Position numbers and translations under genes: made by a program
Source of the DNA: Turneriella sp.
GTDB taxonomy: Bacteria > Spirochaetota > Leptospiria > Turneriellales > Turneriellaceae
Direction: 5' to 3'
DNA length: 64,000 nucleotides
Assembly: GCA_965279515.1 (NCBI GenBank)
Contig: CBDIID010000003.1
Location: 1,952,001-2,016,000 of the forward strand
In this document: positions 1 through 64,000 of the stretch, piece after piece
Layout: the number at the start of each line of letters is the position of its first letter
Numbering within the stretch: position 1 is the stretch's first letter
The notes under the pieces: model-generated
The model's database searches: none
Seen by the model: the letters and a program-made list of their open reading frames with translations, nothing else
What the model was told of the DNA's origin: nothing

Positions 1-1439
1 GTATTTGCCGCCAGCGGTTTTAAGAGCAGCGCCGTCAGAAAATAATCCGCATCCTGTTGTTTTTTGAGGTCAGAGACACGCACGAGGCTCGCCTGTAATT
101 CGCGCGTGCGCTCTTCGACTTTCTTTTCGAGATTCGTGTTTAGCTCTTCGACCTCTTTATAGACATTGAGAAACCGGTTGGCGAGCATCACGGCGATTCC
201 GAGAACAAAAAAAGCAAAACCGTATTTCGACAAGGCAACACCCGTGGCAAAAACCAGCGAATCGAGAATATCGAAAACGGCGGTTGCCATGATCGTGAGC
301 ATACCCAAAACCAGATTCCCCGGGGGCGAAAACAGCATCGCATTTTTAAAAGATGCGACGAATTTCCCGAAAGCGCTTTTGCGGCCCGAACGCGCGATGC
401 GGGCCTTTATTTCGCGCACCACGGCCCGCATCAGCTGAAAAATAACGAAATACAGAATACCGATCAGGGCGATGAGCTGCCAGATTCGTAAAATGGAAGT
501 ATTAAAAACTGATGTCGTGGGTATTACCACAAGGGAAAGTGCCAGGGCAATGCCTGCGTAGATTTTCGGGAACAGTGAAATCCGGTTGCCGAATAATTTA
601 TCAACGAAAAACAAAAATGCGGATACCATGTTGAACAACACCACGTATTCAACTTTTTGTATTAACGTCGAATCACGGATAATGTCGAAGACAATTCCTG
701 TACGCGTAAAGAGATAGATAAAAATACCGACACAGAAAATGCCGAAATAGAAGTTATAGCTTTCCTGACGACGGCGCGAATAGAGTAACAGGTGGTAGAG
801 ACCGATCGCCAGATAGAGCGAAATCAGAATTAAGACGATCGTTTCACCGCGCTTCTGCATCAGTACACGCAGGGAATCCACCTCGTAGGGCTGCCCCATA
901 AAAAAGCCGACGTCGGCACTGCCTGCATCCCCGGCGAAACGGAATGCCAGCAGATTTTCCCCGTCGACGAGAGCTGATGCGGGAATTTCAATCAGCGCAT
1001 CGCGTACAGCGCGGTGCCGGTAAATTTTTTCATTCTTCGCGTCGGCAAACCATTCAGAAGCGATCTGTTTGCCGTTGAGGAAAATCTGCCAGTTATCAGC
1101 GATTGCACCAAGGCGCAGCCCCCATGCCTGGGGCAATTTGCGCTCGTCGGGCGTGAGGAAAAACCTCGTGATCGCGGTATAGTCGTGCAGGCCATGCACG
1201 GGCCATTTATAGATGCCGGGCGCCGGGAAGGGTGCCCCCAATGTGGACACCTTAACCGGCCGGTTGTCGCCCGGCGACGAGGGTATATGCTTCCAATCGG
1301 AGAGTTTTTTCGCGCGCTCGGGCCAGTCCTTGAGCCAGGCGGCGTCAAACCCCGGACGAATGAACAGATCTTCGCGTATGAGATTTTTCGCCGAAACGGG
1401 AAAACCCACAAGTAACAAAAGCCATCCCACTATGCGCAT
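1..1439 (-). CDS. 7TM-DISM-type membrane sensor, probably fused to a SpoIIE/PP2C phosphatase (3' end outside window)
   Basis: Not in ORF track; translated by hand from ATG 1439: MRIVGWLLLLVGFPVSAK, jelly-roll motif LGAIADNWQIFLNG, ~7 TM helices, coiled coil LEKKVEERTREL, then KKQQDADYFLTALLLKPL, which typically precedes SpoIIE domains in Leptospiraceae. Confidence 0.75.
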   Translation of the reverse strand, partial: MRIVGWLLLLVGFPVSAKNLIREDLFIRPGFDAAWLKDWPERAKKLSDWKHIPSSPGDNRPVKVSTLGAPFPAPGIYKWPVHGLHDYTAITRFFLTPDERKLPQAWGLRLGAIADNWQIFLNGKQIASEWFADAKNEKIYRHRAVRDALIEIPASALVDGENLLAFRFAGDAGSADVGFFMGQPYEVDSLRVLMQKRGETIVLILISLYLAIGLYHLLLYSRRRQESYNFYFGIFCVGIFIYLFTRTGIVFDIIRDSTLIQKVEYVVLFNMVSAFLFFVDKLFGNRISLFPKIYAGIALALSLVVIPTTSVFNTSILRIWQLIALIGILYFVIFQLMRAVVREIKARIARSGRKSAFGKFVASFKNAMLFSPPGNLVLGMLTIMATAVFDILDSLVFATGVALSKYGFAFFVLGIAVMLANRFLNVYKEVEELNTNLEKKVEERTRELQASLVRVSDLKKQQDADYFLTALLLKPLAAN

Positions 1440-1541
1440 ATGCCAAGTATAGAGGTGCAGCGATTCTGGGTAGGAAAATTCCCAAATCGGGCTTTACGGT
1501 TACAGCAAGTTTACGTGCGCTAGCCGTACTCGGCACGCTTT

Positions 1542-2276
1542 ATGAAAATTCTCGTGATTGAAGACGACGAAATTCAGTATGAACTATTAGGGGCGATCTT
1601 TAAGCAAATCGGAATCGAAGGTTTTTTCTGCGGCACGGGCGAAGCAGGCCTCGAAAAACTCAAGACGCATTTTTTTGACGCCGTCATTCTCGACCTCGGC
1701 CTGCCCGGCAAAAGCGGCGTCCAGGTCTTAAAGGCGATTCGCGAGAATGTCATGACCAAAGAAATCGCCGTCATCGTGCTCACAGCATCAAAAACGCGCG
1801 AGACGCTAATGCAGTGCATGAAATACGGCATCAGCGACTATATCGGCAAGCCGTTTCAGCTGCAGCAGTTTGCGCAAAAGATGGCGACGTTAAAGCGTAT
1901 TCTGACTCTTAAGAATGTCAGCGCCGACAAGGCCGATGCCGTTAAGGTCATCATGGAGCGGATGCCCGACGTTGTTAAATTTACCTTTGGCGGTTTATTC
2001 AACGACGAGTCGGTACGCCGCTTTCTCGTGTATTATACCAGCGCATTTAAGGCGCTGACAAAATCTGACAGCGTGCTGCTGAATTTTGCAGCGCTGCCGA
2101 ACCTGAGTGAGCCGCAACTCAGGATGTTTGGCCTCATTTCAGACGCAATACAACCCAAAAAACCCGTCGTCGTCGCCGGCCGCAGTTATGGCCCGATGCT
2201 TGGGGTTCTGCAAGACCATGAAGAGCGCCTCTTCATCACTGAAGAAGACGCTTTAGAGTTTTTAGGACAGAAATAA
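1542..2276 (+). CDS. Response regulator (REC domain + uncharacterised C-terminal alpha/beta domain)
   Basis: ILVIEDD, ILDLGLPG, LTA, YIGKPF receiver motifs; no HTH. Confidence 0.9.
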   Translation: MKILVIEDDEIQYELLGAIFKQIGIEGFFCGTGEAGLEKLKTHFFDAVILDLGLPGKSGVQVLKAIRENVMTKEIAVIVLTASKTRETLMQCMKYGISDYIGKPFQLQQFAQKMATLKRILTLKNVSADKADAVKVIMERMPDVVKFTFGGLFNDESVRRFLVYYTSAFKALTKSDSVLLNFAALPNLSEPQLRMFGLISDAIQPKKPVVVAGRSYGPMLGVLQDHEERLFITEEDALEFLGQK

Positions 2277-3950
<1,674 letters not shown>

Positions 3951-3988
3951 GACTTTTCCCTATTTGAAAAATTTATCGGCGTCGCCTG

Positions 3989-4045
3989 ACCCCACCCCTA
4001 GCCCCTCCCCTATTAGGGGAGGGGTGCCGAAGGCGGGGAGGGGTT
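3989..4045. repeat. REP-like GC-rich palindromic intergenic element
   Basis: CCCCTCCCCTA-T-TAGGGGAGGGG (4002-4024) followed by GCCGAAGGC and GGGGAGGGG. Confidence 0.55.
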
Positions 4046-4063
4046 TGGCTATATAGCCGTAGA

Positions 4064-5086
4064 TCATATCGAATTCTCATCGGAAGGTTGCGCCGGTTGC
4101 GGTCCGCCCGGTGCAGGCATCGGCGCCAGTTCGCCCGGTGGATTGATCTGCACCGGCCCGCGCTCGCCGACTTTTTCAAGCGTCGACTCGAAGGGGCGCA
4201 GCGTAAAAGACACGGCAAAGATGACGGCGCAAAGCAACGCCAGGTACTGCCGGCGCCGGTCGAGCGGCTGCCGCGTCGTCGCCTGCGTCATATCGAAGAA
4301 CAGCGGGTTCTTTGCCTGTCGGAGTTCGGGATGCTCGACGCCGAGATAAATAAACATCAGAACGAAAGCAAACCACATCGGGTAATAGAGCGCCATGACA
4401 AAAAGGAAGGCCATGAAGATATAGGCGATGTCGCGCTGGCGGTTGCCAAAGAGCGCATAGACAATTTGTCCGCCCGAAAGCGAACCCAGCGGAAAAAGAT
4501 TGATCGCGGTAAAGAGCAAACCCGCCCAGCCCGCGGCGAGCAGCGGGTGCGCCGCGAGGTCATAGCCCAGGGGGATATCCTTCATGAGTCGTGCAATGCC
4601 CTTGAGGATCAAAGGATTTTCAAACTGGGGAGTGCCCGCCACTACTTCACTTAAATAGGTACCAAGGACAAGGCAGGGCACCGAAAACGAAAAGCTCATC
4701 ACCGGCCCCCAAAAGGCGATGTCAAAAAGCGCGCGCGTATTCACGCCGACATTGGCAGTGCGCGTGATGACGCCGAAGGTGCCGAAAGGCGAAAATACCG
4801 GCATCGGGATAAAAAACGGTAACCCGGCATAAACGCCGTACGAGCGCGCCTGCACAAAGCGCGCGAAGGCATAGGACGAAAGAATGACAATCACGGCCAC
4901 TGCATAGATCGCCGCATCGATATATTTTGCCGACGCCGTGCTATGCGACGAGAAATTCGCACCGGCTAAAAAAAGCGTAAAGCAGGTCAGTACAAAAAGC
5001 ACGAGGTGCCGGCGCCGCGTCGCGGTATCGCTCTGGCGAAAGCCGTCGCGGATGATGTTCCAGTTGCGTTTTATTTTCCCTAACAT
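4064..5086 (-). CDS. Site-2 protease (M50, EGY-like) homolog lacking catalytic motifs
   Basis: LPFFIP.P..PFGTFG, LFDIAFWGP, HPLLAAGWAGLLFTAINLFP..L.GG scaffold; HExxH absent; start taken at ATG 5086 just after upstream stop. Confidence 0.8.
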   Translation of the reverse strand: MLGKIKRNWNIIRDGFRQSDTATRRRHLVLFVLTCFTLFLAGANFSSHSTASAKYIDAAIYAVAVIVILSSYAFARFVQARSYGVYAGLPFFIPMPVFSPFGTFGVITRTANVGVNTRALFDIAFWGPVMSFSFSVPCLVLGTYLSEVVAGTPQFENPLILKGIARLMKDIPLGYDLAAHPLLAAGWAGLLFTAINLFPLGSLSGGQIVYALFGNRQRDIAYIFMAFLFVMALYYPMWFAFVLMFIYLGVEHPELRQAKNPLFFDMTQATTRQPLDRRRQYLALLCAVIFAVSFTLRPFESTLEKVGERGPVQINPPGELAPMPAPGGPQPAQPSDENSI

Positions 5087-5087
5087 A

Positions 5088-7481
5088 TCAGTCAATGAGC
5101 TCGGGCAGGCGCTTCGTTGGCGCTTTTTGCCCCGGCGGTTTTCCACCTGACCTTTTTTTCTTCACCGCCTGTACAGAAACTTCGCGTTTCCGCTCCAGCG
5201 CCGCGGTCTCCTGCATTGTCGGGTATTGCGGCCGTTCATGGTAGGTGCTGACGAGCACGTCAAGAAACGCCTTGCGCACAACCGAAAGCTCGCCCAACGT
5301 CAGGGGGGATTCATGGAACTGCTCTTCGCTGATCTTATTTTCGATGATGCGGTCAATGATCGAGGCGAACTCTTCCGCACTGGCGGTCGTCGCTGTACGC
5401 GACGCCGCCTCAACGCTGTCAGCGATCATCGCCACCGCGGTTTCGCGGCTCTGCGGCTTGGGTCCGGGGTACTGGAACTGTTTGCGCGTGATCGGCTGCG
5501 CACTTTTGCCGTCCGCCTGCTCCAGCGCCTTATGGTAAAAATACTGTATCGTCGTCGTGCCGTGGTGCTCGGGAATAAAACTGATGACCTTTTCGGGCAG
5601 GCGGTTCTCCCGCGCCATCGCGACACCGTCGCTCACGTGCCGGGTAATCATCTGCGCCGACTTGAGCGCGCCCAGCTTCTTGAAGGCTTCAGAGGTAGGA
5701 TAGAGGTGGCGATTCTCAGCATAAAAATCCGGGTGCGCCATTTTGCCGATGTCGTGGAACAGGCAACCGACGCGCGTGAGCAGGGTATCGCCACCGAGTG
5801 CACGCACTGCAGCCTCGCTGAGATTAGCCAGCATGACACTGTGTGAGTGCGTCGATGGCGCAATCGCCGCCATACGTATCAGCAGGGGATGATTGAAGTC
5901 GTTCAGTTCCATGAGCCGAAATGGCGTCGGCAGGTTGAAGATAAATTCTATCAGCGGCAAAAGGCCGAGAGTCAGCAGAATGCTGAGAACGCTGTTCGTC
6001 AGAACAGCGGCGACCTTCAGGTCGTAACTTTTCGCCGATGGCGCCATGAGTTCGAAACCTGAAATCAACACAAAGTTTGCGATTGCAATAATGAGCCCGC
6101 CCTTAAACATCTGTGTGCGCTTCTCCATACGCGTCGAGGCATAGAGCCCCGCAATGGCAGAGGTCAGGGCCAGCATCAGGCTCTGGTTATCAAAGCCTGT
6201 GAGAATGTATGAGTATATCGCGAGATAGATGCCGGCCGAGAGGGCAATCCGCGCACCAAAAAATTGCCCCGTCAAAATGCCGAAAAACCCGAAGGGAACA
6301 AAAAGAACAAAATTCACGTCATAACCGCGCAGGGGGTTGACCATCATGATGATGAGTTCGGTGACGAACATCACCCAAAACAGGCCATGCAAAATAAAGT
6401 GAGACCCATAATCTCTCACCTGCTCATAAGCAAAACGAAACGTGAAATAACACAGCGATACGGCGAGCACTCCCATCACCAGCAAAATGCCCAACACCTG
6501 CGAACCGTTGCGGCGCCGGTGATTATCGCGCACCTGCTCGAGCAACTTAATTTTCTCCGCGTCAATGATGTCGCCGGCGCGGATCAGCATCGTGCCGCGC
6601 TTAATAAGACGCGTGACGGGCGTCACTTTCTCCGCGGCCTGCCGGCGCCTGAGTTCGGTATATTGCGGATTATATGTCAGGGCTGGGTTTTCCCGCATGA
6701 GCTCGCGTATGCGCGTCAGAATAATACGCAACGTCCCCGGTGCAAGATCGGGGTCGGCGAGGCGGTTCTCGCGGATGATGAGTTTCACGGAACCTTCGAC
6801 GCTCTGCAGCTGTTCTGCCATCCACACCAGATCGTGTACTTCGCGCATGCCGCCGATGGTACGTATCTGCGCGCCCTTTTCGAGAAGTTCGCCCAGGACT
6901 TTGTCGGCGAGGTTAGCTGTCAAAAAACCGGCTTCGTTGAAGGCTTTCTCACCCAGGCGCTCGGCTTTGGCTTCCATGACATCCGCTTTTTTTTCACGGA
7001 TAAGTCCCTCGACGTCTTCGCGGCGGTAAAGCGCGCCCTTAAGAAACGGCAGGCGTTCGGTGAGTAGCGCGGTGCGCTGCGCTGCGGGCAGGGCCGGGCT
7101 TTCGCGCACCGTATTGGCGATCCATGTGAAATCCGTCTTGAGCTGCTGCTGCACCTTTTCGAAGACTGCCAGGTCGCGGTCAAACGCGGGCCGCTCGCGC
7201 TCGAACGCAGTTCTTTTGAGACGTTCAGTTTCGGGCTGGTCGACGATTTTCAGATCCATGAGCGCCTTGAAATCCGCCTCTGCAATCTGCCCCGCTTCGA
7301 AGCGCGGCAGCTTTTGTACGAGGGGTAGCGCCAGGAGTAACGTTGAAACGATGAGTGTCAGGCCATAAGAGATGAGCGCGGCTTTCTTAATGTCGCTGGG
7401 CGTGCGCCGCTCGGAGAGGAAACGGTTGAACCTGACACCCGACGCCCGCAGCTTTTGGCTTAGACCGGTGCGGGCCATCAA
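5088..7481 (-). CDS. 7TM-HDED / 7TM / HD phosphohydrolase (PgpH-like cyclic-di-AMP phosphodiesterase family)
   Basis: Extracytoplasmic domain, 7 TM, HSHS, LFHDIGK, EHHGTT, YPGPKPQSRE, ADSVEAA. Confidence 0.88.
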   Translation of the reverse strand: MMARTGLSQKLRASGVRFNRFLSERRTPSDIKKAALISYGLTLIVSTLLLALPLVQKLPRFEAGQIAEADFKALMDLKIVDQPETERLKRTAFERERPAFDRDLAVFEKVQQQLKTDFTWIANTVRESPALPAAQRTALLTERLPFLKGALYRREDVEGLIREKKADVMEAKAERLGEKAFNEAGFLTANLADKVLGELLEKGAQIRTIGGMREVHDLVWMAEQLQSVEGSVKLIIRENRLADPDLAPGTLRIILTRIRELMRENPALTYNPQYTELRRRQAAEKVTPVTRLIKRGTMLIRAGDIIDAEKIKLLEQVRDNHRRRNGSQVLGILLVMGVLAVSLCYFTFRFAYEQVRDYGSHFILHGLFWVMFVTELIIMMVNPLRGYDVNFVLFVPFGFFGILTGQFFGARIALSAGIYLAIYSYILTGFDNQSLMLALTSAIAGLYASTRMEKRTQMFKGGLIIAIANFVLISGFELMAPSAKSYDLKVAAVLTNSVLSILLTLGLLPLIEFIFNLPTPFRLMELNDFNHPLLIRMAAIAPSTHSHSVMLANLSEAAVRALGGDTLLTRVGCLFHDIGKMAHPDFYAENRHLYPTSEAFKKLGALKSAQMITRHVSDGVAMARENRLPEKVISFIPEHHGTTTIQYFYHKALEQADGKSAQPITRKQFQYPGPKPQSRETAVAMIADSVEAASRTATTASAEEFASIIDRIIENKISEEQFHESPLTLGELSVVRKAFLDVLVSTYHERPQYPTMQETAALERKREVSVQAVKKKRSGGKPPGQKAPTKRLPELID

Positions 7482-7483
7482 AA

Positions 7484-7966
7484 TTATTTTTTGGCTTTGC
7501 GGCTGAGTTCGGCGAGCAGGGCTTCATGGCCAGCGAGAATATTTTCGACCTGTGCTTCATTCAGCGATTTTTTGTCGCGCAGTTCAACCAGTAAGGCGCG
7601 CAGGAATTTCTGTTCGGTCGCCGCATAGTCGAGCAGGTATTCCTGTGCGCGCAGCGTTTCATGGAGGTCTTTCATGCGCCCAGCCATGAGGTCGAGCGTG
7701 TTTTCACGGACGGCCTTTTCTTTATGCCATTCTTTCTCGATTTCGTCGCGGTATTTCTGTACGTTCTCCAGGGCGGAGCTGATATTGCGTTGCTGGTATA
7801 AGAGCTGGGCTTCAAACTCGGTCAGTTTTTCAAATGCCTGAGCGCGCACCTCGGAATTCGCGAGCTCGTCGGTCGTAAAGCGCAGGATGCTCTCGATGCG
7901 GGAAAGCACGTCGGTTTCGCTGAACTTGCTATCCGCCTCATTTCCCGGTTTTTTGGCTTCAGCCAT
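7484..7966 (-). CDS. Hypothetical coiled-coil protein
   Basis: Helical, charged ORF; ATG at 7966 (MAEAKKP) leads the operon. Confidence 0.7.
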   Translation of the reverse strand: MAEAKKPGNEADSKFSETDVLSRIESILRFTTDELANSEVRAQAFEKLTEFEAQLLYQQRNISSALENVQKYRDEIEKEWHKEKAVRENTLDLMAGRMKDLHETLRAQEYLLDYAATEQKFLRALLVELRDKKSLNEAQVENILAGHEALLAELSRKAKK

Positions 7967-8045
7967 GCGCGATTTTACAAAGGATTGACGTGAGGTCAAA
8001 AAGAATAACACTGCGACCCTACGAGGCATTTAAAGGCCGGTATTT

Positions 8046-8774
8046 ATGCGCGAAACGCCCCCCATTGAGCCCAAATTAAAAGCCGCCATCGACGCGGCGA
8101 TCAGCAAGGAACACCTTGTACGTATACGTGCTTACGCCGTCATTTCAGCGACCGAATCGGGCCTGAGCTACATCGTCGAATCGATCCTCAAAAAATACGG
8201 CCGCGACGACATGGTCGGCCCCGTCTATACATCGGTCAAAGAATTGTCCTTGAACGGCGCCAAGGCTAACTTCAAGCGTATCCTGTTCGAAGACGAGAAT
8301 CTCAACGCTGAAAACGACGGCGAATATGACAAGGGAATGGATCTCTTCAAACATAACCTCAACGAAAACTGGGTTCTCGAATACGGTAAAAAATCCAAAC
8401 AACGCAAACTCTACGTCGATATCTTCTTCGACTTCAACGCCGACCGCCTGATCGTCGAAGTCCTGAACAACAGGCCGATTTCGCAAAAAGAAGACAAACG
8501 CATCCGCGAAAAGTTCCACACCGCGATGCGCTACGACGATATCGCGCAGTTTTATATGGAAGGCGGCGACTCTTCTGAAGGCGCAGGTATGGGTATCGTG
8601 CTGGTGACGATGATGCTCAAGGCACAACAGATCGATCCGCATCTTTTCACGATCCGTTCTGATTACCGCGAGAAAACTCTGGCGCGTGTGGAGTTTCCGC
8701 TCTCACATGACTACCAGCCGTCACGCCAACGCTTCATCACAGAGTCGAACGCCGAGCTTGTGCTCAGCGTCTGA
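8046..8774 (+). CDS. Histidine kinase-like ATPase (HATPase/anti-sigma-factor-like) protein
   Basis: N-box-like VKELSLNGAKAN, G-box-like SSEGAGMGIVLV; no HisKA domain. Confidence 0.65.
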   Translation: MRETPPIEPKLKAAIDAAISKEHLVRIRAYAVISATESGLSYIVESILKKYGRDDMVGPVYTSVKELSLNGAKANFKRILFEDENLNAENDGEYDKGMDLFKHNLNENWVLEYGKKSKQRKLYVDIFFDFNADRLIVEVLNNRPISQKEDKRIREKFHTAMRYDDIAQFYMEGGDSSEGAGMGIVLVTMMLKAQQIDPHLFTIRSDYREKTLARVEFPLSHDYQPSRQRFITESNAELVLSV

Positions 8775-8776
8775 AA

Positions 8777-9193
8777 TTGAAACCGGCGATCACCGGTGGC
8801 TGTTTGTGCGGAAATATCCGCTATTCATACAATGGAGAACCGGGTATGGCGAACTACTGCCACTGTGCCGATTGTCGCAAAATCACCGGCAGCGCCTTCA
8901 ACGTCGGTATCCGTTTCGAAAAGATAAATTTCACTCTACTGAGCGGTGAAATAAAACGGTTCACTAAAAACGGCGAGAGTGGCCGCTTCATCACGCGCGC
9001 GTTTTGCCCGGATTGCGGCTCTCCCATTTTTACGGAATCTGAAGCACATCCCGAATTACTCTATATCAAGGCGGGTAGCCTCGATCAACCTGCAATAGTG
9101 CGGCCCGCATACGAGATCTATAACGAGTCCAAAGTGGCGTGGTCCCAGATTCCCACGGGCATCAAATCTTACCCGCGCGGCTCAGGGCTCTGA
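8777..9193 (+). CDS. GFA (glutathione-dependent formaldehyde-activating/CENP-V) family protein
   Basis: GGCLCG, CHCADCRK, RAFCPDCGSP zinc motifs. Confidence 0.92.
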   Translation: MKPAITGGCLCGNIRYSYNGEPGMANYCHCADCRKITGSAFNVGIRFEKINFTLLSGEIKRFTKNGESGRFITRAFCPDCGSPIFTESEAHPELLYIKAGSLDQPAIVRPAYEIYNESKVAWSQIPTGIKSYPRGSGL

Positions 9194-9200
9194 TTCAGGA

Positions 9201-12200
9201 TTACATATTCCTGCGGTAACTGCCGCCGACCTCATAGAGCGCCCCGGTAATCTGACCCAAAGAGCAGGTCTTCACCGTCTCCATGAGTTCGGCAAAGACA
9301 TTGCCCGATTTAAGCGCGACGTGGCGCAGCTTATCGAGCGCTTTCGGCGTTTCATCGGCGTGGAATTTTTCGAATTCACCGAGCGAGACAATCTGCCGCT
9401 GCTTTTCTTCGTCGGTCGAACGCATGAGTTCGCCATGGTAATATTCCGTCTCTGCGCTGAGAAAGGTGTTCACACCGACAATCGGCAGCTCGCCCGAAGA
9501 TTTCAGCTTTTCGTAAAATAAACTTTCTTCCTGGATCTTGTTGCGCTGGTACATCGTCTCCATCGCGCCCAAAACACCGCCGCGGTCTGAGATGCGGTCG
9601 AACTCTTTGAGGATGGCCTCCTCCACAAGGTCGGTGAGACGCGTGATGAAAAAGCTACCCTGCAGCGGGTTTTCATTTTTAGTGAGCCCCAGCTCGCGGT
9701 TGATGATGAGCTGAATGGCAATCGCGCGGCGCACGGATTCCGGTGTCGGTGTTGTCACCGCCTCGTCGTAGGCATTGGTATGCAGGCTGTTGCAGTTGTC
9801 CATGATCGCATAGAGCGCCTGCAACGTAGTGCGGATGTCGTTGAATGAAATTTCCTGCGCGTGCAAACTGCGGCCGGATGTCTGGATGTGGTACTTTAAT
9901 TTTTGCGAGCGCGCGTCGGCCTTATAGAGATTGCGCATGGCAATCGCCCAGATGCGGCGCGCCACGCGGCCGATCACCGCGTATTCGACATCCATACCGT
10001 TCGAGAAAAAGAAACTGAAATTGCGCGCAAAGGCGTCGATCTGCATGCCGCGGCTCAGGTAATATTCGGCGAGAGTAAAGCCGTTCGCGAGCGTGAACGC
10101 GACCTGGGTGATCGGGTTTGCCCCCGCTTCGGCAATATGATAGCCTGAAACGCTGACTGAATAAAAGTTCGTCACATCGTTGTTGATGAAGAACTGCTGG
10201 ATATCCCCCATGACCTTGAGAGAAAATTCGGCAGAGAATATGCAGGTGTTCTGCGCCTGATCTTCCTTTAGAATATCAGCCTGCACCGTGCCGCGCACCT
10301 GCGACAGCGTCTTCTTGCGGATGTTCGCGTAAACTTCGGCAGGCACGACGTGCTCGCCGGAAACACCGAGGAGTGACAGGCCCAGGGAATTGTGGTTCTC
10401 AGGCAGTCCGTCGCGGTATTCGGGTGGTTTCAGGCTTTTTGCGCGGTAGAGATCCTGGATTTTCTTTTGTGCTTCGGCAAGTTTACCTTCGTTTTTAAGA
10501 TAGGTCTCAATCTGCTGATCGACCGCGGCATTCATAAAGAACGCGAGAATCGTCGGTGAAGGTCCGTTGATCGTCATCGAAACGCTGGTTGTCGGTGCCG
10601 AAAGATCAAAGCCCGAATAGAGCTTTTTCATGTCGTCGACCGTGCAGATCGAAACTCCGGCATTGCCGATCTTGCCGAAAATGTCGGGCCGTTCCGCAGG
10701 GTTCTCGCCATAGAGCGTGATCGAGTCGAAGGCCGTTGAAAGCCGCGCGGCGGGTTGCCCCTTTGCAATCAGGTGAAAGCGTTTGTTCGTGCGCTCGGGC
10801 GAACCTTCGCCCGCAAACATGCGCGTTGGATCTTCGCCTTCGCGCTTGAACGGAAAAACGCCCGAGGTAAAGGGAAATTCGCCGGGAATATTCTCTTTGA
10901 GAATGTACTCAGCAAGAGCACCCCAATCTTTAAAGGGAGCCGGCGCGACCTTGGCCGTCAAGGTATCAGAAAGCGATGGCACGCCCGCACGCACAGTAAT
11001 CTCTTTGTCGCGCACGTTGTAACTAAAGGTCTCTTTGCTATAATCGCGGCGTATCTGCTCAAACGATTCCAAAGATTTCAGGAGCTTTGGATCGATTTTA
11101 CCGCGCAACTCTGTTTGTTTTGCATCAATGCCCGCCGCCGCAGCGCCCGTGAGCAGGCTTTTTGCTGTCTCAAGCGCCTGTATCTGCCGCGCGAACTCGG
11201 CTTGTTCTTCCGCATTGTGGTGATAGCCGCGCACGGCGTCGGCGATTTCTGAAAGATAGCGCGTGCGCTTCGCAGGAATAAAATCATCGCTGACAGAAGC
11301 CGACTCGATCACGACGGCCGGCTTGAGATCGCCTTTAAGCAAACCTTTCTTCTGCAGAATGCCGGTGAGTGCCGCAAAGGCATCATCGACGAGCTTGTCG
11401 CCAAAACGGTTCGCCACCGTGGGATAAATCGGCAACTCTTCGTCCTTTTGCGTCAGCAATGCATGATTGCGGCGATACTGCTTACGCACCTGAATAAGAG
11501 CGTCTTCGGCGCGCACGCGATCGGACTTATTGATGATGACCATATCGGCATAATCGAGCATCGCGATTTTCTCGAGCTGCGTTGCCGCGCCATACTCCGG
11601 CGTCATGACATAGACCGACATGTCGCAGAGATCAGTGATTGCGGTATCTGACTGGCCGATGCCCGCCGATTCAATAACGATGAGATCAAACTTTTCACCA
11701 CGCAAAAAAGCGAGGATGTCTTTGAGTGTCGACGAGATCGCCGCGTTATCTGTACGCGTCGCGAGTGAGCGCATGAAGATTTTGCCGTCATTGACAGAGT
11801 TGAGCCTCAGGCGATCACCCAGGAGAGCACCGCCGGTTCTTCGTTGCGTCGGATCAACGGACAAAAGAGCGAGTTTCAGACCAGGATACAACAATTTAAA
11901 GCGGCGGAGAAATTCATCGATGAGCGAAGATTTACCCGCGCCGCCCGAGCCGGTGAAACCGAGCACGGGAACTTTCCCTTGCCCCCGATTCACATCGGGG
12001 GCAAGGGCACCCGATTCAATCTGTGATATGCGGCGCGAGAGCAAATGGCCATAGTCTGAGTAGAGATCCCCCTCTGCTTTTTCTGGACGTTTCGATGCAG
12101 CCGCCTTGGCAATCATGTCGCGCGCCATACCGTCAAGACCGAGCGCGCGCCCGTCATCGGGCGAATAGATACGCTCAACACCATAGGCCATGAGGTCCTT

Positions 12201-12503
12201 GATTTCGCTGTCGACAATCACGCCGCCGCCGCCACCAAACACCTTGATGTGCGAGGCGCCGGCCTTTTTCAGCAAGTCGATCGTGTATTTGAAATATTCG
12301 TTGTGCCCGCCCTGGTATGAGCTGATCGCGATGCCATGCGCGTCTTCTTGCAGGGCGGCGATCACGACTTCATGCACCGGCCGGTTGTGACCGAGATGCA
12401 CGACCTCGGCGCCTTCGCGCTGCAGAAACCGGCGGATGATATTGATCGAGGCGTCATGGCCGTCGAAGAGCGACGTCGCCGTGACAAAACGAATTTGATT
12501 CAT
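9201..12503 (-). CDS. icmF: Fused isobutyryl-CoA mutase / MeaB-like GTPase chaperone (B12-dependent)
   Basis: B12-binding FDGHDASIN, P-loop TGSGGAGKSS, substrate barrel RMFAGEG, HIQTSGRSL, HTNAYDEA; 1100 aa. Confidence 0.93.
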   Translation of the reverse strand: MNQIRFVTATSLFDGHDASINIIRRFLQREGAEVVHLGHNRPVHEVVIAALQEDAHGIAISSYQGGHNEYFKYTIDLLKKAGASHIKVFGGGGGVIVDSEIKDLMAYGVERIYSPDDGRALGLDGMARDMIAKAAASKRPEKAEGDLYSDYGHLLSRRISQIESGALAPDVNRGQGKVPVLGFTGSGGAGKSSLIDEFLRRFKLLYPGLKLALLSVDPTQRRTGGALLGDRLRLNSVNDGKIFMRSLATRTDNAAISSTLKDILAFLRGEKFDLIVIESAGIGQSDTAITDLCDMSVYVMTPEYGAATQLEKIAMLDYADMVIINKSDRVRAEDALIQVRKQYRRNHALLTQKDEELPIYPTVANRFGDKLVDDAFAALTGILQKKGLLKGDLKPAVVIESASVSDDFIPAKRTRYLSEIADAVRGYHHNAEEQAEFARQIQALETAKSLLTGAAAAGIDAKQTELRGKIDPKLLKSLESFEQIRRDYSKETFSYNVRDKEITVRAGVPSLSDTLTAKVAPAPFKDWGALAEYILKENIPGEFPFTSGVFPFKREGEDPTRMFAGEGSPERTNKRFHLIAKGQPAARLSTAFDSITLYGENPAERPDIFGKIGNAGVSICTVDDMKKLYSGFDLSAPTTSVSMTINGPSPTILAFFMNAAVDQQIETYLKNEGKLAEAQKKIQDLYRAKSLKPPEYRDGLPENHNSLGLSLLGVSGEHVVPAEVYANIRKKTLSQVRGTVQADILKEDQAQNTCIFSAEFSLKVMGDIQQFFINNDVTNFYSVSVSGYHIAEAGANPITQVAFTLANGFTLAEYYLSRGMQIDAFARNFSFFFSNGMDVEYAVIGRVARRIWAIAMRNLYKADARSQKLKYHIQTSGRSLHAQEISFNDIRTTLQALYAIMDNCNSLHTNAYDEAVTTPTPESVRRAIAIQLIINRELGLTKNENPLQGSFFITRLTDLVEEAILKEFDRISDRGGVLGAMETMYQRNKIQEESLFYEKLKSSGELPIVGVNTFLSAETEYYHGELMRSTDEEKQRQIVSLGEFEKFHADETPKALDKLRHVALKSGNVFAELMETVKTCSLGQITGALYEVGGSYRRNM

Positions 12504-13237
12504 GTCCGTTTAACTTTCCTCTGCCGCTTGCGCAAGATAGCCGTATAAGGCGGCAGCAGCACGCGCCAATTGGTGTAGAGATAACGCAGCCCCGAGATCG
12601 CTGTAATCAGCGTTGTCAGCAGCAGCAGAAAATAGGGCACAGATTCAGCAAAATATTTATTGCGCTCTTCTTTGGGAATCTCATTCGACTTAAAGGACTG
12701 TACGGCCTTGATAAGCATCGATCCGGCGATTTCGATATTCTTTTTACCCGCCGCACGGCCTTCGGCGTAGGTCGCCGAAATATCGAATGGCAACGCGCGC
12801 ACGATCAGAATCAGAATGATGAGCACGATCGAAAACATCTGGAACAGGGTCTTGGCTTTGCCGAGGCGCGTCGTGCGGATCTCCGCACCCTTGCGGATCG
12901 CGAGGTAACGCATCAGCGTTACCAGCATGTCGCGCAGGATAATGATGATAACCATGTAAAGAGGCACAGCCTGATCGAGCAGAATAAAAATGATGAGCGT
13001 CGCAATCACGAGCGCCTTATCGGCGAGGGGGTCCAGAAAGCGGCCCAGCGGAGACTCCTGCTTCCATTTGCGCGCGAGATAGCCGTCGAAAAAATCTGTG
13101 ATCGAAGCGATGCCGAAAATCATCAGAGCCAAAAAACGATCGCCCGGATGCTGCGAGAGCAGGTAATAAAGAAAAAACGGAATCATCACGATTCTCAGAA
13201 TTGTCAGAAAGTTAGGCAGGTTGAGCCATGCCAGCAT
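12500..13237 (-). CDS. pgsA: CDP-diacylglycerol--glycerol-3-phosphate 3-phosphatidyltransferase
   Basis: NLPNFLTILR, TDFFDGYLAR...G.FLDPLADK, GKAKT. Confidence 0.9.
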   Translation of the reverse strand: MLAWLNLPNFLTILRIVMIPFFLYYLLSQHPGDRFLALMIFGIASITDFFDGYLARKWKQESPLGRFLDPLADKALVIATLIIFILLDQAVPLYMVIIIILRDMLVTLMRYLAIRKGAEIRTTRLGKAKTLFQMFSIVLIILILIVRALPFDISATYAEGRAAGKKNIEIAGSMLIKAVQSFKSNEIPKEERNKYFAESVPYFLLLLTTLITAISGLRYLYTNWRVLLPPYTAILRKRQRKVKRT

Positions 13238-13336
13238 GGGGTTAACTGGGTTTCAGAGACCCTGCCTCAAGAAGAATTCGAAGAGTCATCGGTCACCCAG
13301 CGCCTGAAAGATGCAATAATCGGCCATTACGGCGCT

Positions 13337-14041
13337 TTATTTAGCACCGGGGCCGACGAGCAGAACCGCCGCCAACTGGAAGGGACTGGTTACGATATCG
13401 ACGGGTACAGCGATTCCATACCAGGCATACAGCAAAGCAAGTTGAAACCGACTCCGCTGTACCCACTCGATGTCGCCGAGCACCTCACTGTACTCGGCAC
13501 CCGGCGCTTGCACGAAATATGCCAACTCCGATTCTTTCTGCCAGAAACCGTGCATCGCGCTGAAGGTATAGGTGTTGCTGAAATCCATGACCAAAAGTCC
13601 CGCGGGCAAACCCGGCACGGCGGTGAAAGTGAAATGGCGCTTGAGGATATCCGCCAGATCTGTCTTATCACCCGGCTTGAGAAACAGAATGGTGCGAAAG
13701 GCCTTCTCGTCCATGCAGCAGGTATTTTGCTGAATCAGGAAAACATTTTCGTCGCTCGCAAACCTTTGGCGCGATTCAAAGAAACGTATGCCGCGCGGCG
13801 ACGATTCGACATTCAGATAGCGGCCTTCGCCGATCAGCAGCCGGTCGAATTGCATGGAGGCGACGCCGTCTTTCACCCGAAGGCGGCCCGGCAGAATACG
13901 ATAATTGCCCGTCGCGCCCTGTGAGCGGTCGAATTCGTTAATGCTCGAGCGGTATTCGCTGACCGCCTTGTTATTCCGCGTGGTCAGGCAGGCGGAGGCC
14001 ACAAGGGCAACGGTAAGTGGTAACAGCCAAAATCGGCCCAT
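13337..14041 (-). CDS. Hypothetical lipoprotein
   Basis: Lipobox VASAC; C-terminal hydrophobic AVPVDIVTSPFQ segment. Confidence 0.7.
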   Translation of the reverse strand: MGRFWLLPLTVALVASACLTTRNNKAVSEYRSSINEFDRSQGATGNYRILPGRLRVKDGVASMQFDRLLIGEGRYLNVESSPRGIRFFESRQRFASDENVFLIQQNTCCMDEKAFRTILFLKPGDKTDLADILKRHFTFTAVPGLPAGLLVMDFSNTYTFSAMHGFWQKESELAYFVQAPGAEYSEVLGDIEWVQRSRFQLALLYAWYGIAVPVDIVTSPFQLAAVLLVGPGAK

Positions 14042-14165
14042 GTGCTGAGTTTTATCCGGGCCCTCTTACTGAAAGCAAAAACATGCTTCAGAGGCGGTGC
14101 GGACTACGCAAGGGGCTGCCAGCAGGTTGTTTAAAACGGTTCGTTTCGTTCACACCCGGGGATAG

Positions 14166-15224
14166 CTAATCATTGCGGCCAAAATCGATTACATAGGATA
14201 AGGAAAACCCCATACGGTACAACAGGTTTTGCTGTGGTTCATTCAAATACCTTAGGAAGGGCACCTGAAAAAAACAGGAAATTGCAAGCCCCGAAGGCCA
14301 CGCCACAATCATGCCGGGTGACACAAATGCCACAGTACCACCCGTATTCGTAATTGTCGTACCCGAAGATTCGGCGCGCGCCTGGTGGCGCATCGCAAAT
14401 TCAGCGAACAGAGAAAAGTTCGCCTCGTCGCGGCCTCCCCAGCGCTTTTGCAACGAGACGCCCCAGTCAAGACTGTCTCCGATCTTATAATTTTGTGACT
14501 CCGAACGCCGCGTAAACAATACCGAGGAGGATAGTGAGACCCCCTCCGCTATCCATCGCGAATATGCAGCAGCTCCTGAATAATCCCAGGCACCACTGCC
14601 CGGTGTGAGCGATGGTTCGTAGGAGTATTTCTGCGCCAGGGGGTCGCCACTCGCTGCACCCACAAGGTGAAACGAGGGATTTCTCGAATTAGACGCGTAG
14701 GTTGATAAGGGTTGCGATTCGTCGACGGCATAATATTTACCCAAGGGAGCCTTGACTGCAGCCAATACCGCAAAGCTGTGGGTTTCGTCTTTCAGCACAC
14801 GCCATTTCAGGCTAAAATCCGGATCAGCGATTCCGGCCACGGTGCCTAAGTCTAGTTGCCGGTATGTACCCCCTGAATCAATCAAGCCCTCGCGGATATT
14901 TTCTCCCCGGTAGTAACGAAACCTGAAACCGGCTTCAACACTGTCACGCAAACCATAGGCGATGGTTGTGACAGCCATGAGACTTTGGCGTATGGCGTCG
15001 ACATGGGTGCCCAAGCCCCCGGCTTTCTGTGTGAGTTCCTTGAGTTGTGCATCAGAAAAGCGCTCATAACTATTGCCTATGATAGCCTGCCCAAGAGCCA
15101 GAGTTCTTCTCTTCAATGTATTGGGTTCAATCAATGTTGCGCCGGCCCCGGTCGTCAAGGGGCCATGATCGGCACTGACGCTGCCCAATGAGATTGCGAA
15201 ACAGCAGATGTAAAAATATTTCAT
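14166..15224 (-). CDS. Outer-membrane beta-barrel transporter (Phenol_MetA_deg/SphA-like), mature N-terminus DHGP
   Basis: AGGAG RBS before ATG 15224, signal peptide, GIADPDFSLK, VKAPLGK, PGSGAWD, NTGG, alternating C-terminal strand; paralog of 18702..19793. Confidence 0.75.
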   Translation of the reverse strand: MKYFYICCFAISLGSVSADHGPLTTGAGATLIEPNTLKRRTLALGQAIIGNSYERFSDAQLKELTQKAGGLGTHVDAIRQSLMAVTTIAYGLRDSVEAGFRFRYYRGENIREGLIDSGGTYRQLDLGTVAGIADPDFSLKWRVLKDETHSFAVLAAVKAPLGKYYAVDESQPLSTYASNSRNPSFHLVGAASGDPLAQKYSYEPSLTPGSGAWDYSGAAAYSRWIAEGVSLSSSVLFTRRSESQNYKIGDSLDWGVSLQKRWGGRDEANFSLFAEFAMRHQARAESSGTTITNTGGTVAFVSPGMIVAWPSGLAISCFFQVPFLRYLNEPQQNLLYRMGFSLSYVIDFGRND

Positions 15225-15234
15225 GAAAAAACTC

Positions 15235-16488
15235 CTAAGGATTGTTGAAATGTCCTGCGGGCCAGGGGTTTGCATACGCCGGGTTATTGATAAACTTCGT
15301 ATCGGTGAGCGACTTCAGAAATTCAATGAGGTCAGCGCGTTCTTGCGTGGTAAGGGAAAATCCCTTGACGAAAGAATTTTTCAAGGGAGAAAGTTTTCCA
15401 TCTCCTGCATTAGGTCCCGAAGCAATCAACCTGCCCCCGCGGGCGTAATGATCAATGACGCCGTCGAGATCTGTGACCGAACCATCATGCATGTAAGGTG
15501 CGGTGAGTTCGACATTGCGAAGTGTGGGCGCCTTAAAACGCCCCATATCCGCCGCATTTCCCGTTACGTCCTTAATTCCCTGGCTGGCCGTGGGATACGC
15601 ACCGGTACCGCCCAGATTATAGAGACCATTATTCGCAAAATCTATTTCGGCAAAAGATTTGCGCGAGTGATCCTCGCTGTTCGTAAAATTGATACCTGTG
15701 TGGCAATGAAAACATTCGAGATTTTCGCTGTTAAAGAGATTCAACCCGTTTTTCGCTGATGCGCTAAGAGCTGCAGAGTCGCCCCGGTTATAGCGGTCAA
15801 AAGGAGAATCAAAGCCGATGATGGAGCGTTGAAAGACTTCGAGTGCGCGGGTTATATTCCCCATGGAAAACGGATCGCCCGTATCCGGAAATGCAGTGCG
15901 GAAAAGTTTTTGATAAATTGAATCTGCCCGCATTTCAGCGAGCCGGACATTTTCAAAGCCAGTCATGCCAAGTTCGACCGGATTCTCCCCGAAAATCGGT
16001 ACCTGCGCCTGAATATTCAGTCTTTTCATCAGCGGGTTTTCCCACGTAACGACCGGCTGCCACGCAATGTTGACAATATGCATACTGTTGCGCGGATGAA
16101 AATCCCCGGTCGAACCTTTCGCAGTGAGAATACGATCTGTTCCCGATTTTGAAAAATCAGCGCTGCCATCGTTGACATTCATGTCATCGGCAAATGCATT
16201 CGCCTGGTGATGGCAGGTGGCGCAGGCAAACGTCTTGTTACCGGAGAGCCGTTTGTCATAGAAAAGATGGCGTCCAAGTTCAACCTTTTCGTACGTCATC
16301 GGATTATCCGCCAGGACCCGCGGCGGTGGAATATTCGCGGGAATTTGCCAAACGTAATCTCCCGAGGGCGTTATCAGCTTCGGGGTGAAATTCTCGCACC
16401 CCACAGCCACAAGCAGCCCACCGCACGCGCCGAGCGCGCGTACGGAGACCGCTTGTTTTAAGGCGGTTAAAAAGCCGGAAACAATCAT
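15235..16488 (-). CDS. MbnH-like di-heme enzyme (bCcP/MauG superfamily), lipoprotein
   Basis: NPMT..KVELGRHLFYD.RLS, CATCH, CFHCH, FKAPTLRNVELTAPYMHDGS, FLKSLTD; adjacent to MbnP. Confidence 0.9.
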   Translation of the reverse strand: MIVSGFLTALKQAVSVRALGACGGLLVAVGCENFTPKLITPSGDYVWQIPANIPPPRVLADNPMTYEKVELGRHLFYDKRLSGNKTFACATCHHQANAFADDMNVNDGSADFSKSGTDRILTAKGSTGDFHPRNSMHIVNIAWQPVVTWENPLMKRLNIQAQVPIFGENPVELGMTGFENVRLAEMRADSIYQKLFRTAFPDTGDPFSMGNITRALEVFQRSIIGFDSPFDRYNRGDSAALSASAKNGLNLFNSENLECFHCHTGINFTNSEDHSRKSFAEIDFANNGLYNLGGTGAYPTASQGIKDVTGNAADMGRFKAPTLRNVELTAPYMHDGSVTDLDGVIDHYARGGRLIASGPNAGDGKLSPLKNSFVKGFSLTTQERADLIEFLKSLTDTKFINNPAYANPWPAGHFNNP

Positions 16489-17459
16489 TCGACGCGGAAA
16501 AAAGACTGGGTCGAACTCTGTGTCACCTGACCACCGCTTACCGCCGCATACGATGTTCCGTTTGTCGCATCCCGTGCTGCATTTGTTGTACCTGTATAAC
16601 TATAGGCGAGTCCAAGGCGAGGCATGACAAAACGGCATTCCGGATCGCCGGTTCCCGACATACATCCGGCAGGTGCTCCCTGGTCCGCAGTGTTCAGGTT
16701 CAGATCGCGCACGACTTCTTTAAGGTCGGCGATAATGCGCAGCGAAGAAAGTGACGACAAACCGTTTTGGTAGGCTTCGGGAATATTCAGAGTCACCTCG
16801 GGGCGATTCGGTGTGGTACAGGTTACCTGATCCTGCGTTGCCCCTGTTTGTGTGCAGCTTAAGCTACCAATATGAACATTGAAAGCCGAAGCGTCATATC
16901 CGCCACCGCCTGAGGTCAGAAAGTCGAGCCGGGCTGCTTTGCGTCCACTCGTCCACGACCAGTAAAGAGCCGCAACATTGAGAGGGGCTGGAGCATTGTT
17001 CACGTCAAGATGATTCAAGCTGGATGGAATCCCGAGCGTGAATTTAATCTTCGAGTACTTATCGCCTGCCGTCACCGCAACAGTCCCCTTAACCTGGGAA
17101 TTTGTTGCGCTCGTAGGGCCGGTAGTCGCTGCGCAACCGCCCGTACCATTCTCAAAATCGAGGAGTGTAACGTTTTGGTACTGCCAGGTATTGTCTGCTG
17201 TCAAAGAAACGGTGACCTCACTGCCGTCCGATTTCACCAGTTTTACGTCATGAATATAGAAACGAAAATCGCGCGCAGCAAGCTGGGTCGACCCGGTACC
17301 AACACCGGAATAAGTCGTACCGCAGGCAAAATCTGCCGAACCGACTTTGGCTTGAAAATTCAGGACTAAATCCGTGGTATTCGCATCGATCTGGGTTTTT
17401 ACGCATCCCGCGGTAAAAAACATACCGCAAAGCATGGTTATGATTATTTTGTTTTTCAT
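16485..17459 (-). CDS. MbnP-family copper-binding lipoprotein (four-Cys metallo-mystery partner)
   Basis: FACG, DFRFYIHDV, WQYQNVTLLDFENG, FTLGIP..LNH, WxW (YWSW), CTTPNRP, GCMS..DPEC. Confidence 0.88.
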   Translation of the reverse strand: MKNKIIITMLCGMFFTAGCVKTQIDANTTDLVLNFQAKVGSADFACGTTYSGVGTGSTQLAARDFRFYIHDVKLVKSDGSEVTVSLTADNTWQYQNVTLLDFENGTGGCAATTGPTSATNSQVKGTVAVTAGDKYSKIKFTLGIPSSLNHLDVNNAPAPLNVAALYWSWTSGRKAARLDFLTSGGGGYDASAFNVHIGSLSCTQTGATQDQVTCTTPNRPEVTLNIPEAYQNGLSSLSSLRIIADLKEVVRDLNLNTADQGAPAGCMSGTGDPECRFVMPRLGLAYSYTGTTNAARDATNGTSYAAVSGGQVTQSSTQSFFRVE

Positions 17460-17483
17460 TTTTTTCTCCTTGTAAATTTTGGG

Positions 17484-18131
17484 TTAAAAAGTCATGGCAA
17501 CGCTCAGAAGGGGTTGCACGCTTAAGGCACTCGCCGAATAATCCGTACTTGCCCCGCCGCCGCTGGCCGCCTGGCTGACGGTCCAAAAAAAATACGAGAA
17601 ATTCACCGCGCCACCGACAAAGATATGGGTGGCGATTTCATAATCGTATCCCACCCGCAAAGCGGCGAGCGGACTGACTGCTGTGTACGTGGTCGCCGTT
17701 GCCCCCGAAATCTTGAGCAGGTTTATGCTCGCGCCGAGACCGAGACCCACGTAGAGATTTTTTACTGGAAAATACCGCGCATACGCTGCGACAGGCACCT
17801 GGGTAAGCTGGGTCGTATTCGTCGCAGAACCGATCGTAGCATTATTCTTGTAGGTAACCTGGTATCCGCCGGATATCCCCAATTGAGAGCTACTGTTACC
17901 GTACCACAGGGTTACGCCAAACGCCGGCGAAAGCACGGCACCGTTATCGGAGCCATAGACCGTCTCAACCGCAGAAGCGTATGAGCTTTTTGTGGCGTAA
18001 TTGATACCGCCATAAACCTGACCGATAAGATTCGCAGAGCGCCAAAACTCGTGGGGTGCTGGCTTGGTTTCTGCGGACAGCGTTCCAAAACCGGCAAATA
18101 TTGAACATAGAAAAATAATTCGTAATTTCAT
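17484..18131 (-). CDS. Small outer-membrane beta-barrel protein
   Basis: GAGG RBS before ATG 18131, signal peptide, amphipathic strands (YVGLGLG, LRVGYDY), C-terminal Phe. Confidence 0.7.
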   Translation of the reverse strand: MKLRIIFLCSIFAGFGTLSAETKPAPHEFWRSANLIGQVYGGINYATKSSYASAVETVYGSDNGAVLSPAFGVTLWYGNSSSQLGISGGYQVTYKNNATIGSATNTTQLTQVPVAAYARYFPVKNLYVGLGLGASINLLKISGATATTYTAVSPLAALRVGYDYEIATHIFVGGAVNFSYFFWTVSQAASGGGASTDYSASALSVQPLLSVAMTF

Positions 18132-18249
18132 AAATTCCTCGTAATTAAAAATTTTTGATGATCGCGCACACCGGAAGTGAGCAAACAAAACGCCTGACCA
18201 CGCGACTCAATGGCGCGGGCTTTAAAGCGGAAATTGCTACTTGTGTGCG

Positions 18250-18639
18250 CTAAGCCCGGGGGGGCGGAGTTTCAATGTCGGCAAGGTATGAAATGTAAAG
18301 AGGAGAGCTGATTTGAATGGCGGAAACATGGTATTGCACCGCGGTTAATCCCACCTGATTGCCCGTGAATACCCAGCGCGCGAACGCTGGCAGCACAGAA
18401 TCGTCGGCTTCGTCGGCGCAGGGATGGTCGGCTTTCAGAATTTTCGCCTTTGCCATGGCCTTGTTCAGCCTGTTGCATCCGCAGGGGCAATCTTTGCCCT
18501 TTTGCACTTTCTGCTTTGTATGAACGCAGAGAAAATATTTCGGTTGCTGCGCCGTAGCAACTTCAAAAGCACCAGCGAGCTGAGCAATAAACAGCGTGAG
18601 GCCAAAGCCGTGCAAGATTTTACACCGGAACACGCGCAT
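18250..18639 (-). CDS. Putative metal-sensing leader/arrest peptide 1 (DUF2946/CutF/CruR-analogous)
   Basis: Signal-like N-terminus, CVH...CPCGC...C, C-terminal DIETPPPRA; first gene of an MbnPH operon. Confidence 0.72.
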   Translation of the reverse strand: MRVFRCKILHGFGLTLFIAQLAGAFEVATAQQPKYFLCVHTKQKVQKGKDCPCGCNRLNKAMAKAKILKADHPCADEADDSVLPAFARWVFTGNQVGLTAVQYHVSAIQISSPLYISYLADIETPPPRA

Positions 18640-18701
18640 GCGTCCAGAATTGATGGCGAGACGCTCCGTCAAGAGATATAAAGATCTTTTATTTCACTTG
18701 T

Positions 18702-19793
18702 TTACCCTGCCTCGTTGTGGTTGTGGTGAGAGTAAAGGCTGAAATTCCATGAAACGCCGAAATTCAGCCTGCCCTCGACTTTCTGCTGCGGCTCGTTCAA
18801 CATCTGCAAAACCGGAAATTCTTTGGAGATAAAACAGCCGAGTTCGAGCGGCAGATTCAAACGCATACCCACAGTCCAGAACGTGATAAGACCCCCACTG
18901 TTAACAATTATCGCGTCATGGTCGCGGGACTTCATCATATAACGCGCGGTTAACTCGGTGAAGGTAAAGAGTTTCGTGCGATCGAGATCAAATGCCCTGA
19001 ACGAAAGCGCGACGCCGCCGTCGATGCGGTCTCCGATTTTATAGGTCTTGTAATAGCCGCGGTAGATATAACTGCCGCTCGCGGTCAGTGTGAAGACATT
19101 CGCAAATTGTTTACTGGCTGCAAGACCCGCCATAAAATCTACGCTCCCACTGCCGGGTGTCGCCGACGGATCGAGAGAAAACTGATCTGTTCCCCCGGCG
19201 CCCGAGACCACATGATAGCTCGGCTGCGGAATGTTGCCGCCCGCAACCTGCGCAGCGGGTAGAGAATTCAAGGCCACCGACTCGCTGGCGCCCGCGAGGT
19301 TGCCGGTGGGTAACTTGACCCCGCCCAACCCCGCGAGGGTCCAGCCTGCGCCGGAGAAAAATTTCACCTTGCCATTCAGCCAGAGGTCGGTGAGACCCGC
19401 GACATTTCCCGCGTCGATGAGCTTGTAGGCAGTATTCGAATCAAGCACGCCCTCGCGTAAGCGGTGCCCGTAATACCACCCGATCGTCGCCGATGCGTCG
19501 AGCCATGAGAGAATGCCATAACCCAAAGTCACGTTCGAGATCGACCCCAGGCCCAGCGTGTCGATATGCGATCCCGCCGTCTTCATCTTCTGTGTCGCGT
19601 CTGAGATCGCCACGTCAGGGTATTCTGCGTACGAAGTAAAACTCTGCATAATGGAGAGCGAGAAATGATGGCGCTCAATCGTATCGGGCATGATCACGCT
19701 GCCGGTGGCCCCCGTCGTTCCGGGCCCATGGTCGGCGTGTACGAAACTTTGCAGCAGGGATAGAAACAAAAAAACGGAGAGAATATTTTTCAT
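18702..19793 (-). CDS. Outer-membrane beta-barrel transporter, mature N-terminus DHGP, His-rich C-tail
   Basis: Signal peptide VHA|DHGP, GLTDLWL.GK, VKLPTG, PGSGSVD, NSGG; ends HHNHNEAG. Confidence 0.78.
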   Translation of the reverse strand: MKNILSVFLFLSLLQSFVHADHGPGTTGATGSVIMPDTIERHHFSLSIMQSFTSYAEYPDVAISDATQKMKTAGSHIDTLGLGSISNVTLGYGILSWLDASATIGWYYGHRLREGVLDSNTAYKLIDAGNVAGLTDLWLNGKVKFFSGAGWTLAGLGGVKLPTGNLAGASESVALNSLPAAQVAGGNIPQPSYHVVSGAGGTDQFSLDPSATPGSGSVDFMAGLAASKQFANVFTLTASGSYIYRGYYKTYKIGDRIDGGVALSFRAFDLDRTKLFTFTELTARYMMKSRDHDAIIVNSGGLITFWTVGMRLNLPLELGCFISKEFPVLQMLNEPQQKVEGRLNFGVSWNFSLYSHHNHNEAG

Positions 19794-19815
19794 ATAATTT
19801 CCTTGAAATAAAACA

Positions 19816-20988
19816 TTATGGATTGTTCGATGACCCCTTCGGCCAGGGGTTCGAGAATTTGGGATTCGTCACAAATTCCGTATCGGTGAGGCTACGCAGA
19901 AATTCTATCAGGTCGCTTTTGTCGCCAGCAGTAAAACTGCCACTAAAGTTCTTTACCAGCGGATTCTTGCGCGTGTTGAGAGCCCCGTCGCCATCGAAAC
20001 CGGCGCCTTTACCGGTTACATTGCGGCCGCCGCGCTTATAATGCTCGATCACATTATCGAGAGTATCGATCGAACCGTCGTGCATATACGGCGCCGTGAG
20101 TTCGATATTTCTGAGCGTCGGTGCCTTAAAGCTGCCGTTATCAGCGACATTGCCCGTCACGAGGTTGAGGCCGCTGTTGCCGCTCGGGAAGACATTGGCG
20201 TTGCCAACGTTATAGATCCCATTGTTCAGAAACTGGATGTCGGCCGCTACCTTGCTGTAATAGTCTTCGGCGCTCGAAAAGGTAATACCCGCATGGCAGT
20301 GAAAACAATCCGCGGTTTCACCAAAAAAGAGGTTCATACCACGCTTTGCCGCTGCGCTCATCGCCGTCTTATCGGTGCCCGTGATATACTTGTCGTATGG
20401 AGATTTGCCGCTGATCAGCGTACGCTGAAAGGCCTCGAGCGCATCGCGTATGTGAGCGACAGAAATCGTCGGGGCATCCTTGGCAAAGGCGGCATTAAAG
20501 AGACCAACGTATTTGTCATCGGCCGCAAGCCGCGTCACGACTGTAGCTTCCATACCCGCAAGCCCCAGCTCGACCGGCGTCGTACCAAAGAGCGGCACAT
20601 TTGCCTGTACATTGAGCCGTGTCTGCAATGAATTCGCCCAGGTCAGCACCGGCTGGTACGCGAGGTTAATCAGCGACATCGAGTTGCGCGGATGCGCCTC
20701 ACCTGTCGAGCCGATGCCCACGGTGAGGCCGTCTGAGAACGCCTTGTTCTGGTGGTGGCAGCCTGCACAGGCCTGCGTCTGGTTACCTGACAGGCGTTTG
20801 TCGTAGAAAAGATGGCGACCCAGATCGACCTTCTCGTTGGTCATCGGGTTATTTTCAAATTCGCGTGGCCGTGGGAAACCGGGGGGGAGATCCCACTTAA
20901 ATGCGCTGGGCTCCTGGATGTATTTGAAATCCAGGTTCTGGCAGCCGACGGCCACGAGGGCCAGAGCGAAACTCAATACCGTACGCAT
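19816..20988 (-). CDS. MbnH-like di-heme enzyme, lipoprotein
   Basis: CAGCH, CFHCH, FKAPTLRNIELTAPYMHDGS; clear paralog of 15235..16488. Confidence 0.9.
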   Translation of the reverse strand: MRTVLSFALALVAVGCQNLDFKYIQEPSAFKWDLPPGFPRPREFENNPMTNEKVDLGRHLFYDKRLSGNQTQACAGCHHQNKAFSDGLTVGIGSTGEAHPRNSMSLINLAYQPVLTWANSLQTRLNVQANVPLFGTTPVELGLAGMEATVVTRLAADDKYVGLFNAAFAKDAPTISVAHIRDALEAFQRTLISGKSPYDKYITGTDKTAMSAAAKRGMNLFFGETADCFHCHAGITFSSAEDYYSKVAADIQFLNNGIYNVGNANVFPSGNSGLNLVTGNVADNGSFKAPTLRNIELTAPYMHDGSIDTLDNVIEHYKRGGRNVTGKGAGFDGDGALNTRKNPLVKNFSGSFTAGDKSDLIEFLRSLTDTEFVTNPKFSNPWPKGSSNNP

Positions 20989-21972
20989 CTATTCTACCCT
21001 GAAGAAGACCTGGCCCGAGGTAGGGTAAACAGTGGGAGATCCCGCACTGCTCGCAGTTAAGCCGCGCGCGGTGGATGACCCCGTATAAGAGAAGTCGACA
21101 CCCCAGTTGTTGAGTACGGCCTTACACTCGGGATCGCTGCGGTCAGAGTGACAGCCCGGCTGCGTGCCCCCGGTATTCGCGATCGAGAAATCCGTGTCTT
21201 TATAGAGCTCTTTCGCGTCGGCGACCACTGTCTGCCCGTAAGTGAAGTTCAATTCTATTGCCGGCCGGTTCGATGTGTCGCAGACAATGTCGGGCGGCGA
21301 CGCGAAGGTATCACAATCGATACTGCCCAAATGCGTGAAAAACGGATTGTACGTGTTTACGTTGAACTCCACGACCGCATGTTTGTAGCCGGTCGTCCAG
21401 CTCCAGAACATATACGTCACGTTGAGCGGCGCATTGGTGTTGCCGACGCCATTCTGATTGAGGTTCTGCGGTACGCCGAGCTTGAAGCGTAGCTTCGTAA
21501 ACGTGAGCGCCTCGCTCGCGGCGATGGTGCCACGCACCGTGGTATTCGTACCGGCATTACCCTGTGCAGCGCACTGCGTACTAGCGGCGGCATTCTCAAA
21601 ATCGAGCAGCGCGAGGTTCTGGTACTGGTAGGCGGCATCTTGAGTGAGGGTGACGGCGACTTCGCTGCCATTGGCCCTCACGAAACGCACGTCGTGCACA
21701 AAGAAGCGGAAATCTTTGGGCACGAGCGTCGCTCCGCCGCCAGCGCCGACACCGGAATAACTGGCCGTCGAACAATCGAAGACCTGCGTCCCGACCTTGG
21801 CAGCAAACTGTATCGTCACATTTTGCTGGGGTACGGAGCTGCCCGAACCCGAGCCCGCCGAAGACCCCGCTTCGGCTTTCTTTTTTTCTTCATCAATCGC
21901 CTGCAATATTTTATTGTCTGCGCATGCACTCAGCGAAAGAAAAAGTGCGGCGAAAAATAGATATATTTTCAT
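20989..21972 (-). CDS. MbnP-family copper-binding lipoprotein
   Basis: Lipobox LSAC, DFRFFVHDV, LLDFEN, FWSW, CDTSNRP, GCHS...PEC. Confidence 0.88.
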   Translation of the reverse strand: MKIYLFFAALFLSLSACADNKILQAIDEEKKKAEAGSSAGSGSGSSVPQQNVTIQFAAKVGTQVFDCSTASYSGVGAGGGATLVPKDFRFFVHDVRFVRANGSEVAVTLTQDAAYQYQNLALLDFENAAASTQCAAQGNAGTNTTVRGTIAASEALTFTKLRFKLGVPQNLNQNGVGNTNAPLNVTYMFWSWTTGYKHAVVEFNVNTYNPFFTHLGSIDCDTFASPPDIVCDTSNRPAIELNFTYGQTVVADAKELYKDTDFSIANTGGTQPGCHSDRSDPECKAVLNNWGVDFSYTGSSTARGLTASSAGSPTVYPTSGQVFFRVE

Positions 21973-21980
21973 ATCATCTC

Positions 21981-23030
21981 CTAATCCAATCGGAATTCTT
22001 TTCTTTTCAGAAAATTTTCGTCGGTAAGGGTCAGTAAAAACTCTTTGAGGTCGGCTTTATCCTGCGTCGAAAAATGAAATCCGCCTGCCGGTAGTTTGGC
22101 ATCGAGTGTCGCAGACCGCTGAATACCCGATGAATAATGTTCGATCACGGCCTCAAGCGTCGCAAAACGCCCGTCGTGCATGTAGGGCTTTGTCACGGCA
22201 ATGTTGCGCAATGTGGGAGTGCGGAATTTGCCGATGTCTTCGTTCTTGCGGGTGATACGAAACCGGCCCATGAGCTGACCTTCGTGGTCGGGGGGATATT
22301 TGGTATCGAGACCGTTGTTGTGATAACCATTATCGGTCAACAGCGGGCCGTTATGACACACGGCGCATTTGCCGGTATACAGATTGCGCCCCCGTGCTTG
22401 TGCGTCGTTGAGCATGCCCTCTTGTCTCAGCACACGATCATAGAGCGAATCGAAAGAAACGAGGGTTCGCACGAATTGCGCCAGCGCCTGCAGCATGTTT
22501 GTGATAGACACCTGCTGGTCGGGAAACGCCTTTTCAAATGCGCGGCGGTAAGCACCGTCAGCCCTGAGCTTATCGAGCGAAACGCCGATCGGTTGTCCCA
22601 TTTCATCTGCGTTATGCAATGGTCCAATCAGCTGCGACTCAATATTTTTAGCACCGCCATCCCAGAATAAGCCGTTGTTCGACCAGGCGAGGTTAATGAG
22701 AGCCGGAGAGTTGCGCGTCGCCGGTTTGCCCGACACGCCGCTCTTCGCCAATGCGACGCCATCGCTGAACGCCAGCGATTGATCGTGACAGGTCGCGCAG
22801 CTGACTTTGTCATTGGCAGAAAGCCTTGGCTCATAAAACAGCCTGCGCCCGAGCGCGATAATTTCCTTTCGGAATCTATTGGTATCAGGCTCGGGCAACG
22901 GCCCCAGAAAGCGCAGTGTTTTGGGATGTGCATATTCGTGCACGGCAAGCACCGGATTTTCAGACCGGCAAGCGATCACGAACAGCGCACCCCAAAGCGC
23001 GGCAAGCCGCGCTTTGTTGGTCACGCGCAT
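21981..23030 (-). CDS. Di-heme cytochrome c peroxidase/MbnH-like protein
   Basis: LGRRLFYEPRLS, CATCH, FWDG, CAVCH, FRTPTLRNIAVTKPYMHDG. Confidence 0.88.
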   Translation of the reverse strand: MRVTNKARLAALWGALFVIACRSENPVLAVHEYAHPKTLRFLGPLPEPDTNRFRKEIIALGRRLFYEPRLSANDKVSCATCHDQSLAFSDGVALAKSGVSGKPATRNSPALINLAWSNNGLFWDGGAKNIESQLIGPLHNADEMGQPIGVSLDKLRADGAYRRAFEKAFPDQQVSITNMLQALAQFVRTLVSFDSLYDRVLRQEGMLNDAQARGRNLYTGKCAVCHNGPLLTDNGYHNNGLDTKYPPDHEGQLMGRFRITRKNEDIGKFRTPTLRNIAVTKPYMHDGRFATLEAVIEHYSSGIQRSATLDAKLPAGGFHFSTQDKADLKEFLLTLTDENFLKRKEFRLD

Positions 23031-23032
23031 GA

Positions 23033-24634
23033 TTACGGTACGCTGGCCGAGGTTACCGAGAACACGTTGTTCTGGTAAGCGTTAGCCAAATTACCCATGA
23101 GCGCCGAATTGGTCGATGCATTGATGTACTTAGGCGACCCGGAAACTGTCGAGGTATTCACACCCGCACCACCATTAACCTGGAACAGTTTCGCCACGTT
23201 TGCCCGAACGTTAATCACCGCATTCTTGCCTTTGGTTAGCGTTATGCTCGCAGGAAAAGTTAAGGCTGTCAGGCTGCGATAATTTGCGTTTGCGCCGATA
23301 TCGAAGCCAAAATTGACAGAACCGCAACTCACGCACTGCCCGGTAATTTGTGAAAACAGGTAACTACTATTCCACATCCAGGTATACGTTGCCATATCAC
23401 GGTGAATATGCAGCTCTCCTGCTTGCAGGCTTAGGTTGTTGTTATAGGTCGAGTCTACACCAACCGAAAACTGGATGGCTGTGTAAGTCCCTGATGGCAC
23501 ATCGGCAATCGAAATTTGCTCACGGTTGGCCGCCGCAATCGTCATACCGCTATTGATGTTGCCTGGGCTAATCGCACTGTTTGTTGTCATCAGATAGTAA
23601 CTACCCGGCACGGAGTATTGCGTTGTGTCCGCTTTGGTAAGTTTAACGTTGCTTATCCAATAGCGAAAACGCGTAAAACGCAACGTGTTACTGTGATCAT
23701 CGGTATACGTCGTATTCAGCGCAAAGGTGGTGCCGTTAAAATCCTTGGCGACGTTAATTGTCGCAGTGCCGACATCGGCTTCAGAAACCGCCGTGGTAGT
23801 GGCGCTTACAAGGCTTACCGCAGAAGCAAAGTTTGCGGCTACGGTACTCATCTGGCCGGCATTATTGAAGCCGTTGATAGCACGCTTTGTAACACCCGTA
23901 TCGACGCTAACTGTGCCAATATCGATACCCGCGAACAATTTTTCTACGTCAATCTTTGCGACAATCGTTGGGGCAGAGGTCGCACTGACAGTGATATTCG
24001 TGGGAAAGCTCAGTGTTTTAGTCTGATAATTTGCATTCGTACCAAATTCGAGCGCAAAAGCCTGCTGCCCTGAGCAGCTTGTGCAGGTTCCCGAAGTTTT
24101 GCCAAAAATGTAGCTGGTAACCCACGACCACTCGATGTTGCCCATATGAGAAAAGAGGTGAAGTTCCCCTGTTCTCAAGCTCAGATCGTTATTATACGTT
24201 GAATCGACGCCTACGCTGAATTTAATCCCTTTATAGCTTCCGACAGGGACTTTTTTCAGGGTCACATTTTCCCTATTTCCCGCCGCCAGATTAAAGTTAG
24301 GCACGCGTTCGCCAGTCGTATCGCCCGTGACAGCATTATTCTGCGAAAGCAGGTAATACGCGTCCGGCACCGCAACTTCGGAATTGTCGTCCTTGATGAA
24401 TTTAACGTTCGATACCCAATAACGAACCTCGTTGATGGTGATTGTGTTTCCCGCTGCTGTCGTATACGATGTGCCGAGAGCAAAAGCCGCCCCATTGAAA
24501 TACTTCGGCATTTGCAGCGAAACCTCGCCCGTTTCGCTGGCAGATGCAGCGGTGGTACCAGATTCCTCTGAATTTTTTGCGCAGGCACCCAATAGCGCGC
24601 TGCAAAGTAAGATAAGATAAAATTTCGATTTCAT
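23033..24634 (-). CDS. Tandem two-domain MbnP-like lipoprotein
   Basis: GGAGG RBS before ATG 24634, lipobox LGAC; two internal repeats each with RYW.SNVK, F(S)VGVDSTYN, WxW (EWSW / TWMW) and CxxC. Confidence 0.8.
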   Translation of the reverse strand: MKSKFYLILLCSALLGACAKNSEESGTTAASASETGEVSLQMPKYFNGAAFALGTSYTTAAGNTITINEVRYWVSNVKFIKDDNSEVAVPDAYYLLSQNNAVTGDTTGERVPNFNLAAGNRENVTLKKVPVGSYKGIKFSVGVDSTYNNDLSLRTGELHLFSHMGNIEWSWVTSYIFGKTSGTCTSCSGQQAFALEFGTNANYQTKTLSFPTNITVSATSAPTIVAKIDVEKLFAGIDIGTVSVDTGVTKRAINGFNNAGQMSTVAANFASAVSLVSATTTAVSEADVGTATINVAKDFNGTTFALNTTYTDDHSNTLRFTRFRYWISNVKLTKADTTQYSVPGSYYLMTTNSAISPGNINSGMTIAAANREQISIADVPSGTYTAIQFSVGVDSTYNNNLSLQAGELHIHRDMATYTWMWNSSYLFSQITGQCVSCGSVNFGFDIGANANYRSLTALTFPASITLTKGKNAVINVRANVAKLFQVNGGAGVNTSTVSGSPKYINASTNSALMGNLANAYQNNVFSVTSASVP

Positions 24635-24638
24635 ATTT

Positions 24639-24750
24639 CCTCCAAATTCCAAAATCTGCCGTAAACTTACGGCGCGCACACGGCTCGCCTTAGCTGACCG
24701 CGCGCAAATAGCCTGAGATTTTGCTCAGGGTATGTTATGTGAATTTAGAG
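24639..24750 (-). promoter_or_regulatory. Anti-SD/SD attenuator structure between leader 2 and tandem MbnP gene
   Basis: mRNA CUCUAAAUUC (spans leader stop) pairs 10 bp (one G-U) with GAAUUUGGAG overlapping the GGAGG SD. Confidence 0.65.
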
Positions 24751-25137
24751 CGCCCGGGGGGGCGGAGTTTCAATGTCGGCGAGATAGGATTTATAGAGAG
24801 GAGAACTGATTTGAATTAGCGAAATACGATACTGCACCGCGGTTAATGCCACTTCATTGCCCGTGAACACCCAGCGCGCGAAAGCTGGCAGCACAGAATC
24901 TTCGGCCTCATCGGCGCAAATACGGTCAGATTTCAGAATTTTCGCTTTTGCCATTGCTTTTTTTAACTTACTGCAACCGCAGGGGCAAGCTTTGTGCTTT
25001 TCAATTTTTTGTTTGGTATGAACGCAGAGATAATATTTGGGTTGCTGCGCGTGGATTACCTCAAAGGCACCGCTGATTTGCGCGAAAAACAACACCAAAC
25101 CGAAGCCGTGAAGAACTTTGTAGCGCTTTAGCCCCAC
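24745..25137 (-). CDS. Putative metal-sensing leader/arrest peptide 2
   Basis: Close paralog of 18250..18639 (CVH...CPCGC...C...DIETPPPRAL); GTG 25137 aligns with the paralog's ATG. Confidence 0.72.
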   Translation of the reverse strand: MGLKRYKVLHGFGLVLFFAQISGAFEVIHAQQPKYYLCVHTKQKIEKHKACPCGCSKLKKAMAKAKILKSDRICADEAEDSVLPAFARWVFTGNEVALTAVQYRISLIQISSPLYKSYLADIETPPPRAL

Positions 25138-25258
25138 AGCTGAAACCCCGCCCAAACAAGTGCCCGGTCAACCATTTTTCAAGATGAGTCGCGAGTCAAA
25201 AAATCCGGACACATTGTTTGCACAATGTGTCCGGTAGTGTTAGCAGTTGAAACGAGAT

Positions 25259-26605
25259 TTATTTCACAGAGAGAATGTAAGCCGCAAGCGCCTCGAAATC
25301 CTTCGCCTGCAACTGGTCTTCGAAACCCGGCATCTGTGGATAGCCTGGCCTTTTTTTGCCCGGCTTGCGTATCCACTGCATGAGTTGGGCTTCTTTACCC
25401 TTGTAAATCGAGACCATTTCGACCACGGGTGGGCCCACGAGCTTGGTCTTGATCTGGTGGCAGCCGACGCAATAGTTGTCGAAAAGCTTTTGCCCCTCGC
25501 CCACGAGAGGATTCTCTTTCGCCGGCCCGGCCTCGGGTTTCTTCTGCGCCGCGACTGCCGCATTAGCCTCGGCCACAAGCTTCTCGTATTCAGCCGTGCG
25601 TTCGGCGACGAGTTTCTTGTGTGGCCCCAAAGCGGTCTCGCGAATCACATGACGCCCCGACACCATGAGGATAACCACGATAGTCAGCGCAATCACGATC
25701 TTCGAAAAACGGCTGCCGATGGCCTCGGCAGGGCCAGAAACCGACTTCCACATCCAGACGAGCGTGAGAATGCCGACGACGACGGCAGGCGCCAGAATGG
25801 CGAGCAACGCCCAACTGATTGCCTTAGAAGGCAAGGTCAAGAGCACCAGCGGTCCCGCGACAAACTGCAGCAGCGTCGCCATGAAGGCGAGCGAGAGCAT
25901 GCGCTTGCGAATCTCATAGCGCGACAGATTGACAAACTTCTCTGCGTGCGGATATCCCTCGCGGCCAAAATACCAGAACAGAAAAAGTCCGGTCACTGTC
26001 AGCGAGGCTAACACGAAGTGAAAATAACGCGGGAAAACATTCGGCAATGCAAGCGCCGAGAAGAATCCCGAGACACTGCCCCATTTTTCCGGGTAGAGCA
26101 TCAGGTTGATGTTCGTCAGAAAAATCAACGGTATCGTCAGAAAGATCGCCGATGCAGCGCCGATCATCGCGATATGCAGCCCCTTGTTATCCTTGAGGAT
26201 ATCCCACAGATACTTGTGCGGGTACGTGAGTAAAAAACCCACCGTCACGAGCGGCACAATCGCAATCCAAAAGAGTCCCGTCAGCGCATTCGCCGAATAA
26301 AAATACACCGTGTAGAGCGTATTGATGAGCAACAGCGGAGCTACCCCCATCACGACGGCGAGACTCTTGTTGACGGTGATCGTCTTGGCAATCTCATGCG
26401 CAAGCTGGTCATAGTCTTTCTCTTTAAGACCCTTGAGCTGTGCGAAAAATGTCAACAGTGTTCCGCCCAGCATCAGGTTCACGAAAAGAATATGCACCAG
26501 AAACGAGAAGACCAACAGACCGACTGCGAGCCACTCGGGTAGCGGCAAGGGTAGCGGAATGTCTTTTGGCACCGGCACCGCGGCGAGAAATAGCGCGAAA
26601 TTCAT
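25259..26605 (-). CDS. Polytopic membrane protein (CydA'-like) with C-terminal c-type cytochrome
   Basis: HILFVN, RYFHF in TM helices; C-terminal CVGCH...KLVGP...MP. Confidence 0.72.
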   Translation of the reverse strand: MNFALFLAAVPVPKDIPLPLPLPEWLAVGLLVFSFLVHILFVNLMLGGTLLTFFAQLKGLKEKDYDQLAHEIAKTITVNKSLAVVMGVAPLLLINTLYTVYFYSANALTGLFWIAIVPLVTVGFLLTYPHKYLWDILKDNKGLHIAMIGAASAIFLTIPLIFLTNINLMLYPEKWGSVSGFFSALALPNVFPRYFHFVLASLTVTGLFLFWYFGREGYPHAEKFVNLSRYEIRKRMLSLAFMATLLQFVAGPLVLLTLPSKAISWALLAILAPAVVVGILTLVWMWKSVSGPAEAIGSRFSKIVIALTIVVILMVSGRHVIRETALGPHKKLVAERTAEYEKLVAEANAAVAAQKKPEAGPAKENPLVGEGQKLFDNYCVGCHQIKTKLVGPPVVEMVSIYKGKEAQLMQWIRKPGKKRPGYPQMPGFEDQLQAKDFEALAAYILSVK

Positions 26606-28002
26606 TTGCGCACCTCTGCCTCTGGCAGCCGCACACCGACTTCCTGTGCACCCTCGGCATTATCGGGATATTTTGCTGCGGCGAGAATGTAACTCGCGAG
26701 CGCACCCAACTCGGCCTCATTGCCAGGAAAAGGCGGCATGAAGTAGCGCGACTTATGCATGTTGCGCATATAGCCGACCATGGCATCTGCATTGAAATTA
26801 TCTTTACCCAAAAGGTTCTCAAACTTTTTCACCACAGAGTTGATGCCGCCCGAAGTGTGGCAGCGGCTGCATGCAAGCATAAAGATGTCTTTGCCCGATT
26901 CTACAGCATTTGCAGATGTAACCTCGCGGTACTTCACATAGGTCGCATGCTTCAAGATGCCGTCACGGTTTAAGAGCGCCATCTCTTTCGGCCGCACCAT
27001 GTTCGAATACATGTAATCGGCGATCACATAGGGTTTGCGAATGAATTCACGCGTACGCTCGAAGGTGACCATCAGCGTAATCGCCAGCCCTATCGGTAAC
27101 ACAAGAGCCAAGGCCGGTATACGCCAGCGGCCAATGATGCCCAGCACAGCGACAAAACCGATGACGCCTGCGGCGACTGCCATGATAACGAGCAGATTGT
27201 CATACCATGACGAGAACTCCATCGTGCCGATCGCGACCGACATGTTCTGCCGCATCATATCGGGTATGACCCAATAATAATAGATCGAACCGATGATGAG
27301 AAATGGCGTCCACGCGAGTACCCACGAACCCGTAAGACGTACGGCAGATCGTCTGAGCGCGTCATTATTCCGCACAAAAAACGGAATCAGGGCAAAAACG
27401 ACAGATCCGCCCATGACCATCGCGAGCGGAGTACGAAACGCCAGCTGCGCAGGGTAAACGGGATTCAGAAACCCCTTAATCAGCGACTGGTCGGTACGCC
27501 AGCTGCCCGGGTCCATCATGAAACTCAATATCGCGACAATGATCGCCATGGTGACCCAAGAGGCGATCGAAAGCGCGATGCCGAAGCGAATGTGTTTCCA
27601 TTTTTTCTCTGGTGAAGCATTTGATCTGCGCCAGCTGAGAAAATAAATCAGAATGAGGATGACTTCGGTGACGAAGACAATCCACTCCACGAACCAGGCG
27701 GCGAAAAAGACCCGTATCAGGCTGCCAATCGATGCAGGGCTGACAAGGCTCGCCGAGAGCCAGATGCCGACGCCGGTCATGGCGCCGAGCGATGTGGTGA
27801 TGATGAATGCGAAGAACATGACCTTGCGGGCCAGTTCATCCCATTCTTTGCTGTTATTCTTGTACCCGACGTATTCGAGATACGTCACATACGGTATGAG
27901 GCCCACCGCCAAAGCGTGGTTAATCACCACGTGCAGAATCGCAATGATCGCGATTAAAATGCGGTTGCCCATAAAATCCAAATGAAATATGGGAAAGTCC
28001 AT
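26602..28002 (-). CDS. Cytochrome bd subunit I (CydA)-like membrane protein with C-terminal c-type cytochrome
   Basis: HVVINH, GAMTGVGIW, W..EWIVFVTE, E..REFIRKPY (cf. CydA GRQPW region); CSRCH...MPPF. Confidence 0.75.
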   Translation of the reverse strand: MDFPIFHLDFMGNRILIAIIAILHVVINHALAVGLIPYVTYLEYVGYKNNSKEWDELARKVMFFAFIITTSLGAMTGVGIWLSASLVSPASIGSLIRVFFAAWFVEWIVFVTEVILILIYFLSWRRSNASPEKKWKHIRFGIALSIASWVTMAIIVAILSFMMDPGSWRTDQSLIKGFLNPVYPAQLAFRTPLAMVMGGSVVFALIPFFVRNNDALRRSAVRLTGSWVLAWTPFLIIGSIYYYWVIPDMMRQNMSVAIGTMEFSSWYDNLLVIMAVAAGVIGFVAVLGIIGRWRIPALALVLPIGLAITLMVTFERTREFIRKPYVIADYMYSNMVRPKEMALLNRDGILKHATYVKYREVTSANAVESGKDIFMLACSRCHTSGGINSVVKKFENLLGKDNFNADAMVGYMRNMHKSRYFMPPFPGNEAELGALASYILAAAKYPDNAEGAQEVGVRLPEAEVRK

Positions 28003-28173
28003 AGTTTGAACTCCTTATAGTTAATAATGTATAGGTTAAGCCGCGCGCAATAATCGGTGTTTATATGCTGCGCCATCAGGTACAGCGACGTCACCGGCGC
28101 GAATCACGGCAGTGAGAGGGCATACCTGTGGCTGCGTGCGATTCAGGCTGATTCAATGCGCGGCAGGCGGCGC

Positions 28174-28575
28174 TTAGGCCGCAGCAGATCGGGGTGGAGG
28201 CGGAGTTACTTCAGCGATAATACTATGATAAAATGGATCAATACTGGGGACAACCACAGTGAAATAACGGGGAGTCGGCACCGAAAACGGTAAGTATATG
28301 CCGCCGAAGCGATCAAAATTCGGCATGTGAGCAATATCGTCATCGGGGCTGGCACAGACATCGTCGGCGTCGACGAGCACCGCGATTTTTTTGGGTGACT
28401 TATGCTTGTGCCCGCACGGACAGGGATTTCCCTTCTGTACGCGCACCTTCATGTGGGGACACATATAATATGTTTTCACCTGTAGATTCGAAACGAGGTC
28501 GGGCACAGCCGACAATTGCAATGTAAAAAGAAAAAGACCACAAAGATGAATCGGCGTGAGAAAGCGGATCAGCAA
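28174..28575 (-). CDS. Putative metal-sensing leader/arrest peptide 3 (start uncertain, ORF extends to 28641)
   Basis: Hydrophobic N-region, CPH...CPCGH...C, C-terminal EVTPPPPRSAAA. Confidence 0.65.
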   Translation of the reverse strand: MLIRFLTPIHLCGLFLFTLQLSAVPDLVSNLQVKTYYMCPHMKVRVQKGNPCPCGHKHKSPKKIAVLVDADDVCASPDDDIAHMPNFDRFGGIYLPFSVPTPRYFTVVVPSIDPFYHSIIAEVTPPPPRSAAA

Positions 28576-28661
28576 GTTATGACCAAAGACTTTTTTCGTA
28601 CAACCGGTAAAGAAATTTCGCGAAGACTTTACGACGTTCAAAGCAAGAAGACTCTGACAAC

Positions 28662-29237
28662 ATGAAAATTGCCCTGCTACTTGTTTTCTCTACTCTGCCG
28701 CTCACCGCTCAAACAAACGCGGGGTTAAAACTCGGCGGCACGCTCATGAACGGCAAAGAGGGTACACGCGCGATCGTCGAGTTGGGTGACGGCAGAACCA
28801 CGCAGGTCTGCGAAGCGGGCAAAGCTTGCTCGAAAAATGCCTGCGACTGCGAGGTCGCCGGTTATAAAGTCGTGCATATCGAAGCGCGCAAGGTAACGCT
28901 GCGGCGCGGCGGCGAACGTTTCACGCTGACCCTCGATGGCCTGCGCCCCGAAGGACAAACAGGTAAATATGCGGGCACAATTACCCGGGACTTTTCCCGC
29001 GCAAAACTTCAGGAAACCCTGAATACTCGCGGCGAGAAGGCCACGGACGTGTTACACAAACTGCTCGCTGGCGCCGATGTCAGGCCGACAGACACCATCA
29101 AAACCGTGCAAGGACATCCCCTTGAAAGAGTAAAGTGGGGTACGGTGCACGGGAGCATTCAGGCCGCCGAACAGGTGGCCATTGAAATCGAGCGCGAAGG
29201 CAAGCTGATACTCTTACAGCTGCGCATGACGCAATAA
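28662..29237 (+). CDS. Secreted GspC-HR-like / PDZ-like protein with four-Cys insert
   Basis: LKLGGTL...RAIVE...GYKVVHIEARKVTL..GGE..TL.L resembles GspC/PilP HR fold; CEAGKACSKNACDC insert. Confidence 0.5.
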   Translation: MKIALLLVFSTLPLTAQTNAGLKLGGTLMNGKEGTRAIVELGDGRTTQVCEAGKACSKNACDCEVAGYKVVHIEARKVTLRRGGERFTLTLDGLRPEGQTGKYAGTITRDFSRAKLQETLNTRGEKATDVLHKLLAGADVRPTDTIKTVQGHPLERVKWGTVHGSIQAAEQVAIEIEREGKLILLQLRMTQ

Positions 29238-29248
29238 AAGCCAAGAAC

Positions 29249-29875
29249 TCAGCCGGGACAGACCGGGCTCAGCTTAGCGGTAATTTTCACATCGATATCG
29301 GGCCACAGCTTGCTTTGGCCGTCTTTACCCTTATGCAGGTCTTTGCAGGCCAGGTTCAAGGCCGCGAGCGGTGAAAGGGCGTTGAATTCAGCGATATCAA
29401 GCCTAAAGGCGACTTCGAGCCCTGCACCGTCGACGCGGCGCACCGTAGCCGAGACCTTTTTCTCGATGCCGTTGATTTTCAGGAGCAGGGTGGCGTTGTT
29501 TGCGCTCACCGATTCGACGCGTGCCCTGATCTCCCCCTTATTTTTCATCGCTGCGAAAAACGCGTAATAAATCTTCTTATCGCGGTCGGGATTATTCGTA
29601 TTCACGCTCGCGGCATCGACGATGAATTCGGCTTCTGCAAAGACCTCTTCGGGTTTCGTGGCGGTGCGCGCATTTTCAGTTCGAATCGAATTAAAAGTTC
29701 CCGAAACACCGAGGCGCTCTGTAAACTTGTATGCAGTCCATTGCAGCTTTGCCTGCGTGGGGTCGAAATCAAAGCGGCAGAGGCTGTAATCCGGTTTTAT
29801 TTCTGCTTTCTTGCAAGACCAGAAGAGTGCCAAGATAAGTACAATGCCAACAATGTGACTCTTTCGCAAAATCAT
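29249..29875 (-). CDS. YceI-family lipid/polyisoprenoid-binding lipoprotein
   Basis: Lipobox FWSC, LQWTAYK...VSGTF, SVNTNNPDRD, LKINGIEK. Confidence 0.8.
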   Translation of the reverse strand: MILRKSHIVGIVLILALFWSCKKAEIKPDYSLCRFDFDPTQAKLQWTAYKFTERLGVSGTFNSIRTENARTATKPEEVFAEAEFIVDAASVNTNNPDRDKKIYYAFFAAMKNKGEIRARVESVSANNATLLLKINGIEKKVSATVRRVDGAGLEVAFRLDIAEFNALSPLAALNLACKDLHKGKDGQSKLWPDIDVKITAKLSPVCPG

Positions 29876-29954
29876 AGTTGGGAAAAGCCTCTGCGATACC
29901 GCGCGTAAAGCCGGTTTTCACAACAGCGGTTTACGCTGTATCCATAAGATAGAT

Positions 29955-30326
29955 TTGCTGCGGAGCGCCGTGCTGAGAAAGATTACCGCCACGCTGATTT
30001 GCCTCTTGCTTCTTGCAACTGCCACCGAGGCGGTCGGACTTATCTCACACTCGACCGGCGTACTCAAATGCCCCAGCTGCAAAATGAAAATGCAGAAAAT
30101 CGACGACTGCCGCTGCCATAAGAAAAAACCTGTTTCCGCGGCGAAAATCCACGACCCCTGCGGCGACAACGAGGGGGATTTCCACATTTCCTTCGACCGG
30201 GTGCAGGGTGTTGCGGCGCCCGAAGTCTTTGTGCCGGCCGCTTTTGTCAGTACATACCTCTCTCTCTCTTATCGCTACCCCACCGGTATCACGAGCGATA
30301 TTCCGCAGCCGCCGCCGCGGCGTTAA
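29955..30326 (+). CDS. Putative metal-sensing leader/arrest peptide 4
   Basis: Signal-like N-terminus, CPSC...CRCH...HDPC, C-terminal DIPQPPPRR; directly upstream of a TonB-dependent receptor. Confidence 0.72.
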   Translation: MLRSAVLRKITATLICLLLLATATEAVGLISHSTGVLKCPSCKMKMQKIDDCRCHKKKPVSAAKIHDPCGDNEGDFHISFDRVQGVAAPEVFVPAAFVSTYLSLSYRYPTGITSDIPQPPPRR

Positions 30327-30395
30327 CTCCTGCCCAACAAACAAATAACCACTGAAAGTGGTGCATCCGCGCTAAGGCGCGAGATAAAGGAGTTA
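30324..30395 (+). promoter_or_regulatory. Anti-SD/SD attenuator structure between leader 4 and the TBDR
   Basis: TAACTCCT (30324-30331, includes leader stop) is the exact reverse complement of AGGAGTTA (30388-30395, SD); two internal hairpins. Confidence 0.7.
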
Positions 30396-30400
30396 TGTTT

Positions 30401-32587
30401 ATGCGATTATTTACGATCAAAGCCGTTGCCGTTCTTCTCATCACGAGCAGCGCAATCTGGGTACAGACACCCGAAAAGAAAGATGAAAAAACTAAAAAAA
30501 ATCCCGTGGAAATTCCCGCTAACGCAGCGGATCCTGAAGGTGTAAAAACCATCGCGGTTGAAAAAGGCGAGACTAAACCTCTCGAAGAAGAAGAAACCCT
30601 GCCCGACGTCGTCGTCACGGCCACGCGCGAAGAAGAAAAACGCCGCGATGTGCCGATGTCGATCGGCAAGATCAAACGCGACTCGATTAAAGATACGAAG
30701 CCGATCCATCCATCCGAGCTGATGAACCAGTCGCCGGGTGTGTTTGTGAACACGACAAGCGGTGAGGGACACCAGACAATGATCCGCCACCCGATCACGA
30801 CCGGCTCGGTGTATCTTTACCTCGAAGACGGTGTGCCGACGCGCTCACCAGGATTTTTCAACCATAACGCGCTCTTCGAAATTAACGTGCCACAAGCCGG
30901 CGGTATTGAAATCATCAAAGGCCCTGGTTCAGCGCTCTATGGCAGCGATGCACTCGGTGGGGTTGTCAACGTGCTGACGCGCCCTGTGACAAAAGACCGC
31001 GAAATCGACCTGAGCTTCGAATACGGCGGTTTCGGCTGGAAAAGGCTTTTGGCCTCGGCCGGCGAAAAGTTTGGCGACCATGCCATACGCGTCGATGGAA
31101 ACATGACCGATTCGAAGGGCTGGCGTGACGGTACGAAATACTCGCGCCAAAGCGGTACGCTGCGTTGGGATGCAGTCTTCGGCAAACATAAGTTCAAGAC
31201 CGTCGTCACGGCTTCGAATATCGACCAGCAATCGGCAGGCGCCGCGGCATTGCGCGAGGCGGATTATCTGAATAATTCGCAGGCGAACTACATGCAATTC
31301 TCCTACCGCCGCGTCAAAGCCGTACGTGTTTCAACTCAGTACGATTACGAAATCAGCCAGGGCAACAAGCTATCGGCCATTCTCTACGGACGCTACAACG
31401 AGATGGGGCAATTACCGAATTATATCGGCGCACAGACAACCCAGCGGGAAAACAACTTGCGCAATGCCTCGGCGGGATTGCTTTTCAAGCACCTGCTCGA
31501 TATTCAGCTTTTTCACTCAAAGCTGATTTCGGGTATCGACGCCGATTATTCGCCGGGAGTCTTTAACGAATGGAATGTAACGACTACAAAATCCGGCGAT
31601 TATTTTACGAGTTACACAACCGGCGCATTGCAATACGACTATGATGTTAAATTTTATCAGGCATCGCCGTTTGTCCAGCTCGAATCATCGCCGCTTACGC
31701 GAAAACTAAAACTGCAACTCGGTGCACGGTATGACTACATGGGTTATATCTATAAGAATAACCTGAGCGTCATTCAAACCGGTAATACACGCCGCCCCGA
31801 AGATGCATCGCCCAGCTTCAACCACCTCTCGCCTAAAGCGGGCGTCGTGTACGACTTCTTCGCCGAACTCAATGTCTTCGCGAGTTACCGCCACGGCTTT
31901 CGTGTGCCACAGCAAAGCGACCTGTTTCGCCAGGGCAGCGCCAATTCGGCCCTTGGCATCAAACCGATTAAAATCGATAGCTTTGAAATCGGTGTGAGGG
32001 GTGCGGCGCTGAAAGAACGCCTGCAATACGAGGTGACAGGCTTCTACGCCGAAAAGCGCGACGATATTGTCAGCGTCAGCCTTGCCCCCGGTGTCACAGA
32101 AACACAAAACGCGGGCACGACTTCGCATAAGGGTATCGAAATTGGCCTCGAAGCCGAGATCTTTAAGAAGCTGCTCTGGTTTGTGGGTAATGTGACTTAC
32201 GCCGAACACAAATACGTCACCTGGACGCCATCGTCGACCGCCATTCTCAACAACTATTTTCAACCCCAGGCGCCGACGATATTCGGCACAGTCAGCCTGA
32301 AAATTGTGCCGGTAAAAGGTTTACAGATCAGCCCCGAGTGGGTTTATCTGGGGCGTTACTTTATGGATGATTTGAATACGACGGTTTATCCCGGACACAG
32401 CATCTTCAACATCCGGGCAAAATATGAAGTCAACGAGCGCATCGGTGTTTTCACACGCATCCATAACCTGACGAATGTGCGTTATGCCGATATTGCTTCA
32501 TACAATTCCCTGCAGGCCGGCACATTTCCCGGCTATGTACCGGGCGAACCGTTCTCGGTCATCGCCGGCATGTCTTACAGCCTATGA
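30401..32587 (+). CDS. TonB-dependent outer-membrane receptor
   Basis: TonB box DVVVTATR, plug IEIIKGPGSALYGSDALGGVVNV, C-terminal HNLTN; ATG 30401 best spaced from AGGAG (ORF track start 30395). Confidence 0.93.
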   Translation: MRLFTIKAVAVLLITSSAIWVQTPEKKDEKTKKNPVEIPANAADPEGVKTIAVEKGETKPLEEEETLPDVVVTATREEEKRRDVPMSIGKIKRDSIKDTKPIHPSELMNQSPGVFVNTTSGEGHQTMIRHPITTGSVYLYLEDGVPTRSPGFFNHNALFEINVPQAGGIEIIKGPGSALYGSDALGGVVNVLTRPVTKDREIDLSFEYGGFGWKRLLASAGEKFGDHAIRVDGNMTDSKGWRDGTKYSRQSGTLRWDAVFGKHKFKTVVTASNIDQQSAGAAALREADYLNNSQANYMQFSYRRVKAVRVSTQYDYEISQGNKLSAILYGRYNEMGQLPNYIGAQTTQRENNLRNASAGLLFKHLLDIQLFHSKLISGIDADYSPGVFNEWNVTTTKSGDYFTSYTTGALQYDYDVKFYQASPFVQLESSPLTRKLKLQLGARYDYMGYIYKNNLSVIQTGNTRRPEDASPSFNHLSPKAGVVYDFFAELNVFASYRHGFRVPQQSDLFRQGSANSALGIKPIKIDSFEIGVRGAALKERLQYEVTGFYAEKRDDIVSVSLAPGVTETQNAGTTSHKGIEIGLEAEIFKKLLWFVGNVTYAEHKYVTWTPSSTAILNNYFQPQAPTIFGTVSLKIVPVKGLQISPEWVYLGRYFMDDLNTTVYPGHSIFNIRAKYEVNERIGVFTRIHNLTNVRYADIASYNSLQAGTFPGYVPGEPFSVIAGMSYSL

Positions 32588-33741
32588 AGCCCAGAAAAGA
32601 ACTCATCCTCGCCGTAACGCTCGTCGTTGCGGCGGGCCTTATCGGCATGCGGTTCTTGCGCGGCAAAGCACAGCACCATAGGCATGAAAAAATCACCGGT
32701 GATGCGAGCTTCGACGCTTATGCGGATGGCCCGCGTATCCATGTCCTGATTCTCCGGCAGCACGGAGATCACCAGGTATTGCTCTATAAAAAAATTGAGA
32801 ACGGCAATGAATCCACCGAAACCGAACTGCCGCATGCCGCCGGTGAGAAAATTATTTCGCGCCGCTCGAACGACGTGCGCGTCGCCGCGCGCGGAAACCA
32901 CATTCTCGCTCTTTGGCAAATTGCAGGCACAGGTTACGCGAACCGCGGTCCCCTGCGCGCCGCTGAAAGTACTGACGGCGGCAAAACATGGAAATCGGCA
33001 CCGCAGCCACTTGCCCCAGGGCGTACCGATGACCAGGGTTTTGTCGCCCTAATGGCTGACCGTAATGGAAAATTCCAGGCAGTGTGGCTCGATCTCGACG
33101 CCAAACTCAAGGGTCTGCGCCATGCGTCATATGACAGCGGCGTATGGTCGAAGCCTGCGACGATTGATACGAAAACATGCGAATGCTGCTGGAACACGCT
33201 GAAAGAAAATCCCGCGGGCGATCTGCTTGTGCTCTACCGCAATGCCAAACCACGCGACATGGCACTGGCAAAATTCTCCGCTGGTGCCTGGCAAAAGGCG
33301 GGCATCGTCGACAATTTTGACTGGCGTATCGAAGCCTGCCCGCATGCCGGTGGTGGCCTCGCCTCAGATAATAATTACACGTACGCCGTGACCTGGACAG
33401 GCCACGAGACGGCGCAGGGAGCCTACTTTAACCGCAAGAAGAACAGCGATAACCGCTGGTCGCTGAAGACAAAGCTGGGCGGTAAATCCGCGCGCAATCC
33501 CGATATCGTCGAAAATTCAGGCCGCATTGCAGTAGTGTGGGATGAATTCGAAGGCGAACGCCGGCTGGTAAAAGTGCAGACATCCGCCAATGCCGGCGTC
33601 ACCTGGACGAAAGCAGAGATGCTGACAGGCGCGAATGTCTCAGGCTCATACCCGCGCATTGTCGGCGCGGCGCAGGGTTTCACCGCTTTCTGGTCAGAAA
33701 CACAGAACGGGCGCACGGCAGTGCGCTTCAAAAAGCTGTAA
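32584..33741 (+). CDS. BNR/Asp-box beta-propeller (sialidase-like) periplasmic partner of the TBDR
   Basis: STDGGKTW and SANAGVTW Asp-boxes, CECC and CPH motifs, His-rich QHHRHE. Confidence 0.8.
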   Translation: MKPRKELILAVTLVVAAGLIGMRFLRGKAQHHRHEKITGDASFDAYADGPRIHVLILRQHGDHQVLLYKKIENGNESTETELPHAAGEKIISRRSNDVRVAARGNHILALWQIAGTGYANRGPLRAAESTDGGKTWKSAPQPLAPGRTDDQGFVALMADRNGKFQAVWLDLDAKLKGLRHASYDSGVWSKPATIDTKTCECCWNTLKENPAGDLLVLYRNAKPRDMALAKFSAGAWQKAGIVDNFDWRIEACPHAGGGLASDNNYTYAVTWTGHETAQGAYFNRKKNSDNRWSLKTKLGGKSARNPDIVENSGRIAVVWDEFEGERRLVKVQTSANAGVTWTKAEMLTGANVSGSYPRIVGAAQGFTAFWSETQNGRTAVRFKKL

Positions 33742-33742
33742 A

Positions 33743-35239
33743 CTACTCTGTGCTGCTGGTGATGATTTGCACGTTGCGAAACTGCATCAGCTCGGGCAGT
33801 GCGACGGGTAATCCCGCTTTACCAGGTGGGCGTGGGCGAGGTGTCAGAACCATCGCATCGGGCGAGTAGAGCTCGAGCTCATTGTTCGCAACCGGGAACT
33901 CTTTAGGCCTCACGGGATCATATTTACCCGTAATCGTCACCCAGCCCGTCGGCTGTACGAAGACCTGCAGAAACTCCGTGGATTTTTTAGCGTCGAGATC
34001 AAAGAAACGCATGCGCCGGCAGGGAATACCGAGACTGCGGTAAATGCCGCAGCGCACGTCGTTCCTCAGCGTCGCATCTTTCTGCGCCGTCGCAATCGCA
34101 TAGATCGGATGTTTGCCTTCGTTCTGGCCGAGCCACGTCTTGCGGAAAGCTTCGACCGATGCCTGTTCCGCAGGGCTGATGAGCATGTTATCGAGAAACG
34201 GCCGCACGTTGTCAGGCAACTCGGGGCTGCGGAAATACTGCTTGAGCAGGGGACCGTTGAAGATGTGCGTCAGGTTAAAAAGCGTCGCCTGGAACTGTAG
34301 CTTGTACGAGCGCTTGCGCTCGCCGCTTTTCTGCTCGAGCAAAATCTCCGAGGTATGCGCGCCGTCTTCTTGCCTGCCAAACCGTGTCGCGGGATCAGCG
34401 CGCAGGCCTGCGACGCGCTGGTGCGCGGTCACGGGCAACAGGGCATATTTCAGCTGCATCTTCGATTCGCGCGCACGGTCTTCGTCGCCCCAGGGTAAGG
34501 CCAGATCAATTTCACCCGCGATGGTAAAATTGCGCCGGGCCGCCGCCACATAGTTTTCCGTTTCGATGAAGTCGACCGAACGCACCTGGCCGGGGCGCGC
34601 CACGTACATGCCGCCATCTACGAAAGCAATGCCATAACACCCTTCGGGCAGTGGCAAAAAACTCACCTGCTGACCATCGGTCGGCGAAAGCTTATATGCC
34701 TTGCCATCCTTTGCAATGGCCCAGAGAAAACCTTTATAGAAGGTCATGCTGCGGATGTCCGACGTGACTTCCGGGGTAAATGATCCGAATTGCATGCGAT
34801 CCACCATGTGGTAGCGGTAAATCTTCTTGTCTTCCCGGTTATAGATGTATGCCTGGTGCATGTCGAGAGCAATCGCGACCGGGTCAGCGATGCCCTTGAG
34901 TTGTATCTTATCGACGAGATCGCCGTTCAGGGGATTAATGACATAGACGTAATTGGGCCCGACGGTTACAAGATTCGGCGCCCAGTAAGCAATATCGCGC
35001 ACGTCGAATGACATCGTGCGCGGTGCGAGTTTTTTTTTCTGTCCGACGTCGTAGCCGGTCAGCTCACGCGTCTGCGCATCGGCGACCCAGAGTATGGTAC
35101 CATCATGGGCGAGGCCGAGAGGGATTTTTGTTTCCAGTTGAACGTCGTCGGCAGAGAGGGGGGAGATAAGCAAAATGAAACTAAGAAGTATTCCGCGCTT
35201 CGCCCCACCCCCCAGGCTTGGGGGCGAATGGGGCGTCAT
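33743..35239 (-). CDS. Secreted beta-propeller protein with degenerate transglutaminase-like domain
   Basis: GLAHDG..LWVAD propeller repeats; RSLGIPCR and VFVQPTGWV transglutaminase-like segments. Confidence 0.6.
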   Translation of the reverse strand: MTPHSPPSLGGGAKRGILLSFILLISPLSADDVQLETKIPLGLAHDGTILWVADAQTRELTGYDVGQKKKLAPRTMSFDVRDIAYWAPNLVTVGPNYVYVINPLNGDLVDKIQLKGIADPVAIALDMHQAYIYNREDKKIYRYHMVDRMQFGSFTPEVTSDIRSMTFYKGFLWAIAKDGKAYKLSPTDGQQVSFLPLPEGCYGIAFVDGGMYVARPGQVRSVDFIETENYVAAARRNFTIAGEIDLALPWGDEDRARESKMQLKYALLPVTAHQRVAGLRADPATRFGRQEDGAHTSEILLEQKSGERKRSYKLQFQATLFNLTHIFNGPLLKQYFRSPELPDNVRPFLDNMLISPAEQASVEAFRKTWLGQNEGKHPIYAIATAQKDATLRNDVRCGIYRSLGIPCRRMRFFDLDAKKSTEFLQVFVQPTGWVTITGKYDPVRPKEFPVANNELELYSPDAMVLTPRPRPPGKAGLPVALPELMQFRNVQIITSSTE

Positions 35240-36717
35240 TTTTCAATCTCCAAGACAGAAGCCGCTTCGGGCCGCAGAGCCGACTTTTTCTTGTAGATAT
35301 CCGGAGGGCCGCATAAGAGCACGGTGAAATTTTCCGGCCGGTAATATTTTTTCGCCACACGCAGTACATCCGCCTCGGTGACCTGGCTGAGATATTTGGC
35401 ATAGTCAGGCAGATAACTTAACGGCAGGCCATCCCACTTGAGTGTCAGGTAGAGTTTCATGTATTGCGCCGGATTTTCAAAGAGAAAAACAAATTTGTTC
35501 TTCAGGGAAAGTTTGGCTTCTTCGATTTTGTCGCGGCTGACAAAGGCCTCAGGTTTTGCCAGGATCTCGTCCATCACCTCGACGACGTCGGGTAAATTGA
35601 CATTCGCGGTCTGTGTAAAAAGCATGAGCGTACCGGTAAAATCGTCTGTTTCAAACGTCGAATAGGCGCTGTACGCCCAGCCCTTTTCTGTGCGGATCTT
35701 TTGCGTGAGATAAGAGTTGAACGAATCGCCGCCGAGTAAAAAATCGAAGATGCGCAGCGCATAATAATCGGCGTCGGTATGTTTCATGCCCGGCGCCTTA
35801 TAGACCACGGTTGCCTGGGGAATATCGCGCGGTAAAATACGCAGCGCATTCGCCTTCGCCGTCGGCTGCACATGCATCACGGCCAGGTCGGGACGTTTTT
35901 TTTCGTCGCGCGCCATTTTGCCGAATGTGTTTTCGAGCAAAGACTTCAGCGTTTCTTCTTTGATATCGCCCGTAATGGCGAGACTCAGCCGTTCGCCGCG
36001 CCACATGCGCCGCTGCCAGTCAGCGAGGTCTGCCGCTTGCAGGTTCTTCACGGTGCGTATTGTCGCGTAACGCCCGCGCGGCGTGCCGCCCCAGAACATT
36101 TTCGTCATGCCCAGCGACGCCCACTTCGCAGGATTTTCATCGCGGCGCTCAAACTCTTTGAGAACACGCGTGCGGATAATTTCAAAATCCTCAGCGGCAA
36201 GCCGGGGCGATTCGATGACAGAAAAAAGCTTCGTCAGGTCATTGGCAAAATAGTGCGACATCGAGTTGATATTAAAACTCGAGCGCTCCATACCGCTGGA
36301 AAAACTGAACGACGAGGCGCGGTTCTCCAGATATTCCGAAAGTTTATCGCGGTCGAAATCTTTCGAGCCGGAAAATACCACGGTTTCGCCCCAAAGGCCG
36401 TGCAGGCCCAGCTTTTCGTCGGGCACTTCAAAACCGCCGCCTTCCATATAGACCTGCGCGCTCACCAGCGGAACATTTTCAGAGAACAGATAATAGACAG
36501 GAATGCCGTTCGCGAGCTTAAATTCCTTGACCTGCGGAATTTTCGGCCGCGGCATTTCTTCTTTGATGTAATGATACCAGGGACGGCTTGCTGTATCGAC
36601 GCTAGCCTTGGCCGCGGGTTTTGCTCCCACGGGCTTACCCTGTCCTTTGCCGGCGATCGAAAATGTTACGATAAGAAAAATGCCGGCCATCACCGGCTTC
36701 GAAATTTTTCGCGTCAC
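35236..36717 (-). CDS. M16 (insulinase/pitrilysin) family peptidase, non-catalytic subunit type
   Basis: LANGIPV, LGGDSFNSYL..KIRTEKGWAYS, VTEADVLRVAKKY; HxxEH absent. Confidence 0.85.
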   Translation of the reverse strand: MTRKISKPVMAGIFLIVTFSIAGKGQGKPVGAKPAAKASVDTASRPWYHYIKEEMPRPKIPQVKEFKLANGIPVYYLFSENVPLVSAQVYMEGGGFEVPDEKLGLHGLWGETVVFSGSKDFDRDKLSEYLENRASSFSFSSGMERSSFNINSMSHYFANDLTKLFSVIESPRLAAEDFEIIRTRVLKEFERRDENPAKWASLGMTKMFWGGTPRGRYATIRTVKNLQAADLADWQRRMWRGERLSLAITGDIKEETLKSLLENTFGKMARDEKKRPDLAVMHVQPTAKANALRILPRDIPQATVVYKAPGMKHTDADYYALRIFDFLLGGDSFNSYLTQKIRTEKGWAYSAYSTFETDDFTGTLMLFTQTANVNLPDVVEVMDEILAKPEAFVSRDKIEEAKLSLKNKFVFLFENPAQYMKLYLTLKWDGLPLSYLPDYAKYLSQVTEADVLRVAKKYYRPENFTVLLCGPPDIYKKKSALRPEAASVLEIEK

Positions 36718-37508
36718 TTGTTAAACCGCTGCTCGTTCTTCTTTTTCATCTCTTCGATCGCCGAGCCGGCATCCTGAATCTTTACAGAGTTCTTTACTTT
36801 TTCGAGCAGCTCGATCTGGCGGTTCTTCTCGCGCTCCATGATCTTATACTGCGCCTCGCGCATGCAGTTGAGCTGCTTAAACAGCTTCATCTTTTTCTTG
36901 ATAAAATCTTCCATCACGCCCTTGACGAGGGCGTTATCGACGCCGGTCACCTGTTCGCCTGCAGGGATTTCCTGCTCTTCGTTCTCGCGGCCGGCCGAGG
37001 CCACGGCAACTTTACCGTGGTTCACAAACACACCGGCGGGAATATCTGAATCTTCGGCCCCGGCTTCTTCGGGGGCATCCCCTGCACTGATAATAAATTC
37101 GGTACCGCGCACACCCGCGACAATCGTCGGCGTCTTGATCTGGTATTTCGAGCCCGGCGTCATTTGTTTGGCAAATTTCGTATAACCGCGGCCCGATTCG
37201 AGTTCGAGCGAGATGTTGGTCTTTTTATCCATCTCAAAAAGATCGCTGATCTTCACGGTGCTGTAAGGCGCCAGGTGCAATACCGCGCTCGGCCCGATCT
37301 GGATATCCATCTTGCCTTTTTTGGTGAAAACCCGGTCGTTCTTGAAAAAGATCGTTTTGACCTTCGCGACCTCAGATTTGCCGTCGCGTTCATAATAACA
37401 CTCGCCGCTGGCCACCAAAACCGCAGCGAGCAGCTCTTTAGGCTTTTCCTGGGCATGGGCAAAGCGGATTGCCCCCGTCATGGATAATAAAATGATGAGT
37501 TTGCGCAT
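36714..37508 (-). CDS. FecR-domain (LipL45-like) periplasmic protein
   Basis: IKTPTIVAGVRGTEF, VNHGKVAV. Confidence 0.8.
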   Translation of the reverse strand: MRKLIILLSMTGAIRFAHAQEKPKELLAAVLVASGECYYERDGKSEVAKVKTIFFKNDRVFTKKGKMDIQIGPSAVLHLAPYSTVKISDLFEMDKKTNISLELESGRGYTKFAKQMTPGSKYQIKTPTIVAGVRGTEFIISAGDAPEEAGAEDSDIPAGVFVNHGKVAVASAGRENEEQEIPAGEQVTGVDNALVKGVMEDFIKKKMKLFKQLNCMREAQYKIMEREKNRQIELLEKVKNSVKIQDAGSAIEEMKKKNEQRFNK

Positions 37509-37555
37509 ATGTCCCCTATTAATGAGACGTTTCTCAGGCCGAAAAGAGGAAAAAA

Positions 37556-38410
37556 TTACAGCGTTATTGAAAAACTTGCGGTTGTAAGTACGGTGGTATT
37601 CCCGTTGTTCACAGTCAAAGTGCCGGTTGCAAGCTTATCCCCCGTATCAAAGTAAACGCTCGCTCCTCCCGCAGCATCCGCGTAACAATAGTACTTGTAG
37701 GTGCCTGCGGGCAGCAGGTTCACCGCAGCGCCATTTCCGGTCATCGTTCCTATACCGGTACGCGTATAGTAAGCCAGCGGGTGTGACGTCGAAGTGAAGG
37801 TTGTCGTATTGGGATCTACAATAAAACAGCGATACGTAGAACCCGGCCCGGACTGAATGTCGAAGGTATGCTTCACGCCAACAGAGGTGTTACCGTTTGT
37901 GATACTGTAAGTGGTATCGCCGTTTATGGTCATGGTCGCATGCGCCGTGAGGAACGTGGCGGTGGCGTCGCTGGATTGAATGTGACCGTTCGCTCCGCAG
38001 CCGGCGATGGCATTATTGGTAAAAGTTACATTCGCGTCGCCGGCAGAGCGGACTGCGAAATAGAGATCATAGTTGCCGTTTGCGAGAGTAGCATTTGAAC
38101 CCGTTAAACAATTCGTACCACTGGGAGAAATGAGCGTTTGCGTTACGGTTGCGCCGCCGGCACCTGTAGTCACGGTCGCGCTGGGTACTCCAGCCACCAA
38201 GCCGCCGTCTTTATAGAGCAAAACCGTGAAAGTCTGGCTTGCGTGCGTTGCGTCACCTGAGGGAAATGTAACGCTCACCGTTGCCGTACCCTGGGTAGGT
38301 GATGTACTCGCAACAGGCGGTTTGTTGACAACCGGGTCAAAGACGACGTTGGACTGCGCGCAGTGTGCCAGGGCAAAAACTACAAAAACCGACAAACCCT
38401 TCTTCAACAT
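37556..38410 (-). CDS. Hypothetical lipoprotein (beta-rich)
   Basis: ATG 38410 overlaps upstream stop; lipobox LAHC; Thr/Gly-rich. Confidence 0.7.
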   Translation of the reverse strand: MLKKGLSVFVVFALAHCAQSNVVFDPVVNKPPVASTSPTQGTATVSVTFPSGDATHASQTFTVLLYKDGGLVAGVPSATVTTGAGGATVTQTLISPSGTNCLTGSNATLANGNYDLYFAVRSAGDANVTFTNNAIAGCGANGHIQSSDATATFLTAHATMTINGDTTYSITNGNTSVGVKHTFDIQSGPGSTYRCFIVDPNTTTFTSTSHPLAYYTRTGIGTMTGNGAAVNLLPAGTYKYYCYADAAGGASVYFDTGDKLATGTLTVNNGNTTVLTTASFSITL

Positions 38411-40998
38411 CAAGGTAATCCTCTCACGCAACGAATGTTTTTCTTAGGCGGCTTCAGGCCGGCAATGATTGTCGAATTATCTTTTTGTGCAATACTGGGA
38501 AATCCGGCAATGTAGTTGAATCCCCACGCCTGGTTGAAGTTCGGATACTGGAGCGGCGTTGCATCCTGCGGATCATAACCGAACTGACCGTTAAAGTTGT
38601 AGTTTGTTGACGATGCATAATCTTCTGCATAGACATTCGGTGTCGGGAAAATTGCCGTATCAATCGCGACTCCCACTGTGCCAAAGAGCGAACGATTGGC
38701 AATGCTCTTGAGCTCATTGATGGTCGGTGCGCGCCAGGCATAGCGCAGCGAAGTGCTGGTGATCGCCGCATTATCATAACGGATTGCATTCAAACTGTCA
38801 CAATAGTTGAGTGCATCGTTCCAAAGCGCAGAATCATTTGTGGAATCGCCGTCATCGGCGCAGGTAGCATTGTCAAAGGTGCCTTTGCGGCACTGCTGCC
38901 AACGCAATTTGTTCACGGTGTCATCTACGACCTGCGCCCCGGCGAAAGTAATATTCTGCGTTACAACGGAATACGCCGTACCTCCGGTGAGCGCTGCCGT
39001 CAGCGTCGCAGTATACCCGGACAGCGAAACTGCGGTGACGGGCACCGCCGAGGCTGAGGCGAATGTTGCTGCCACAGTCGGTATGCCGCTCACAATTTTG
39101 TAATTGGTAAGGGTCGCTGCCTGGGTCGCATTGGGCAGGCGGTCAAAAACAACCTGCACTGTACTGGTATTGGGCGATGCCGCGCTGACGATATTAAAGG
39201 CTGTGTTCGTTGCGGGGCTGGCTGTTGTCGGAGCGCCTGAAAACAAAACGGTCTTGTTTGTCAGCGCCAGGGTATTCGTGGCATTATCCATAACATTATT
39301 AATGTACAGACGGTAAGGCGTATTCGCTCCAGGCGCGGTGGAAGTGGTTATCTTAACGGTTTTCCCGCTGACGAGCGCAGAGTCAACGACGGGTGCAACC
39401 ACACCGCAATCCGCTGCCGCACCGGCTGGACAGATGTGAAAATTAGCCGGAACCCCCCCGCTGGTGATATGCGGATCGAGGTTAAAGGTAATCAGAATCC
39501 CGTGCTTGTTATTGACAATGTCATAACTTGCTTTTGCCGAGACGATGTTAAAAGTTGCATTGGCGTCATAACCCGAAAAAGTTCCGCCAATAGTCGCCAA
39601 TGCCTGCCCGGCTCCCTGCACGCTCGCCGTATAACTTTGTGTGGGCGGTGCCACTGATGGTCCGGCAACGCAGCGCACCTTCTTCTTATTCGTTGTCTTG
39701 CGGTTAGATTCGAGCAGGGAGCCTGAACCACCGCCAGCGCCCATAGACCCCTTTTTAAACTCAACAACATAGGCCTCGCCGTAATACGTTTGCCCGTTTA
39801 GGCGCGCCGAGAGACCTGTGGCGGTCCAGTAGCCCTTGAGAGGTGTATTGGGAAATGCCCCTTCCCAATAGGGGAAATCGTCAATTTTATTTCCGTCTAT
39901 CGCAGGAATTTCAGGCGCGGCTAAACCTGGCTCTGGTTGACCAACTTCGACACGGGCACCATAATCTACTAAATGCTCCAGCTCGTCGACCGTGGGCAAC
40001 CGCCAGTCCTTGCGGCCACCGTAACCCTGGCCGTTATTTGTTGTATTGAGCGTAGCGCAGGCATTGACCGCCTGCCCCCACGTGAAATCACTTGCGGATG
40101 GTGGTGCACATTTTTGACCTGAAGCCGGCCCATCATTATAATAAGAGCCCTGCGTACACGTTCTCCAAATTAAGGTCGTAACGGCATCGACCGAATACGG
40201 ATAGCAAGCATTGGATGCGCCACCATTGCAGTTTGCTGATACCATATTTAAGGGATTTTCTGAGGCGCTAAAGCGCCGGCCGAATTGATTGCCGCCAGCA
40301 GATGCACCATAAAGCGTCGGGCCGAAATTCGTGTTGCGGGGTTCGATAAAACCATTTTGTCCCGCCGGGTAATTCTGCGAGCCAATCGGATGATCATCAG
40401 TCATCGATCTTGTGCAATCATTTCTGGGAGTCCAGGATTGTGGCGAGCCACTAATCGCGTAAGAATAACAGACATCCTGCCCGGTCGGTACAACCTTGTA
40501 TTTCCCGGGATTCCACCCCACTGTGAATGAAATCTTATTATCGTTCAACAGCGGCATGTCGTCGAGGTTGACCAGCGTGCTATTGTCAAAATCAAAACCG
40601 ATGATGTTGTTCTCAGGCCAGCGCACCCAGCCCAGCTGAATCGTCACAGTGTCGTTCGCGTAGGTGGTTGACGACCAGGTAAAGGTCGCGCCCGAATTCG
40701 CCACCGCATACCAGATAATATCGTTATTCGAGCCGATGTCGCGCACCCAGGTATTGATGACCGGCGTCATGGCTGTCTTCATGCTCATATCAAAGACGAC
40801 TTTAATCTGCGTACCGTTGCTGCCCGTCACCGGCGATACGGTCGAATTATCTGAGGGCGTGGTCGTCAGAATTTTGGGATTCACCTTAGCACCCCGGCCA
40901 GAGATACTATTCTGCGGGGGGGCAAATTTCTCGAAACCAGCGTTGCAGGCAACAGAAAATAGTGCAATGAATACGAAAAGACGGGGTTTTTTTGACAT
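38410..40998 (-). CDS. Surface lipoprotein with two DUF1566 (Lcl-like) domains and Ig-like repeats
   Basis: Lipobox SVAC; D.VT.LIW..C..G / W..A...C / WRLPTVDEL / VRCV and LRWQQC / WRAPTINEL / IRCVR; repeated FNIVSA modules. Confidence 0.82.
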   Translation of the reverse strand: MSKKPRLFVFIALFSVACNAGFEKFAPPQNSISGRGAKVNPKILTTTPSDNSTVSPVTGSNGTQIKVVFDMSMKTAMTPVINTWVRDIGSNNDIIWYAVANSGATFTWSSTTYANDTVTIQLGWVRWPENNIIGFDFDNSTLVNLDDMPLLNDNKISFTVGWNPGKYKVVPTGQDVCYSYAISGSPQSWTPRNDCTRSMTDDHPIGSQNYPAGQNGFIEPRNTNFGPTLYGASAGGNQFGRRFSASENPLNMVSANCNGGASNACYPYSVDAVTTLIWRTCTQGSYYNDGPASGQKCAPPSASDFTWGQAVNACATLNTTNNGQGYGGRKDWRLPTVDELEHLVDYGARVEVGQPEPGLAAPEIPAIDGNKIDDFPYWEGAFPNTPLKGYWTATGLSARLNGQTYYGEAYVVEFKKGSMGAGGGSGSLLESNRKTTNKKKVRCVAGPSVAPPTQSYTASVQGAGQALATIGGTFSGYDANATFNIVSAKASYDIVNNKHGILITFNLDPHITSGGVPANFHICPAGAAADCGVVAPVVDSALVSGKTVKITTSTAPGANTPYRLYINNVMDNATNTLALTNKTVLFSGAPTTASPATNTAFNIVSAASPNTSTVQVVFDRLPNATQAATLTNYKIVSGIPTVAATFASASAVPVTAVSLSGYTATLTAALTGGTAYSVVTQNITFAGAQVVDDTVNKLRWQQCRKGTFDNATCADDGDSTNDSALWNDALNYCDSLNAIRYDNAAITSTSLRYAWRAPTINELKSIANRSLFGTVGVAIDTAIFPTPNVYAEDYASSTNYNFNGQFGYDPQDATPLQYPNFNQAWGFNYIAGFPSIAQKDNSTIIAGLKPPKKNIRCVRGLP

Positions 40999-41072
40999 TA
41001 TGAGGCTAGTGCTCCTTAATGTTATACGAGGCGTTTGCGCCAATGTGCCAAAAAGATAGTGAACAAGTGTAT

Positions 41073-41477
41073 TTACTCGGCAGGAGGCTTTTTTTCGAGC
41101 AAGATCTGCTCTGCCCGCGTGAGGTTATCCACACCACTCTTCAGCAGGTTCAAAAAGAACTGCGGATGCAGCCCGCCTAGAAGATTTATCGCCCTTTTAT
41201 CCATAATCGCCAGGGTCGCAGACATCGATTTCACCTTGAAACTCTGCACCCGCGTCTTCGAGCCCGCCATCACCTCGATATCGCCAAAAAAACCGCCTGC
41301 TTCAATCTCGGTACCGTACTTGAATGCCTCGCTACCGTCGACCTCGATGACGACACCGTCGACCACTACGTAAATGTTGTCGTCATTGTCTTTGCCGATG
41401 CGGTAGATATAGTCGCCGCCGCGCAAATGCCGGTGCGGCATCGCCTCGGCCTGCAGCAGCAGATCAAAGGCCGGCAT
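41073..41477 (-). CDS. Stand-alone cyclic nucleotide-binding domain protein (degenerate binding cassette)
   Basis: IYRIG, IYVVVDG.V, GGFFGDIEV...R. Confidence 0.75.
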   Translation of the reverse strand: MPAFDLLLQAEAMPHRHLRGGDYIYRIGKDNDDNIYVVVDGVVIEVDGSEAFKYGTEIEAGGFFGDIEVMAGSKTRVQSFKVKSMSATLAIMDKRAINLLGGLHPQFFLNLLKSGVDNLTRAEQILLEKKPPAE

Positions 41478-41832
41478 CTGCCACCTTCTTCATCACGCGT
41501 GCCGCGCGCTTCGCCACGACACCGATCAGATTTGTCAGAAAAGTAGGATTGCTTTTTGCGAGCCAGGCAAAGGTCTGCAGATCGATTCTACCGAGCTTTG
41601 CGCCGGCAGATGTCACCGTCGCCGAAGCCGAGCGCGGCATCGCGCGTATCAGTGCCATCTCGCCGAAAAAATGCCCCTGCGAGAGCGTGCGCAAAACGCC
41701 GAAACCTTTTTTGCTGATTTCAACTTCTCCGGAAAAAACAAAGTACATGCAGCCATTGGATTTTTCACCTTCGGCGAAAATCACCGCGCCCTTTTCGGCA
41801 TTGAGTGGTTGTATTTTGTATGCGCCGGTCAT
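41464..41832 (-). CDS. Stand-alone cyclic nucleotide-binding domain protein
   Basis: IFAEGE, MYFVFSGEV, GHFFGEMALI...PRSASA. Confidence 0.9.
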   Translation of the reverse strand: MTGAYKIQPLNAEKGAVIFAEGEKSNGCMYFVFSGEVEISKKGFGVLRTLSQGHFFGEMALIRAMPRSASATVTSAGAKLGRIDLQTFAWLAKSNPTFLTNLIGVVAKRAARVMKKVADAGL

Positions 41833-42917
41833 GCCTTGAGGCCGAAAAGTCTCACGCTCTCTTGTTTACCCCTGAGCTGTGTGGTTTCGAGTTCGACAAC
41901 AGCGCCGGCGGGTTTGCCTGCGGCGCGCGTCGGTTCGTCGATGATGATGTTGTACGGCGAATCTTTCGTGAGGTCCTGGATGCGCGCTGCGGTATTTACG
42001 GAATCACCCATCACCGCAAACTTGATCAGGCGCTCTGAGCCGATATTGCCGGCGAAAATTTTGCCCGTCGAGATACCCATACCGAACCCGTAAGGCACCT
42101 TGCCGGCGATTTCGCGCAGGCGGTTGATCGAATTCATATGCGCCTCAATGGCGAGTGCCGCCTTCACGGCGTTCTCGGCGTCCTCGGGTTTTGGAAAAGG
42201 ACAGCCGAATGTGGCAAGAATGCCGTCACCCAGCAGCTCGTTGATCGAACCGTGATTGTTAAAGACAATATCCATCAGGTCGGCAAAGAGTTTGGAGATA
42301 CGCTCGGCATAGGCCTGCGGACCAATCTTCTCAGCCATGGTTGTCGAACCGCGGATATCGAAGAACATGATCGATGCCGGCACAATCGTGCCACCCAGTT
42401 CGGTGGAAATTTCTTCGCTGAGAATCTTTTCGACAAGGTCGTCGGAGAAATAACGCTGCAAACTCTTCTTTTCCTTTTCGAGTTTGGTGTTAAGTTCCTG
42501 GATCTGTTTCTTATAACTGACGCGCTCGAATGCCTGCTGTATCTTCATCGAGACATCCGCAAAATTGAGCGGTTTCGGCAAAAAGTCGTCGGCGCCGGTC
42601 GACATACAGACGATGCGTATTTCGGGCGAATCTTCTGCCGACATCATAAAAACCGGCACGGGTATCGAGCCGTCGGTATCGCGGATATGTTTCAGGATTT
42701 CCATGCCGGGGTTATCCGGCAGATGCAGATCGACGATCGCCATATCGACGGTGTTCTGGCTGAGATAGACGATCGCCGCGGTTGCGGTTTCTACGGTAAC
42801 CACTTCATAACCCCAGGCTTGCACAAAGGCCTCAAGAGCCGTGCGCTGCACGACCTCGTCTTCCACAATGAGAATTCTCGGCTGTGCGAAGGCAGGTGCC
42901 GTGGTTTGTACCGACAT
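41829..42917 (-). CDS. Response regulator receiver + class III nucleotide cyclase
   Basis: ILIVEDE, VDLHLP, FLPKP; MFFDIRGST, GDGIL, GNIGS, GDSVNTAARIQ. Confidence 0.92.
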   Translation of the reverse strand: MSVQTTAPAFAQPRILIVEDEVVQRTALEAFVQAWGYEVVTVETATAAIVYLSQNTVDMAIVDLHLPDNPGMEILKHIRDTDGSIPVPVFMMSAEDSPEIRIVCMSTGADDFLPKPLNFADVSMKIQQAFERVSYKKQIQELNTKLEKEKKSLQRYFSDDLVEKILSEEISTELGGTIVPASIMFFDIRGSTTMAEKIGPQAYAERISKLFADLMDIVFNNHGSINELLGDGILATFGCPFPKPEDAENAVKAALAIEAHMNSINRLREIAGKVPYGFGMGISTGKIFAGNIGSERLIKFAVMGDSVNTAARIQDLTKDSPYNIIIDEPTRAAGKPAGAVVELETTQLRGKQESVRLFGLKA

Positions 42918-42919
42918 AA

Positions 42920-43747
42920 CTAGCTGGCGGCGAGCATCGCGAACGGATGCCCTTTGATTTTCGTCAGCGCATCGGGTGAAGCATGACGGATGAGAACATT
43001 CTGCGTACCGCCTAAATCAGTATAACAGCGTTGTACATTTGTCTTTGCGGCTTCAGGCACGGGAATTTCCAGGAGCACCGAGGCGACCACAGCAGCGATG
43101 TAAGTTGACTTCTCCAGCGGGTCGAGCAGATTTGTGTATTCTGTCGTGGGCGAAATCTCCATCAGGCGTTTAAAGATATCGGGGAGTTTCCACGCTTCGG
43201 CGGCGCGTTTGCCGAGCGTCGTATGCGTCGTGCCATACGATTGTTTTTCGAGCTTTGAGAGCTCCCACTTGTTTTTTTCGCAGGCGTCGATCATGTCGCT
43301 GTAATGCCCCTGCTTCTGCAACGCCATGATATTCATGCCAATGCTGTGCAAAAGCGCGGCGAGAAAACTTTCATCCGCCTGCGGCTTCAACGTCGTTTCG
43401 AGGGCGACGTTCTGTGCCACGAGCGCGGCATAAATGGGAAAGCGGTTGAGATATTTCTTAAAAGTCTCGCTTTTATAATTCGCCGCCATCGTCTTCGTGC
43501 TGAGATAAATAACGAGGTTCTTGGTGGCCTTGATGCCGAGCACCGCCAGGGAATCGCGGAGAACTTTCACCTTGCCGGAACGCCCGTAAAATGCCGAGTT
43601 GGCAACGCGCAAAAGTTCGGCGCTGATCGCCTTGTCAGGTATGACAAGTTTTTCAAGGTCGGCAGCGCCGTTCTTGGGGTTATTGGCATCAAACTGGATA
43701 ACCTGGGCAACGATAGTCGGTAACGGTGGGATCGCAATGTCTTCCAT
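42920..43747 (-). CDS. HDOD domain protein
   Basis: IPPLPTI, LLRVANSAFYG, FLAALLHSIG, G.TH..LG...AEAWKLP. Confidence 0.88.
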   Translation of the reverse strand: MEDIAIPPLPTIVAQVIQFDANNPKNGAADLEKLVIPDKAISAELLRVANSAFYGRSGKVKVLRDSLAVLGIKATKNLVIYLSTKTMAANYKSETFKKYLNRFPIYAALVAQNVALETTLKPQADESFLAALLHSIGMNIMALQKQGHYSDMIDACEKNKWELSKLEKQSYGTTHTTLGKRAAEAWKLPDIFKRLMEISPTTEYTNLLDPLEKSTYIAAVVASVLLEIPVPEAAKTNVQRCYTDLGGTQNVLIRHASPDALTKIKGHPFAMLAAS

Positions 43748-43819
43748 GCCTAAACCGACCTAACCTTGCGGCTGGCACGAAAAGCGATTTTCGGATTCTG
43801 CTGTACCTTGGAGCGTATC

Positions 43820-44263
43820 TTACCAGATACCGCCAAAACGGTGCATAACCCCGGTCAATGCAAACAGGATAGCCAGGATCGTCACAGCCGTGATATGCGC
43901 AGCGAGGCTATTCAGGGATTTCGGCCCCAATGCCGGAAGAATGCGCAGCCGGGCATGCGCCGCGAGAATGACCGTCAGCAAAAGCAGAGATAGCTTGAGT
44001 GTCACCGTCCGCGAGACAGCACTCGAAAACGTAAACCATAGGGATAAATCCGGCAACTGGTGGTAGGCCATCCAAATGCCGGTCGCCACAAGCGTAACCA
44101 GAGCGGGGATGCCGATTTTTTCAAAATGACTTTCGAACTCCGTAATCTTCATAGGATTGCGGCTTTTGAGGGCAGGTAGCAGGATCACGAAAAAAAGCAC
44201 GATATGACCGCCCGTCCAGATAGTGGCGGCGATGAGATGCAGGGCGATGATGGGTGCGTACAT
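43820..44263 (-). CDS. CopD-family inner-membrane protein
   Basis: LHLIAATIWTGGH, four TM helices, LK..L...LA.HAR. Confidence 0.8.
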   Translation of the reverse strand: MYAPIIALHLIAATIWTGGHIVLFFVILLPALKSRNPMKITEFESHFEKIGIPALVTLVATGIWMAYHQLPDLSLWFTFSSAVSRTVTLKLSLLLLTVILAAHARLRILPALGPKSLNSLAAHITAVTILAILFALTGVMHRFGGIW

Positions 44264-44268
44264 AAAAT

Positions 44269-45432
44269 TTATCCCGGTTTTCCGTCGCTGCGCGGCCCAA
44301 ACAATATCGGTGTATACATAAAAAGAAAAGCCCCGAAGGCCGTGAGCCAGAAAACGGCCGCGAATATATAAGCCTCGCTCAGCTTACCGGCAAACGGCAT
44401 CAGTACGCGGGCAAGCACAGCCGCATTGATGAAAAAATAGGCGCCCACTACAAGCAGCGACGCCTTGATCGGTCGCCCTGTATGCCCGAGAGCAACCCGC
44501 GTCATCATGCCAAATATAAAAACGCCGGCCGCGCCAATACCGAACACATGCCAGACAGGAGACGACGCAATGAATCCCAGGCCCGCAAGCGGCAGCATAA
44601 CAAAACCAGCAACGAGCCAAAAATAACCGGCGTAAAGAATAACGAGAATGGGGAATCTCGCGGAAGAAAAAGGCCGCCAGAGCCACCAGCGTACCGCATG
44701 CAATAAAGCATTCAAGGCAAAAATCGCCGCTGACCATTTTTCCATCACCGGGTGCAGGGGCTGGACCGCATAAATTATGAGGGCGAGAAAGCCCAGCGGC
44801 AGCACAGCCGCTTCTATCCGAGGAACGATGCGCGGCTTATTATGCTGCATGACGACGCCGGCAAAAAACGGCAAAATGCGCCCGGCAATTACCGCGACGA
44901 AGAGCACAACAACGATGAGACCGAAATGCACTGAGTGGAGAAACAAAGACTGCAGTTGTGGCATGGCATTCGCCGCAAACGCCGCCGCCTGCGCCATCGT
45001 ATAGGTAATAAAAAGAAAAAAAACACCATGATTGGTTTTCTGCCGCGTCCGGATCAAAGGCCGCAGGCAATATAAGGCAAAGAGATTTGCCGCAAGATCG
45101 GCAGTAAAGGCGGCGGATGACAGTATCGGCGGCAGAAAGAAAGCAAACCGCCCCAGCAGCCAAAGGAAAAATAATACAACGAGGGCTTTGCTGCCGGTCA
45201 GTTGCTTACCAGCCCAATGTTGCCCTGCTGTGAACAGGAAGCCGAAGATCGCCGCGCGGCAAAAGCCAAAGACCATCTCGTAGGTGTGCCAGCTGACCGG
45301 AGAGTTATTTATCGGGAATGCGTCGATGCCGCGCAATCTTAAAATCCAGATAGCAATGACCGCCGCTGCATGCACAGCGCAAGCGAAAAAAAAGATGCGG
45401 AAGGCGGTGGCAAATATGGTTAATCTGTGCAT
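44269..45432 (-). CDS. nnrS: NnrS-family membrane protein (NO stress)
   Basis: FRIFF, WHTYEMVFGF, GFLFTA..W, GRILPFF, MMTRVALGHTGR. Confidence 0.9.
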   Translation of the reverse strand: MHRLTIFATAFRIFFFACAVHAAAVIAIWILRLRGIDAFPINNSPVSWHTYEMVFGFCRAAIFGFLFTAGQHWAGKQLTGSKALVVLFFLWLLGRFAFFLPPILSSAAFTADLAANLFALYCLRPLIRTRQKTNHGVFFLFITYTMAQAAAFAANAMPQLQSLFLHSVHFGLIVVVLFVAVIAGRILPFFAGVVMQHNKPRIVPRIEAAVLPLGFLALIIYAVQPLHPVMEKWSAAIFALNALLHAVRWWLWRPFSSARFPILVILYAGYFWLVAGFVMLPLAGLGFIASSPVWHVFGIGAAGVFIFGMMTRVALGHTGRPIKASLLVVGAYFFINAAVLARVLMPFAGKLSEAYIFAAVFWLTAFGAFLFMYTPILFGPRSDGKPG

Positions 45433-45468
45433 GGCATAGTCTACTAAAAAAATCCCACTCTCATTGCG

Positions 45469-46122
45469 CTACTTTCCGATTTTCTCTTTAAACGTCTCGA
45501 TATTGACGCTTAGGCCCGCATGCTGCAGAATAATTTCGCCGCCGGGCGAAAGCAGTGTGAATACAGACGAGTGTGCAAATTCGCCGTTGTCCTGTTTTTT
45601 GTAGTTAATCCCCAGCGCCGCCGCGACTTCGCGGATCGTTTCAGGTTTGCCCGCAAGCAAGGTGAACGAATCCGTCAGCCGCATTTTCGTGATGAATTTG
45701 CGCAATGCGGCCGGATTGTCGCGTTCATGGTCGAAGGAGATCATGACAAAGCGGGTTTTTTCACGCTGCGCTGCAGAGAGACTCTTCTCGAGCCGCAGTA
45801 TTTCGGCCGCGATGCGCGGGCAGATTGCGGTGCAGGTCGCGTAGAACATCGCGACGACCACGTACTTGCCCTGCAACTTATGCAGCATTAGCTCTTTGCC
45901 GTTTTGGTCAGTAAATTTATCGTGAAACTGGTAGAGCGACGCGCCCGAGATGTGCCCCGCCGGCATCGCATGATCGGCATGGGGATTTTTTGGTTTGGAG
46001 CAAGAAATCAGTAAAGTCAGAATCAACAATGGCGCACAGAAGCGGGGATTTTTAAGGGGGCCAAGGCGTTTGCGAGCAAACACCCCGGACCACCCCCTTA
46101 AGCAAAAATACGGTAGTTTCAT
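45469..46122 (-). CDS. SCO1/SenC copper chaperone lipoprotein
   Basis: FYATCTAICP (CxxxC), ISFD.ERD, FAHS; His/Met-rich HADHAM; ATG 46122 overlaps upstream TGA. Confidence 0.88.
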   Translation of the reverse strand: MKLPYFCLRGWSGVFARKRLGPLKNPRFCAPLLILTLLISCSKPKNPHADHAMPAGHISGASLYQFHDKFTDQNGKELMLHKLQGKYVVVAMFYATCTAICPRIAAEILRLEKSLSAAQREKTRFVMISFDHERDNPAALRKFITKMRLTDSFTLLAGKPETIREVAAALGINYKKQDNGEFAHSSVFTLLSPGGEIILQHAGLSVNIETFKEKIGK

Positions 46123-46823
46123 GATACATCCTTGGCACACCGGAAGCCTAAGTTATGACCGGTATAATTTCCTTTAAGAGAGCTGCGCATGCCATACCGC
46201 ATGTAAGTCGCGTAGTTTCTGAGATCGCTGCCCGAAAGCGCCGTCGCACCGCAGAAGAGATTCGATTCGGTATCGGTGTCGGCGCGCGAATCGCCGGTAA
46301 CGGTCGATGAATTAAAATCCTCAACCCATTCCCAGATCAAGCCATGCAGATCGTGCACACCCTGCGGGCTCACGAGGCCCGTGCCGGTCAGGGCGCCCTG
46401 ACCCATATCATTCGGTTTGCCGAACCAGCTTAAGATACGCGCATTGACCGTGGGTCGCGCATCCCATTTATTATAGGTGGCGACATATTCCCATTCATAG
46501 AGCGTCGGCAAACGTTTGTTCTGCGCCCGGCAATAAGCACGCGCGGCATACCATGAGATCCGCGTCATCACCGTATCACGGGGGGCGCGGGCAAAATCGA
46601 TATTTCTCAGATAACCGGCGTCGGATTTAATGCCCGGCACGTTCTCTTTTTTCCACTGCGGATTACGTTCGAGAAAAGTGGAGAACTGGGCGACCGTAAC
46701 GGGGTAGGCATCGATGTAAAACTTCTGAATGCGGACAGCCTTCTGCTCTTTCTTCAGGTCGAAAGGGCGAAAGCTGCCCGCGGCAATCAATACCATTGTG
46801 GTAAAGATTGCCGTCATCGTCAA
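46119..46823 (-). CDS. NirV-like formylglycine-generating-enzyme-family protein
   Basis: [39 protein letters not shown]; directly downstream of nirK. Confidence 0.85.
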
Positions 46824-48211
46824 TGCCCTCTCAGGCCGGCCACCTCGCTGGCTGTGACTTCGCCACCCGAGTTACCCCAGGTATTGAGGACGTAGGTCAG
46901 AACGCTGGCGATATCGTCGTCCGATAAACCGAGCCCCGGCATCACGCTGTCGTACTTCTCTTTGTTGACGGTGATCGCGCCGGTCTTGCCTTCGAGCAGA
47001 ATTCTAATCGCGCGCGCTTTATCGGCGTTCAGGTAATCAGATTTCGCGAGAGGAGGGAATGCTTTCGGCACGCCCTGACCTTCGTTCATGTGGCACGCCT
47101 GGCAAGTCGTACCATAGATACGTTTGCCTTCGGCGATGCGCTCGTCTTTGGTTTTCGCGGCGACCTTTTTGTCTTTTTCAGCCGGCATAGTCTGCGTTGC
47201 GCCACCTTCACCCAGATAAACAGTGTCAGCTTGCTTACCCGAATAGATCTTCGCATTGGCTTCGCCCTCGGCCTTAAGCAGGCCCAGCGCGCCCTTGTTA
47301 AAGGTACGGAAAATCGAGTGGTCGACGATCACATAGTTACCGGGTATATCCATCTTAAAATCGACAATCGCTGAACCGCCGGCGGGTACCAGTGTGGTCT
47401 GCACATTCTTCTGATTTCTTTCCGTGCCGCCTTCTGTATAAACAGAGTCAAAGATTTCGCCGATGACGTGGAATGAAGACACGAGGTTCGGACCGCCGTT
47501 GCCGACGAAAAACCGTACCTTGTCGCCGACTTTGGTTTTCAGCGCCTTATCACCCGTCATCGAACCCACAGAACCGTTAAACACAACGTATTCGGGTTTC
47601 TCATCGAGCGCCTTATTCATATCGAAAGGTTGCAGGCCGGTTTGCCCGTTCTTGCCCTTCGTATAAAATTCGGACTGCATGACGTAGAATTCTTTATCCA
47701 CCTTAGGCAATCCGTCTTTGGGTTCGACCAGAATCAAACCATACATGCCGTTCGCGATGTGCATACCCACGGGCGCCGTGGCGCAGTGGTAGACATAGAG
47801 GCCGGGATTCAACGCCTTGAAGGAGAATTTGGAACTGTGGCCAGGAGATGTAAGCGAAGCCGCGGCGCCACCGCCGGGACCCGTGACAGCGTGCAGGTCG
47901 ATGTTATGCGGCATCTTGCTCGTGGGGTGATTATTAAGCGTGAACTCCACATCGTCACCCTCGCGCACGCGCATCATCGGGCCGGGCACAGTGCCGCCGA
48001 ATGTCCAGAAGGTGTATTCGACACCATCGGCTAGACGCCCCTTAAGCTCTTTGGTTTCAAGTTCGATGACCACCTTGGTGTTGCCGCTTCGCGTTAGCTG
48101 CGGCGGTACTTCAGGCGCATAGGTCAGAATAGCTTTCTCTTCTTTAACCCCGCAGGCGGTGACGATGAGGGCTATTGCGAGCCCCAGCCAATATTGCTTT
48201 TTAAATCTCAT
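46820..48211 (-). CDS. nirK: Copper-containing nitrite reductase (AniA-type lipoprotein) with C-terminal cytochrome c
   Basis: [39 protein letters not shown]; lipobox VTAC; GAGGAGG RBS. Confidence 0.95.
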
Positions 48212-48272
48212 ATCTCCTCCTCTACGACATCACTACTATGCTGTAAACATAAACTAATTTTGGCATATTGCA

Positions 48273-48286
48273 TTGACCTGGATCAA
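48273..48286. promoter_or_regulatory. FNR/DNR-type box between nirK and the Crp/Fnr regulator
   Basis: TTGAC-CTGG-ATCAA versus consensus TTGAT-N4-ATCAA. Confidence 0.8.
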
Positions 48287-48347
48287 TTCCATTAGCTTTT
48301 AAAGTTTGTCCGGACAGAATAGGCGTACGAACTTACCGTGAAGAGAC

Positions 48348-48965
48348 ATGACCTCCATCGAATTCAAAGCGCTCAGCCCGGAGAAGGCGGAAAACCTGCG
48401 TTCACTTTCGCATTACCGCCGTTTCAATCGCGGTGGGATGGTCTTTTTACAGGGCGACAGTTACCTGGGCCCGTTTATCGTAGCTGAAGGGCAATTCAAA
48501 GTATACCTCGCTGGTGATGACGGGAAAGAATCTGTTCTGAATATTTTTCGCACCGACGACCTTCTGGCCAGTGGTCCATTGTTTCTCGGTGGCGGATATC
48601 CCGCCTCTTGCTCTGCGGTTACCGACGGTTGTTTGATTTGTTTTGAATACGACCGCCTGTTGAAGCTGCTCAAAGCCGATGAAGCAATCAACGGATATTT
48701 CCTCCAACGCAGTATCCACCTTATCCCGAGACTCAAAGAAAAAATCGAAAATCTCACCTTGAAGAACGCCGAACAGCGGATGATAGCGTATCTGAAATCT
48801 CTGGGGGCCGACAAACAAGCCGTAGCGTTAGAAATACCGAAACATCAAATCGCGGCCCTACTTGATCTTTCACCCGAATCCGTCAGCCGGGTATTGGGAA
48901 AATTAGCCGCGCGAGAAATACTCAGCGTCGAGGGCAAAACGTATAAACTGAATAAACTGGGCTGA
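48348..48965 (+). CDS. Crp/Fnr-family transcriptional regulator (DNR/NnrR-like)
   Basis: cNMP-like domain (VFLQGD, G.FKVY...DGKE), HTH IAALLDLSPESVSRVL; no FNR N-terminal Cys cluster. Confidence 0.88.
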   Translation: MTSIEFKALSPEKAENLRSLSHYRRFNRGGMVFLQGDSYLGPFIVAEGQFKVYLAGDDGKESVLNIFRTDDLLASGPLFLGGGYPASCSAVTDGCLICFEYDRLLKLLKADEAINGYFLQRSIHLIPRLKEKIENLTLKNAEQRMIAYLKSLGADKQAVALEIPKHQIAALLDLSPESVSRVLGKLAAREILSVEGKTYKLNKLG

Positions 48966-48966
48966 T

Positions 48967-49521
48967 TTAGGGTGCGATCTTAGGCTCAAGCCAACTTGCG
49001 GGGGTTATCGCGGCTTCTTGATTTTCATCGGCCAATGTCATTTCACCATCCTGTATGAGGCAGGTAAACGCCATCGTTCGTTTTACCATAGTCGACAATG
49101 GCCTGATGTTATCATCCTGCAAGAATCGTACATGCAGGTTATCGAAACGGGCCAGTGAAGATTGAATTCCCTGCCACCACGGTTTCGCGCGATGCAGCCC
49201 GTAGCAGTAAATATAGACCTGCCGTGCACGGCCACAGGCTTTGCGGATTCTTTTTTCGTCGGGTTGGCCGATCTCAATCCAATCGAGAATTTCTCCGGAG
49301 AGATTTTTTTTCCAGATCGCGGGTGTGTCGTCGACGCTGACGCCACCAGCAAATTCAAGCGCGGGGTCTGCGTGGATGGCAAATACCAGCAAACGTATCA
49401 TCATACGCTCATCGGTTTCTGATGGATGGCGGGCAAGAGTCAGCTTGTGAGATTGATAATAATCGCGATCGGTATCCGTTATCTGTAGATCGGCTTTGAA
49501 GATAGTTGATTTGATTGCCAT
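48967..49521 (-). CDS. yaeQ: YaeQ family protein
   Basis: MA.KSTIFKA.L...D.DR.YY, ARHPSETDERMM.RL, WIE.GQPDEKR. Confidence 0.9.
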   Translation of the reverse strand: MAIKSTIFKADLQITDTDRDYYQSHKLTLARHPSETDERMMIRLLVFAIHADPALEFAGGVSVDDTPAIWKKNLSGEILDWIEIGQPDEKRIRKACGRARQVYIYCYGLHRAKPWWQGIQSSLARFDNLHVRFLQDDNIRPLSTMVKRTMAFTCLIQDGEMTLADENQEAAITPASWLEPKIAP

Positions 49522-49596
49522 AGAGATTCGGGATGTCCGCTCCCTTTTGCATATGCGGGTTAGCCCGCAAACCCTTTGGCGGCAGATTCCAAAAGG

Positions 49597-51306
49597 CTAC
49601 TTCGCGGCTTCCTGGAAAAAATCCCCAAGGGCTTCCGTTAACCTCGTGGCATCACTCAAGACGCGGTACGAAGCACCTTGCATCATGAGCGGAATCGACG
49701 CTTTGTCGCCTTTACCGATGGCGAGTGCATGCACACGGATACCACTCTGCCTGAGTTCGCGCACCGCATGACGTACATCCTCGATACCATAACGACCTTC
49801 ATAATAATCATAATCGTTGGGTCTGAGATCAGTTAAAAGAATAACCCACTTCTGCCGGGCTGCCACAAACCCCATAAGACTCTCCGCATGGCGCAGTGCC
49901 GGCCCGATACGCGTATAACCGACCGGCTCGAGCGCACCGAGTCGATTGCGCGCTCCTTGCCACGGCGTTAGCTCCTCTTTGACTTTAAGAAAACGACAGT
50001 GATTACGTGTGCGCGAATAGAAGGCCGAAACGGCAAACCGAATATGGTACTTATCAAGACATTCACCGAACGCAATGAGTGCGTCTTTTTCAACTTCAAC
50101 AATCCGTCGCCCGGCGATAAAGGAATCTGTGGAGAGACTGATATCCGTCAGAAGGTGTATGTAGAGATCGGAGAAAGCCCGGGAACGGCGGGCGTAGATA
50201 TTTTCGGAAGGAGTGATACCCGCGGCGAGATCGCCAAAGCTCTCAATTGTGGCATCCAAATCAACCGTATCACCGGCAACTAATCTTCTTTTGACGTTCT
50301 TTTCCTGAATGAGCTTCAGAGTCCGGCGCTCCAATCCGTGCCGGTCGCGCATCGTTCGTCGCAGCGATGCCGCCACGAATGCCTCATCGGCAGCCGTGAA
50401 TTCTTCGACCAATAGCCCGCAATGTTTTTCTCGCAGCGCATTCCGTCTGAAGTCCCATTCGGGATAAAAAAATTCTGCCCGACTATTTTCAACCTCTGCC
50501 ATTTCGCCGCCTGGCGTGGCCCCGGCCTCCGTTTCAATCGTGGCATGCGTTGCATCATCGCTGCGGATAAAATGCTTCAGTTTCAAATCTTGCAGAGCAT
50601 CACGGTGTTCCTGTAGTTCATCGCTGCCGTCGAGATCGCGCCAGACACCATCAAATTCTTCGGCGGTTTCGATTTTTTCAAAGTTGTGCCCCAGCGTATA
50701 CTCTTCAATCTTGGCACGATCGGGTTCAAGCATTTCGGGCGATTCAATCTTTACGGCAATGGAGTGACTGGTCCGCCTGGTCTCAGCAGCCTTTTCTTTT
50801 CTCAGGCCCTGAACCGACTGTAAACCGGCTTTATCTGGCGATCTCTCGGGCGCTTCTGCAGAAATTAAAAGCTTGAGCAGAATTTTGTGCTGCGTAGAAT
50901 GATTTTTCCTGAGCTGGTGCATTTCGGTGCAGATCGGTTGCAGAAATTTCGCGAATGAGCCGTATTCCCTGTGCAGCCAGCGTAGCCTGCGAAATAGATT
51001 CGTCTGTGGTTTTGCGCTGATGAGCAGTATTCCTAACTCAAGGAAGCTCCGGCTCAAATCAGCCGATGTCATGAGGCCTTGCGAAAATGGCAGACACAGT
51101 TTGCCGCCGATAAGCTTGATCTTGCCCGGCTCGTCAATGAGGTCGACCGACACACCCGTTACAAGATCCGCAAAGCGAAGCAGCCGGCCAGCACCACCGC
51201 CTGCACTCCTGAAGGGTAAATGAGATGATCGGCGATCAGCGGCACGCCGGCGCAGCCCGGTCAGCCAGCGCGCTGCTTTCTGAAACAGCCATTGGTCGAG
51301 GTCCAT
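49597..51306 (-). CDS. norD: NO reductase activation protein (VWA domain)
   Basis: FFYPEWD, D.SLST MIDAS, YTRIGPALRHA, YEGRYGIED. Confidence 0.88.
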   Translation of the reverse strand: MDLDQWLFQKAARWLTGLRRRAADRRSSHLPFRSAGGGAGRLLRFADLVTGVSVDLIDEPGKIKLIGGKLCLPFSQGLMTSADLSRSFLELGILLISAKPQTNLFRRLRWLHREYGSFAKFLQPICTEMHQLRKNHSTQHKILLKLLISAEAPERSPDKAGLQSVQGLRKEKAAETRRTSHSIAVKIESPEMLEPDRAKIEEYTLGHNFEKIETAEEFDGVWRDLDGSDELQEHRDALQDLKLKHFIRSDDATHATIETEAGATPGGEMAEVENSRAEFFYPEWDFRRNALREKHCGLLVEEFTAADEAFVAASLRRTMRDRHGLERRTLKLIQEKNVKRRLVAGDTVDLDATIESFGDLAAGITPSENIYARRSRAFSDLYIHLLTDISLSTDSFIAGRRIVEVEKDALIAFGECLDKYHIRFAVSAFYSRTRNHCRFLKVKEELTPWQGARNRLGALEPVGYTRIGPALRHAESLMGFVAARQKWVILLTDLRPNDYDYYEGRYGIEDVRHAVRELRQSGIRVHALAIGKGDKASIPLMMQGASYRVLSDATRLTEALGDFFQEAAK

Positions 51307-52085
51307 CAGAATGTCAGATCGGCGAGATCTTGCAGAGCGGCGACAATGTCGCTCTCGTCAGTGAGCGGTAAGATGACTGCCATACGGATGGCCAGCCGGG
51401 GAGGCAGATTTTTCTCCATGAGTTTAGCCGCCATGACCAAAAGGCGGGTTGAAACCGTCTCGGTGAGACCTAGTTCGGGGCGCGAACGTACCAAATTAGC
51501 AAATTTAACGAGTTTTGCTGCAACCGGATTGCCCACCCCAGTCTCCTGTTCCAAAATGCGCGCTTCTACCTCTGGCTTCGGGTAATGAAAATCGAGTGCA
51601 ATAAAACGCTGGCGTGTCGAAGGCTTGAGTTCCTTAAAGCTTTTTTGATATCCTGGATTAAAAGAAGCGACGAGCAGAAAATCCGGATGCGCCGGAAGCA
51701 CTTCATTGAGTCGCTCTATGTAGAGTTCGCGGCGGTGATCAGTCAGCGAATGCAACACGACCATCGTATCGGGCCGGGACTCCGCGATTTCATCAATATA
51801 CACAATCGCACCGGCACGCACCCCGCTGGTGAGTGGGCCATCCTGCCAAACAGTTTCGGAACCCCGAATCAAATGGCGCCCGACCAGGTCTACCGCTGAA
51901 GTCTCATCGTTACAGACAACCGTAATCAGCCGCCGCTTAAGGCGGTATGCCATTGCCTCGAGAAAGCGCGACTTACCCGACCCGGTTGGTCCCTTCAGGA
52001 GCAGCGGTAGTTTCTGGGCCGCCGCCGCTTCGAAGGCTTCAATCTCTTTCCCCGTTGGAAAATAGAACGGAGCTGCGCTACTCAA
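51306..52085 (-). CDS. norQ: CbbQ/NirQ/NorQ AAA+ ATPase
   Basis: LLKGPTGSGKSRF, WQDGPLT, YIDEI, LKPSTRQRF, STRLLV. Confidence 0.93.
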   Translation of the reverse strand: MSSAAPFYFPTGKEIEAFEAAAAQKLPLLLKGPTGSGKSRFLEAMAYRLKRRLITVVCNDETSAVDLVGRHLIRGSETVWQDGPLTSGVRAGAIVYIDEIAESRPDTMVVLHSLTDHRRELYIERLNEVLPAHPDFLLVASFNPGYQKSFKELKPSTRQRFIALDFHYPKPEVEARILEQETGVGNPVAAKLVKFANLVRSRPELGLTETVSTRLLVMAAKLMEKNLPPRLAIRMAVILPLTDESDIVAALQDLADLTF

Positions 52086-53422
52086 TCGGTATTAGCCCCG
52101 ATTGCTTCGTTCGATGGTCTGCCATGCCGCAGGAAATCATAGATAAACAGTAATATCCCGACAGTAAAGACGGTGGCTGCAAGCATCATGCCGATGAAGT
52201 GAACTTGTATCTCTTTCTGGACGGTCAGAAAATCCATCCCGAGCTTACGTTCAAGATAGACTTGGGTAATCCCGGCGACAGCAAGGGCTGAAGTCATTGC
52301 GACCATGCCGATGTTTGTGAACCAGAATGAGAGATAACCGCTGAGCCGATCGAAAAGTTTACGCCCCGTGAGTTGGGGCATTGCATAGATAATGAATGCG
52401 ATCACCAACATACCGTATGCCCCCCAGAACGCCATGTGACCATGCATAGCCGTAATCAGCGTACCGTGCGTCCATTTGTTAACCTGCGGCCATGTATGCG
52501 CAAAGCCCAGAAAACCGGCTCCGACAAAAGACATGATCGCGCAACCGAGGGTCCAGTAAAGTGCCAGTTTATTGGGATGATCTTTGCCTTTTTTCCGGTA
52601 CATATTGATGGCCCAGATTGCCATACCGAGAAACGCCAGCGGCTCCAGAGCTGAAAATATGCCACCGACCATGAGCCAATACTTCGGTGAACCGATCCAG
52701 TAGTAGTGATGTCCGGTTCCCAGAATTCCTGAAAGAAACGTTAAGCCCACAATTACGTAGAGCCATTTCTCTATTACCTCGCGATCGACGCCTGTCAGCT
52801 TGATGAGCAGAAAGGAAAGAATCGCACCCATAATCAGCTCCCACACCCCTTCTACCCAGAGGTGGACGACCCACCAGCGGAAATATGAGTCGAGAGTTTG
52901 ATTATCGAAATAAATCATGCCAGGAAGGTAAAGAAGTGCCGCGGCAAGCAGGCCAAAGAAAAAAACCAGCTGCGTTGTGCTATGCTTCTTAGCGTTCCAA
53001 ACTGTCATGCCGATCAGATAAAGAAATAGCAGTACGTTGGCGACGACGAGATAATCCAGAGGGCGGGGTATCTCAAGAAACTTTCTGCCTTCCCACCAGT
53101 TGAAGTGAAACCCGATAATTGCCGTAACTCCCACCACGACCCACGAAACCAGTTGCACCCAGGCAAGCTGGGGCATGTGCAGCTCGCTGTCCGACTCTTC
53201 TGGAATAATGTAATACGCTGCGCCCATAAAACCTGTGAGCAACCATACCACGAGTAGATTCGTATGTGTGGCACGCGCCGCATTGAAAGGGATATAATCA
53301 TGAAGACCGTCCATACCGATGCGCGCAAATCCCATGATAAAACCATAGGTAATCTGCAATACTATCAGCAATACTACAACGGCGAAAAACCAATACGCAA
53401 TTTTTTGTGATTTGAATTTCAT
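52082..53422 (-). CDS. norB: Cytochrome c-dependent nitric oxide reductase large subunit
   Basis: HTNL, WWVVHLWVEGVWE, GTGHHYYW, SALEP, HT...HGH. Confidence 0.95.
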   Translation of the reverse strand: MKFKSQKIAYWFFAVVVLLIVLQITYGFIMGFARIGMDGLHDYIPFNAARATHTNLLVVWLLTGFMGAAYYIIPEESDSELHMPQLAWVQLVSWVVVGVTAIIGFHFNWWEGRKFLEIPRPLDYLVVANVLLFLYLIGMTVWNAKKHSTTQLVFFFGLLAAALLYLPGMIYFDNQTLDSYFRWWVVHLWVEGVWELIMGAILSFLLIKLTGVDREVIEKWLYVIVGLTFLSGILGTGHHYYWIGSPKYWLMVGGIFSALEPLAFLGMAIWAINMYRKKGKDHPNKLALYWTLGCAIMSFVGAGFLGFAHTWPQVNKWTHGTLITAMHGHMAFWGAYGMLVIAFIIYAMPQLTGRKLFDRLSGYLSFWFTNIGMVAMTSALAVAGITQVYLERKLGMDFLTVQKEIQVHFIGMMLAATVFTVGILLFIYDFLRHGRPSNEAIGANTD

Positions 53423-53430
53423 GGTTCCTC

Positions 53431-54141
53431 CTATTTTTGTTGAACTAAATAACGCACGATACCTGCCCGTTCTACATCATTGAGCGGTAATTTTGGCATG
53501 GTAGTACCAGGCTTAACGCCCTGTGGGTCTTTGAGCCAGCGGTCCAGGTACGCGGCGTCATACTTGCCACCGACGCGGTCGAGCGCAGGCCCAACGACAC
53601 CGCCCTTACCTTGTAGCGAATGGCAGGCCGAACAAATCTCACCGAATTTTTTGGGTTGGCTCGCTGCGGCGAGGGATGCCGGAGTGAGTCCAGTCGCAGT
53701 TGCCTGACTTGCCGCCGAGGGAGCCACAATGTCCGGAGCGGGGGGCCAACCATTGGTATCAACTTCACCAATCCATTTGAAAAATGCGATGATATCGGAG
53801 ATTTCCTCTTCGGAAAAATTATATTTCACCATCTTACGCTCACCCGGGAACATGGCCTGAGGATCCTTTATGAAAGTCCGGATAAAGACTTCTCCCCGCT
53901 TTTGAAAAACCTTGGTGAGCTCGGGTGCGTAATAGGCCCCCTCACCGAGTAGCGTATGGCATCCCATACAATTATTCTTTTCCCAAAGATATTTACCGCG
54001 CTTTACCGCGTCGGACAAATTATGAGCATTTGTGCGCAAGTTATTTTGCCTTACCGTATCAACGGTTAACGCGATAAAAACGCCGCCGAAAAGCAGTGTA
54101 CCGCCCAGGAAAAAAGCCCGCGCCTGTGACTTTGAAAGCAT
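53431..54141 (-). CDS. norC: NO reductase small subunit with extra C-terminal cytochrome c domain
   Basis: CMGCHTLLGEGAYYAPELT; second heme CSACH...GPALD...MP. Confidence 0.92.
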   Translation of the reverse strand: MLSKSQARAFFLGGTLLFGGVFIALTVDTVRQNNLRTNAHNLSDAVKRGKYLWEKNNCMGCHTLLGEGAYYAPELTKVFQKRGEVFIRTFIKDPQAMFPGERKMVKYNFSEEEISDIIAFFKWIGEVDTNGWPPAPDIVAPSAASQATATGLTPASLAAASQPKKFGEICSACHSLQGKGGVVGPALDRVGGKYDAAYLDRWLKDPQGVKPGTTMPKLPLNDVERAGIVRYLVQQK

Positions 54142-54203
54142 GCTAACCCCTTCAATCCAATTTGGATTGCGTCGGCTAATAACATGGTTCCGGCCATTAT
54201 GCC

Positions 54204-54217
54204 TTGATCTGAGTCAA
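54204..54217. promoter_or_regulatory. FNR/DNR-type box upstream of norC
   Basis: TTGAT-CTGA-GTCAA; nearly the same distance to start codon as the nirK box. Confidence 0.8.
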
Positions 54218-54278
54218 GACAGGATATTTTTTTCAGGACGCCCGAGCACCGCTAGTTTGACAGTTATCTATCTATTTC

Positions 54279-55019
54279 TTAAATTCCAGTAATGCCGACT
54301 CTGGCCACTGTCTGGAGATTGCCAAGTTCGTCGCGACTGAGATATTTTACATAGTCACCGCTTACCCGCGTGTTCAGCCGGGCAAAACGCAGCGATGTCT
54401 GTGCATGCTGCACCACCTGCATGACGAGTTTAAAATGCTGCGGAAAAATTAAAAAATGTTCCGCAATCTGCACCGATAAACTGCGCACCCCCGAAATAAT
54501 TTTCACACCGGCAGAAATCGACGATAACACCTGCGCTGCGCTGGTATTGTTGGGTATGCCCGAAAGGTCGATCTGCAGCGTCGCGTCCTGGTCTTGCCAG
54601 ATGCGTGAGGTAAACGGGTGCTGGCGTTTGTCGATAATTTCTGACACGGGGATGCCCAACGCGCCGCAGATTTTTTCGAGCAGCTGCTGCTCGTTCACCG
54701 GCTTCGTCAGGTACCCCGCCGCCTTGAGTTCTTTCACGCGCAGCACCGCTTCTTTGTCCGTGCGCGCGCTGGCGATGAGTACCGGAATTTTCAGATCAGA
54801 GGTACGCCGCATGCTTTCGAGAATCGTAAAACCGTCGACGTTCGGCATCATCAGATCGAGGATAATCAGGTCGTAGCTATTTTCGCGCAGCTTGACCGGG
54901 GCTTCGCGGCCGTCTTCGATATGCGTGACGGTAAAATTGTAGCGGCCCAGATACTGCGAGACAATCTCGGCAGTGACAGCTTCATCTTCGATAAACAAAA
55001 TGCGATAGACACGGATCAT
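54279..55019 (-). CDS. Response regulator (REC + uncharacterised C-terminal domain)
   Basis: ILFIEDE, ILDLMMP, ASA, YLTKP. Confidence 0.88.
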   Translation of the reverse strand: MIRVYRILFIEDEAVTAEIVSQYLGRYNFTVTHIEDGREAPVKLRENSYDLIILDLMMPNVDGFTILESMRRTSDLKIPVLIASARTDKEAVLRVKELKAAGYLTKPVNEQQLLEKICGALGIPVSEIIDKRQHPFTSRIWQDQDATLQIDLSGIPNNTSAAQVLSSISAGVKIISGVRSLSVQIAEHFLIFPQHFKLVMQVVQHAQTSLRFARLNTRVSGDYVKYLSRDELGNLQTVARVGITGI

Positions 55020-55105
55020 GGCTACGCTTTTGGCTGAGCCGGGGCGTTTATAAGGAGGTCAATCTATTTCCGGCACCGCTGCTCGACTCCCTGGATCAGA
55101 GAATT

Positions 55106-56716
55106 TCAACCGCTCTTGTCGTTACTATCCGGGTCAACCCACTGCAGTTTATAGAGGTCAAGCCTGCGGTCGCGCATGTTGCGGACGCTACCCTCGGTGC
55201 GAATCTCTTTCAGCAGCTCGAGGTTGAGGTCGGCAATCAGCGTCATTTCCGTATTCGGTATCGCCTCGGCGATCATCGCGTCCTGAGGGAATGAAATATC
55301 CGACGGCGTAAACACGGCGGATTGCGCGTACTGGATGTCCATGTTTTCGACATTCGGTAAATTACCCACGTTGCCAGAAATCACGACATAACACTCGTTC
55401 TCCACCGCGCGCGCCATCGCGCAGTGCCGCACGCGCAGAAACGCGTTTTTGGTGTCGGTCGAGAATGGCACGAATAAGATATTGATCCCCCTTTCAGCGA
55501 GAATGCGCGGCAGCTCGGGAAACTCCACATCATAGCAGATGAGGATGCCTATTTTACCCGCGTCAGTTTCAAAAACGCTGAGTCTGTTACCGCCGCGGAA
55601 ACCCCAGTAGTCTTCTTCGCTCGGCGTGAGATGAATTTTGTCTTGCTGGTCCCAGGTGCCGTCGCGGCGGCAGAGAATGGAGATATTGTAGAGACTATCA
55701 TCGCGCATTTCGGGCATGCTGCCAGCAATGATGTTGATGTTATACGAAAGGGCAAGACCCATGAATTCCTCGCGCAGCCTGTCGGTTTGCGCCGCGAGCA
55801 TGCGCATCGCGTCCGAGGGTTTTTCTTTGTTGTACGGCGCTAGCAGCGGTGCGTTGAAAAGCTCGGGAAAAACGATAAAATCCGCCTTATACCCTGAAAC
55901 CGCGTCGACAAAAAACTCGACCTGCTTTAAAAACTCCTCCACCGAAGCGACGGTGCGCATCTGCCATTGAACGACGCCGACACGCACCACCGATTTATCC
56001 GCACCGACCAGCGCATCCTTTTCCGTATAATAAATATTAATCCACTCGAGCAGAATGGCAAAGTTTGCCTTCTGCGCAATGCTAGGCCAGTAGTTCGTCA
56101 GTATCTTACGCACGTGAAATCCGTTCGCCATCTGGAATGTCAGAACCGGGTCGTAGATTTTCTTTTCTTTTACTTGCTCGATATAGGCCTGCGGCGGCAT
56201 CTGATCCGATAGCGCCGGAAATCCGGGCATCCAGCCGCCTGCAACGATGCGTTTGAGGTTGAGACTCTGGCAGAGCTCCTTGCGTGCATCGTAGAGACGG
56301 CGCCCTAGCCTCAATCCACGAAAATCGGGGTCGACAAAGACGTCGACGCCATAGAGCGTATCGCCGTCGGCTTCGTGGTTAGTGATAAATCCGCCGTCGG
56401 TAATTTTTTCATACGTGTGTAAATCGGTGTATTTGTCGTAGTTGACGATGAGGGCAAGGGCACACGCGATGACCCTGCCCTTATCCTCAATGCAGAGTTG
56501 TCCCTCGGGGAATTTGGCAAGCATTGAGAGAAATTGTTCCTGACGCCACGCCCCCCCCACGTTATGGTAAACTTTTGCCGACATTTCGCTCACATAGTGA
56601 TAGTCATCGGCCCTTAATTGTCGCAGTTCCAGCTTGTGCTTCCCCGTCCGGGGCTTGCGCTGCACAGCCTTCCGTTGCGACTTCTGTGGTACGTCTGTGG
56701 CGGTAACCTTTTCCAT
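55106..56716 (-). CDS. GNAT acetyltransferase / carbon-nitrogen hydrolase (nitrilase) fusion
   Basis: VDPDFRGLRLGRRLY; FPE, QDKIH, ICYDVEFPE catalytic triad. Confidence 0.92.
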   Translation of the reverse strand: MEKVTATDVPQKSQRKAVQRKPRTGKHKLELRQLRADDYHYVSEMSAKVYHNVGGAWRQEQFLSMLAKFPEGQLCIEDKGRVIACALALIVNYDKYTDLHTYEKITDGGFITNHEADGDTLYGVDVFVDPDFRGLRLGRRLYDARKELCQSLNLKRIVAGGWMPGFPALSDQMPPQAYIEQVKEKKIYDPVLTFQMANGFHVRKILTNYWPSIAQKANFAILLEWINIYYTEKDALVGADKSVVRVGVVQWQMRTVASVEEFLKQVEFFVDAVSGYKADFIVFPELFNAPLLAPYNKEKPSDAMRMLAAQTDRLREEFMGLALSYNINIIAGSMPEMRDDSLYNISILCRRDGTWDQQDKIHLTPSEEDYWGFRGGNRLSVFETDAGKIGILICYDVEFPELPRILAERGINILFVPFSTDTKNAFLRVRHCAMARAVENECYVVISGNVGNLPNVENMDIQYAQSAVFTPSDISFPQDAMIAEAIPNTEMTLIADLNLELLKEIRTEGSVRNMRDRRLDLYKLQWVDPDSNDKSG

Positions 56717-56825
56717 AAACAGGCTTAATATATGTGAGGCGAGGCCGCCGCCAAGTAATAATTTTAATAGTCTTTGGGGCGGCGCATCCCAACCCGGATA
56801 TTAGGCCCATTACTACTTTACATAG

Positions 56826-58135
<1,310 letters not shown>

Positions 58136-58136
<1 letters not shown>

Positions 58137-58684
58137 TGGACCGCCTGCGCACTATCGTCGGGCAGGTTACCACGCACCGGGCATTTATGCCCGTGGCGAT
58201 TACTGTGATTGCCCTGACGCTCGGTGTGCTCTTTGCCTTCGAACACTCGCGCAACCTGCTCAAGGTGCGCGGGCCATACCTGCTGATACTCGCGGCGATT
58301 ATCACGTTTCCGGTTTTTGCCTTCCGCTTTTTTGATCCGCACGAAGATTCACGGCCGATCGGCAGTTATTTTGTACTCGTCGCGATCTATTACATCATGC
58401 TGGGTTCACCTGATTTTGTGGCATTCTTCCGTATGGTGCTCTTCGAGCGGATGCCCCCCGGTACTATCAAACAGCTGCTCTTCGGGCTGGCGGCGTTTGG
58501 TGCGCTGGCGGGCGGCCTGCATTATGCGCTGAGAATCTGGCTTCCGGATGTCGATTCAGGTAAAAGATTTCTGGCGATTTCCGGGTTGAAGTTTTTTGTC
58601 TACGCGCTACTCCACGTCATTTACCTCAACCTGTTCGTCGCGATTGCGCGCGAGAAGTTCGGGATTACGACGGTGTTTTCATAA
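58136..58684 (+). CDS. Hypothetical integral membrane protein
   Basis: ~5 hydrophobic helices; start overlaps eno stop. Confidence 0.7.
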
Positions 58685-58845
58685 ACCTCTCCGAAACGGA
58701 GAAGCAGCCATGGGCGTCGGTAATCGAGAGACCAACGACCGCGCTTGATTTTGTGAGCGGTAGCTGCCCAAACATGCCTTTGGCACACTGCCAGAACATA
58801 CTAGCAGCAAAACTGGCCAAAGTTAGTTCGAAGAACACACAAATT

Positions 58846-59340
58846 TCAACGCCATGGCTGAATGTCGCCTGAAGGTTCTATCGCTGAGCCGCCTACGGAT
58901 GTGTAGATCCGTGCGACGTTGCTGTATTCTAGCAGAAAATCGATAGAATAAGATTGAGGCTCATTGGCCACAACGAGTATCGGACAAGCTTGACCTTTCA
59001 GGGAGAGTACCGCGGAACTCTTGAATGTTGGCGCAAGCATATCTGCCGTTTTCATATCCACGTGCGGCGGAAATTTCACTTTCAGCGGCTCTACAGAAAG
59101 GACTATGCCTTGCTTGTCTACGGAAACACGCGTTGCGACGACGGCTTGTTCGACGAAATCTTTTGCAAACTCAGGAAAATTCTGCCGTGCACATTTTGCC
59201 AGGTTCGGAACCAGGTTACCTTTCGTGTCGCGGATGTAGTCAGGGTGGGTTGTTTTGCATGCAATGCTTGCGAAAAACAATACGGCGGTTAATCCGGTTG
59301 CCGTACACACGGCTACGTTTCTTTGATATTTACCTTTCAT
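58846..59340 (-). CDS. Hypothetical lipoprotein, TonB C-terminal-like domain
   Basis: Lipobox SIAC; FPEFAK...VVATRVSVDKQG.VLSV pattern. Confidence 0.55.
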   Translation of the reverse strand: MKGKYQRNVAVCTATGLTAVLFFASIACKTTHPDYIRDTKGNLVPNLAKCARQNFPEFAKDFVEQAVVATRVSVDKQGIVLSVEPLKVKFPPHVDMKTADMLAPTFKSSAVLSLKGQACPILVVANEPQSYSIDFLLEYSNVARIYTSVGGSAIEPSGDIQPWR

Positions 59341-59352
59341 TTCTCGCTAAGC

Positions 59353-59574
59353 CTAGCAGTTTTTCTCCAAAGGGTATCCGAACAAAGCATAAACCTCATC
59401 TAATTCGTTTGTACCAATTTTCAGTTTTTCTCTTTTCGAAAAATCATAGTTACCACGATAGTCGCTGAAAGTGCTTATGAACAAATAACCGGATGTTTTT
59501 CCGGTTTTTGCTATGCGCGTGCAAATTGAAAGAGTAATATCGAGAAGCAAGAATTTCTTAGCGTTTTGCCGCAT
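59353..59574 (-). pseudogene. Short AT-rich ORF, possible gene remnant
   Basis: AAGGA RBS + ATG; KLKIG...DEVYALFGYP recalls SmpA/OmlA-like motif but ORF is only 73 aa. Confidence 0.25.
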
Positions 59575-59831
59575 TTTATGCCGTCCTTGAATTTAAGCAT
59601 TTCAAAGTTGATTTAACCCCGCCTCGTTTTCCCTCAATCCAATAACGTTCGCCCTGATGTCGTTTGGTCTACCCCCCAAGATCGGCAATACTGCTCAGCC
59701 GGGTTAGACCAGCTTTCTACCAAAATTCCTTCTCAATGATCTCAGGCACTGTTCCCGTTCCTGAGCGAAGGTCAGAAGCTAGCCCACCCATCATTAACTG
59801 GCTGCATTTTCTCCTCAGTCACTCCGTAAAT

Positions 59832-60491
59832 TCAAAGAGGGGTCTTAAACTTCTCCGCCTCTTCCTTACGCCATTGGGCGATCTTTGCATGATTGCCCGA
59901 TAAGAGAACCTCGGGCACCTTATGCCCACGCCACTCTTCGGGGCGTGTATATTGAGCGTGCTCGAAACTTTCACCGTCGTCGAATGATTCGTGACTCAGC
60001 GAATCGGCATTGCCCATAAAGCCCGGCTGCTTGCGTGCCAGCGCATCAATCACGGTTAAAGCTGCCACTTCGCCGCCTGAGAGCACAAAGTTACCGATGC
60101 GCAGGCTTTCATCGGCGACATGGTGGGCGACGCGTTCGTCGACGCCCTCATAGTGACCGCAGATAAAAGTAAGATTTTGGTGCGCGGTGTATTCGCGCAC
60201 GACATCGCTGTTGAAAAGTCGTCCGCGCGCCGAAAGCAGAACAACCCGCGTCGCTGCGTCTTTTTCTTTTATCGCCTCAACCGCAAGCGCGATGGGTTCG
60301 ACCATCATTACCATGCCGGCACCGCCGCCGTAAGGGCTATCATCTACCTTCTTGTGTTTGCTCAAGGTGTATTCGCGGGGATTGATAAAGTTGACTTTGA
60401 CAATGCCCGCCTGAACCGCCTTGCCTAACAGCGAGGCCCTGAGCGGGCTTTCAAAGAATTCGGGGAACAGCGTGACGACGTTGATCGTCAC
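59832..60491 (-). CDS. trmD: tRNA (guanine37-N1)-methyltransferase
   Basis: VTLFPE, VDDSPYGGGAGMVM, CGHYEGVDER, SGGE, YTRP, VLLSGNHA. Confidence 0.97.
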   Translation of the reverse strand: MTINVVTLFPEFFESPLRASLLGKAVQAGIVKVNFINPREYTLSKHKKVDDSPYGGGAGMVMMVEPIALAVEAIKEKDAATRVVLLSARGRLFNSDVVREYTAHQNLTFICGHYEGVDERVAHHVADESLRIGNFVLSGGEVAALTVIDALARKQPGFMGNADSLSHESFDDGESFEHAQYTRPEEWRGHKVPEVLLSGNHAKIAQWRKEEAEKFKTPL

Positions 60492-61366
60492 GCAGCGTGT
60501 GTTGTTTCACGGCGCGCCATGTAGCGGAACAGCAGGCTCACGAGCACCGAGTCAATGACAATGAACACCGCATAGAGCAGGGGGAGCAACAAGGTCTCAC
60601 GCTGCTGCGCCGCGGGGAAGCTGGCAATGATCAGCGCCATCGTCATCGGCGTATTCTGGATACCCGTTTCGAGAGCAACCGTGCGGCTCTGTTTCGGGGT
60701 CAGGCCCGTAAAAAAACCGGCCCAGTAACCAAAAAGAAATCCCACGATACCCAAAAGAACCGCCGAGGCAAAGATGCTGAGCGGTGCTTCTTTGAGTACC
60801 TGCGTGTTACGGTAAAAGAACTCGCCGAGCAGAAAGATGATCACAATCGACCCCGCCCAGCCGCCGATCTTTTCGCAGATCTGCGCGGCGCGGTGGTTCT
60901 TTTTGCGGATATACATGCCGATGATGACGGGAATCAGCATGATAATCAGCGACGACACGATGTTTCCATAAGGCAGCGGAAACTTTGTCTGGCCATAAGC
61001 CGAGCCATAGATCAGCAGCAAGAGCGGCATCATGACAATCGCGCCGAGTGTCGACGCTGTGGTCATGGATATGCTGAGTGCGACATCCCCCTTGGCATAA
61101 TAGCTGAAGAGATTCGATGTCGTGCCCCCGGGCGTGCAACCCACGAGAATCAGCGACATCGCCACGACATCGGGCAGTTGGAAAAGTTTCGCCAGCGCAA
61201 ACGCGAGCGCGGGCATGATACCGAACTGTGAGAGAAAGCCGATGATGAGTGCCTTGGGTTTTTTCAGCGCGCGCGCGAAGTCTGCCCAGGTGAGTGTCGC
61301 GCCCATGCCGAACATGAGCACGAAAATCATAACAGCGAGGCCGATTTTTTCTATGGAGGTCAGCAT
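60488..61366 (-). CDS. Bile acid:sodium symporter (BASS/SBF) family transporter
   Basis: MFGMG, QFGIMP, PGGTTSN, GDVALS, ETGIQN. Confidence 0.92.
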   Translation of the reverse strand: MLTSIEKIGLAVMIFVLMFGMGATLTWADFARALKKPKALIIGFLSQFGIMPALAFALAKLFQLPDVVAMSLILVGCTPGGTTSNLFSYYAKGDVALSISMTTASTLGAIVMMPLLLLIYGSAYGQTKFPLPYGNIVSSLIIMLIPVIIGMYIRKKNHRAAQICEKIGGWAGSIVIIFLLGEFFYRNTQVLKEAPLSIFASAVLLGIVGFLFGYWAGFFTGLTPKQSRTVALETGIQNTPMTMALIIASFPAAQQRETLLLPLLYAVFIVIDSVLVSLLFRYMARRETTHAA

Positions 61367-61367
61367 A

Positions 61368-61865
61368 TTATTTGGGTTTGGTTACGTTCGCGGGAAAGCG
61401 GCCTGAATAGTTGCCGGGCGGCTGGTAGTTACAGACCACATAGGTGCCGCCGTTTGCAGATTTCGCCGAACCGCAGCCGATCTCTTTCGTATCTTTCCAG
61501 ACGACCTGCGTGAAGTGGCCGGTATCCATGCTGAAGCCGGGGCGGTCAAAGTGATAATCTTTGATCTCGTCGTACCATGAATCGGCGACCATAACGCCGG
61601 TCGCTTCCATCCCTGAGATCCAGAAGATGTTCTCGCCATACTTGTTGGGCTGGCGGTGGCGCATGTTGTCTTGCGCGGCGATCGTCTTCGCCCAGTCCTG
61701 AGCGACTTTCTCTACCGCTGCGCTCCACTTCAGCGGTGGCGCATCGTGTTTTGCGCGCAACTCGTTATGGCGCGTCAAAATGCTTTTCTGAAAAGGCGAT
61801 GTGTTTTCGGCGAGAGTAGCCAGCGTCAGAAGCAGCGCCGCGGGAATTAGAATCTTTTTTATCAT
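61368..61865 (-). CDS. CAP (SCP/PR-1) domain secreted protein
   Basis: HNELRAKH, GENI, GHFTQVVW, VVCNY.PPGN. Confidence 0.93.
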   Translation of the reverse strand: MIKKILIPAALLLTLATLAENTSPFQKSILTRHNELRAKHDAPPLKWSAAVEKVAQDWAKTIAAQDNMRHRQPNKYGENIFWISGMEATGVMVADSWYDEIKDYHFDRPGFSMDTGHFTQVVWKDTKEIGCGSAKSANGGTYVVCNYQPPGNYSGRFPANVTKPK

Positions 61866-61928
61866 AGCGTAACCGACAGAACACGTCCGGTCGCGCATGG
61901 TGTAAATCGCCTTTTCGGGCGGGGGAAC

Positions 61929-62534
61929 TTACGCTTCGGTAAAGATGCGCCACTCGGCAAGAGTCACCCGGTTACCGGGTAGATCCAACTGCTGCCAATG
62001 CGGGTATTCGAGGGGGATTTCCAGCGGCGCGGCAAGCATCGCCTCGCCCGCCGCGGGTTCTATGACAACTGTGGTGTTGAGGCCCAGATCTTCGACCGCG
62101 GCGATGTGACCGATATTTTTTTGGGTGTCGGCATCAGTTACGACAAGCCCTAAGAGTTCAAAATACCAAAGGTCGGTCATGGCCGGAACTTTACCGCCGC
62201 GTTCTTTTATGACCAAGGCGCGCAACTCTGCGAGCGGCGCGGCGAGATAAAAGTTGGTGAGGGCAGCCGCGGCATCGCGGTCTTGAATTTCGCTGAATTG
62301 CACACGCGTGATCTCGCCTTTCGCGGGCTCGGTGCGGCTAAGGGTGAAATCCCCCTTTGTTGCATAGTCGGTGAGTGTGCCGCCCGCTTCACCGAGGGGC
62401 TTGCAGACACAGACCTTCTTGCCGGCCCAGTGACGCAAGTGTGCACCGGCCTGGCCAACGGAAAGAGCGCCGCGCACGCCATGCGGCCTGCCTAAACGTG
62501 CGAGAGCAACCAAGGGTTCTTTCGCTTCACTCAT
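61929..62534 (-). CDS. rimM: Ribosome maturation factor (divergent)
   Basis: LGRPHGVRG, DRDAAAAL, WYFELLGLVV; position after rpsP-khpA. Confidence 0.8.
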   Translation of the reverse strand: MSEAKEPLVALARLGRPHGVRGALSVGQAGAHLRHWAGKKVCVCKPLGEAGGTLTDYATKGDFTLSRTEPAKGEITRVQFSEIQDRDAAAALTNFYLAAPLAELRALVIKERGGKVPAMTDLWYFELLGLVVTDADTQKNIGHIAAVEDLGLNTTVVIEPAAGEAMLAAPLEIPLEYPHWQQLDLPGNRVTLAEWRIFTEA

Positions 62535-62569
62535 ATGGATTGATTTTTGGGGAAAGCTTCCCCTAGGGA

Positions 62570-62866
62570 CTAGTTTTCGTCTACGATTTCCAGAAGGATC
62601 TTCTGGTAGCGCTCTTCGCGGCCGTCGTCGAGAATGATTTTTTTGATCGAGATGGCGTTCAGGAGCACGCGCACAGCTTTCGCGATGCGGCCGCCTTTGC
62701 CGATGATCATGCCGATATCGTCTTTGTTGACGCGCAGCTCAAGAATCAGCGACGCCGGGCTTTTCACCGGCAGCACCTGCACATCGTCGGGGTTGCGCAC
62801 AAGGCTGCGCGCGATGAACTCGACGAGAGATGCGGGGTCTGAGTTGCGCTCGGCGGTCGTTTCCAT
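62570..62866 (-). CDS. khpA: KH-domain RNA-binding protein
   Basis: LVRNPDDV, DIGMIIGKGGRIAKAVR; follows rpsP. Confidence 0.9.
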   Translation of the reverse strand: METTAERNSDPASLVEFIARSLVRNPDDVQVLPVKSPASLILELRVNKDDIGMIIGKGGRIAKAVRVLLNAISIKKIILDDGREERYQKILLEIVDEN

Positions 62867-63195
62867 TATTTCGCGCGTTTCGCTTTGGCTTTTTCGTTCA
62901 GGCGTTTTTGTTTCGCGCCGGCTTTAATCGCCTTCGCTTCGGCAAACGGCTTCCAGATGCCGGCTTTAGAGAGAATATTACGCACGGTGTCAGAAGGCTG
63001 TGCGCCTTTTTTCAGCCATGTATCGATTTTATCGTGCTCGAGGCGCACTTGTTGGCCGTCTTTTACGAGGGGGTGGTAGAGACCGACGATGTCGAGAAAC
63101 TGGCCGTCGCGTTTAACGGTGGATGTTGCCGCAACAATGCGGTAATAAGGCCGCTTTTTCGTACCATAGCGTTGCAGCCGGAGCTTAACAGTCAT
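62866..63195 (-). CDS. rpsP: 30S ribosomal protein S16
   Basis: VKLRLQRYGTKKRPYYRIV, RDG, G.Y.P, GAQPSDTV. Confidence 0.97.
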   Translation of the reverse strand: MTVKLRLQRYGTKKRPYYRIVAATSTVKRDGQFLDIVGLYHPLVKDGQQVRLEHDKIDTWLKKGAQPSDTVRNILSKAGIWKPFAEAKAIKAGAKQKRLNEKAKAKRAK

Positions 63196-63241
63196 GGGTT
63201 AAAATGGGGGTTTGAGACATACCGTCAAATTAAACTTGGGT

Positions 63242-63721
63242 TTAGGGCACGGCGTCAACGGTATCGACCCGCACATAACAGCCGTCGGCCCACTTGCCGG
63301 GTATGCCACCGGGCGAGACATCGCCGATGATTTTGACCTTGGAGCCATGGCTGAGGGCGACACCGCCATTGCTTTCTATTTTGAGATCAGACTCTTTATA
63401 GCCGCTTTTGAGGCGCTCGACGCGGTTTTTCATCGACCCTACAGTAAATGATGCCAGCAGCTTTTTGCCACCGCGGTTCGGGTTCTGGTACACTTCGACA
63501 AACATGGTATTGCTAATCATCGCGCTTTTGGGGGTCGCGAGATACCCGTCGAAGGAAACCCGGTGATAGCGTGAATGTTTGCGCTCGTCGTAATAGGGGC
63601 CGAAGGCCTCGGTGCAGACTTTTTCGAGCGTCGTCGGCTCAATCGGCCCCTGCTCGCGTTTCCAGCAGGCGGAGTTACACAGTGACAGTACCGGCAGCAG
63701 TACAAGGAGAGTTTTTCGCAT
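63242..63721 (-). CDS. Hypothetical lipoprotein
   Basis: MRKTLLVLLPVLSLCNSAC lipobox; upstream part of the track ORF overlaps an opposite-strand gene. Confidence 0.6.
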   Translation of the reverse strand: MRKTLLVLLPVLSLCNSACWKREQGPIEPTTLEKVCTEAFGPYYDERKHSRYHRVSFDGYLATPKSAMISNTMFVEVYQNPNRGGKKLLASFTVGSMKNRVERLKSGYKESDLKIESNGGVALSHGSKVKIIGDVSPGGIPGKWADGCYVRVDTVDAVP

Positions 63722-63775
63722 CGGGGCTTGTCGCATAAGGGATTTACCCGGTCTCTCACAAAATTTTCCTGCGGG

Positions 63776-64000
63776 GTGACGGCACCGAAACTTCTGCTTT
63801 TCGATTTGGGCGGGGTAATTCTCGAAGTGGATATACAGGGCCTGCGGGCGCTCGACGGCCATAACAGGTCCGACGCCGAACTTTGGGAAATCTGGCTCAC
63901 CTGCCCCGTTGTACAACAGTATGAATCTGGCAAGATCAGCGACGATGAGTTTGCTAAAGGGGTCATCCGCCACTTTGACTCAACGATGGCACCTGAGGAT
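63776..64000 (+). CDS. HAD-family phosphatase (YihX-like), 3' end outside window
   Basis: Hand translation from GTG 63776: APKLLLFDLGGVIL...YESGKISDDEF. Confidence 0.8.
   Translation, partial: MTAPKLLLFDLGGVILEVDIQGLRALDGHNRSDAELWEIWLTCPVVQQYESGKISDDEFAKGVIRHFDSTMAPED

Follow-up and report, generated by a model that had tools for sequence, protein, structure and literature searches.

Candidate metal-sensing, ribosome-stalling leader peptides upstream of probable copper-handling genes in Turneriella

Background

The closest described counterparts of the open reading frames (ORFs) reported here are CruR (Bp2923) of Bordetella pertussis and CutF of Rhodobacter capsulatus (cutFOG), for both of which the mechanism has been established (PMC9973294; PMC9426467; bioRxiv 10.1101/2025.02.05.636593). 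CruR is the prototype of the Pfam family DUF2946 (PF11162), a hallmark of which is a Cys-to-proline spacing of 45 residues, kept to within 1-2 residues; copper control suffers when this spacing is lengthened by 5. The action of CruR is Rho-dependent and, according to the same source, requires neither its signal peptide nor EF-P (PMC9426467). In CutF, the stall site is a C-terminal PPP (bioRxiv 10.1101/2025.02.05.636593), and the CutF literature terms Spirochaetota 'scarce' among CutF-like members (PMC9973294; bioRxiv 10.1101/2025.02.05.636593). Another set of leaders, SecM, MifM and VemP, monitor the secretion machinery and have sec genes as their targets (bioRxiv 10.1101/2025.02.05.636593).

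Here we analyse four ORFs from a 64,000-nucleotide stretch of a Turneriella genome (the window), together with their homologues, and propose from their sequences that they are cis-acting, metal-sensing stalling leader peptides of the CutF/CruR kind, a reading to which we assign a probability of about 0.65.

Results

A first-pass annotation of the window had pointed to four paralogous ORFs sharing a Cys cluster, an F-x-R motif and a PPPR ending. All four are present (Table 1) and they are paralogues, ORF2, ORF3 and ORF4 (leaders 2 to 4) being 78, 32 and 28% identical to ORF1 (leader 1) over the alignment. The residues invariant in the four leaders are C38, K42, K47, C51, C53, A65, C74, D80, F86, R88, Y115 and PPPR, four of them being Cys; the stop follows PPPR after 1, 2, 4 and 1 codons in leaders 1 to 4, respectively. 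Our recount of the spacing between the last Cys and the Pro that begins the run agreed with the earlier one, at 51, 51, 51 and 50 positions, i.e. 50, 50, 50 and 49 intervening residues. These leaders are the sole ORFs of the window that pass a leader-type filter (60-200 aa, PP in the last 15 residues, hydrophobic N-terminus, at least 2 Cys), and the only copies in the Turneriella genome. Genome-wide, based on a crude gene call, PPP occurs within the last 11 residues of 25 out of 4374 ORFs, leaders 1-4 included.

Table 1. Coordinates of the leaders, the units 3' of them and the RNA elements discussed in the text (SD, Shine-Dalgarno)
Feature	Position in window	Strand	Details
Leader 1 (ETPPPR subtype)	18250..18639	-	129 aa if started at the homologue-aligned ATG; longer TTG start option also open, to 18672
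Leader 2 (ETPPPR subtype)	24745..25137	-	130 aa
Leader 3 (PPPPR subtype)	28174..28575	-	133 aa, with an uncertain start codon (open to 28641)
Leader 4 (PQPPPR subtype)	29955..30326	+	123 aa; CPSC...CRCH
Unit 3' of leader 1	14166..18131	-	Barrel-like protein, MbnP, di-haem peroxidase, barrel
Barrel-like protein, unit 1	17484-18188 (ORF)	-	No Pfam match; listed as 234 aa; SD-preceded ATG at 18131
MbnP, unit 1	16485-17459	-	
MbnH-type di-haem peroxidase, unit 1	15235-16488	-	
Phenol_MetA_deg-like barrel, unit 1	14166-15275	-	
Unit 3' of leader 2	18702..24634	-	Two MbnP genes, two peroxidases, barrel-like protein
Tandem MbnP, unit 2	23033-24634	-	ATG at 24634
Di-haem peroxidase, unit 2	21981-23030	-	
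MbnP, unit 2	20989-21972	-	
MbnH-type peroxidase, unit 2	19816-20988	-	
Barrel-like protein, unit 2	18702-19793	-	363 aa; no Pfam match
Unit 3' of leader 3	25259..28002	-	Two polytopic membrane proteins with C-terminal cytochrome c domains
Membrane cytochrome genes, unit 3	26602-28002; 25259-26605	-	
Unit 3' of leader 4	30401..33741	+	TonB-dependent receptor, then BNR-repeat protein
TonB-dependent receptor, unit 4	30401-32587	+	ATG at 30401
BNR-repeat protein, unit 4	32584-33741	+	
Terminator-like hairpin	25205..25234	-	13 bp stem, T-run; separates cytochrome gene from leader 2
TAACTCCT, predicted anti-SD arm	30324..30331	+	Leader 4 stop codon plus 5 nt
AGGAGTTA, SD of TonB-dependent receptor gene	30388..30395	+	Start ATG at 30401
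CTCTAAATTC, arm overlapping leader 2 stop codon	24741..24750	-	Predicted pairing with SD region of next gene
GGAATTTGGAG, SD-containing arm	24640..24650	-	5' of tandem-MbnP gene (ATG at 24634)
Long hairpin directly 3' of leader 1 stop	18164..18250	-	Next SD not predicted to pair with stall site

The leader family is small and unannotated. A search of 1.84 billion representatives with the family profile found 20 clusters, and the family was present in 13/13 sampled genomes of the same genus plus one sister genus. Searches of Pfam and NCBIfam with the family gave no match; for PF11162, a comparison that the first-pass annotation had suggested, there was none at E <= 1 among the four window copies and none at E <= 10 among 22 further members. 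Family members are 117-141 aa long with a predicted N-terminal export signal, 45 out of 50 satisfying crude signal-peptide criteria, which were scored by a home-made rule rather than a trained predictor; neither leader 3 nor its close homologue passed the cleavage-site part of this rule.

Across the 50 aligned members, the spacer between the Cys and the prolines is fixed in length and variable in sequence. In 43 of 48 members, 50-52 positions separate the last Cys from the Pro that opens the final run, and in 46 of 50 the C-terminus is 41-44 residues away from F86. Indels are tolerated instead in the well-conserved Cys half, where C38 and C74 are 30-36 apart. Information content is 2.1-3.2 bits over residues 33-88, 0.8-1.5 over residues 89-120 and 2.6 over residues 121-128. 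AlphaFold2, run with the 50-row alignment (mean pLDDT 66, pTM 0.25), gave an N-terminal helix, a small hairpin at residues 35-46 and no secondary structure at residues 67-129, the spacer being modelled as coil or disordered.

In all 29 intact family loci (window plus 14 other genomes), an ORF on the same strand is found within 32-283 nt 3' of the leader; the genes upstream vary (transglutaminase-like, acyl-CoA dehydrogenase, YceI, opposite-strand genes). The target is constant within each subtype, with one exception: (i) ETPPPR leaders are followed by MbnP in 8/9 loci, (ii) PPPPR/T leaders by a membrane cytochrome c (2/2), (iii) PQ/PY/S-PPPR leaders by a TonB receptor (4/4, plus one locus cut by a contig end), (iv) DPPDxPS leaders by a Redoxin/thioredoxin-like protein (7/7), and (v) PPVPPG, xPPG or KPG leaders by a 277-291 aa protein without Pfam match (6/6). 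Endings vary by subtype, and the proline motif stays within the last 9 residues in every one of them. PPP, PPD, DPP and PPG are classic slow motifs in the EF-P literature, and the Turneriella genome encodes EF-P as well as Rho. In the window, each of the four leaders directly precedes a probable copper-handling gene. The earlier view that every leader heads an operon fits ORF3 and ORF4, where the genes upstream run in the opposite direction, as well as ORF2, which comes after a terminator-like hairpin. It is too strong for ORF1, which starts 29-62 nt past the preceding same-strand gene with no terminator predicted between them, and which may therefore sit inside a transcript.

Pairing of the next SD with the stop window (-24 to +12 around the leader stop) is predicted at P of at least 0.9 in 19 of 28 family loci (mean 0.84), as against 3 of 95 other same-strand gene pairs of the genome (mean 0.21). 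Base composition accounts for much of this pairing: the mean is still 0.60 with dinucleotide-shuffled stop windows. The pairing energy of leaders with their own SD versus the SDs of other loci (-10.24 vs -9.72 kcal/mol) did not differ significantly (permutation p = 0.07). In the TonB-type loci, RNAalifold predicted that UAACUCCU at the stop pairs with AGGAGUUA, i.e. the SD, in 5/5. When the nucleotides under a ribosome at the stall site were masked computationally, the probability of the SD being unpaired rose to 0.83 for leader 4 (0.18 without masking) and to 0.79 for leader 2 (0.32 without masking). The effect was weak for leader 3 (pairing P = 0.39; 0.24 to 0.33), while for leader 1 pairing of the SD with the stall site was not predicted (P = 0.02; 0.23 to 0.21 upon masking), and over all 28 loci mean SD accessibility rose only from 0.20 to 0.48. 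The Thr codon preceding PPP is ACT in 9/9 ETPPPR members, ACT making up 11.6% of Thr codons genome-wide, and the third positions of the Pro codons nearby vary. In the TonB-type loci and three KPG-ending loci, the anti-SD lies 3' of the stop codon, and the Pro residues are conserved nonetheless.

Discussion

That the ORFs would control the next gene in the manner of CutF or CruR, as first suggested by the annotation, is supported by their position in 29/29 loci, the subtype-specific targets, the fixed spacer and the pairing predicted for leaders 2 and 4; SD masking as the means is unpredicted for leader 1 and weak for leader 3. We propose that the leader is translated and that its N-terminal signal sequence would bring the nascent chain to the Sec translocon, with a compact Cys/His knuckle (C-x-H or C-x2-C, 9-10 residues, then C-x-C) and the fourth invariant Cys then facing the periplasm. 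During a polyproline pause, the fixed-length spacer would set these ligands ~51 to 87 residues from the peptidyl-transferase centre. A ribosome on the last codons would cover a C-rich stretch (Pro/Thr codons, or CUCC just 3' of the stop) that may otherwise pair with the next SD, so that the length of the pause would set the translation level of the next gene. Metal in the knuckle, most likely copper, would alter the pulling force on the chain and hence the pause length. Since the targets resemble copper-acquisition genes, a CruR-like sign is likelier, with pause and expression in the absence of metal, and release and shut-off in its presence. Leaders 1 and 3 may use another route, such as Rho-dependent termination as in CruR.

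The strong conservation seen in the Cys half is also compatible with a stable metal-binding protein. The ORFs could then encode small periplasmic or membrane-anchored proteins that serve MbnP, the TonB receptor and others in trans, as chaperones or partners, the proline ending being structural or linked to processing. Such an account, which we regard as unlikely, finds support in the four invariant Cys, the well-conserved N-terminal half and the signal-peptide-like N-terminus, and subtype-target matching could reflect protein partnerships; but it sits poorly with residues 67-129 being modelled as coil at a pTM of 0.25, with a C-terminal half that conserves length and not sequence, with a proline motif that differs in type among subtypes but remains at the extreme end, and with a leader that is always directly 5' of its target and never elsewhere. 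By analogy with methanobactin, where MbnA occurs beside MbnP/MbnH, the ORFs might even be precursors of a ribosomally made, Cys-derived copper-binding peptide. The adjacent MbnP/MbnH pairs and the conserved Cys recall that system, but even the nearer of the two MbnB-family (PF05114) genes of the genome (C3:1811044 and C3:3895882) is ~141 kb away from the window, and MbnA is far shorter than these ORFs of 117-141 aa, which also have a predicted N-terminal export signal, making this idea highly improbable.

Plain RNA translational coupling, in which C-rich Pro codons or CUCC mask the next SD and any translating ribosome opens it, with neither regulated arrest nor metal sensing, would be in keeping with the survival of most predicted pairing after shuffling, the lack of locus-specific covariation (p = 0.07) and the synonymous site fixed as ACT. 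It would leave the invariant Cys, the export signal and the fixed 50-residue spacer unexplained, as well as the Pro residues that are conserved where the anti-SD lies 3' of the stop, and we judge it quite improbable. Possible, though doubtful, is a mechanism closer to CruR, whose control was demonstrated as Rho-dependent (PMC9426467): the paused ribosome would shield from Rho a rut site in the leader 3' end or intergenic region, and metal-triggered release would lead to transcription termination, with SD masking absent or of secondary importance. Leaders 1 and 3, at least, may work in this way; they are followed by long intergenic regions (118 and 171 nt, respectively), and SD unmasking is not predicted for them; the genome encodes Rho, and the region after leader 3 contains 30% C versus 23% G. 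Against it, C is about equal to G after leader 1, and a high degree of structure, atypical for rut sites, is predicted in the intergenic regions.

Comparison with known systems

Like CruR as described in PMC9426467, the leaders are small upstream ORFs that combine a predicted export signal and a Cys motif with a putative proline arrest motif near the C-terminus (three residues from the end in CruR), and they keep a conserved Cys-to-proline spacing (49-50 residues, against 45). Leader 4 likewise has a TonB-dependent transporter directly downstream, CruR targets being involved in copper uptake. They differ from CruR in having no PF11162 match, in ending with [ET]PPPR or similar instead of RAPP, in carrying four invariant Cys (C-x-H/C-x2-C...C-x-C...C) where CruR has one CXXC, and in the SD-masking helix predicted for two of the four, whereas CruR relies on Rho. 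With CutF, as reported, they share a putative signal peptide for Sec, a mature part containing four Cys, a C-terminal PPP, a protein that is not expected to accumulate and, by prediction, a next SD masked by mRNA structure and opened by the paused ribosome. The four rule-based 'CutF-like' filters of that literature (<150 aa, PP in the last 15 residues, signal peptide, same-strand gene within 1000 nt; PMC9973294; bioRxiv 10.1101/2025.02.05.636593) are also passed here. However, the CutF target is reported as a copper-detoxifying oxidase induced by copper while the targets here resemble uptake genes, so that the sign is probably opposite; the predicted masking arm of leaders 2 and 4 overlaps their own stop codon, that of CutF being described within the intergenic region; and sequence relatedness between CutF and the leaders is not detectable. 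In SecM, MifM and VemP, as in the mechanism proposed here, an exported nascent chain arrests at its C-terminus and is released by pulling force, and a downstream SD becomes unmasked, but these peptides are described in bioRxiv 10.1101/2025.02.05.636593 without metal ligands or a polyproline run.

The PPPR ending and the fixed Cys-to-Pro ruler, initially taken as distinguishing marks, lose that role: a PPP ending at which stalling occurs is already published for CutF (bioRxiv 10.1101/2025.02.05.636593), and a fixed spacer, of 45 residues, for DUF2946/CruR (PMC9426467). The CutF/CruR principle would operate here through a family that lacks a name and shows no link to either in sequence searches. 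What is distinct, besides the lack of a detectable PF11162 link, is the C-x-H/C-x2-C...C-x-C ligand pattern, together with the MbnP and cytochrome targets and the presence of four copies in 12 kb.

Four paralogous leaders and their setting

The four open reading frames singled out as leader peptides by the first-pass annotation (leaders 1 to 4, or ORF1 to ORF4) proved to be genuine, and their alignment showed them to be paralogues, the other three sharing 78, 32 and 28% identity with ORF1. Common to all four (numbering according to leader 1) are M1, L14, L16, C38, K42, K47, C51, C53, A65, C74, D80, F86, R88, Y115 and the motif PPPR. Within the Cys/His cluster, hereafter the knuckle, leader 4 has CPSC where leaders 1 to 3 have C-x-H; an invariant C-x-C follows 9-10 residues later, with a further invariant Cys beyond. 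Pfam and NCBIfam searches at E<=1 gave no match for any of them. They are the only copies of the family in their own genome (4.9 Mb, 3 contigs), and the only ORFs of the window to pass a CutF-style filter. Where leaders 3 and 4 start is uncertain; no Shine-Dalgarno (SD) sequence is evident ahead of the TTG start of leader 4, and 5 nt before this TTG there is a TAAGAT hexamer.

The neighbours of the leaders comprise three MbnP/MbnH-type sets (PF20243 with PF03150), barrel-like outer-membrane proteins, two membrane cytochromes c, a TonB-dependent receptor, a BNR-repeat protein and a YceI protein. Beside the island lies a denitrification-type cluster with copper demand, which encodes CopD-like, NnrS, SCO1/SenC, FGE-sulfatase-like, YaeQ and NorD/NorQ/NorB/NorC-like proteins as well as a multicopper-oxidase plus cytochrome c protein (NirK-like), with a Crp-type regulator on the opposite strand within it. 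Given the MbnP/MbnH sets and cytochromes, together with the nearby CopD-like, NnrS, SCO1/SenC, multicopper-oxidase and Nor-like genes, the setting is one of high copper demand. One of the barrel-like proteins (363 aa) resembles, by eye, a Phenol_MetA_deg-like protein, both starting ADHGP...TTGA. An ORF of 191-210 aa sits between the cytochrome-type and TonB-type leaders in the window and in the two other genomes examined; in the window, the YceI gene also lies between these two leader types.

The leaders had been said to head every operon. This holds for ORF3 and ORF4, whose upstream neighbours are on the opposite strand, and for ORF2, which is preceded by a 13-bp terminator-like hairpin; it does not hold for ORF1, found 29-62 nt after the preceding same-strand gene with no terminator-like hairpin. 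As some members in other genomes also overlap or abut an unrelated upstream gene, e.g. an acyl-CoA dehydrogenase (gap -8 to 24 nt), the leaders are more accurately described as lying directly upstream of their target than as operon-first.

Features of the window, of its contig (C3) in the same genome (G000), of family loci cut from the genomes examined (L0xx) and of one further genome (G025)
Feature	Location	Strand
Leader 1	window 18250-18639	-
Leader 2	window 24745-25137	-
Leader 3	window 28174-28575	-
Leader 4	window 29955-30326	+
Upstream region and TTG start of leader 4	window 29910-29957	+
SecA/YchJ-like match, leader 1 residues 47-53 (KGKDCPC)	window 18481-18501	-
Barrel-like envelope protein, no Pfam match	window 17484-18188	-
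Barrel-like envelope protein, 363 aa, no Pfam match	window 18702-19793	-
Phenol_MetA_deg-like protein	window 14166-15275	
191-210 aa ORF, no Pfam match	window 28662-29237	+
191-210 aa ORF, no Pfam match	L005:814-1389	-
191-210 aa ORF, no Pfam match	L042:12038-12670	+
YceI gene	window 29249-29875	
Denitrification-type cluster	window 43820-54141	-
Target of PPG/KPG subtype	L040:8045-8878	
Target of PPG/KPG subtype	L038:6239-7114	
Target of PPG/KPG subtype	L056:1763-2596	
Target of PPG/KPG subtype	L049:6503-7336	
Target of PPG/KPG subtype	L051:8003-8836	
Target of PPG/KPG subtype	L025:655-1491	
Fifth-leader candidate, 124 aa, ~14 kb past window end	G000:C3:2030303-2030675	-
127-aa ORF with proline ending	G000:C3:817886-818267	+
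PF05114 gene	C3:1811044	
PF05114 gene	C3:3895882	
Weak family match with internal stop	G025:C1:285718-285900	

Family size, distribution and relation to known families

Counting the query itself each time, a word-indexed search returned 13 relatives for ORF1 and 7 for ORF4, all without Pfam domains; among 1.84 billion representatives, a 22-sequence profile recovered 20 clusters at E<=0.001. With a 50-sequence profile, 41 proteins were matched, the weakest at E=7e-23 and nothing between there and E=10; none of the 41 carries a Pfam domain and every given name is "hypothetical protein". The family is therefore sharply bounded and unannotated. It is present in 13/13 other genomes of its own genus and in the single genome of the sister genus, and was absent from the 5 genomes (four genera) representing other genera of the same family and from 14 genomes that represent six further families of the order. 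In a phylum-wide Spirochaetota sample, a comparison that the first-pass annotation had proposed, the profile found it in 2 of 401 genomes, both of the same genus. A weak match with an internal stop (E=2.9e-4) was excluded from all counts.

Clusters of DUF2946/CzcI occur among the nearest language-model neighbours in the ESM Atlas (4/30 for leader 1; 8 and 3 of 30 named clusters for leader 4; scores 0.93-0.95), as do clusters of DUF6660 and DUF6769, such neighbours being a lead and not a homology test. PF11162 itself matched none of the four leaders at E<=1 and none of 22 further members at E<=10; the leader ORFs were not among its matches in a whole-genome search, and it was found in none of the 401 sampled Spirochaetota genomes. 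A PF11162 search of plasmid pMOL30 gave no match. As judged from these profile searches, the family would not belong to DUF2946.

A PDB sequence search gave marginal matches (E 0.13-0.78) to SecA C-terminal peptides and YchJ, located at the CPCG core of leader 1 and at the same place in its paralogues. We rejected an assignment to the SEC-C zinc-binding motif (CxCx8C[CH]), as the PDB matches are marginal only, Pfam gives no match, and the ligand order is mirrored in the leaders; the likeness probably reflects convergence of small Cys knuckles. A precursor of the MbnA type, i.e. a RiPP, was likewise set aside, the maturation genes MbnB/MbnC not being adjacent; the only PF05114 genes of the genome are two on the window's contig, the nearer ~141 kb from the window.

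Anatomy across members

The 50 aligned family members measure 114-141 aa, the window copies 123-133 aa when counted from the aligned starts. Four Cys are invariant among them, as is one Pro in the ending, and F86 is nearly so. Information content is 2.1-3.2 bits at residues 33-88, 0.8-1.5 at 89-120 and 2.6 at 121-128. The Cys-to-Pro spacer or ruler, which had been proposed to be constant, is indeed conserved: the last Cys and the first Pro of the final run are 50-52 positions apart in 43 of 48 members, the window leaders having 51, 51, 51 and 50, and F86 lies 41-44 residues from the C-terminus in 46/50. Indels are tolerated in the well-conserved half, where C38 to C74 spans 30, 31, 33, 34, 35 or 36; the poorly conserved stretch (89-120) is constant in length. 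In the AlphaFold2 model built on this alignment (pLDDT 66, pTM 0.25), the N-terminus is helical, the first ligands lie in a small hairpin, and there is one short helix; from residue 67 onwards the chain is devoid of secondary structure.

Signal peptides were scored by a crude rule of our own, which asks for a positive n-region, a hydrophobic stretch of 12 residues and a small-x-small site. It points to a putative signal peptide in 45/50 members, leader 3 lacking the cleavage-site part. PP occurs in 48/50 members, within the last 15 residues in all four window leaders and more than 15 residues from the end in P0004, a member with a C-terminal extension; the two members without PP end in RPG or KPG. 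The endings include ETPPPR, PPPPR, PQPPPR, DPPDxPS, PPVPPG and KPG.

Endings and downstream targets

The target survey covered 28 loci with wide flanks and one locus on a short contig. As the proposal of a controlled downstream gene would have it, a same-strand ORF follows 32-283 nt downstream in 29/29 loci. Ending and target go together: (i) ETPPPR leaders precede MbnP (8/9), the exception being window ORF1, where a barrel-like gene without Pfam match is inserted ahead of MbnP, (ii) PPPPR/T leaders precede a membrane cytochrome c (2/2), (iii) PQ/PY/S-PPPR leaders precede a TonB receptor (4/4, plus one locus cut by the contig end), (iv) DPPDxPS leaders precede a Redoxin/thioredoxin-like protein (7/7), and (v) PPVPPG, xPPG or KPG leaders precede a 277-291 aa protein without Pfam match (6/6), which carries, besides a signal peptide, the conserved motif CG[ML][GH]VCP[LIV]P near the mature N-terminus. 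The copy of this protein at L025 ends in YYF, like an outer-membrane barrel. Upstream neighbours vary between genomes, so that the conserved unit is the leader plus the next gene.

Two further ORFs of the same contig end in prolines. The 124-aa ORF has a hydrophobic N-terminus, a Cys/His cluster (SCH...KPCCNLHC) and the ending LPPPRRS, and is directly followed by the gene for a signal-peptide protein of 106 aa with many Cys, His, Asp and Lys residues. The 124-aa ORF is not matched by the family profile; its sequence suggests a fifth leader, similar in kind and from a different family. The 127-aa ORF, with hydrophobic segments, an acidic run, no Cys and the ending EEIPTPPPLS, lies 42 nt upstream of the gene for a 724-aa membrane protein and is possibly a proline-pausing leader of another sort.

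Predicted RNA pairing at the stop codon

In 5/5 TonB-type loci CTCC directly follows the stop codon, the rest of the intergenic region being variable in sequence and length (72-110 nt), and RNAalifold predicts UAACUCCU to pair with the SD AGGAGUUA in all five. In the ETPPPR loci the Thr codon is ACT in 9/9, against a genome usage of 11.6%, which yields ACUCC, and the third positions of the Pro codons vary. Pairing of the SD with the stop segment (-24 to +12 relative to the stop codon) is predicted at P>=0.9 in 19/28 loci (mean 0.84), compared with 3/95 other same-strand gene pairs of the same genome with a recognisable SD (mean 0.21). Dinucleotide-shuffled stop segments keep a mean of 0.60, so most of the predicted pairing comes from C-rich composition, i.e. 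from the proline codons as such. A test for locus-specific covariation between stop segment and SD was not significant, a locus's own SD pairing no better than those of other loci (p=0.07). Rfam gave no family at E<=1 in window 14000-34000.

When a ribosome is masked at the putative stall site, mean predicted SD accessibility rises only from 0.20 to 0.48 across the 28 loci. ORF4 (0.18 to 0.83) and ORF2 (0.32 to 0.79) show a clear predicted change and ORF3 a weak one (0.24 to 0.33). ORF1 shows none (0.23 to 0.21); there a long hairpin begins right after the stop in place of SD pairing.

Interpretation

We read the leaders as cis-acting, export-coupled, polyproline-pausing peptides that control the next gene, and put the probability of this at about 0.65; that copper is the ligand, and that metal shuts expression off, are both less certain. 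Counted from the Pro run, F-x-R is ~38 residues away, the last Cys ~51 and the knuckle ~72-87, distances that would fit a picture with 30-40 residues inside the exit tunnel and a further 15-25 inside the translocon. On the folding predictions, SD unmasking appears the likeliest read-out for ORF2 and ORF4; for ORF1 and ORF3, a Rho-type or other route may apply.

A more elaborate reading, which we find doubtful, is that of a family in a single spirochaete genus, independently evolved or unrecognisably diverged, and modular in design. Its periplasmic knuckle (Cys3His/Cys4) and its ruler of ~50 residues would both be constant and would be joined to an exchangeable arrest module (PPPR, DPPD, PPVPPG, KPG), each version having its own target. 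Since the SD is complementary to proline codons and to the CUCC at the stop, one stretch of 10-20 nucleotides would both encode the arrest peptide and form the anti-SD arm. The knuckle, made to fold by metal once outside the translocon, would serve as a force sensor whose signal is read at the peptidyl-transferase centre; in a study of ADR1a, zinc-driven folding of a tiny domain reportedly pulls the chain out of arrest. Were this modular design true, it would make the family the first proposed regulator, in the lineage, of MbnP/MbnH copper uptake that does not depend on methanobactin.

If the pausing-leader reading is correct, the known range of metal sensing by nascent exported chains widens to include Spirochaetota, a family missed by the Pfam DUF2946 model, and MbnP/MbnH; for the last, the literature searched describes no regulation outside methanotrophs. 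Titles and abstract starts of the papers searched on MbnP-MbnH and on Turneriella and copper mention no leader peptide before mbnP. Five natural subtypes with one ruler and different proline endings, and four paralogues side by side, make a ready-made comparison set for studying how far the behaviour of such switches depends on spacer length, on arrest strength and on the ligand set. As the family shows, homology-based censuses undercount such leaders.

Comparison with CruR and CutF

CruR, a DUF2946 member with CXXC and RAPP, is described as working via Rho-dependent termination; the CXXC-RAPP spacing is given as 45 residues, within 1-2, across more than 2000 members, and five extra residues in the spacer as impairing copper control (PMC9426467). 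CutF, which carries four Cys in addition to a Sec signal and has PPP at its C-terminus, is described as stalling on copper in an EF-P-requiring manner and as opening a stem-loop that masks the cutO SD (PMC9973294; bioRxiv 10.1101/2025.02.05.636593). Since CutF ends in PPP and CruR has a fixed spacing, neither the PPP nor the ruler is new. Of the distinctness claimed for PPPR over RAPP, what stands is that no ending of the family is RAPP; PPP was already known from CutF, and the ~50-residue ruler loses its standing as a distinct feature. The family establishes no new principle.

"CutF-like" proteins were defined by rules, which gave 5,334 proteins, with Spirochaetota called "scarce" (Ozturk et al. 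2023, PMC9973294); "mbnp" has 0 occurrences in the main text of that article. By these rules the leaders resemble CutF: they are shorter than 150 aa, have a same-strand downstream gene less than 1000 nt away (29/29), carry PP in the last 15 residues in all four window copies, and in 45/50 members show a putative signal peptide by our home-made criteria, short of a cleavage site in leader 3. A CutF-like SD masking opened at the stall site is predicted for leaders 4 and 2, weakly for leader 3 and not for leader 1. With CruR, the family shares a proline motif near the end, which is RAPP in CruR, and a fixed Cys-to-Pro spacing, with 45 intervening residues in CruR and 49-50 in the leaders.

Follow-up and report, generated by a model that had tools for sequence, protein, structure and literature searches.

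The mRNA that joins a small gene of Turneriella sp., here called leader 2, to the tandem MbnP gene downstream of it contains a predicted 10-bp helix between the end and stop codon of the leader and the MbnP gene's Shine-Dalgarno (SD) sequence, and this helix is confirmed as real and as rare by chance. By analogy with characterized stalling leaders, we favor, with some reservation, the view that it serves as the OFF latch of a ribosome-stalling switch of the CutF/SecM type acting on the MbnP operon. Coordinates refer to the window, that is, the whole stretch of 64,000 nucleotides that was analyzed, and the features described lie on its minus strand.

Folding of the minus-strand RNA showed that CUCUAAAUUC (24750–24741) pairs with GAAUUUGGAG (24649–24640) over 10 bp with one U–G, exactly as a preliminary description of this DNA had proposed. 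This helix, P1, is the outer helix in both the MFE and the centroid structures, where it closes a multiloop of three hairpins. Its 5′ arm (24741..24750; pair probability 0.98) consists of a Leu codon, the UAA stop of leader 2 (24747–24745) and four further nucleotides, and its 3′ arm (24640..24649) lies over the SD. The SD itself, GGAGG (24639..24643), is complementary to the 3′ end of the 16S rRNA of this genome and stands 4 nt upstream of the ATG (24634), which a gap of 110 nt separates from the leader stop; the earlier claim that the helix overlaps it holds for GGAG, whereas the fifth G stays free. The inner hairpins are P2 (24712..24729), P3 (24676..24705), which contains G–U pairs and is the least conserved (85% of cells paired), and P4 (24658..24673; 94% of cells paired). 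Three hairpins had indeed been described, but the third was written without a loop and is really a stem of 6 rather than 8 bp with a 4-nt loop (24673–24658). The minus-strand fold reached −48.6 kcal/mol (z −2.74; equalled in 2/200 shuffles), whereas the plus-strand fold was weaker (−41.2, z −1.63, 15/200 shuffles) and its helix was interrupted at the wobble. In the folding model the SD stayed closed when any single inner hairpin was swapped for an unpaired run, which makes the multiloop dispensable there. Altering the left arm of P1 freed GGAG just to 0.01–0.24; therefore the SD has backup partners in the model, the partner probably being the anti-SD in the Thr-Pro codons of the leader. A scan with Rfam covariance models returned no match in positions 12000–34000 of the window or in seven loci. 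P4 together with a U-run was considered as an intrinsic terminator and rejected: a terminator scan made no such call, and the orthologous gap of genome G001 lacks the U-run.

To judge how often such a helix arises by chance, we shuffled the gap between stop and SD 1000 times with the leader and the SD held fixed, and used as controls 202 same-strand gaps of this genome, taken from our own gene calls (3759 genes). A helix of at least 10 bp formed in 7/1000 shuffles and in 1/202 control gaps, and an equal pairing probability was reached in 8/1000 and 3/202, respectively. Stop-to-SD helices of this length, whose frequent occurrence in such sequences had been named beforehand as evidence against the proposal, are thus uncommon in both. 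Duplex energy was as good in 78/1000 shuffles, which is not significant.

The four-helix fold is kept by leader 2 and by two orthologues, L031 and the copy in G001; of 96 cells, 93.8% pair in register, compared with 23–47% when the partners are slid as a control. P1 contains eight invariant pairs and three with two-sided change. P2 has six pairs in 3/3 orthologues, two of them changed to G–U, and P2 and P4 together show three one-sided changes that preserve pairing as G–U on the coding strand. The covariation check suggested earlier thus found the outer helix kept across the three rows, but all two-sided changes are adjacent, involve G001 and may represent a single event; covariation support from three related rows is weak. 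In the G001 gap, a repeat of about 60 nt is inserted at the SD, and P1 there pairs with the first GGAG. The true SD of G001 is predicted to be closed by the insert (unpaired 0.06) and to be opened to 0.79 by a ribosome on the leader end. As a separate observation, a two-hairpin repeat of about 60 nt occurs at the downstream SD of L002, L013 and L015, with nine matches at E <0.01 in the genome studied here (G000; examples on contig C3 at 1511035–1511095, 2512604–2512665 and 4778979–4779047). It often stops just ahead of the SD/ATG of unrelated genes, and its 5′ arm contains a further GGAG. Rfam returned nothing for the three loci scanned; the repeat may be REP-like, or it may be an RNA for translational control that has yet to be named.

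The gene behind the helix (23033..24634) encodes two PF20243 domains (E 1e-69, two stretches) with two WxW motifs, falls under the cut-off of TIGR04052, and by eye has a lipoprotein-like N-terminus (LLGAC). GTG 24679 was considered as an alternative start and rejected, since upstream in-frame extensions vary among orthologues and an MKS/TK start after GGAGG is common to them. The predicted unit continues, after gaps of 2, 8, 0 and 22 nt, with genes for a di-haem CCP/MauG-family protein, MbnP, MbnH and an unnamed exported protein (18702..23030); 20989–21972 is MbnP (TIGR04052) and 19816–20988 is MbnH (TIGR04039), both above cut-off. According to a published account, MbnP binds copper via a kynurenine that MbnH makes (PMC11951088). 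Within 14166–23030 there are, in addition, three genes for MbnP and three of the di-haem CCP/MbnH kind, arranged as two duplicated units with a leader at the head of each. A search of contigs with the single-domain MbnP returned the G001 contig alone. Among sequencing runs compared with the window, X2 and X5 proved identical to it and may be where it derives from, and the match of X1 was confined to 168 nt within mbnP.

Leader 2 probably heads its own transcript, because a terminator-like hairpin with a 13-bp stem and a U-run (25205..25234) closes the upstream cytochrome c unit. A predicted −35 hexamer, TTGACC (25166..25171), lies 34 nt upstream of GTG 25137, a spacing that recurs in the family, where 21/31 leaders have a −35 element 32–37 nt upstream of an in-frame start, and in the genome, where TT[GT]AC peaks 33–34 nt upstream of called starts (133 and 109, together 242, of 3759, against about 10 at each other position). 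Since TTGACC sits at this genome-wide peak spacing, leader 2 is likely a 130-aa protein (24745..25137) translated from a leaderless mRNA that starts at the GTG. The genome-wide peak, which had no clear −10 box in the examples seen, in itself suggests several hundred leaderless mRNAs transcribed from a strong −35 element. Judged by purifying selection (dN/dS 0.13–0.15 against its three nearest relatives, L031, L002 and leader 1), leader 2 is a real protein. It consists of a basic N-terminus with a hydrophobic helix (residues 2–28 in a low-confidence AF2 model, pTM 0.32) that could be an uncleaved anchor, Cys38/51/53/55/74 with the motifs CxH and CPCGC, a linker that is disordered in the same low-confidence model, and a C-terminal TPPPRAL. 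The nearest Cys lies 53 residues before the last Pro. The Thr-Pro-Pro-Pro-Arg codons (24754..24768) are the predicted pause site, and their Thr-Pro codons read ACUCC, the anti-SD of sister leaders.

Four paralogous leaders occur within the window and none elsewhere in this genome. The family was found in 13/13 genomes of the same genus and in one further genome, and in none of the 27 genomes that represent the second family sampled within the class. Among 1.84 billion representatives the A2 profile matched 22, of which one or more are repeat artefacts; P0015 was set aside as an artefact of a low-complexity repeat. Named members are Turneriella hypothetical proteins, and none of the 10 looked up is named CutF or DUF2946. 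In Pfam/NCBIfam searches no family model matched any of 29 leaders, and neither did the DUF2946 profile (PF11162) at E up to 1; searched against the genome, that profile gave one sub-cut-off match elsewhere. Language-model features resemble those of small secreted Bacteroidota proteins and of a DUF2946-named cluster (0.95, 138/256 features), which serves as a lead only. Four Cys residues are invariant in 29/29 leaders and TPPP is also invariant, CPxC is confined to the leader 4 clade, and the nearest conserved Cys lies 48–54 residues ahead of the last PP in 31/31 leaders. The Cys and His residues form a putative metal site. The set of 31 leaders, for which downstream starts were set by hand, leaves out L026, which lacks an intact leader, as well as duplicates on L018 and L028, L036 (cut), L037 (leader ORF not found), L032 and L035 (near-identical to L004) and L034 (near-identical to L017). 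In other clades (L010, L012–L015, L019, L030 and L020–L025), the genes behind the leader encode CxxC thioredoxin-like proteins, where the leader ends in PPDxPS, or exported proteins of 277 aa that carry SCG..CP at the N-terminus, where it ends in KPG or PPG; the tail motif therefore varies within the family. Outside the window, a minus-strand ORF ending at 2030304 of contig C3 is a fifth Cys-rich leader, ending in PPPRRS; by profile it falls outside the family, and the SD that follows might pair with its Pro codons.

We then measured pairing between the SD and the leader end, defined as the last 36 nt of the leader or 12 nt past the stop, at a pairing probability of at least 0.5. The SD paired with the leader end in 26/31 leaders and 29/202 controls, and with the stop window in 15/31 and 7/202, counts that overstate the case inasmuch as the 31 leaders are kin. 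Opening relief was at least 3 kcal/mol in 20/31 leaders and 24/202 controls (median 4.3 vs 0.2). Pairing was 0.70 for native ends, 0.40 for synonymous recodes and 0.24 for control gene ends, and the native value exceeded the recode in 28/31 leaders, so proline codons explain part, not all, of the pairing. Swapping leader ends between clades was non-discriminating (native 0.70 vs 0.60, native higher in 21/31).

The position of the partner differs among clades. It overlaps the stop in the leader 2 and leader 4 groups, lies just ahead of the stop in the CxxC-protein group, and is contained in the Thr-Pro-Pro codons of most other MbnP leaders and of most other clade-A members, including L017, which precedes the same tandem MbnP gene. 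In leader 2, L031, leader 4, L009 and L011 the helix begins 10 nt past the base that opens the final Pro codon. Thr was encoded by ACT in 15/15 Thr-Pro pairs of the leader ends, which are related sequences, against 500/3616 (14%) genome-wide. The run of prolines, and not the stop, anchors the helix, and the conserved feature is a position under a ribosome at the prolines. The preliminary description, which placed a second anti-SD at the stop of leader 2, is thus supported in locating one at the leader end, but not in taking the stop as the anchor. It had also argued that the likeness to leader 4, built from a different sequence, speaks against chance. Leaders 2 and 4 are paralogues and hence not independent systems, which takes force from that argument; a separate origin of the two helices nonetheless appears likely. 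In the tree, the leader 2 group is nested within users of Pro codons (support 94/92) and separated from the leader 4 group, and because of this nesting the leader 2 helix likely arose anew; a tree that forced the two groups together was rejected at a borderline level (p-AU 0.044), with long branches present. Leader 1 (78% identical) is the closest paralogue and showed no SD pairing (0.09) and no ribosome effect in the model, and L025 and L007 likewise lacked pairing of the SD to the leader end. We noted that the leader 1 gap (18132–18252) forms a long stem-loop from the stop that is unpaired to the SD; leader 1 may use another output, such as Rho, or have lost control. In the leader 3 gap (28003–28176), AACUCC of the Thr-Pro codons pairs with the SD in front of a c-type cytochrome gene, which lies 171 nt past the stop, and a local hairpin also covers that SD.

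A ribosome covers 12–15 nt past its P-site. With this footprint, walking a ribosome along leader 2 in the folding model raised the unpaired probability of the SD from 0.18 to 0.85 only once the P-site had reached Pro2 or Pro3, and L031 also switched at Pro2/Pro3; an EF-P gene is present in the genome. In the mechanism that we propose, P1 would hide the tandem-MbnP SD, and the latch would stay open while a ribosome pauses on the PPP codons. The leader would be exported co-translationally, by analogy with CutF and CruR, and the Cys module, 53–89 residues ahead of the last Pro, would lie past the roughly 47 residues needed to exit the tunnel and membrane. Copper binding or disulfide folding at this module would, on the model of the same two leaders, alter the length of the pause, and a long pause would turn the MbnP/MbnH operon ON. 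Copper is probably the cue. We lean slightly toward an operon that is ON at low copper, with CruR-like release by copper, over one that is ON at high copper as for CutF, because the former fits the MbnPH and TonB-receptor targets. The predicted amplitude of the switch for leader 2 is modest, at an opening relief of 3.3 kcal/mol, which 17/202 controls reach as well. A wider reading, which we offer jointly with a relay in G001 and regard as rather doubtful, is that Turneriella-specific, periplasm-sensing stall leaders wire a copper/redox regulon (MbnP/MbnH, TonB receptor, c-type cytochromes and CxxC thioredoxin-like proteins) through an evolvable RNA latch whose anti-SD moved repeatedly between Pro codons and stop but remained beneath the stalled ribosome. 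In the relay, P1 would hold a decoy GGAG, the insert thus freed would cover the true SD, and a ribosome would flip the arrangement.

The helix might instead mediate long-range translational coupling, in which each ribosome terminating at the UAA briefly opens P1 and MbnP expression follows that of the leader, with no sensing involved. In the model the SD is equally open with a ribosome at the stop (0.86), and P1 holds the stop itself, as coupling would predict. Against this, the anti-SD lies in the Pro codons of many members, as far as 34 nt ahead of the stop's end, and coupling needs no invariant Cys, PPP or fixed Cys-to-Pro spacing; we consider it unlikely. A similarly low probability attaches to the idea that the helix is a by-product or stability element, if anything a slightly lower one: an unpaired, purine-rich SD would catch any C-rich, Pro-coding gene end. 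The SD of leader 2 does pair at 0.55 with random gene ends and equally well with leader ends of other clades (0.87 vs 0.82), 3/14 synonymous recodes equal the native pairing, and the unremarkable duplex energy and the origin of all covariation in G001 point the same way. A by-product would, however, hardly be expected to show a helix length so rare in shuffles and controls, three two-sided changes that keep P1, one-sided changes in P2 and P4 that go to coding-strand G–U, and the ACT codon bias at Thr-Pro.

Transcriptional control of the CruR type could also dominate, with a stalled ribosome shielding a C-rich site from Rho and the helix acting as a secondary layer or pause site. A C-rich, weakly folding stretch of leader 2 (24778..24855; C–G skew 0.24) is a weak candidate for a Rho loading site: its MFE is weaker than that of 98% of 601 control gene ends. 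Rho is present in the genome, the skew of the leader 3′ half exceeds 0.1 in 25/31 leaders compared with 20% of controls, 23/31 leaders fold more weakly than their recodes, and leader 1, which lacks the anti-SD helix, keeps a C-rich stretch (skew 0.29); CruR, moreover, uses long structured gaps. However, the skew is nearly all driven by amino-acid content (0.22 vs 0.20 recoded; for leader 2 alone, 0.24 vs 0.20), and it is SD-specific pairing that is enriched across the family. We therefore think it improbable that Rho dominates; as the two layers would push in the same direction, such control is compatible with SD occlusion.

The latch reading draws on three published groups of leaders. In R. 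capsulatus, when the exported CutF binds copper, the ribosome stalls at PPP in opposition to EF-P and the stem-loop that covers the cutO SD is melted (PMC9973294). Leader 2 resembles it in being a small, Cys-containing leader, predicted here to be exported, with a C-terminal PPP (PMC9973294, 10.1101/2025.02.05.636593, PMC8456105), in a predicted RNA structure past the leader that hides the SD, and in its copper-related target. It passes four of the CutF-like filters given there: under 150 aa (130), PP in the last 15 residues, a gap of 110 nt to the neighbor, and a putative Cys/His metal site; for another, a Sec signal peptide, its basic N-terminus with the hydrophobic helix is a candidate. Its nearest Cys, 53 residues from the last Pro, comes close to the 45 residues of CutF. 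In the portion of the supplement to PMC9973294 that was examined, the CutF list holds no Turneriella or spirochaete entry. Leader 2 differs from CutF in its 110-nt gap with a three-hairpin multiloop (40 bp and one stem-loop in CutF), in a 5′ arm that takes in the last codon and stop, in its Cys pattern (C-x12-CxCxC...C vs CxxxC), in its target (MbnP/MbnH vs a multicopper oxidase) and in matching no DUF2946 profile. In B. pertussis, copper releases the arrest of CruR, which occurs when Pro-Pro occupies the P and A sites, and Rho then terminates transcription (PMC9426467, PMC12992588). CruR-bfrG shares with leader 2 a Cys-containing uORF, a Pro-Pro site and a long structured gap, and CruR homologues head MbnPH, TonB-receptor and AhpC/TSA operons (PMC9426467, PMC12992588), targets also found behind the leader family. 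CruR has RAPP at its end and works by way of Rho termination, whereas leader 2, ending TPPPRAL, lacks the CruR signature of CXXC plus C-terminal RAPP, and its best-supported layer is the predicted occlusion of the SD. SecM, MifM and VemP likewise use a stalled ribosome to open an SD-sequestering structure, as predicted here, but what they monitor is Sec/YidC activity, and the genes under their control are secA, secDF or yidC (PMC10987492); in leader 2, by contrast, the Cys module is conserved and the genes behind it encode copper proteins. The architecture is therefore the published CutF/SecM principle and not new (PMC9973294, PMC10987492); the novelty lies in the leader family and its target, in the long-range form of the multiloop and in an anti-SD that moves. 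A literature search covering few subscription papers returned nothing on the leader family or on stall control of MbnP.

If the proposed switch is correct, the natural series of anti-SD placements (Pro codons, pre-stop, stop and relay) would provide a test of how far a stalled ribosome reaches into downstream structure. The poorly understood MbnP/MbnH proteins outside methanotrophs would come under nascent-peptide control, and the direction of the switch, ON or OFF with copper, would tell a role in copper uptake from one in detoxification. CutF/CruR-type sensing would, moreover, extend to a spirochaete family of leaders that has no Pfam model.

Follow-up and report, generated by a model that had tools for sequence, protein, structure and literature searches.

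The window, a 64,000-nucleotide (64 kb) stretch of a Turneriella sp. genome, contains a short cysteine-rich open reading frame, leader 4, followed on the same strand by a gene for a TonB-dependent receptor. The features at and around the junction of these two genes, in coordinates of the window, are the following.

29955..30326 (alternative start 29970), + strand: leader 4 open reading frame, ending in DIPQPPPRR and the stop codon TAA (30324-30326)
29955..30032, + strand: putative Sec signal, with basic residues R3, R8 and K9, then the hydrophobic core ITATLICLLLLA, then TEA
30069..30161, + strand: Cys cluster C39-x-x-C42, C52-x-C54 and DPC69, presumed to be the metal-binding part of the nascent chain
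30220..30360, + strand: C-rich, G-poor stretch (GC skew -0.29 to -0.39), candidate Rho-loading region
30309..30323, + strand: PPPRR codons CCG CCG CCG CGG CGT, presumed arrest motif
30324..30331, + strand: 5' arm (anti-SD) TAACTCCT, consisting of the stop TAA and CTCCT, which pairs with 30388-30395
30348..30362, + strand: interior hairpin 1, ACCACT-GAA-AGTGGT (MFE fold)
30365..30385, + strand: interior hairpin 2, with core CGCGC-TAAG-GCGCG (30368-30381), 8 pairs and one bulge (MFE fold)
30388..30395, + strand: 3' arm AGGAGTTA, containing the receptor Shine-Dalgarno sequence (SD) AGGAG at 30388-30392 (MFE fold)
30401..32587, + strand: TonB-dependent receptor gene (Pfam Plug 2.2e-16, TonB_dep_Rec_b-barrel 1.2e-41)
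32584..33741, + strand: BNR-repeat-like gene (BNR_2 1.2e-05, below the Pfam cut-off)

NCBIfam adds only generic TonB receptor matches below cut-off for the receptor. Its start, as judged from the orthologs, is probably ATG 30401; ATG 30395, the earlier of the two candidates, is missing from one ortholog and lies partly within the helix formed by the two arms. With ATG 30401 the GGAG-to-start spacing is 8 nt and the distance from the leader 4 stop is 74 nt. Since the 3' end of the 16S rRNA of this genome reads CACCTCCTTA, a canonical SD is used in it. The BNR-repeat-like gene overlaps the receptor stop by 4 nt and is probably in one operon with the receptor. The neighbours in the window encode MbnP, MauG-like di-haem peroxidases, cytochromes c and YceI, and the genome has an efp gene. 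A receptor ortholog is found in 5 of the 20 family genomes, exactly the five that have the leader 4 type. Neither a sigma-70-like promoter nor a + strand intrinsic terminator was found in 29700-30600, and hairpin 1 has no T run after it; considered as a terminator, the hairpin at 30348-30362 was discarded, as it scores terminator-like on the - strand only, where no gene ends. An Rfam scan of 29800-30600 (E <= 1) returned nothing but a 16.8-bit chance match on the opposite strand.

Leader 4 has 123 residues when counted from TTG 29955, and 118 when counted from GTG 29970, the start chosen in the database gene call (P0024), which has a GGAG 5 nt before it. Both lengths lie below the 150 aa which, together with an N-terminal signal peptide, a C-terminal Pro motif and a short spacer to a same-strand gene (74 nt here), belong to the CutF-like rule set as outlined by Ozturk et al. 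(mBio 2023, PMC9973294). The hydrophobicity of the leader peaks at 2.73 at residue 10 (Kyte-Doolittle, 12-aa window), within the putative Sec signal. The PPP codons (30309-30317) specify residues 119-121 of 123, at a C69-to-Pro distance of 50 aa; the C-terminal end is QPPPRR, and RAPP is absent from leader 4. The leader has no Pfam or NCBIfam match. In the family alignments A1-A3, C39, C52, C54 and C69 are invariant in 30/30 members, all of which also have an N-terminal hydrophobic segment comparable to that of leader 4 and a strictly C-terminal PP(P). C42 is kept within the receptor-linked subfamily and not in the other subfamilies, the CXXC (C39-P-x-C42) being present in 5/5 members of alignment A2 and also in L033. 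The linker from the last Cys to the first Pro is 45-52 aa long across the family and variable in sequence, and beyond these leader features the family alignment contains no other conserved domain. In a profile search of 1.84 billion proteins it stays a narrow spirochaete family, with 21 representatives.

A kinship of the leaders with DUF2946 (PF11162) was considered and dropped: the four window leaders have no Pfam match even at E <= 10, a six-frame search of the genome with DUF2946 gave a sole match of 18.3 bits, elsewhere in the genome and below the 23.7 cut-off, and the profile search of 1.84 billion proteins lends it no support either. In the ESM Atlas a DUF2946/CzcI cluster appears at 0.94, with 106 shared features, which we regard as a lead only. 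The titles and abstract openings of the papers found on DUF2946 and on Turneriella/copper/TonB contain no description of the leader family. Counts of such leader regulators that are based on Pfam miss part of them.

The two arms are, as the initial annotation had stated, a perfect 8-bp complement: TAACTCCT and AGGAGTTA are exact reverse complements, and each occurs once in the 64 kb window. Because PPP occupies 30309-30317, the 5' arm starts two codons after it, in agreement with the same annotation. In the fold of 30290-30420 the 8-bp helix closes a multiloop that contains both of the hairpins named there, in the MFE as well as in the centroid structure (MFE -40.5 kcal/mol, z = -2.47; 2/200 shuffles fold as well). 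A helix of this kind could have no function and derive from a C/U-rich Pro-codon sequence that happens to match a G-rich SD, and part of the statistics is compatible with such chance complementarity. A perfect complement of at least 8 nt that includes GGAG and lies at most 80 nt upstream is found at 7 of 472 SD-bearing control starts in the same genome; shuffling 30309-30380 yields one in 10 of 5000 cases. In two sets of control starts P(SD paired) is at least 0.98 in 10/183 and 15/200 cases, respectively. Since control starts and shuffles yield some such helices too, the single helix is uncommon, not extraordinary. Pairing of the SD is in itself commonly predicted (control median P(SD paired) 0.61-0.68), and non-cognate leader ends pair nearly as well as the cognate ones, the mean fraction of equal-or-better non-cognate pairings in the duplex test being 0.39, a weak separation. 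Much of the SD complementarity is generic, opposing Pro or Thr-Pro codons to GGAG. Nor does the predicted masking strength of the receptor SD stand out: opening the ribosome-binding site (RBS) takes ~9.8-9.9 kcal/mol in the window, and the median is 6.4 among 200 likely true starts (37 of them reach 9.8 or more) and 8.0 in the broader set of 472 controls.

The helix rises above chance because it is conserved in orthologs. In the six orthologous junctions (the window, L020, L012, L014, L028 and L033) the stop codon and CTCC are always directly joined (TAA in four, TAG in one, TGA in one), and the closing helix, stop+CUCC:GGAGU(U/A)A, has a pairing probability of at least 0.98 in 6/6. The spacers of these orthologs measure 72-110 nt and hold 2-3 interior hairpins each, of differing sequence. 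Mean pairwise identity is 90% for stop+CTCC, 68% for the PPPRx codons and 33% for the spacer interior; the changes from TAA to TGA or TAG preserve pairing as G.U. Compensatory double changes occur at 0 of the 10 helix pairs in the orthologs, with values no better than those of shuffles. The 3' arm, being the SD, is constrained in any case, so that only the 5' arm testifies to conservation of the helix. The absence of covariation would suit a chance match; what argues against it is that the anti-SD is non-coding, lies just past the stop, and is kept in 6/6 while the adjacent spacer bases are scrambled. The family as a whole points the same way: by MFE the SD pairs with the last ~35 nt of the leader (-33..+10 of the stop) in 19 of the 27 junctions that were scored automatically, a rate to be set against 56/472 for SD pairing with -33..+10 in matched pseudo-stop controls. 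With L028+ and L033 added the count becomes 21/29 (L018 is unscored), the other 8 of the 29 scored junctions having no SD helix. We consider a functionless match very improbable.

The place of the anti-SD varies by subfamily: in some it directly follows the stop, in others it is made up of Thr-Pro codons (ACU-CCN) or of Pro codons. Three paralogs of leader 4 head neighbouring MbnP/MbnH and cytochrome operons in the window, and two of the three, leader 2 (24745-25155) and leader 3 (28174-28641), also pair the downstream SD with the leader end; for leader 1 (18250-18672) the fold contains no SD-masking helix. In leaders 4 and 2 the helix takes in the stop codon as well.

The 5' arm had also been placed, by the initial annotation, roughly within the footprint of a ribosome stalled at PPP, which holds only marginally. 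If the second Pro codon occupies the P site, the 5' arm starts at +12, and a mask that reaches no further than +12 just touches the helix and leaves it intact. Under ribosome-footprint masks the opening energy in the window drops from 9.9 to 4.3-4.9 kcal/mol, and in 5/6 orthologs the opening cost falls by ~3-5 kcal/mol (60 nt context), in line with the effect that had been expected of the mask; in ortholog L028 the opening energy changes little. When 120 nt of upstream context are included, masking the main arm leads in the prediction to a new pairing of the SD, with a CU tract at 30257-30270, and mean P(unpaired) is at most 0.23 in all six orthologs. Masks that represent a ribosome at the stop codon (term+12/+15) open the RBS as much as those of the PPP-stalled ribosome (P3).

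Because a stop-codon ribosome opens the helix equally well, plain translational coupling has to be weighed. In classical coupling, sequence at the end of a proximal gene pairs with the distal SD, and the ribosomes that translate the proximal gene expose this SD; neither an arrest motif nor a sensor domain is required of the proximal gene. Applied to this junction, constitutive coupling or ribosome hand-off would mean that the receptor is translated in proportion to the leader, with PPPR and the Cys residues serving the leader's own periplasmic function, and since the helix puts the stop beside the SD and the start, a terminating or nearby ribosome could initiate on the receptor, although a 74-nt spacer is long for simple termination-reinitiation. 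The inclusion of the stop codon in the helices of leaders 4 and 2 is consistent with this scheme. So is the statement of the CutF authors that they cannot tell a second ribosome from the released one as the initiator (bioRxiv 10.1101/2025.02.05.636593). Coupling leaves unexplained, however, why PP(P) is strictly C-terminal in all 30 members, why a linker of fixed length and variable sequence separates it from the Cys cluster, why the leader has no other conserved domain, and why its ending is identical to the PPP motif that is experimentally required in CutF. On balance we hold it to be rather unlikely.

Leader 4 belongs, with good support, to the CutF/CruR type of leaders, and together with the receptor SD helix it most likely forms a CutF-like, metal-sensing translational switch, here in a spirochaete. 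Most of the computable predictions of the initial annotation were borne out. Within the CutF/CruR type, a CutF-like sensor leader, in which a ribosome held at the leader end frees the helix-masked receptor SD, is in our opinion a reasonably probable reading. CutF of Rhodobacter capsulatus (cutFOG) is 118 aa long and has the C-terminus P109EPEGPPPRL118 (bioRxiv 10.1101/2025.02.05.636593), and its Cys-to-Pro linker is 45 aa (PMC9973294). CutF and leader 4 are both short leaders with an N-terminal segment of Sec type (putative in leader 4) and four Cys in the mature part, both end in PPPR-x-stop with a spacing of ~45-50 aa between metal motif and Pro, in both the short spacer folds into a stem-loop that shields the following SD (here by prediction only), and the proposed logic, an arrested ribosome that opens the SD, is the same. 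The differences are that there is no detectable sequence relation and leader 4 is not matched by DUF2946, that the Cys motif is CxxC...CxC...C here and CxxxC in CutF, that the downstream gene is a TonB-dependent receptor here and a multicopper oxidase there, and that the opposite sign of control is expected here, the neighbours resembling uptake genes.

Building on the helix, its conservation and the leader architecture, all of which the computation establishes, we infer arrest at PPPR, its modulation by metal, and the ON/OFF sign of the switch. Leader 4 would be a short peptide that is exported, its Cys cluster reaching the periplasmic side as the ribosome arrives at PPPR. In the resting mRNA the stop codon and CUCCU (30324-30331) would pair with AGGAGUUA (30388-30395) and hide the receptor SD. 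A ribosome held at the leader end, by arrest at PPPR or by slow termination, would occupy or unwind the 5' arm; as long as the arm is held the SD would be free and the receptor translated (ON). Once the leader is finished and the ribosome has gone, the helix would re-form and the receptor would be OFF. The metal sensed would most likely be copper, a choice based on the MbnP/MbnH neighbours. Since the downstream genes resemble copper-acquisition genes, the metal is expected to shorten the arrest, so that the receptor would be OFF with copper, as in CruR and opposite to the lengthening of the arrest in CutF.

The comparison with SecM that the initial annotation had drawn alongside that with CutF can be kept in part. 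The hallmarks of CutF-like leaders are present, namely the short length, a hydrophobic N-terminal segment, a Cys cluster, PPPR-x-stop and a short spacer on the same strand; the likeness to SecM is limited to the RNA logic, because the downstream gene is a receptor and no secretion factor. According to PMC9973294, SecM, VemP and MifM are exported or inserted leaders that arrest at a C-terminal sequence, the stalled ribosome melting an SD-hiding stem-loop, as is proposed for leader 4; their role is to monitor the secretion machinery, with secA, secDF or yidC2 under their control, whereas here an outer-membrane receptor would be controlled and the leader carries a metal-type Cys cluster.

The other member of the type, CruR (Bp2923) of Bordetella pertussis (Roy et al., mBio 2022, PMC9426467), suggests a different use of the same parts. 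CruR acts through Rho-dependent termination, carries RAPP, is separated from the next gene by a 162-nt spacer, and is signal-peptide- and EF-P-independent; TonB receptors and MbnPH-like genes are described in that paper as typical behind such leaders. Our locus resembles that of CruR in several respects: a Cys-rich leader comes first in an operon that includes a TonB-dependent transporter, related leaders stand at the head of operons containing MbnPH-like genes, the arrested ribosome corresponds to the downstream ON state (which here would follow from the proposed mechanism), the spacing between Cys motif and C-terminal Pro is conserved, and the 3' part of the leader contains a C>G region. Following CruR, arrest would hide a Rho-loading site and release would lead to Rho termination, the SD helix being secondary or reinforcing polarity. 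Besides the gene context shared with CruR, this scheme could draw on the C>G stretch at 30220-30360, which covers the 3' end of the leader and the first part of the spacer and whose skew goes down to -0.39, on the rho gene in the genome, and on the CxxC of the receptor-linked subfamily. Against it, the spacer is 74 nt long and folded into hairpins, compared with 162 nt in cruR-bfrG, the motif is PPPR and not RAPP, and a CUCC fixed right behind the stop in 6/6 orthologs is left unexplained. Leader 4 also differs from CruR in its conserved SD-masking helix, and it is not matched by DUF2946. We deem Rho-based control improbable at this junction.

To our knowledge, CutF and CruR are the only two characterised metal-sensing exported leaders. 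They work differently, by SD unmasking and by Rho termination, respectively, and the locus described here unites the gene context of CruR (TonB receptor, MbnPH neighbours) with the RNA logic and the PPPR-x-stop ending of CutF, in a phylum, the spirochaetes, in which such leaders are reported as scarce (PMC9973294). A more specific version of the sensor-leader reading, which we advance tentatively as a possibility, is that of a family peculiar to this spirochaete lineage and not recognisable as DUF2946, in which arrest module and anti-SD would be fused in a ~30-nt cassette, present in four copies within 12 kb that would run a copper-acquisition island, with the metal ending the arrest. If so, the anti-SD would be the ACU-CCN codons of the arrest motif themselves, or a CUCC welded to the stop codon, and the arrested or terminating ribosome would physically hold the bases that mask the RBS behind the leader; a TonB receptor, several MbnP/MbnH pairs and membrane cytochromes would be under post-transcriptional control, of a sign opposite to that of CutF. 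The series of anti-SD placements and the four paralogs in one island make this a compact system for studying the reach that a stalled ribosome needs in order to open a masked RBS, and for asking whether metal control takes its sign from what the downstream gene does.

Finally, further orthologous DNA was sought in two scans. A scan of contigs with the receptor identified three loci, namely a duplicate of L014, a truncated one, and an unrelated Bacteroidota receptor around which the leader profile was unmatched within 1.5 kb per side. A metagenome scan with the leader alignment yielded one new locus. Six further leader-4-like proteins (P0028-P0030 and P0032-P0034) were also observed.

The eight nucleotides that begin at the stop codon of leader 4, a short Cys-rich ORF, are, as the initial annotation had it, the exact reverse complement of the Shine-Dalgarno (SD) region of the gene downstream, which encodes a TonB-dependent receptor carrying a Plug and a beta-barrel domain. 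The bases of both arms were verified, and each arm occurs once in the 64-kb window. The stop comes two codons after PPP, and in the RNA fold of 30290-30420 (−40.5 kcal/mol, z = −2.47, equally stable in 2/200 shuffles) the 8-bp helix closes a multiloop in both the minimum free energy (MFE) and the centroid structure. The receptor start was taken as 30401 because the ATG equivalent to 30395 is missing in one ortholog and an ATG-CGA/AAA equivalent to 30401 is common to all.

Elements of the leader 4-receptor junction
29955-30326, +, leader 4 ORF, C-terminus DIPQPPPRR-stop
30309-30317, +, PPP codons
30324-30326, +, TAA stop codon of leader 4
30324-30331, +, 5' arm (anti-SD), TAACTCCT
30348-30362, +, interior hairpin 1, inside the multiloop
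30365-30385, +, interior hairpin 2, inside the multiloop
30388-30395, +, 3' arm (receptor SD region), AGGAGTTA
30401, +, receptor start, 8 nt 3' of GGAG

A single helix of this kind is not very unusual. Perfect complements of at least 8 nt that cover GGAG and lie at most 80 nt upstream were found for 7 of the 472 long ORFs of this genome that carry an SD, and by the same criterion in 10/5000 shuffles of the local sequence; a probability of SD pairing of at least 0.98 is reached by 10/183 control starts in one set and 15/200 in another. Opening the ribosome-binding site (−15 to +5) of the receptor costs 9.8 kcal/mol, the median of 200 likely true starts being 6.4, and 37 of these 200 cost at least as much; by thermodynamics alone the helix would be unremarkable.

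The main result is conservation across six orthologous junctions between leader and receptor, namely that of the window, those of four species genomes of the genus (L020, L012, L014, L028) and that of a metagenome contig (L033). Within the family the receptor ortholog is present in 5/20 genomes, the same five that carry a leader of the leader 4 type. The stop codon (TAA in four junctions, TAG and TGA in one each) is directly followed by CTCC in 6/6, the receptor SD reads AAGGAGT(T/A)A in 6/6, and in every MFE structure stop+CUCC:GGAGU.. closes a multiloop with pair probabilities of at least 0.98, around spacers of 72-110 nt that hold two or three unrelated hairpins each. Mean pairwise identity is 90% for stop+CTCC and 95% for the SD arm, 68% for the PPPRx codons and 33% for the spacer interior. 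Since the non-coding CTCC is kept more strictly than the adjoining codons, a function is called for, of which SD pairing is the simplest. The covariation that the initial annotation had proposed to look for was sought in these orthologs and not found: no pair has changed on both sides, and shuffles score at least as well. Of the 42 cells for the seven core pairs, 41 are paired, and the two one-sided A-to-G changes, in the TGA and TAG stops, pair as G.U. A negative outcome is to be expected where one arm is an SD, but it leaves conservation, rather than covariation, as the support for the helix.

A ribosome stalled at PPP had been proposed to free the SD (receptor ON), with release re-forming the helix (OFF) and the anti-SD lying roughly within the ribosome footprint. 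The 5' arm covers +12 to +19 when the second Pro codon occupies the P site and +9 to +16 when the third does; once the stop is in the A site, all of it falls within +3 to +10. In the window, with 60 nt of upstream context, the opening energy is 9.9 kcal/mol for free mRNA and 8.8 kcal/mol with a mask to +12 from the second Pro, under which the helix survives; it is 4.3-4.9 kcal/mol with a mask to +15 from the second Pro, with the third Pro in the P site, or with a ribosome on the stop. The footprint claim thus holds only if the ribosome arrests no earlier than the third Pro, or if its helicase extends a few bases past +12; it fails for a second-Pro mask that ends at +12. With the larger masks the opening energy falls by about 3-5 kcal/mol in 5/6 orthologs and barely changes in L028. 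Longer upstream context shrinks the gain (9.7 to 6.8 at 370 nt in the window), because in this model the SD, once its anti-SD is masked, finds a new partner in a CU tract at 30257-30270, on the other side of the ribosome position. This predicted alternative partner, CCTCTCTCTCTCTT, lies in the leader coding region (TYLSLSY); the peptide reads ..TYLSLSYRY.. here and ..TQLFYSHSY.. in the nearest ortholog. As a terminating ribosome opens the receptor site as well as a stalled one, the masking model leaves room for plain coupling or ribosome hand-off rather than regulated arrest; for CutF, the metal-sensing leader of Rhodobacter capsulatus, its authors leave the identity of the initiating ribosome undecided (PMC9973294 / bioRxiv 10.1101/2025.02.05.636593).

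All four copies of the leader family in this genome are in the window. Leader 4 is a protein of 118-123 residues and not a mini-leader (the database gene call begins at GTG 29970); the other three, and two further helices, are as follows.

Leaders 1 to 3 and their helices
28174-28641, −, leader 3, ends ..TPPPPRSAAA-stop (fuller, ..VTPPPPRSAAA-stop)
24745-25155, −, leader 2, ends ..ETPPPRAL-stop
18250-18672, −, leader 1, ends ..ETPPPRA-stop
24640-24649 + 24741-24750, −, leader 2 helix, CUC-UAA-AUUC:GAAUUUGGAG, closes a multiloop, MFE −57.1
28202-28207 + 28009-28014, −, leader 3 helix, AACUCC (V-T-P codons):GGAGUU

Among the 27 junctions with scripted SD and start assignment (L018 was left unscored), the SD pairs in the MFE structure, by at least 3/4 bases, with −33 to +10 around the leader stop in 19, against 56/472 in the matched control, for which genuine SD-preceded starts from this genome were given pseudo-stops at equal distances; L028+ and L033 are further positive junctions outside the scripted set. 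Leader 2 was scored negative because the script chose GAGG and not GGAG; by inspection it forms a 10-bp helix, CUCUAAAUUC:GAAUUUGGAG, which includes the stop codon and the SD of the double-MbnP gene downstream (probable start ATG 24634). The leader 3 anti-SD sits within the codons of the putative arrest motif, and its GGAGUU partner is the SD of a membrane/cytochrome c gene starting at 28002, with a spacer of 171 nt. Leader 1 is the exception in the island: no leader-end:SD helix was found in 18111-18285 (−), and a local A/U hairpin pairs the downstream SD GAGGAA (before ATG 18131) only weakly. Depending on the subfamily, the anti-SD is placed directly after the stop, in the ACU-CCN Thr-Pro codons of TPPPR or DTPS, or in Pro-Pro codons, where UCCUCC faces GGAGGA. 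As SD partner, the leader end outdoes a 48-nt internal segment of its own leader in 22/29 comparisons, with a mean advantage of about 2 kcal/mol. Non-cognate leader ends are at least as good SD partners in a mean fraction of 0.39 (0.5 = no specificity), and with cognate specificity this weak, the complementarity stems in part from Pro-rich codons in general; the objection is void for the receptor-linked subfamily, because its anti-SD is non-coding.

Within the genus, all 13 other genomes carry leader homologs. The family's five other genera were represented by six genomes, of which one has a homolog, and the 21 genomes covering other parts of the order and class gave none. In an alignment of 30 distinct leaders, a basic and hydrophobic N-terminal segment and four invariant Cys are accompanied by little further conservation, and the extreme C-terminus carries a Pro cluster (PPPR-x, PPDxPS, PPVPPG or PPxxKPG). 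The linker that separates the last invariant Cys from the first terminal Pro has 45-52 residues (median 50; an outlier of 43 results from an additional PP upstream in the tail); it is the least conserved region in sequence, yet ruler-like in length. One related protein, P0034, joins an N-terminal half of the leader 4 type (CPRCKMK..DPCGDNEGDFHISFDR) to the TPPPRA ending of leaders 1 and 2, a mosaic which suggests that sensor and tail modules may recombine among subfamilies.

These features are to be compared with known leaders. The published rules for CutF-like proteins ask for a length below 150 residues, PP among the 15 C-terminal residues, a signal peptide and a neighbouring gene on the same strand; in that survey TonB-like proteins are the second commonest neighbours, spacers are mainly below 100 nt and Spirochaetota members are few (PMC9973294). 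CutF ends in P109EPEGPPPRL118 (bioRxiv 10.1101/2025.02.05.636593), a PPPR-x-stop format identical to that of leader 4, and its mature part has four Cys (PMC9973294 / bioRxiv 10.1101/2025.02.05.636593). Its metal and Pro motifs are 45 residues apart, comparable to our 45-52, a spacing that its authors relate to the combined length of ribosomal tunnel and SecY channel (PMC9973294). In CruR of Bordetella pertussis, arrest at RAPP is described as blocking Rho and copper as relieving the arrest; the target gene is a TonB-dependent transporter, with MbnPH-like genes among the usual operon partners (PMC9426467). The family thus bears the hallmarks of the CutF/CruR class. A DUF2946 identity is unrecognisable by sequence: Pfam searches of the leaders gave no match even at E ≤ 10, and DUF2946 above cut-off was found nowhere in the genome, the only such signal (L034, G000:C3:828377-828760; 18.3 bits, below cut-off, 4 in-frame TGA) being probably noise. 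A profile search of 5.8 billion proteins returned 34 unnamed relatives, all without Pfam domains, and a HMMER scan of 1.84 billion representatives returned 21; in the ESM Atlas a DUF2946/CzcI cluster is among the nearest named neighbours (0.94, a lead only).

The leaders head four operons: one with the TonB receptor and BNR-like genes, one encoding two membrane or cytochrome c proteins, one with a series of MbnP genes paired with MauG-like (MbnH-type) di-haem peroxidase genes, and one in which a further MbnP/MbnH pair comes after an unknown gene. This neighbour set is typical of copper acquisition. In a dense run at 14166-24679 (−) four MbnP-domain genes, one of which (23033-24679, −) has two MbnP domains, each precede a MauG-like di-haem peroxidase gene; together with an outer-membrane Phenol_MetA_deg-like gene within the run and a YceI-like gene at 29249-29875, they look like a copper-acquisition island.

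Given a computed helix that is conserved at one fixed position beside the stop, the co-inheritance of leader and receptor, and the CutF-type architecture of the leader, a CutF-like switch is the best supported explanation of the leader 4-receptor junction, and we favour it with some reserve. Arrest would occur at PPPR and the switch would be controlled by metal, presumably copper; because the island looks like copper uptake, the sign of control is expected to be CruR-like. A CruR-like Rho component, compatible with the CutF-like reading, is possible given the C-rich, G-poor stretch at 30220-30360 and the rho gene of this genome; neither an intrinsic terminator on the + strand nor an Rfam family was found in the leader-receptor region. 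The genome also has efp, and its 16S rRNA 3' end is canonical. The locus adds to the already known CutF/CruR kind of leader, mixing the RNA logic of CutF with the gene context of CruR and falling outside Pfam DUF2946; four copies in one island with varied anti-SD placements add to its interest.

At 32584-32587 the receptor stop overlaps the ATG of the BNR-repeat-like gene (ATGA), suggesting tight coupling inside the receptor operon. Downstream of this operon, 33743-37508 (−) holds a 498-aa gene without known function, an M16-family peptidase-like gene and a FecR-domain gene; a FecR-type sensor beside a TonB receptor could provide a second, transcriptional layer of control.
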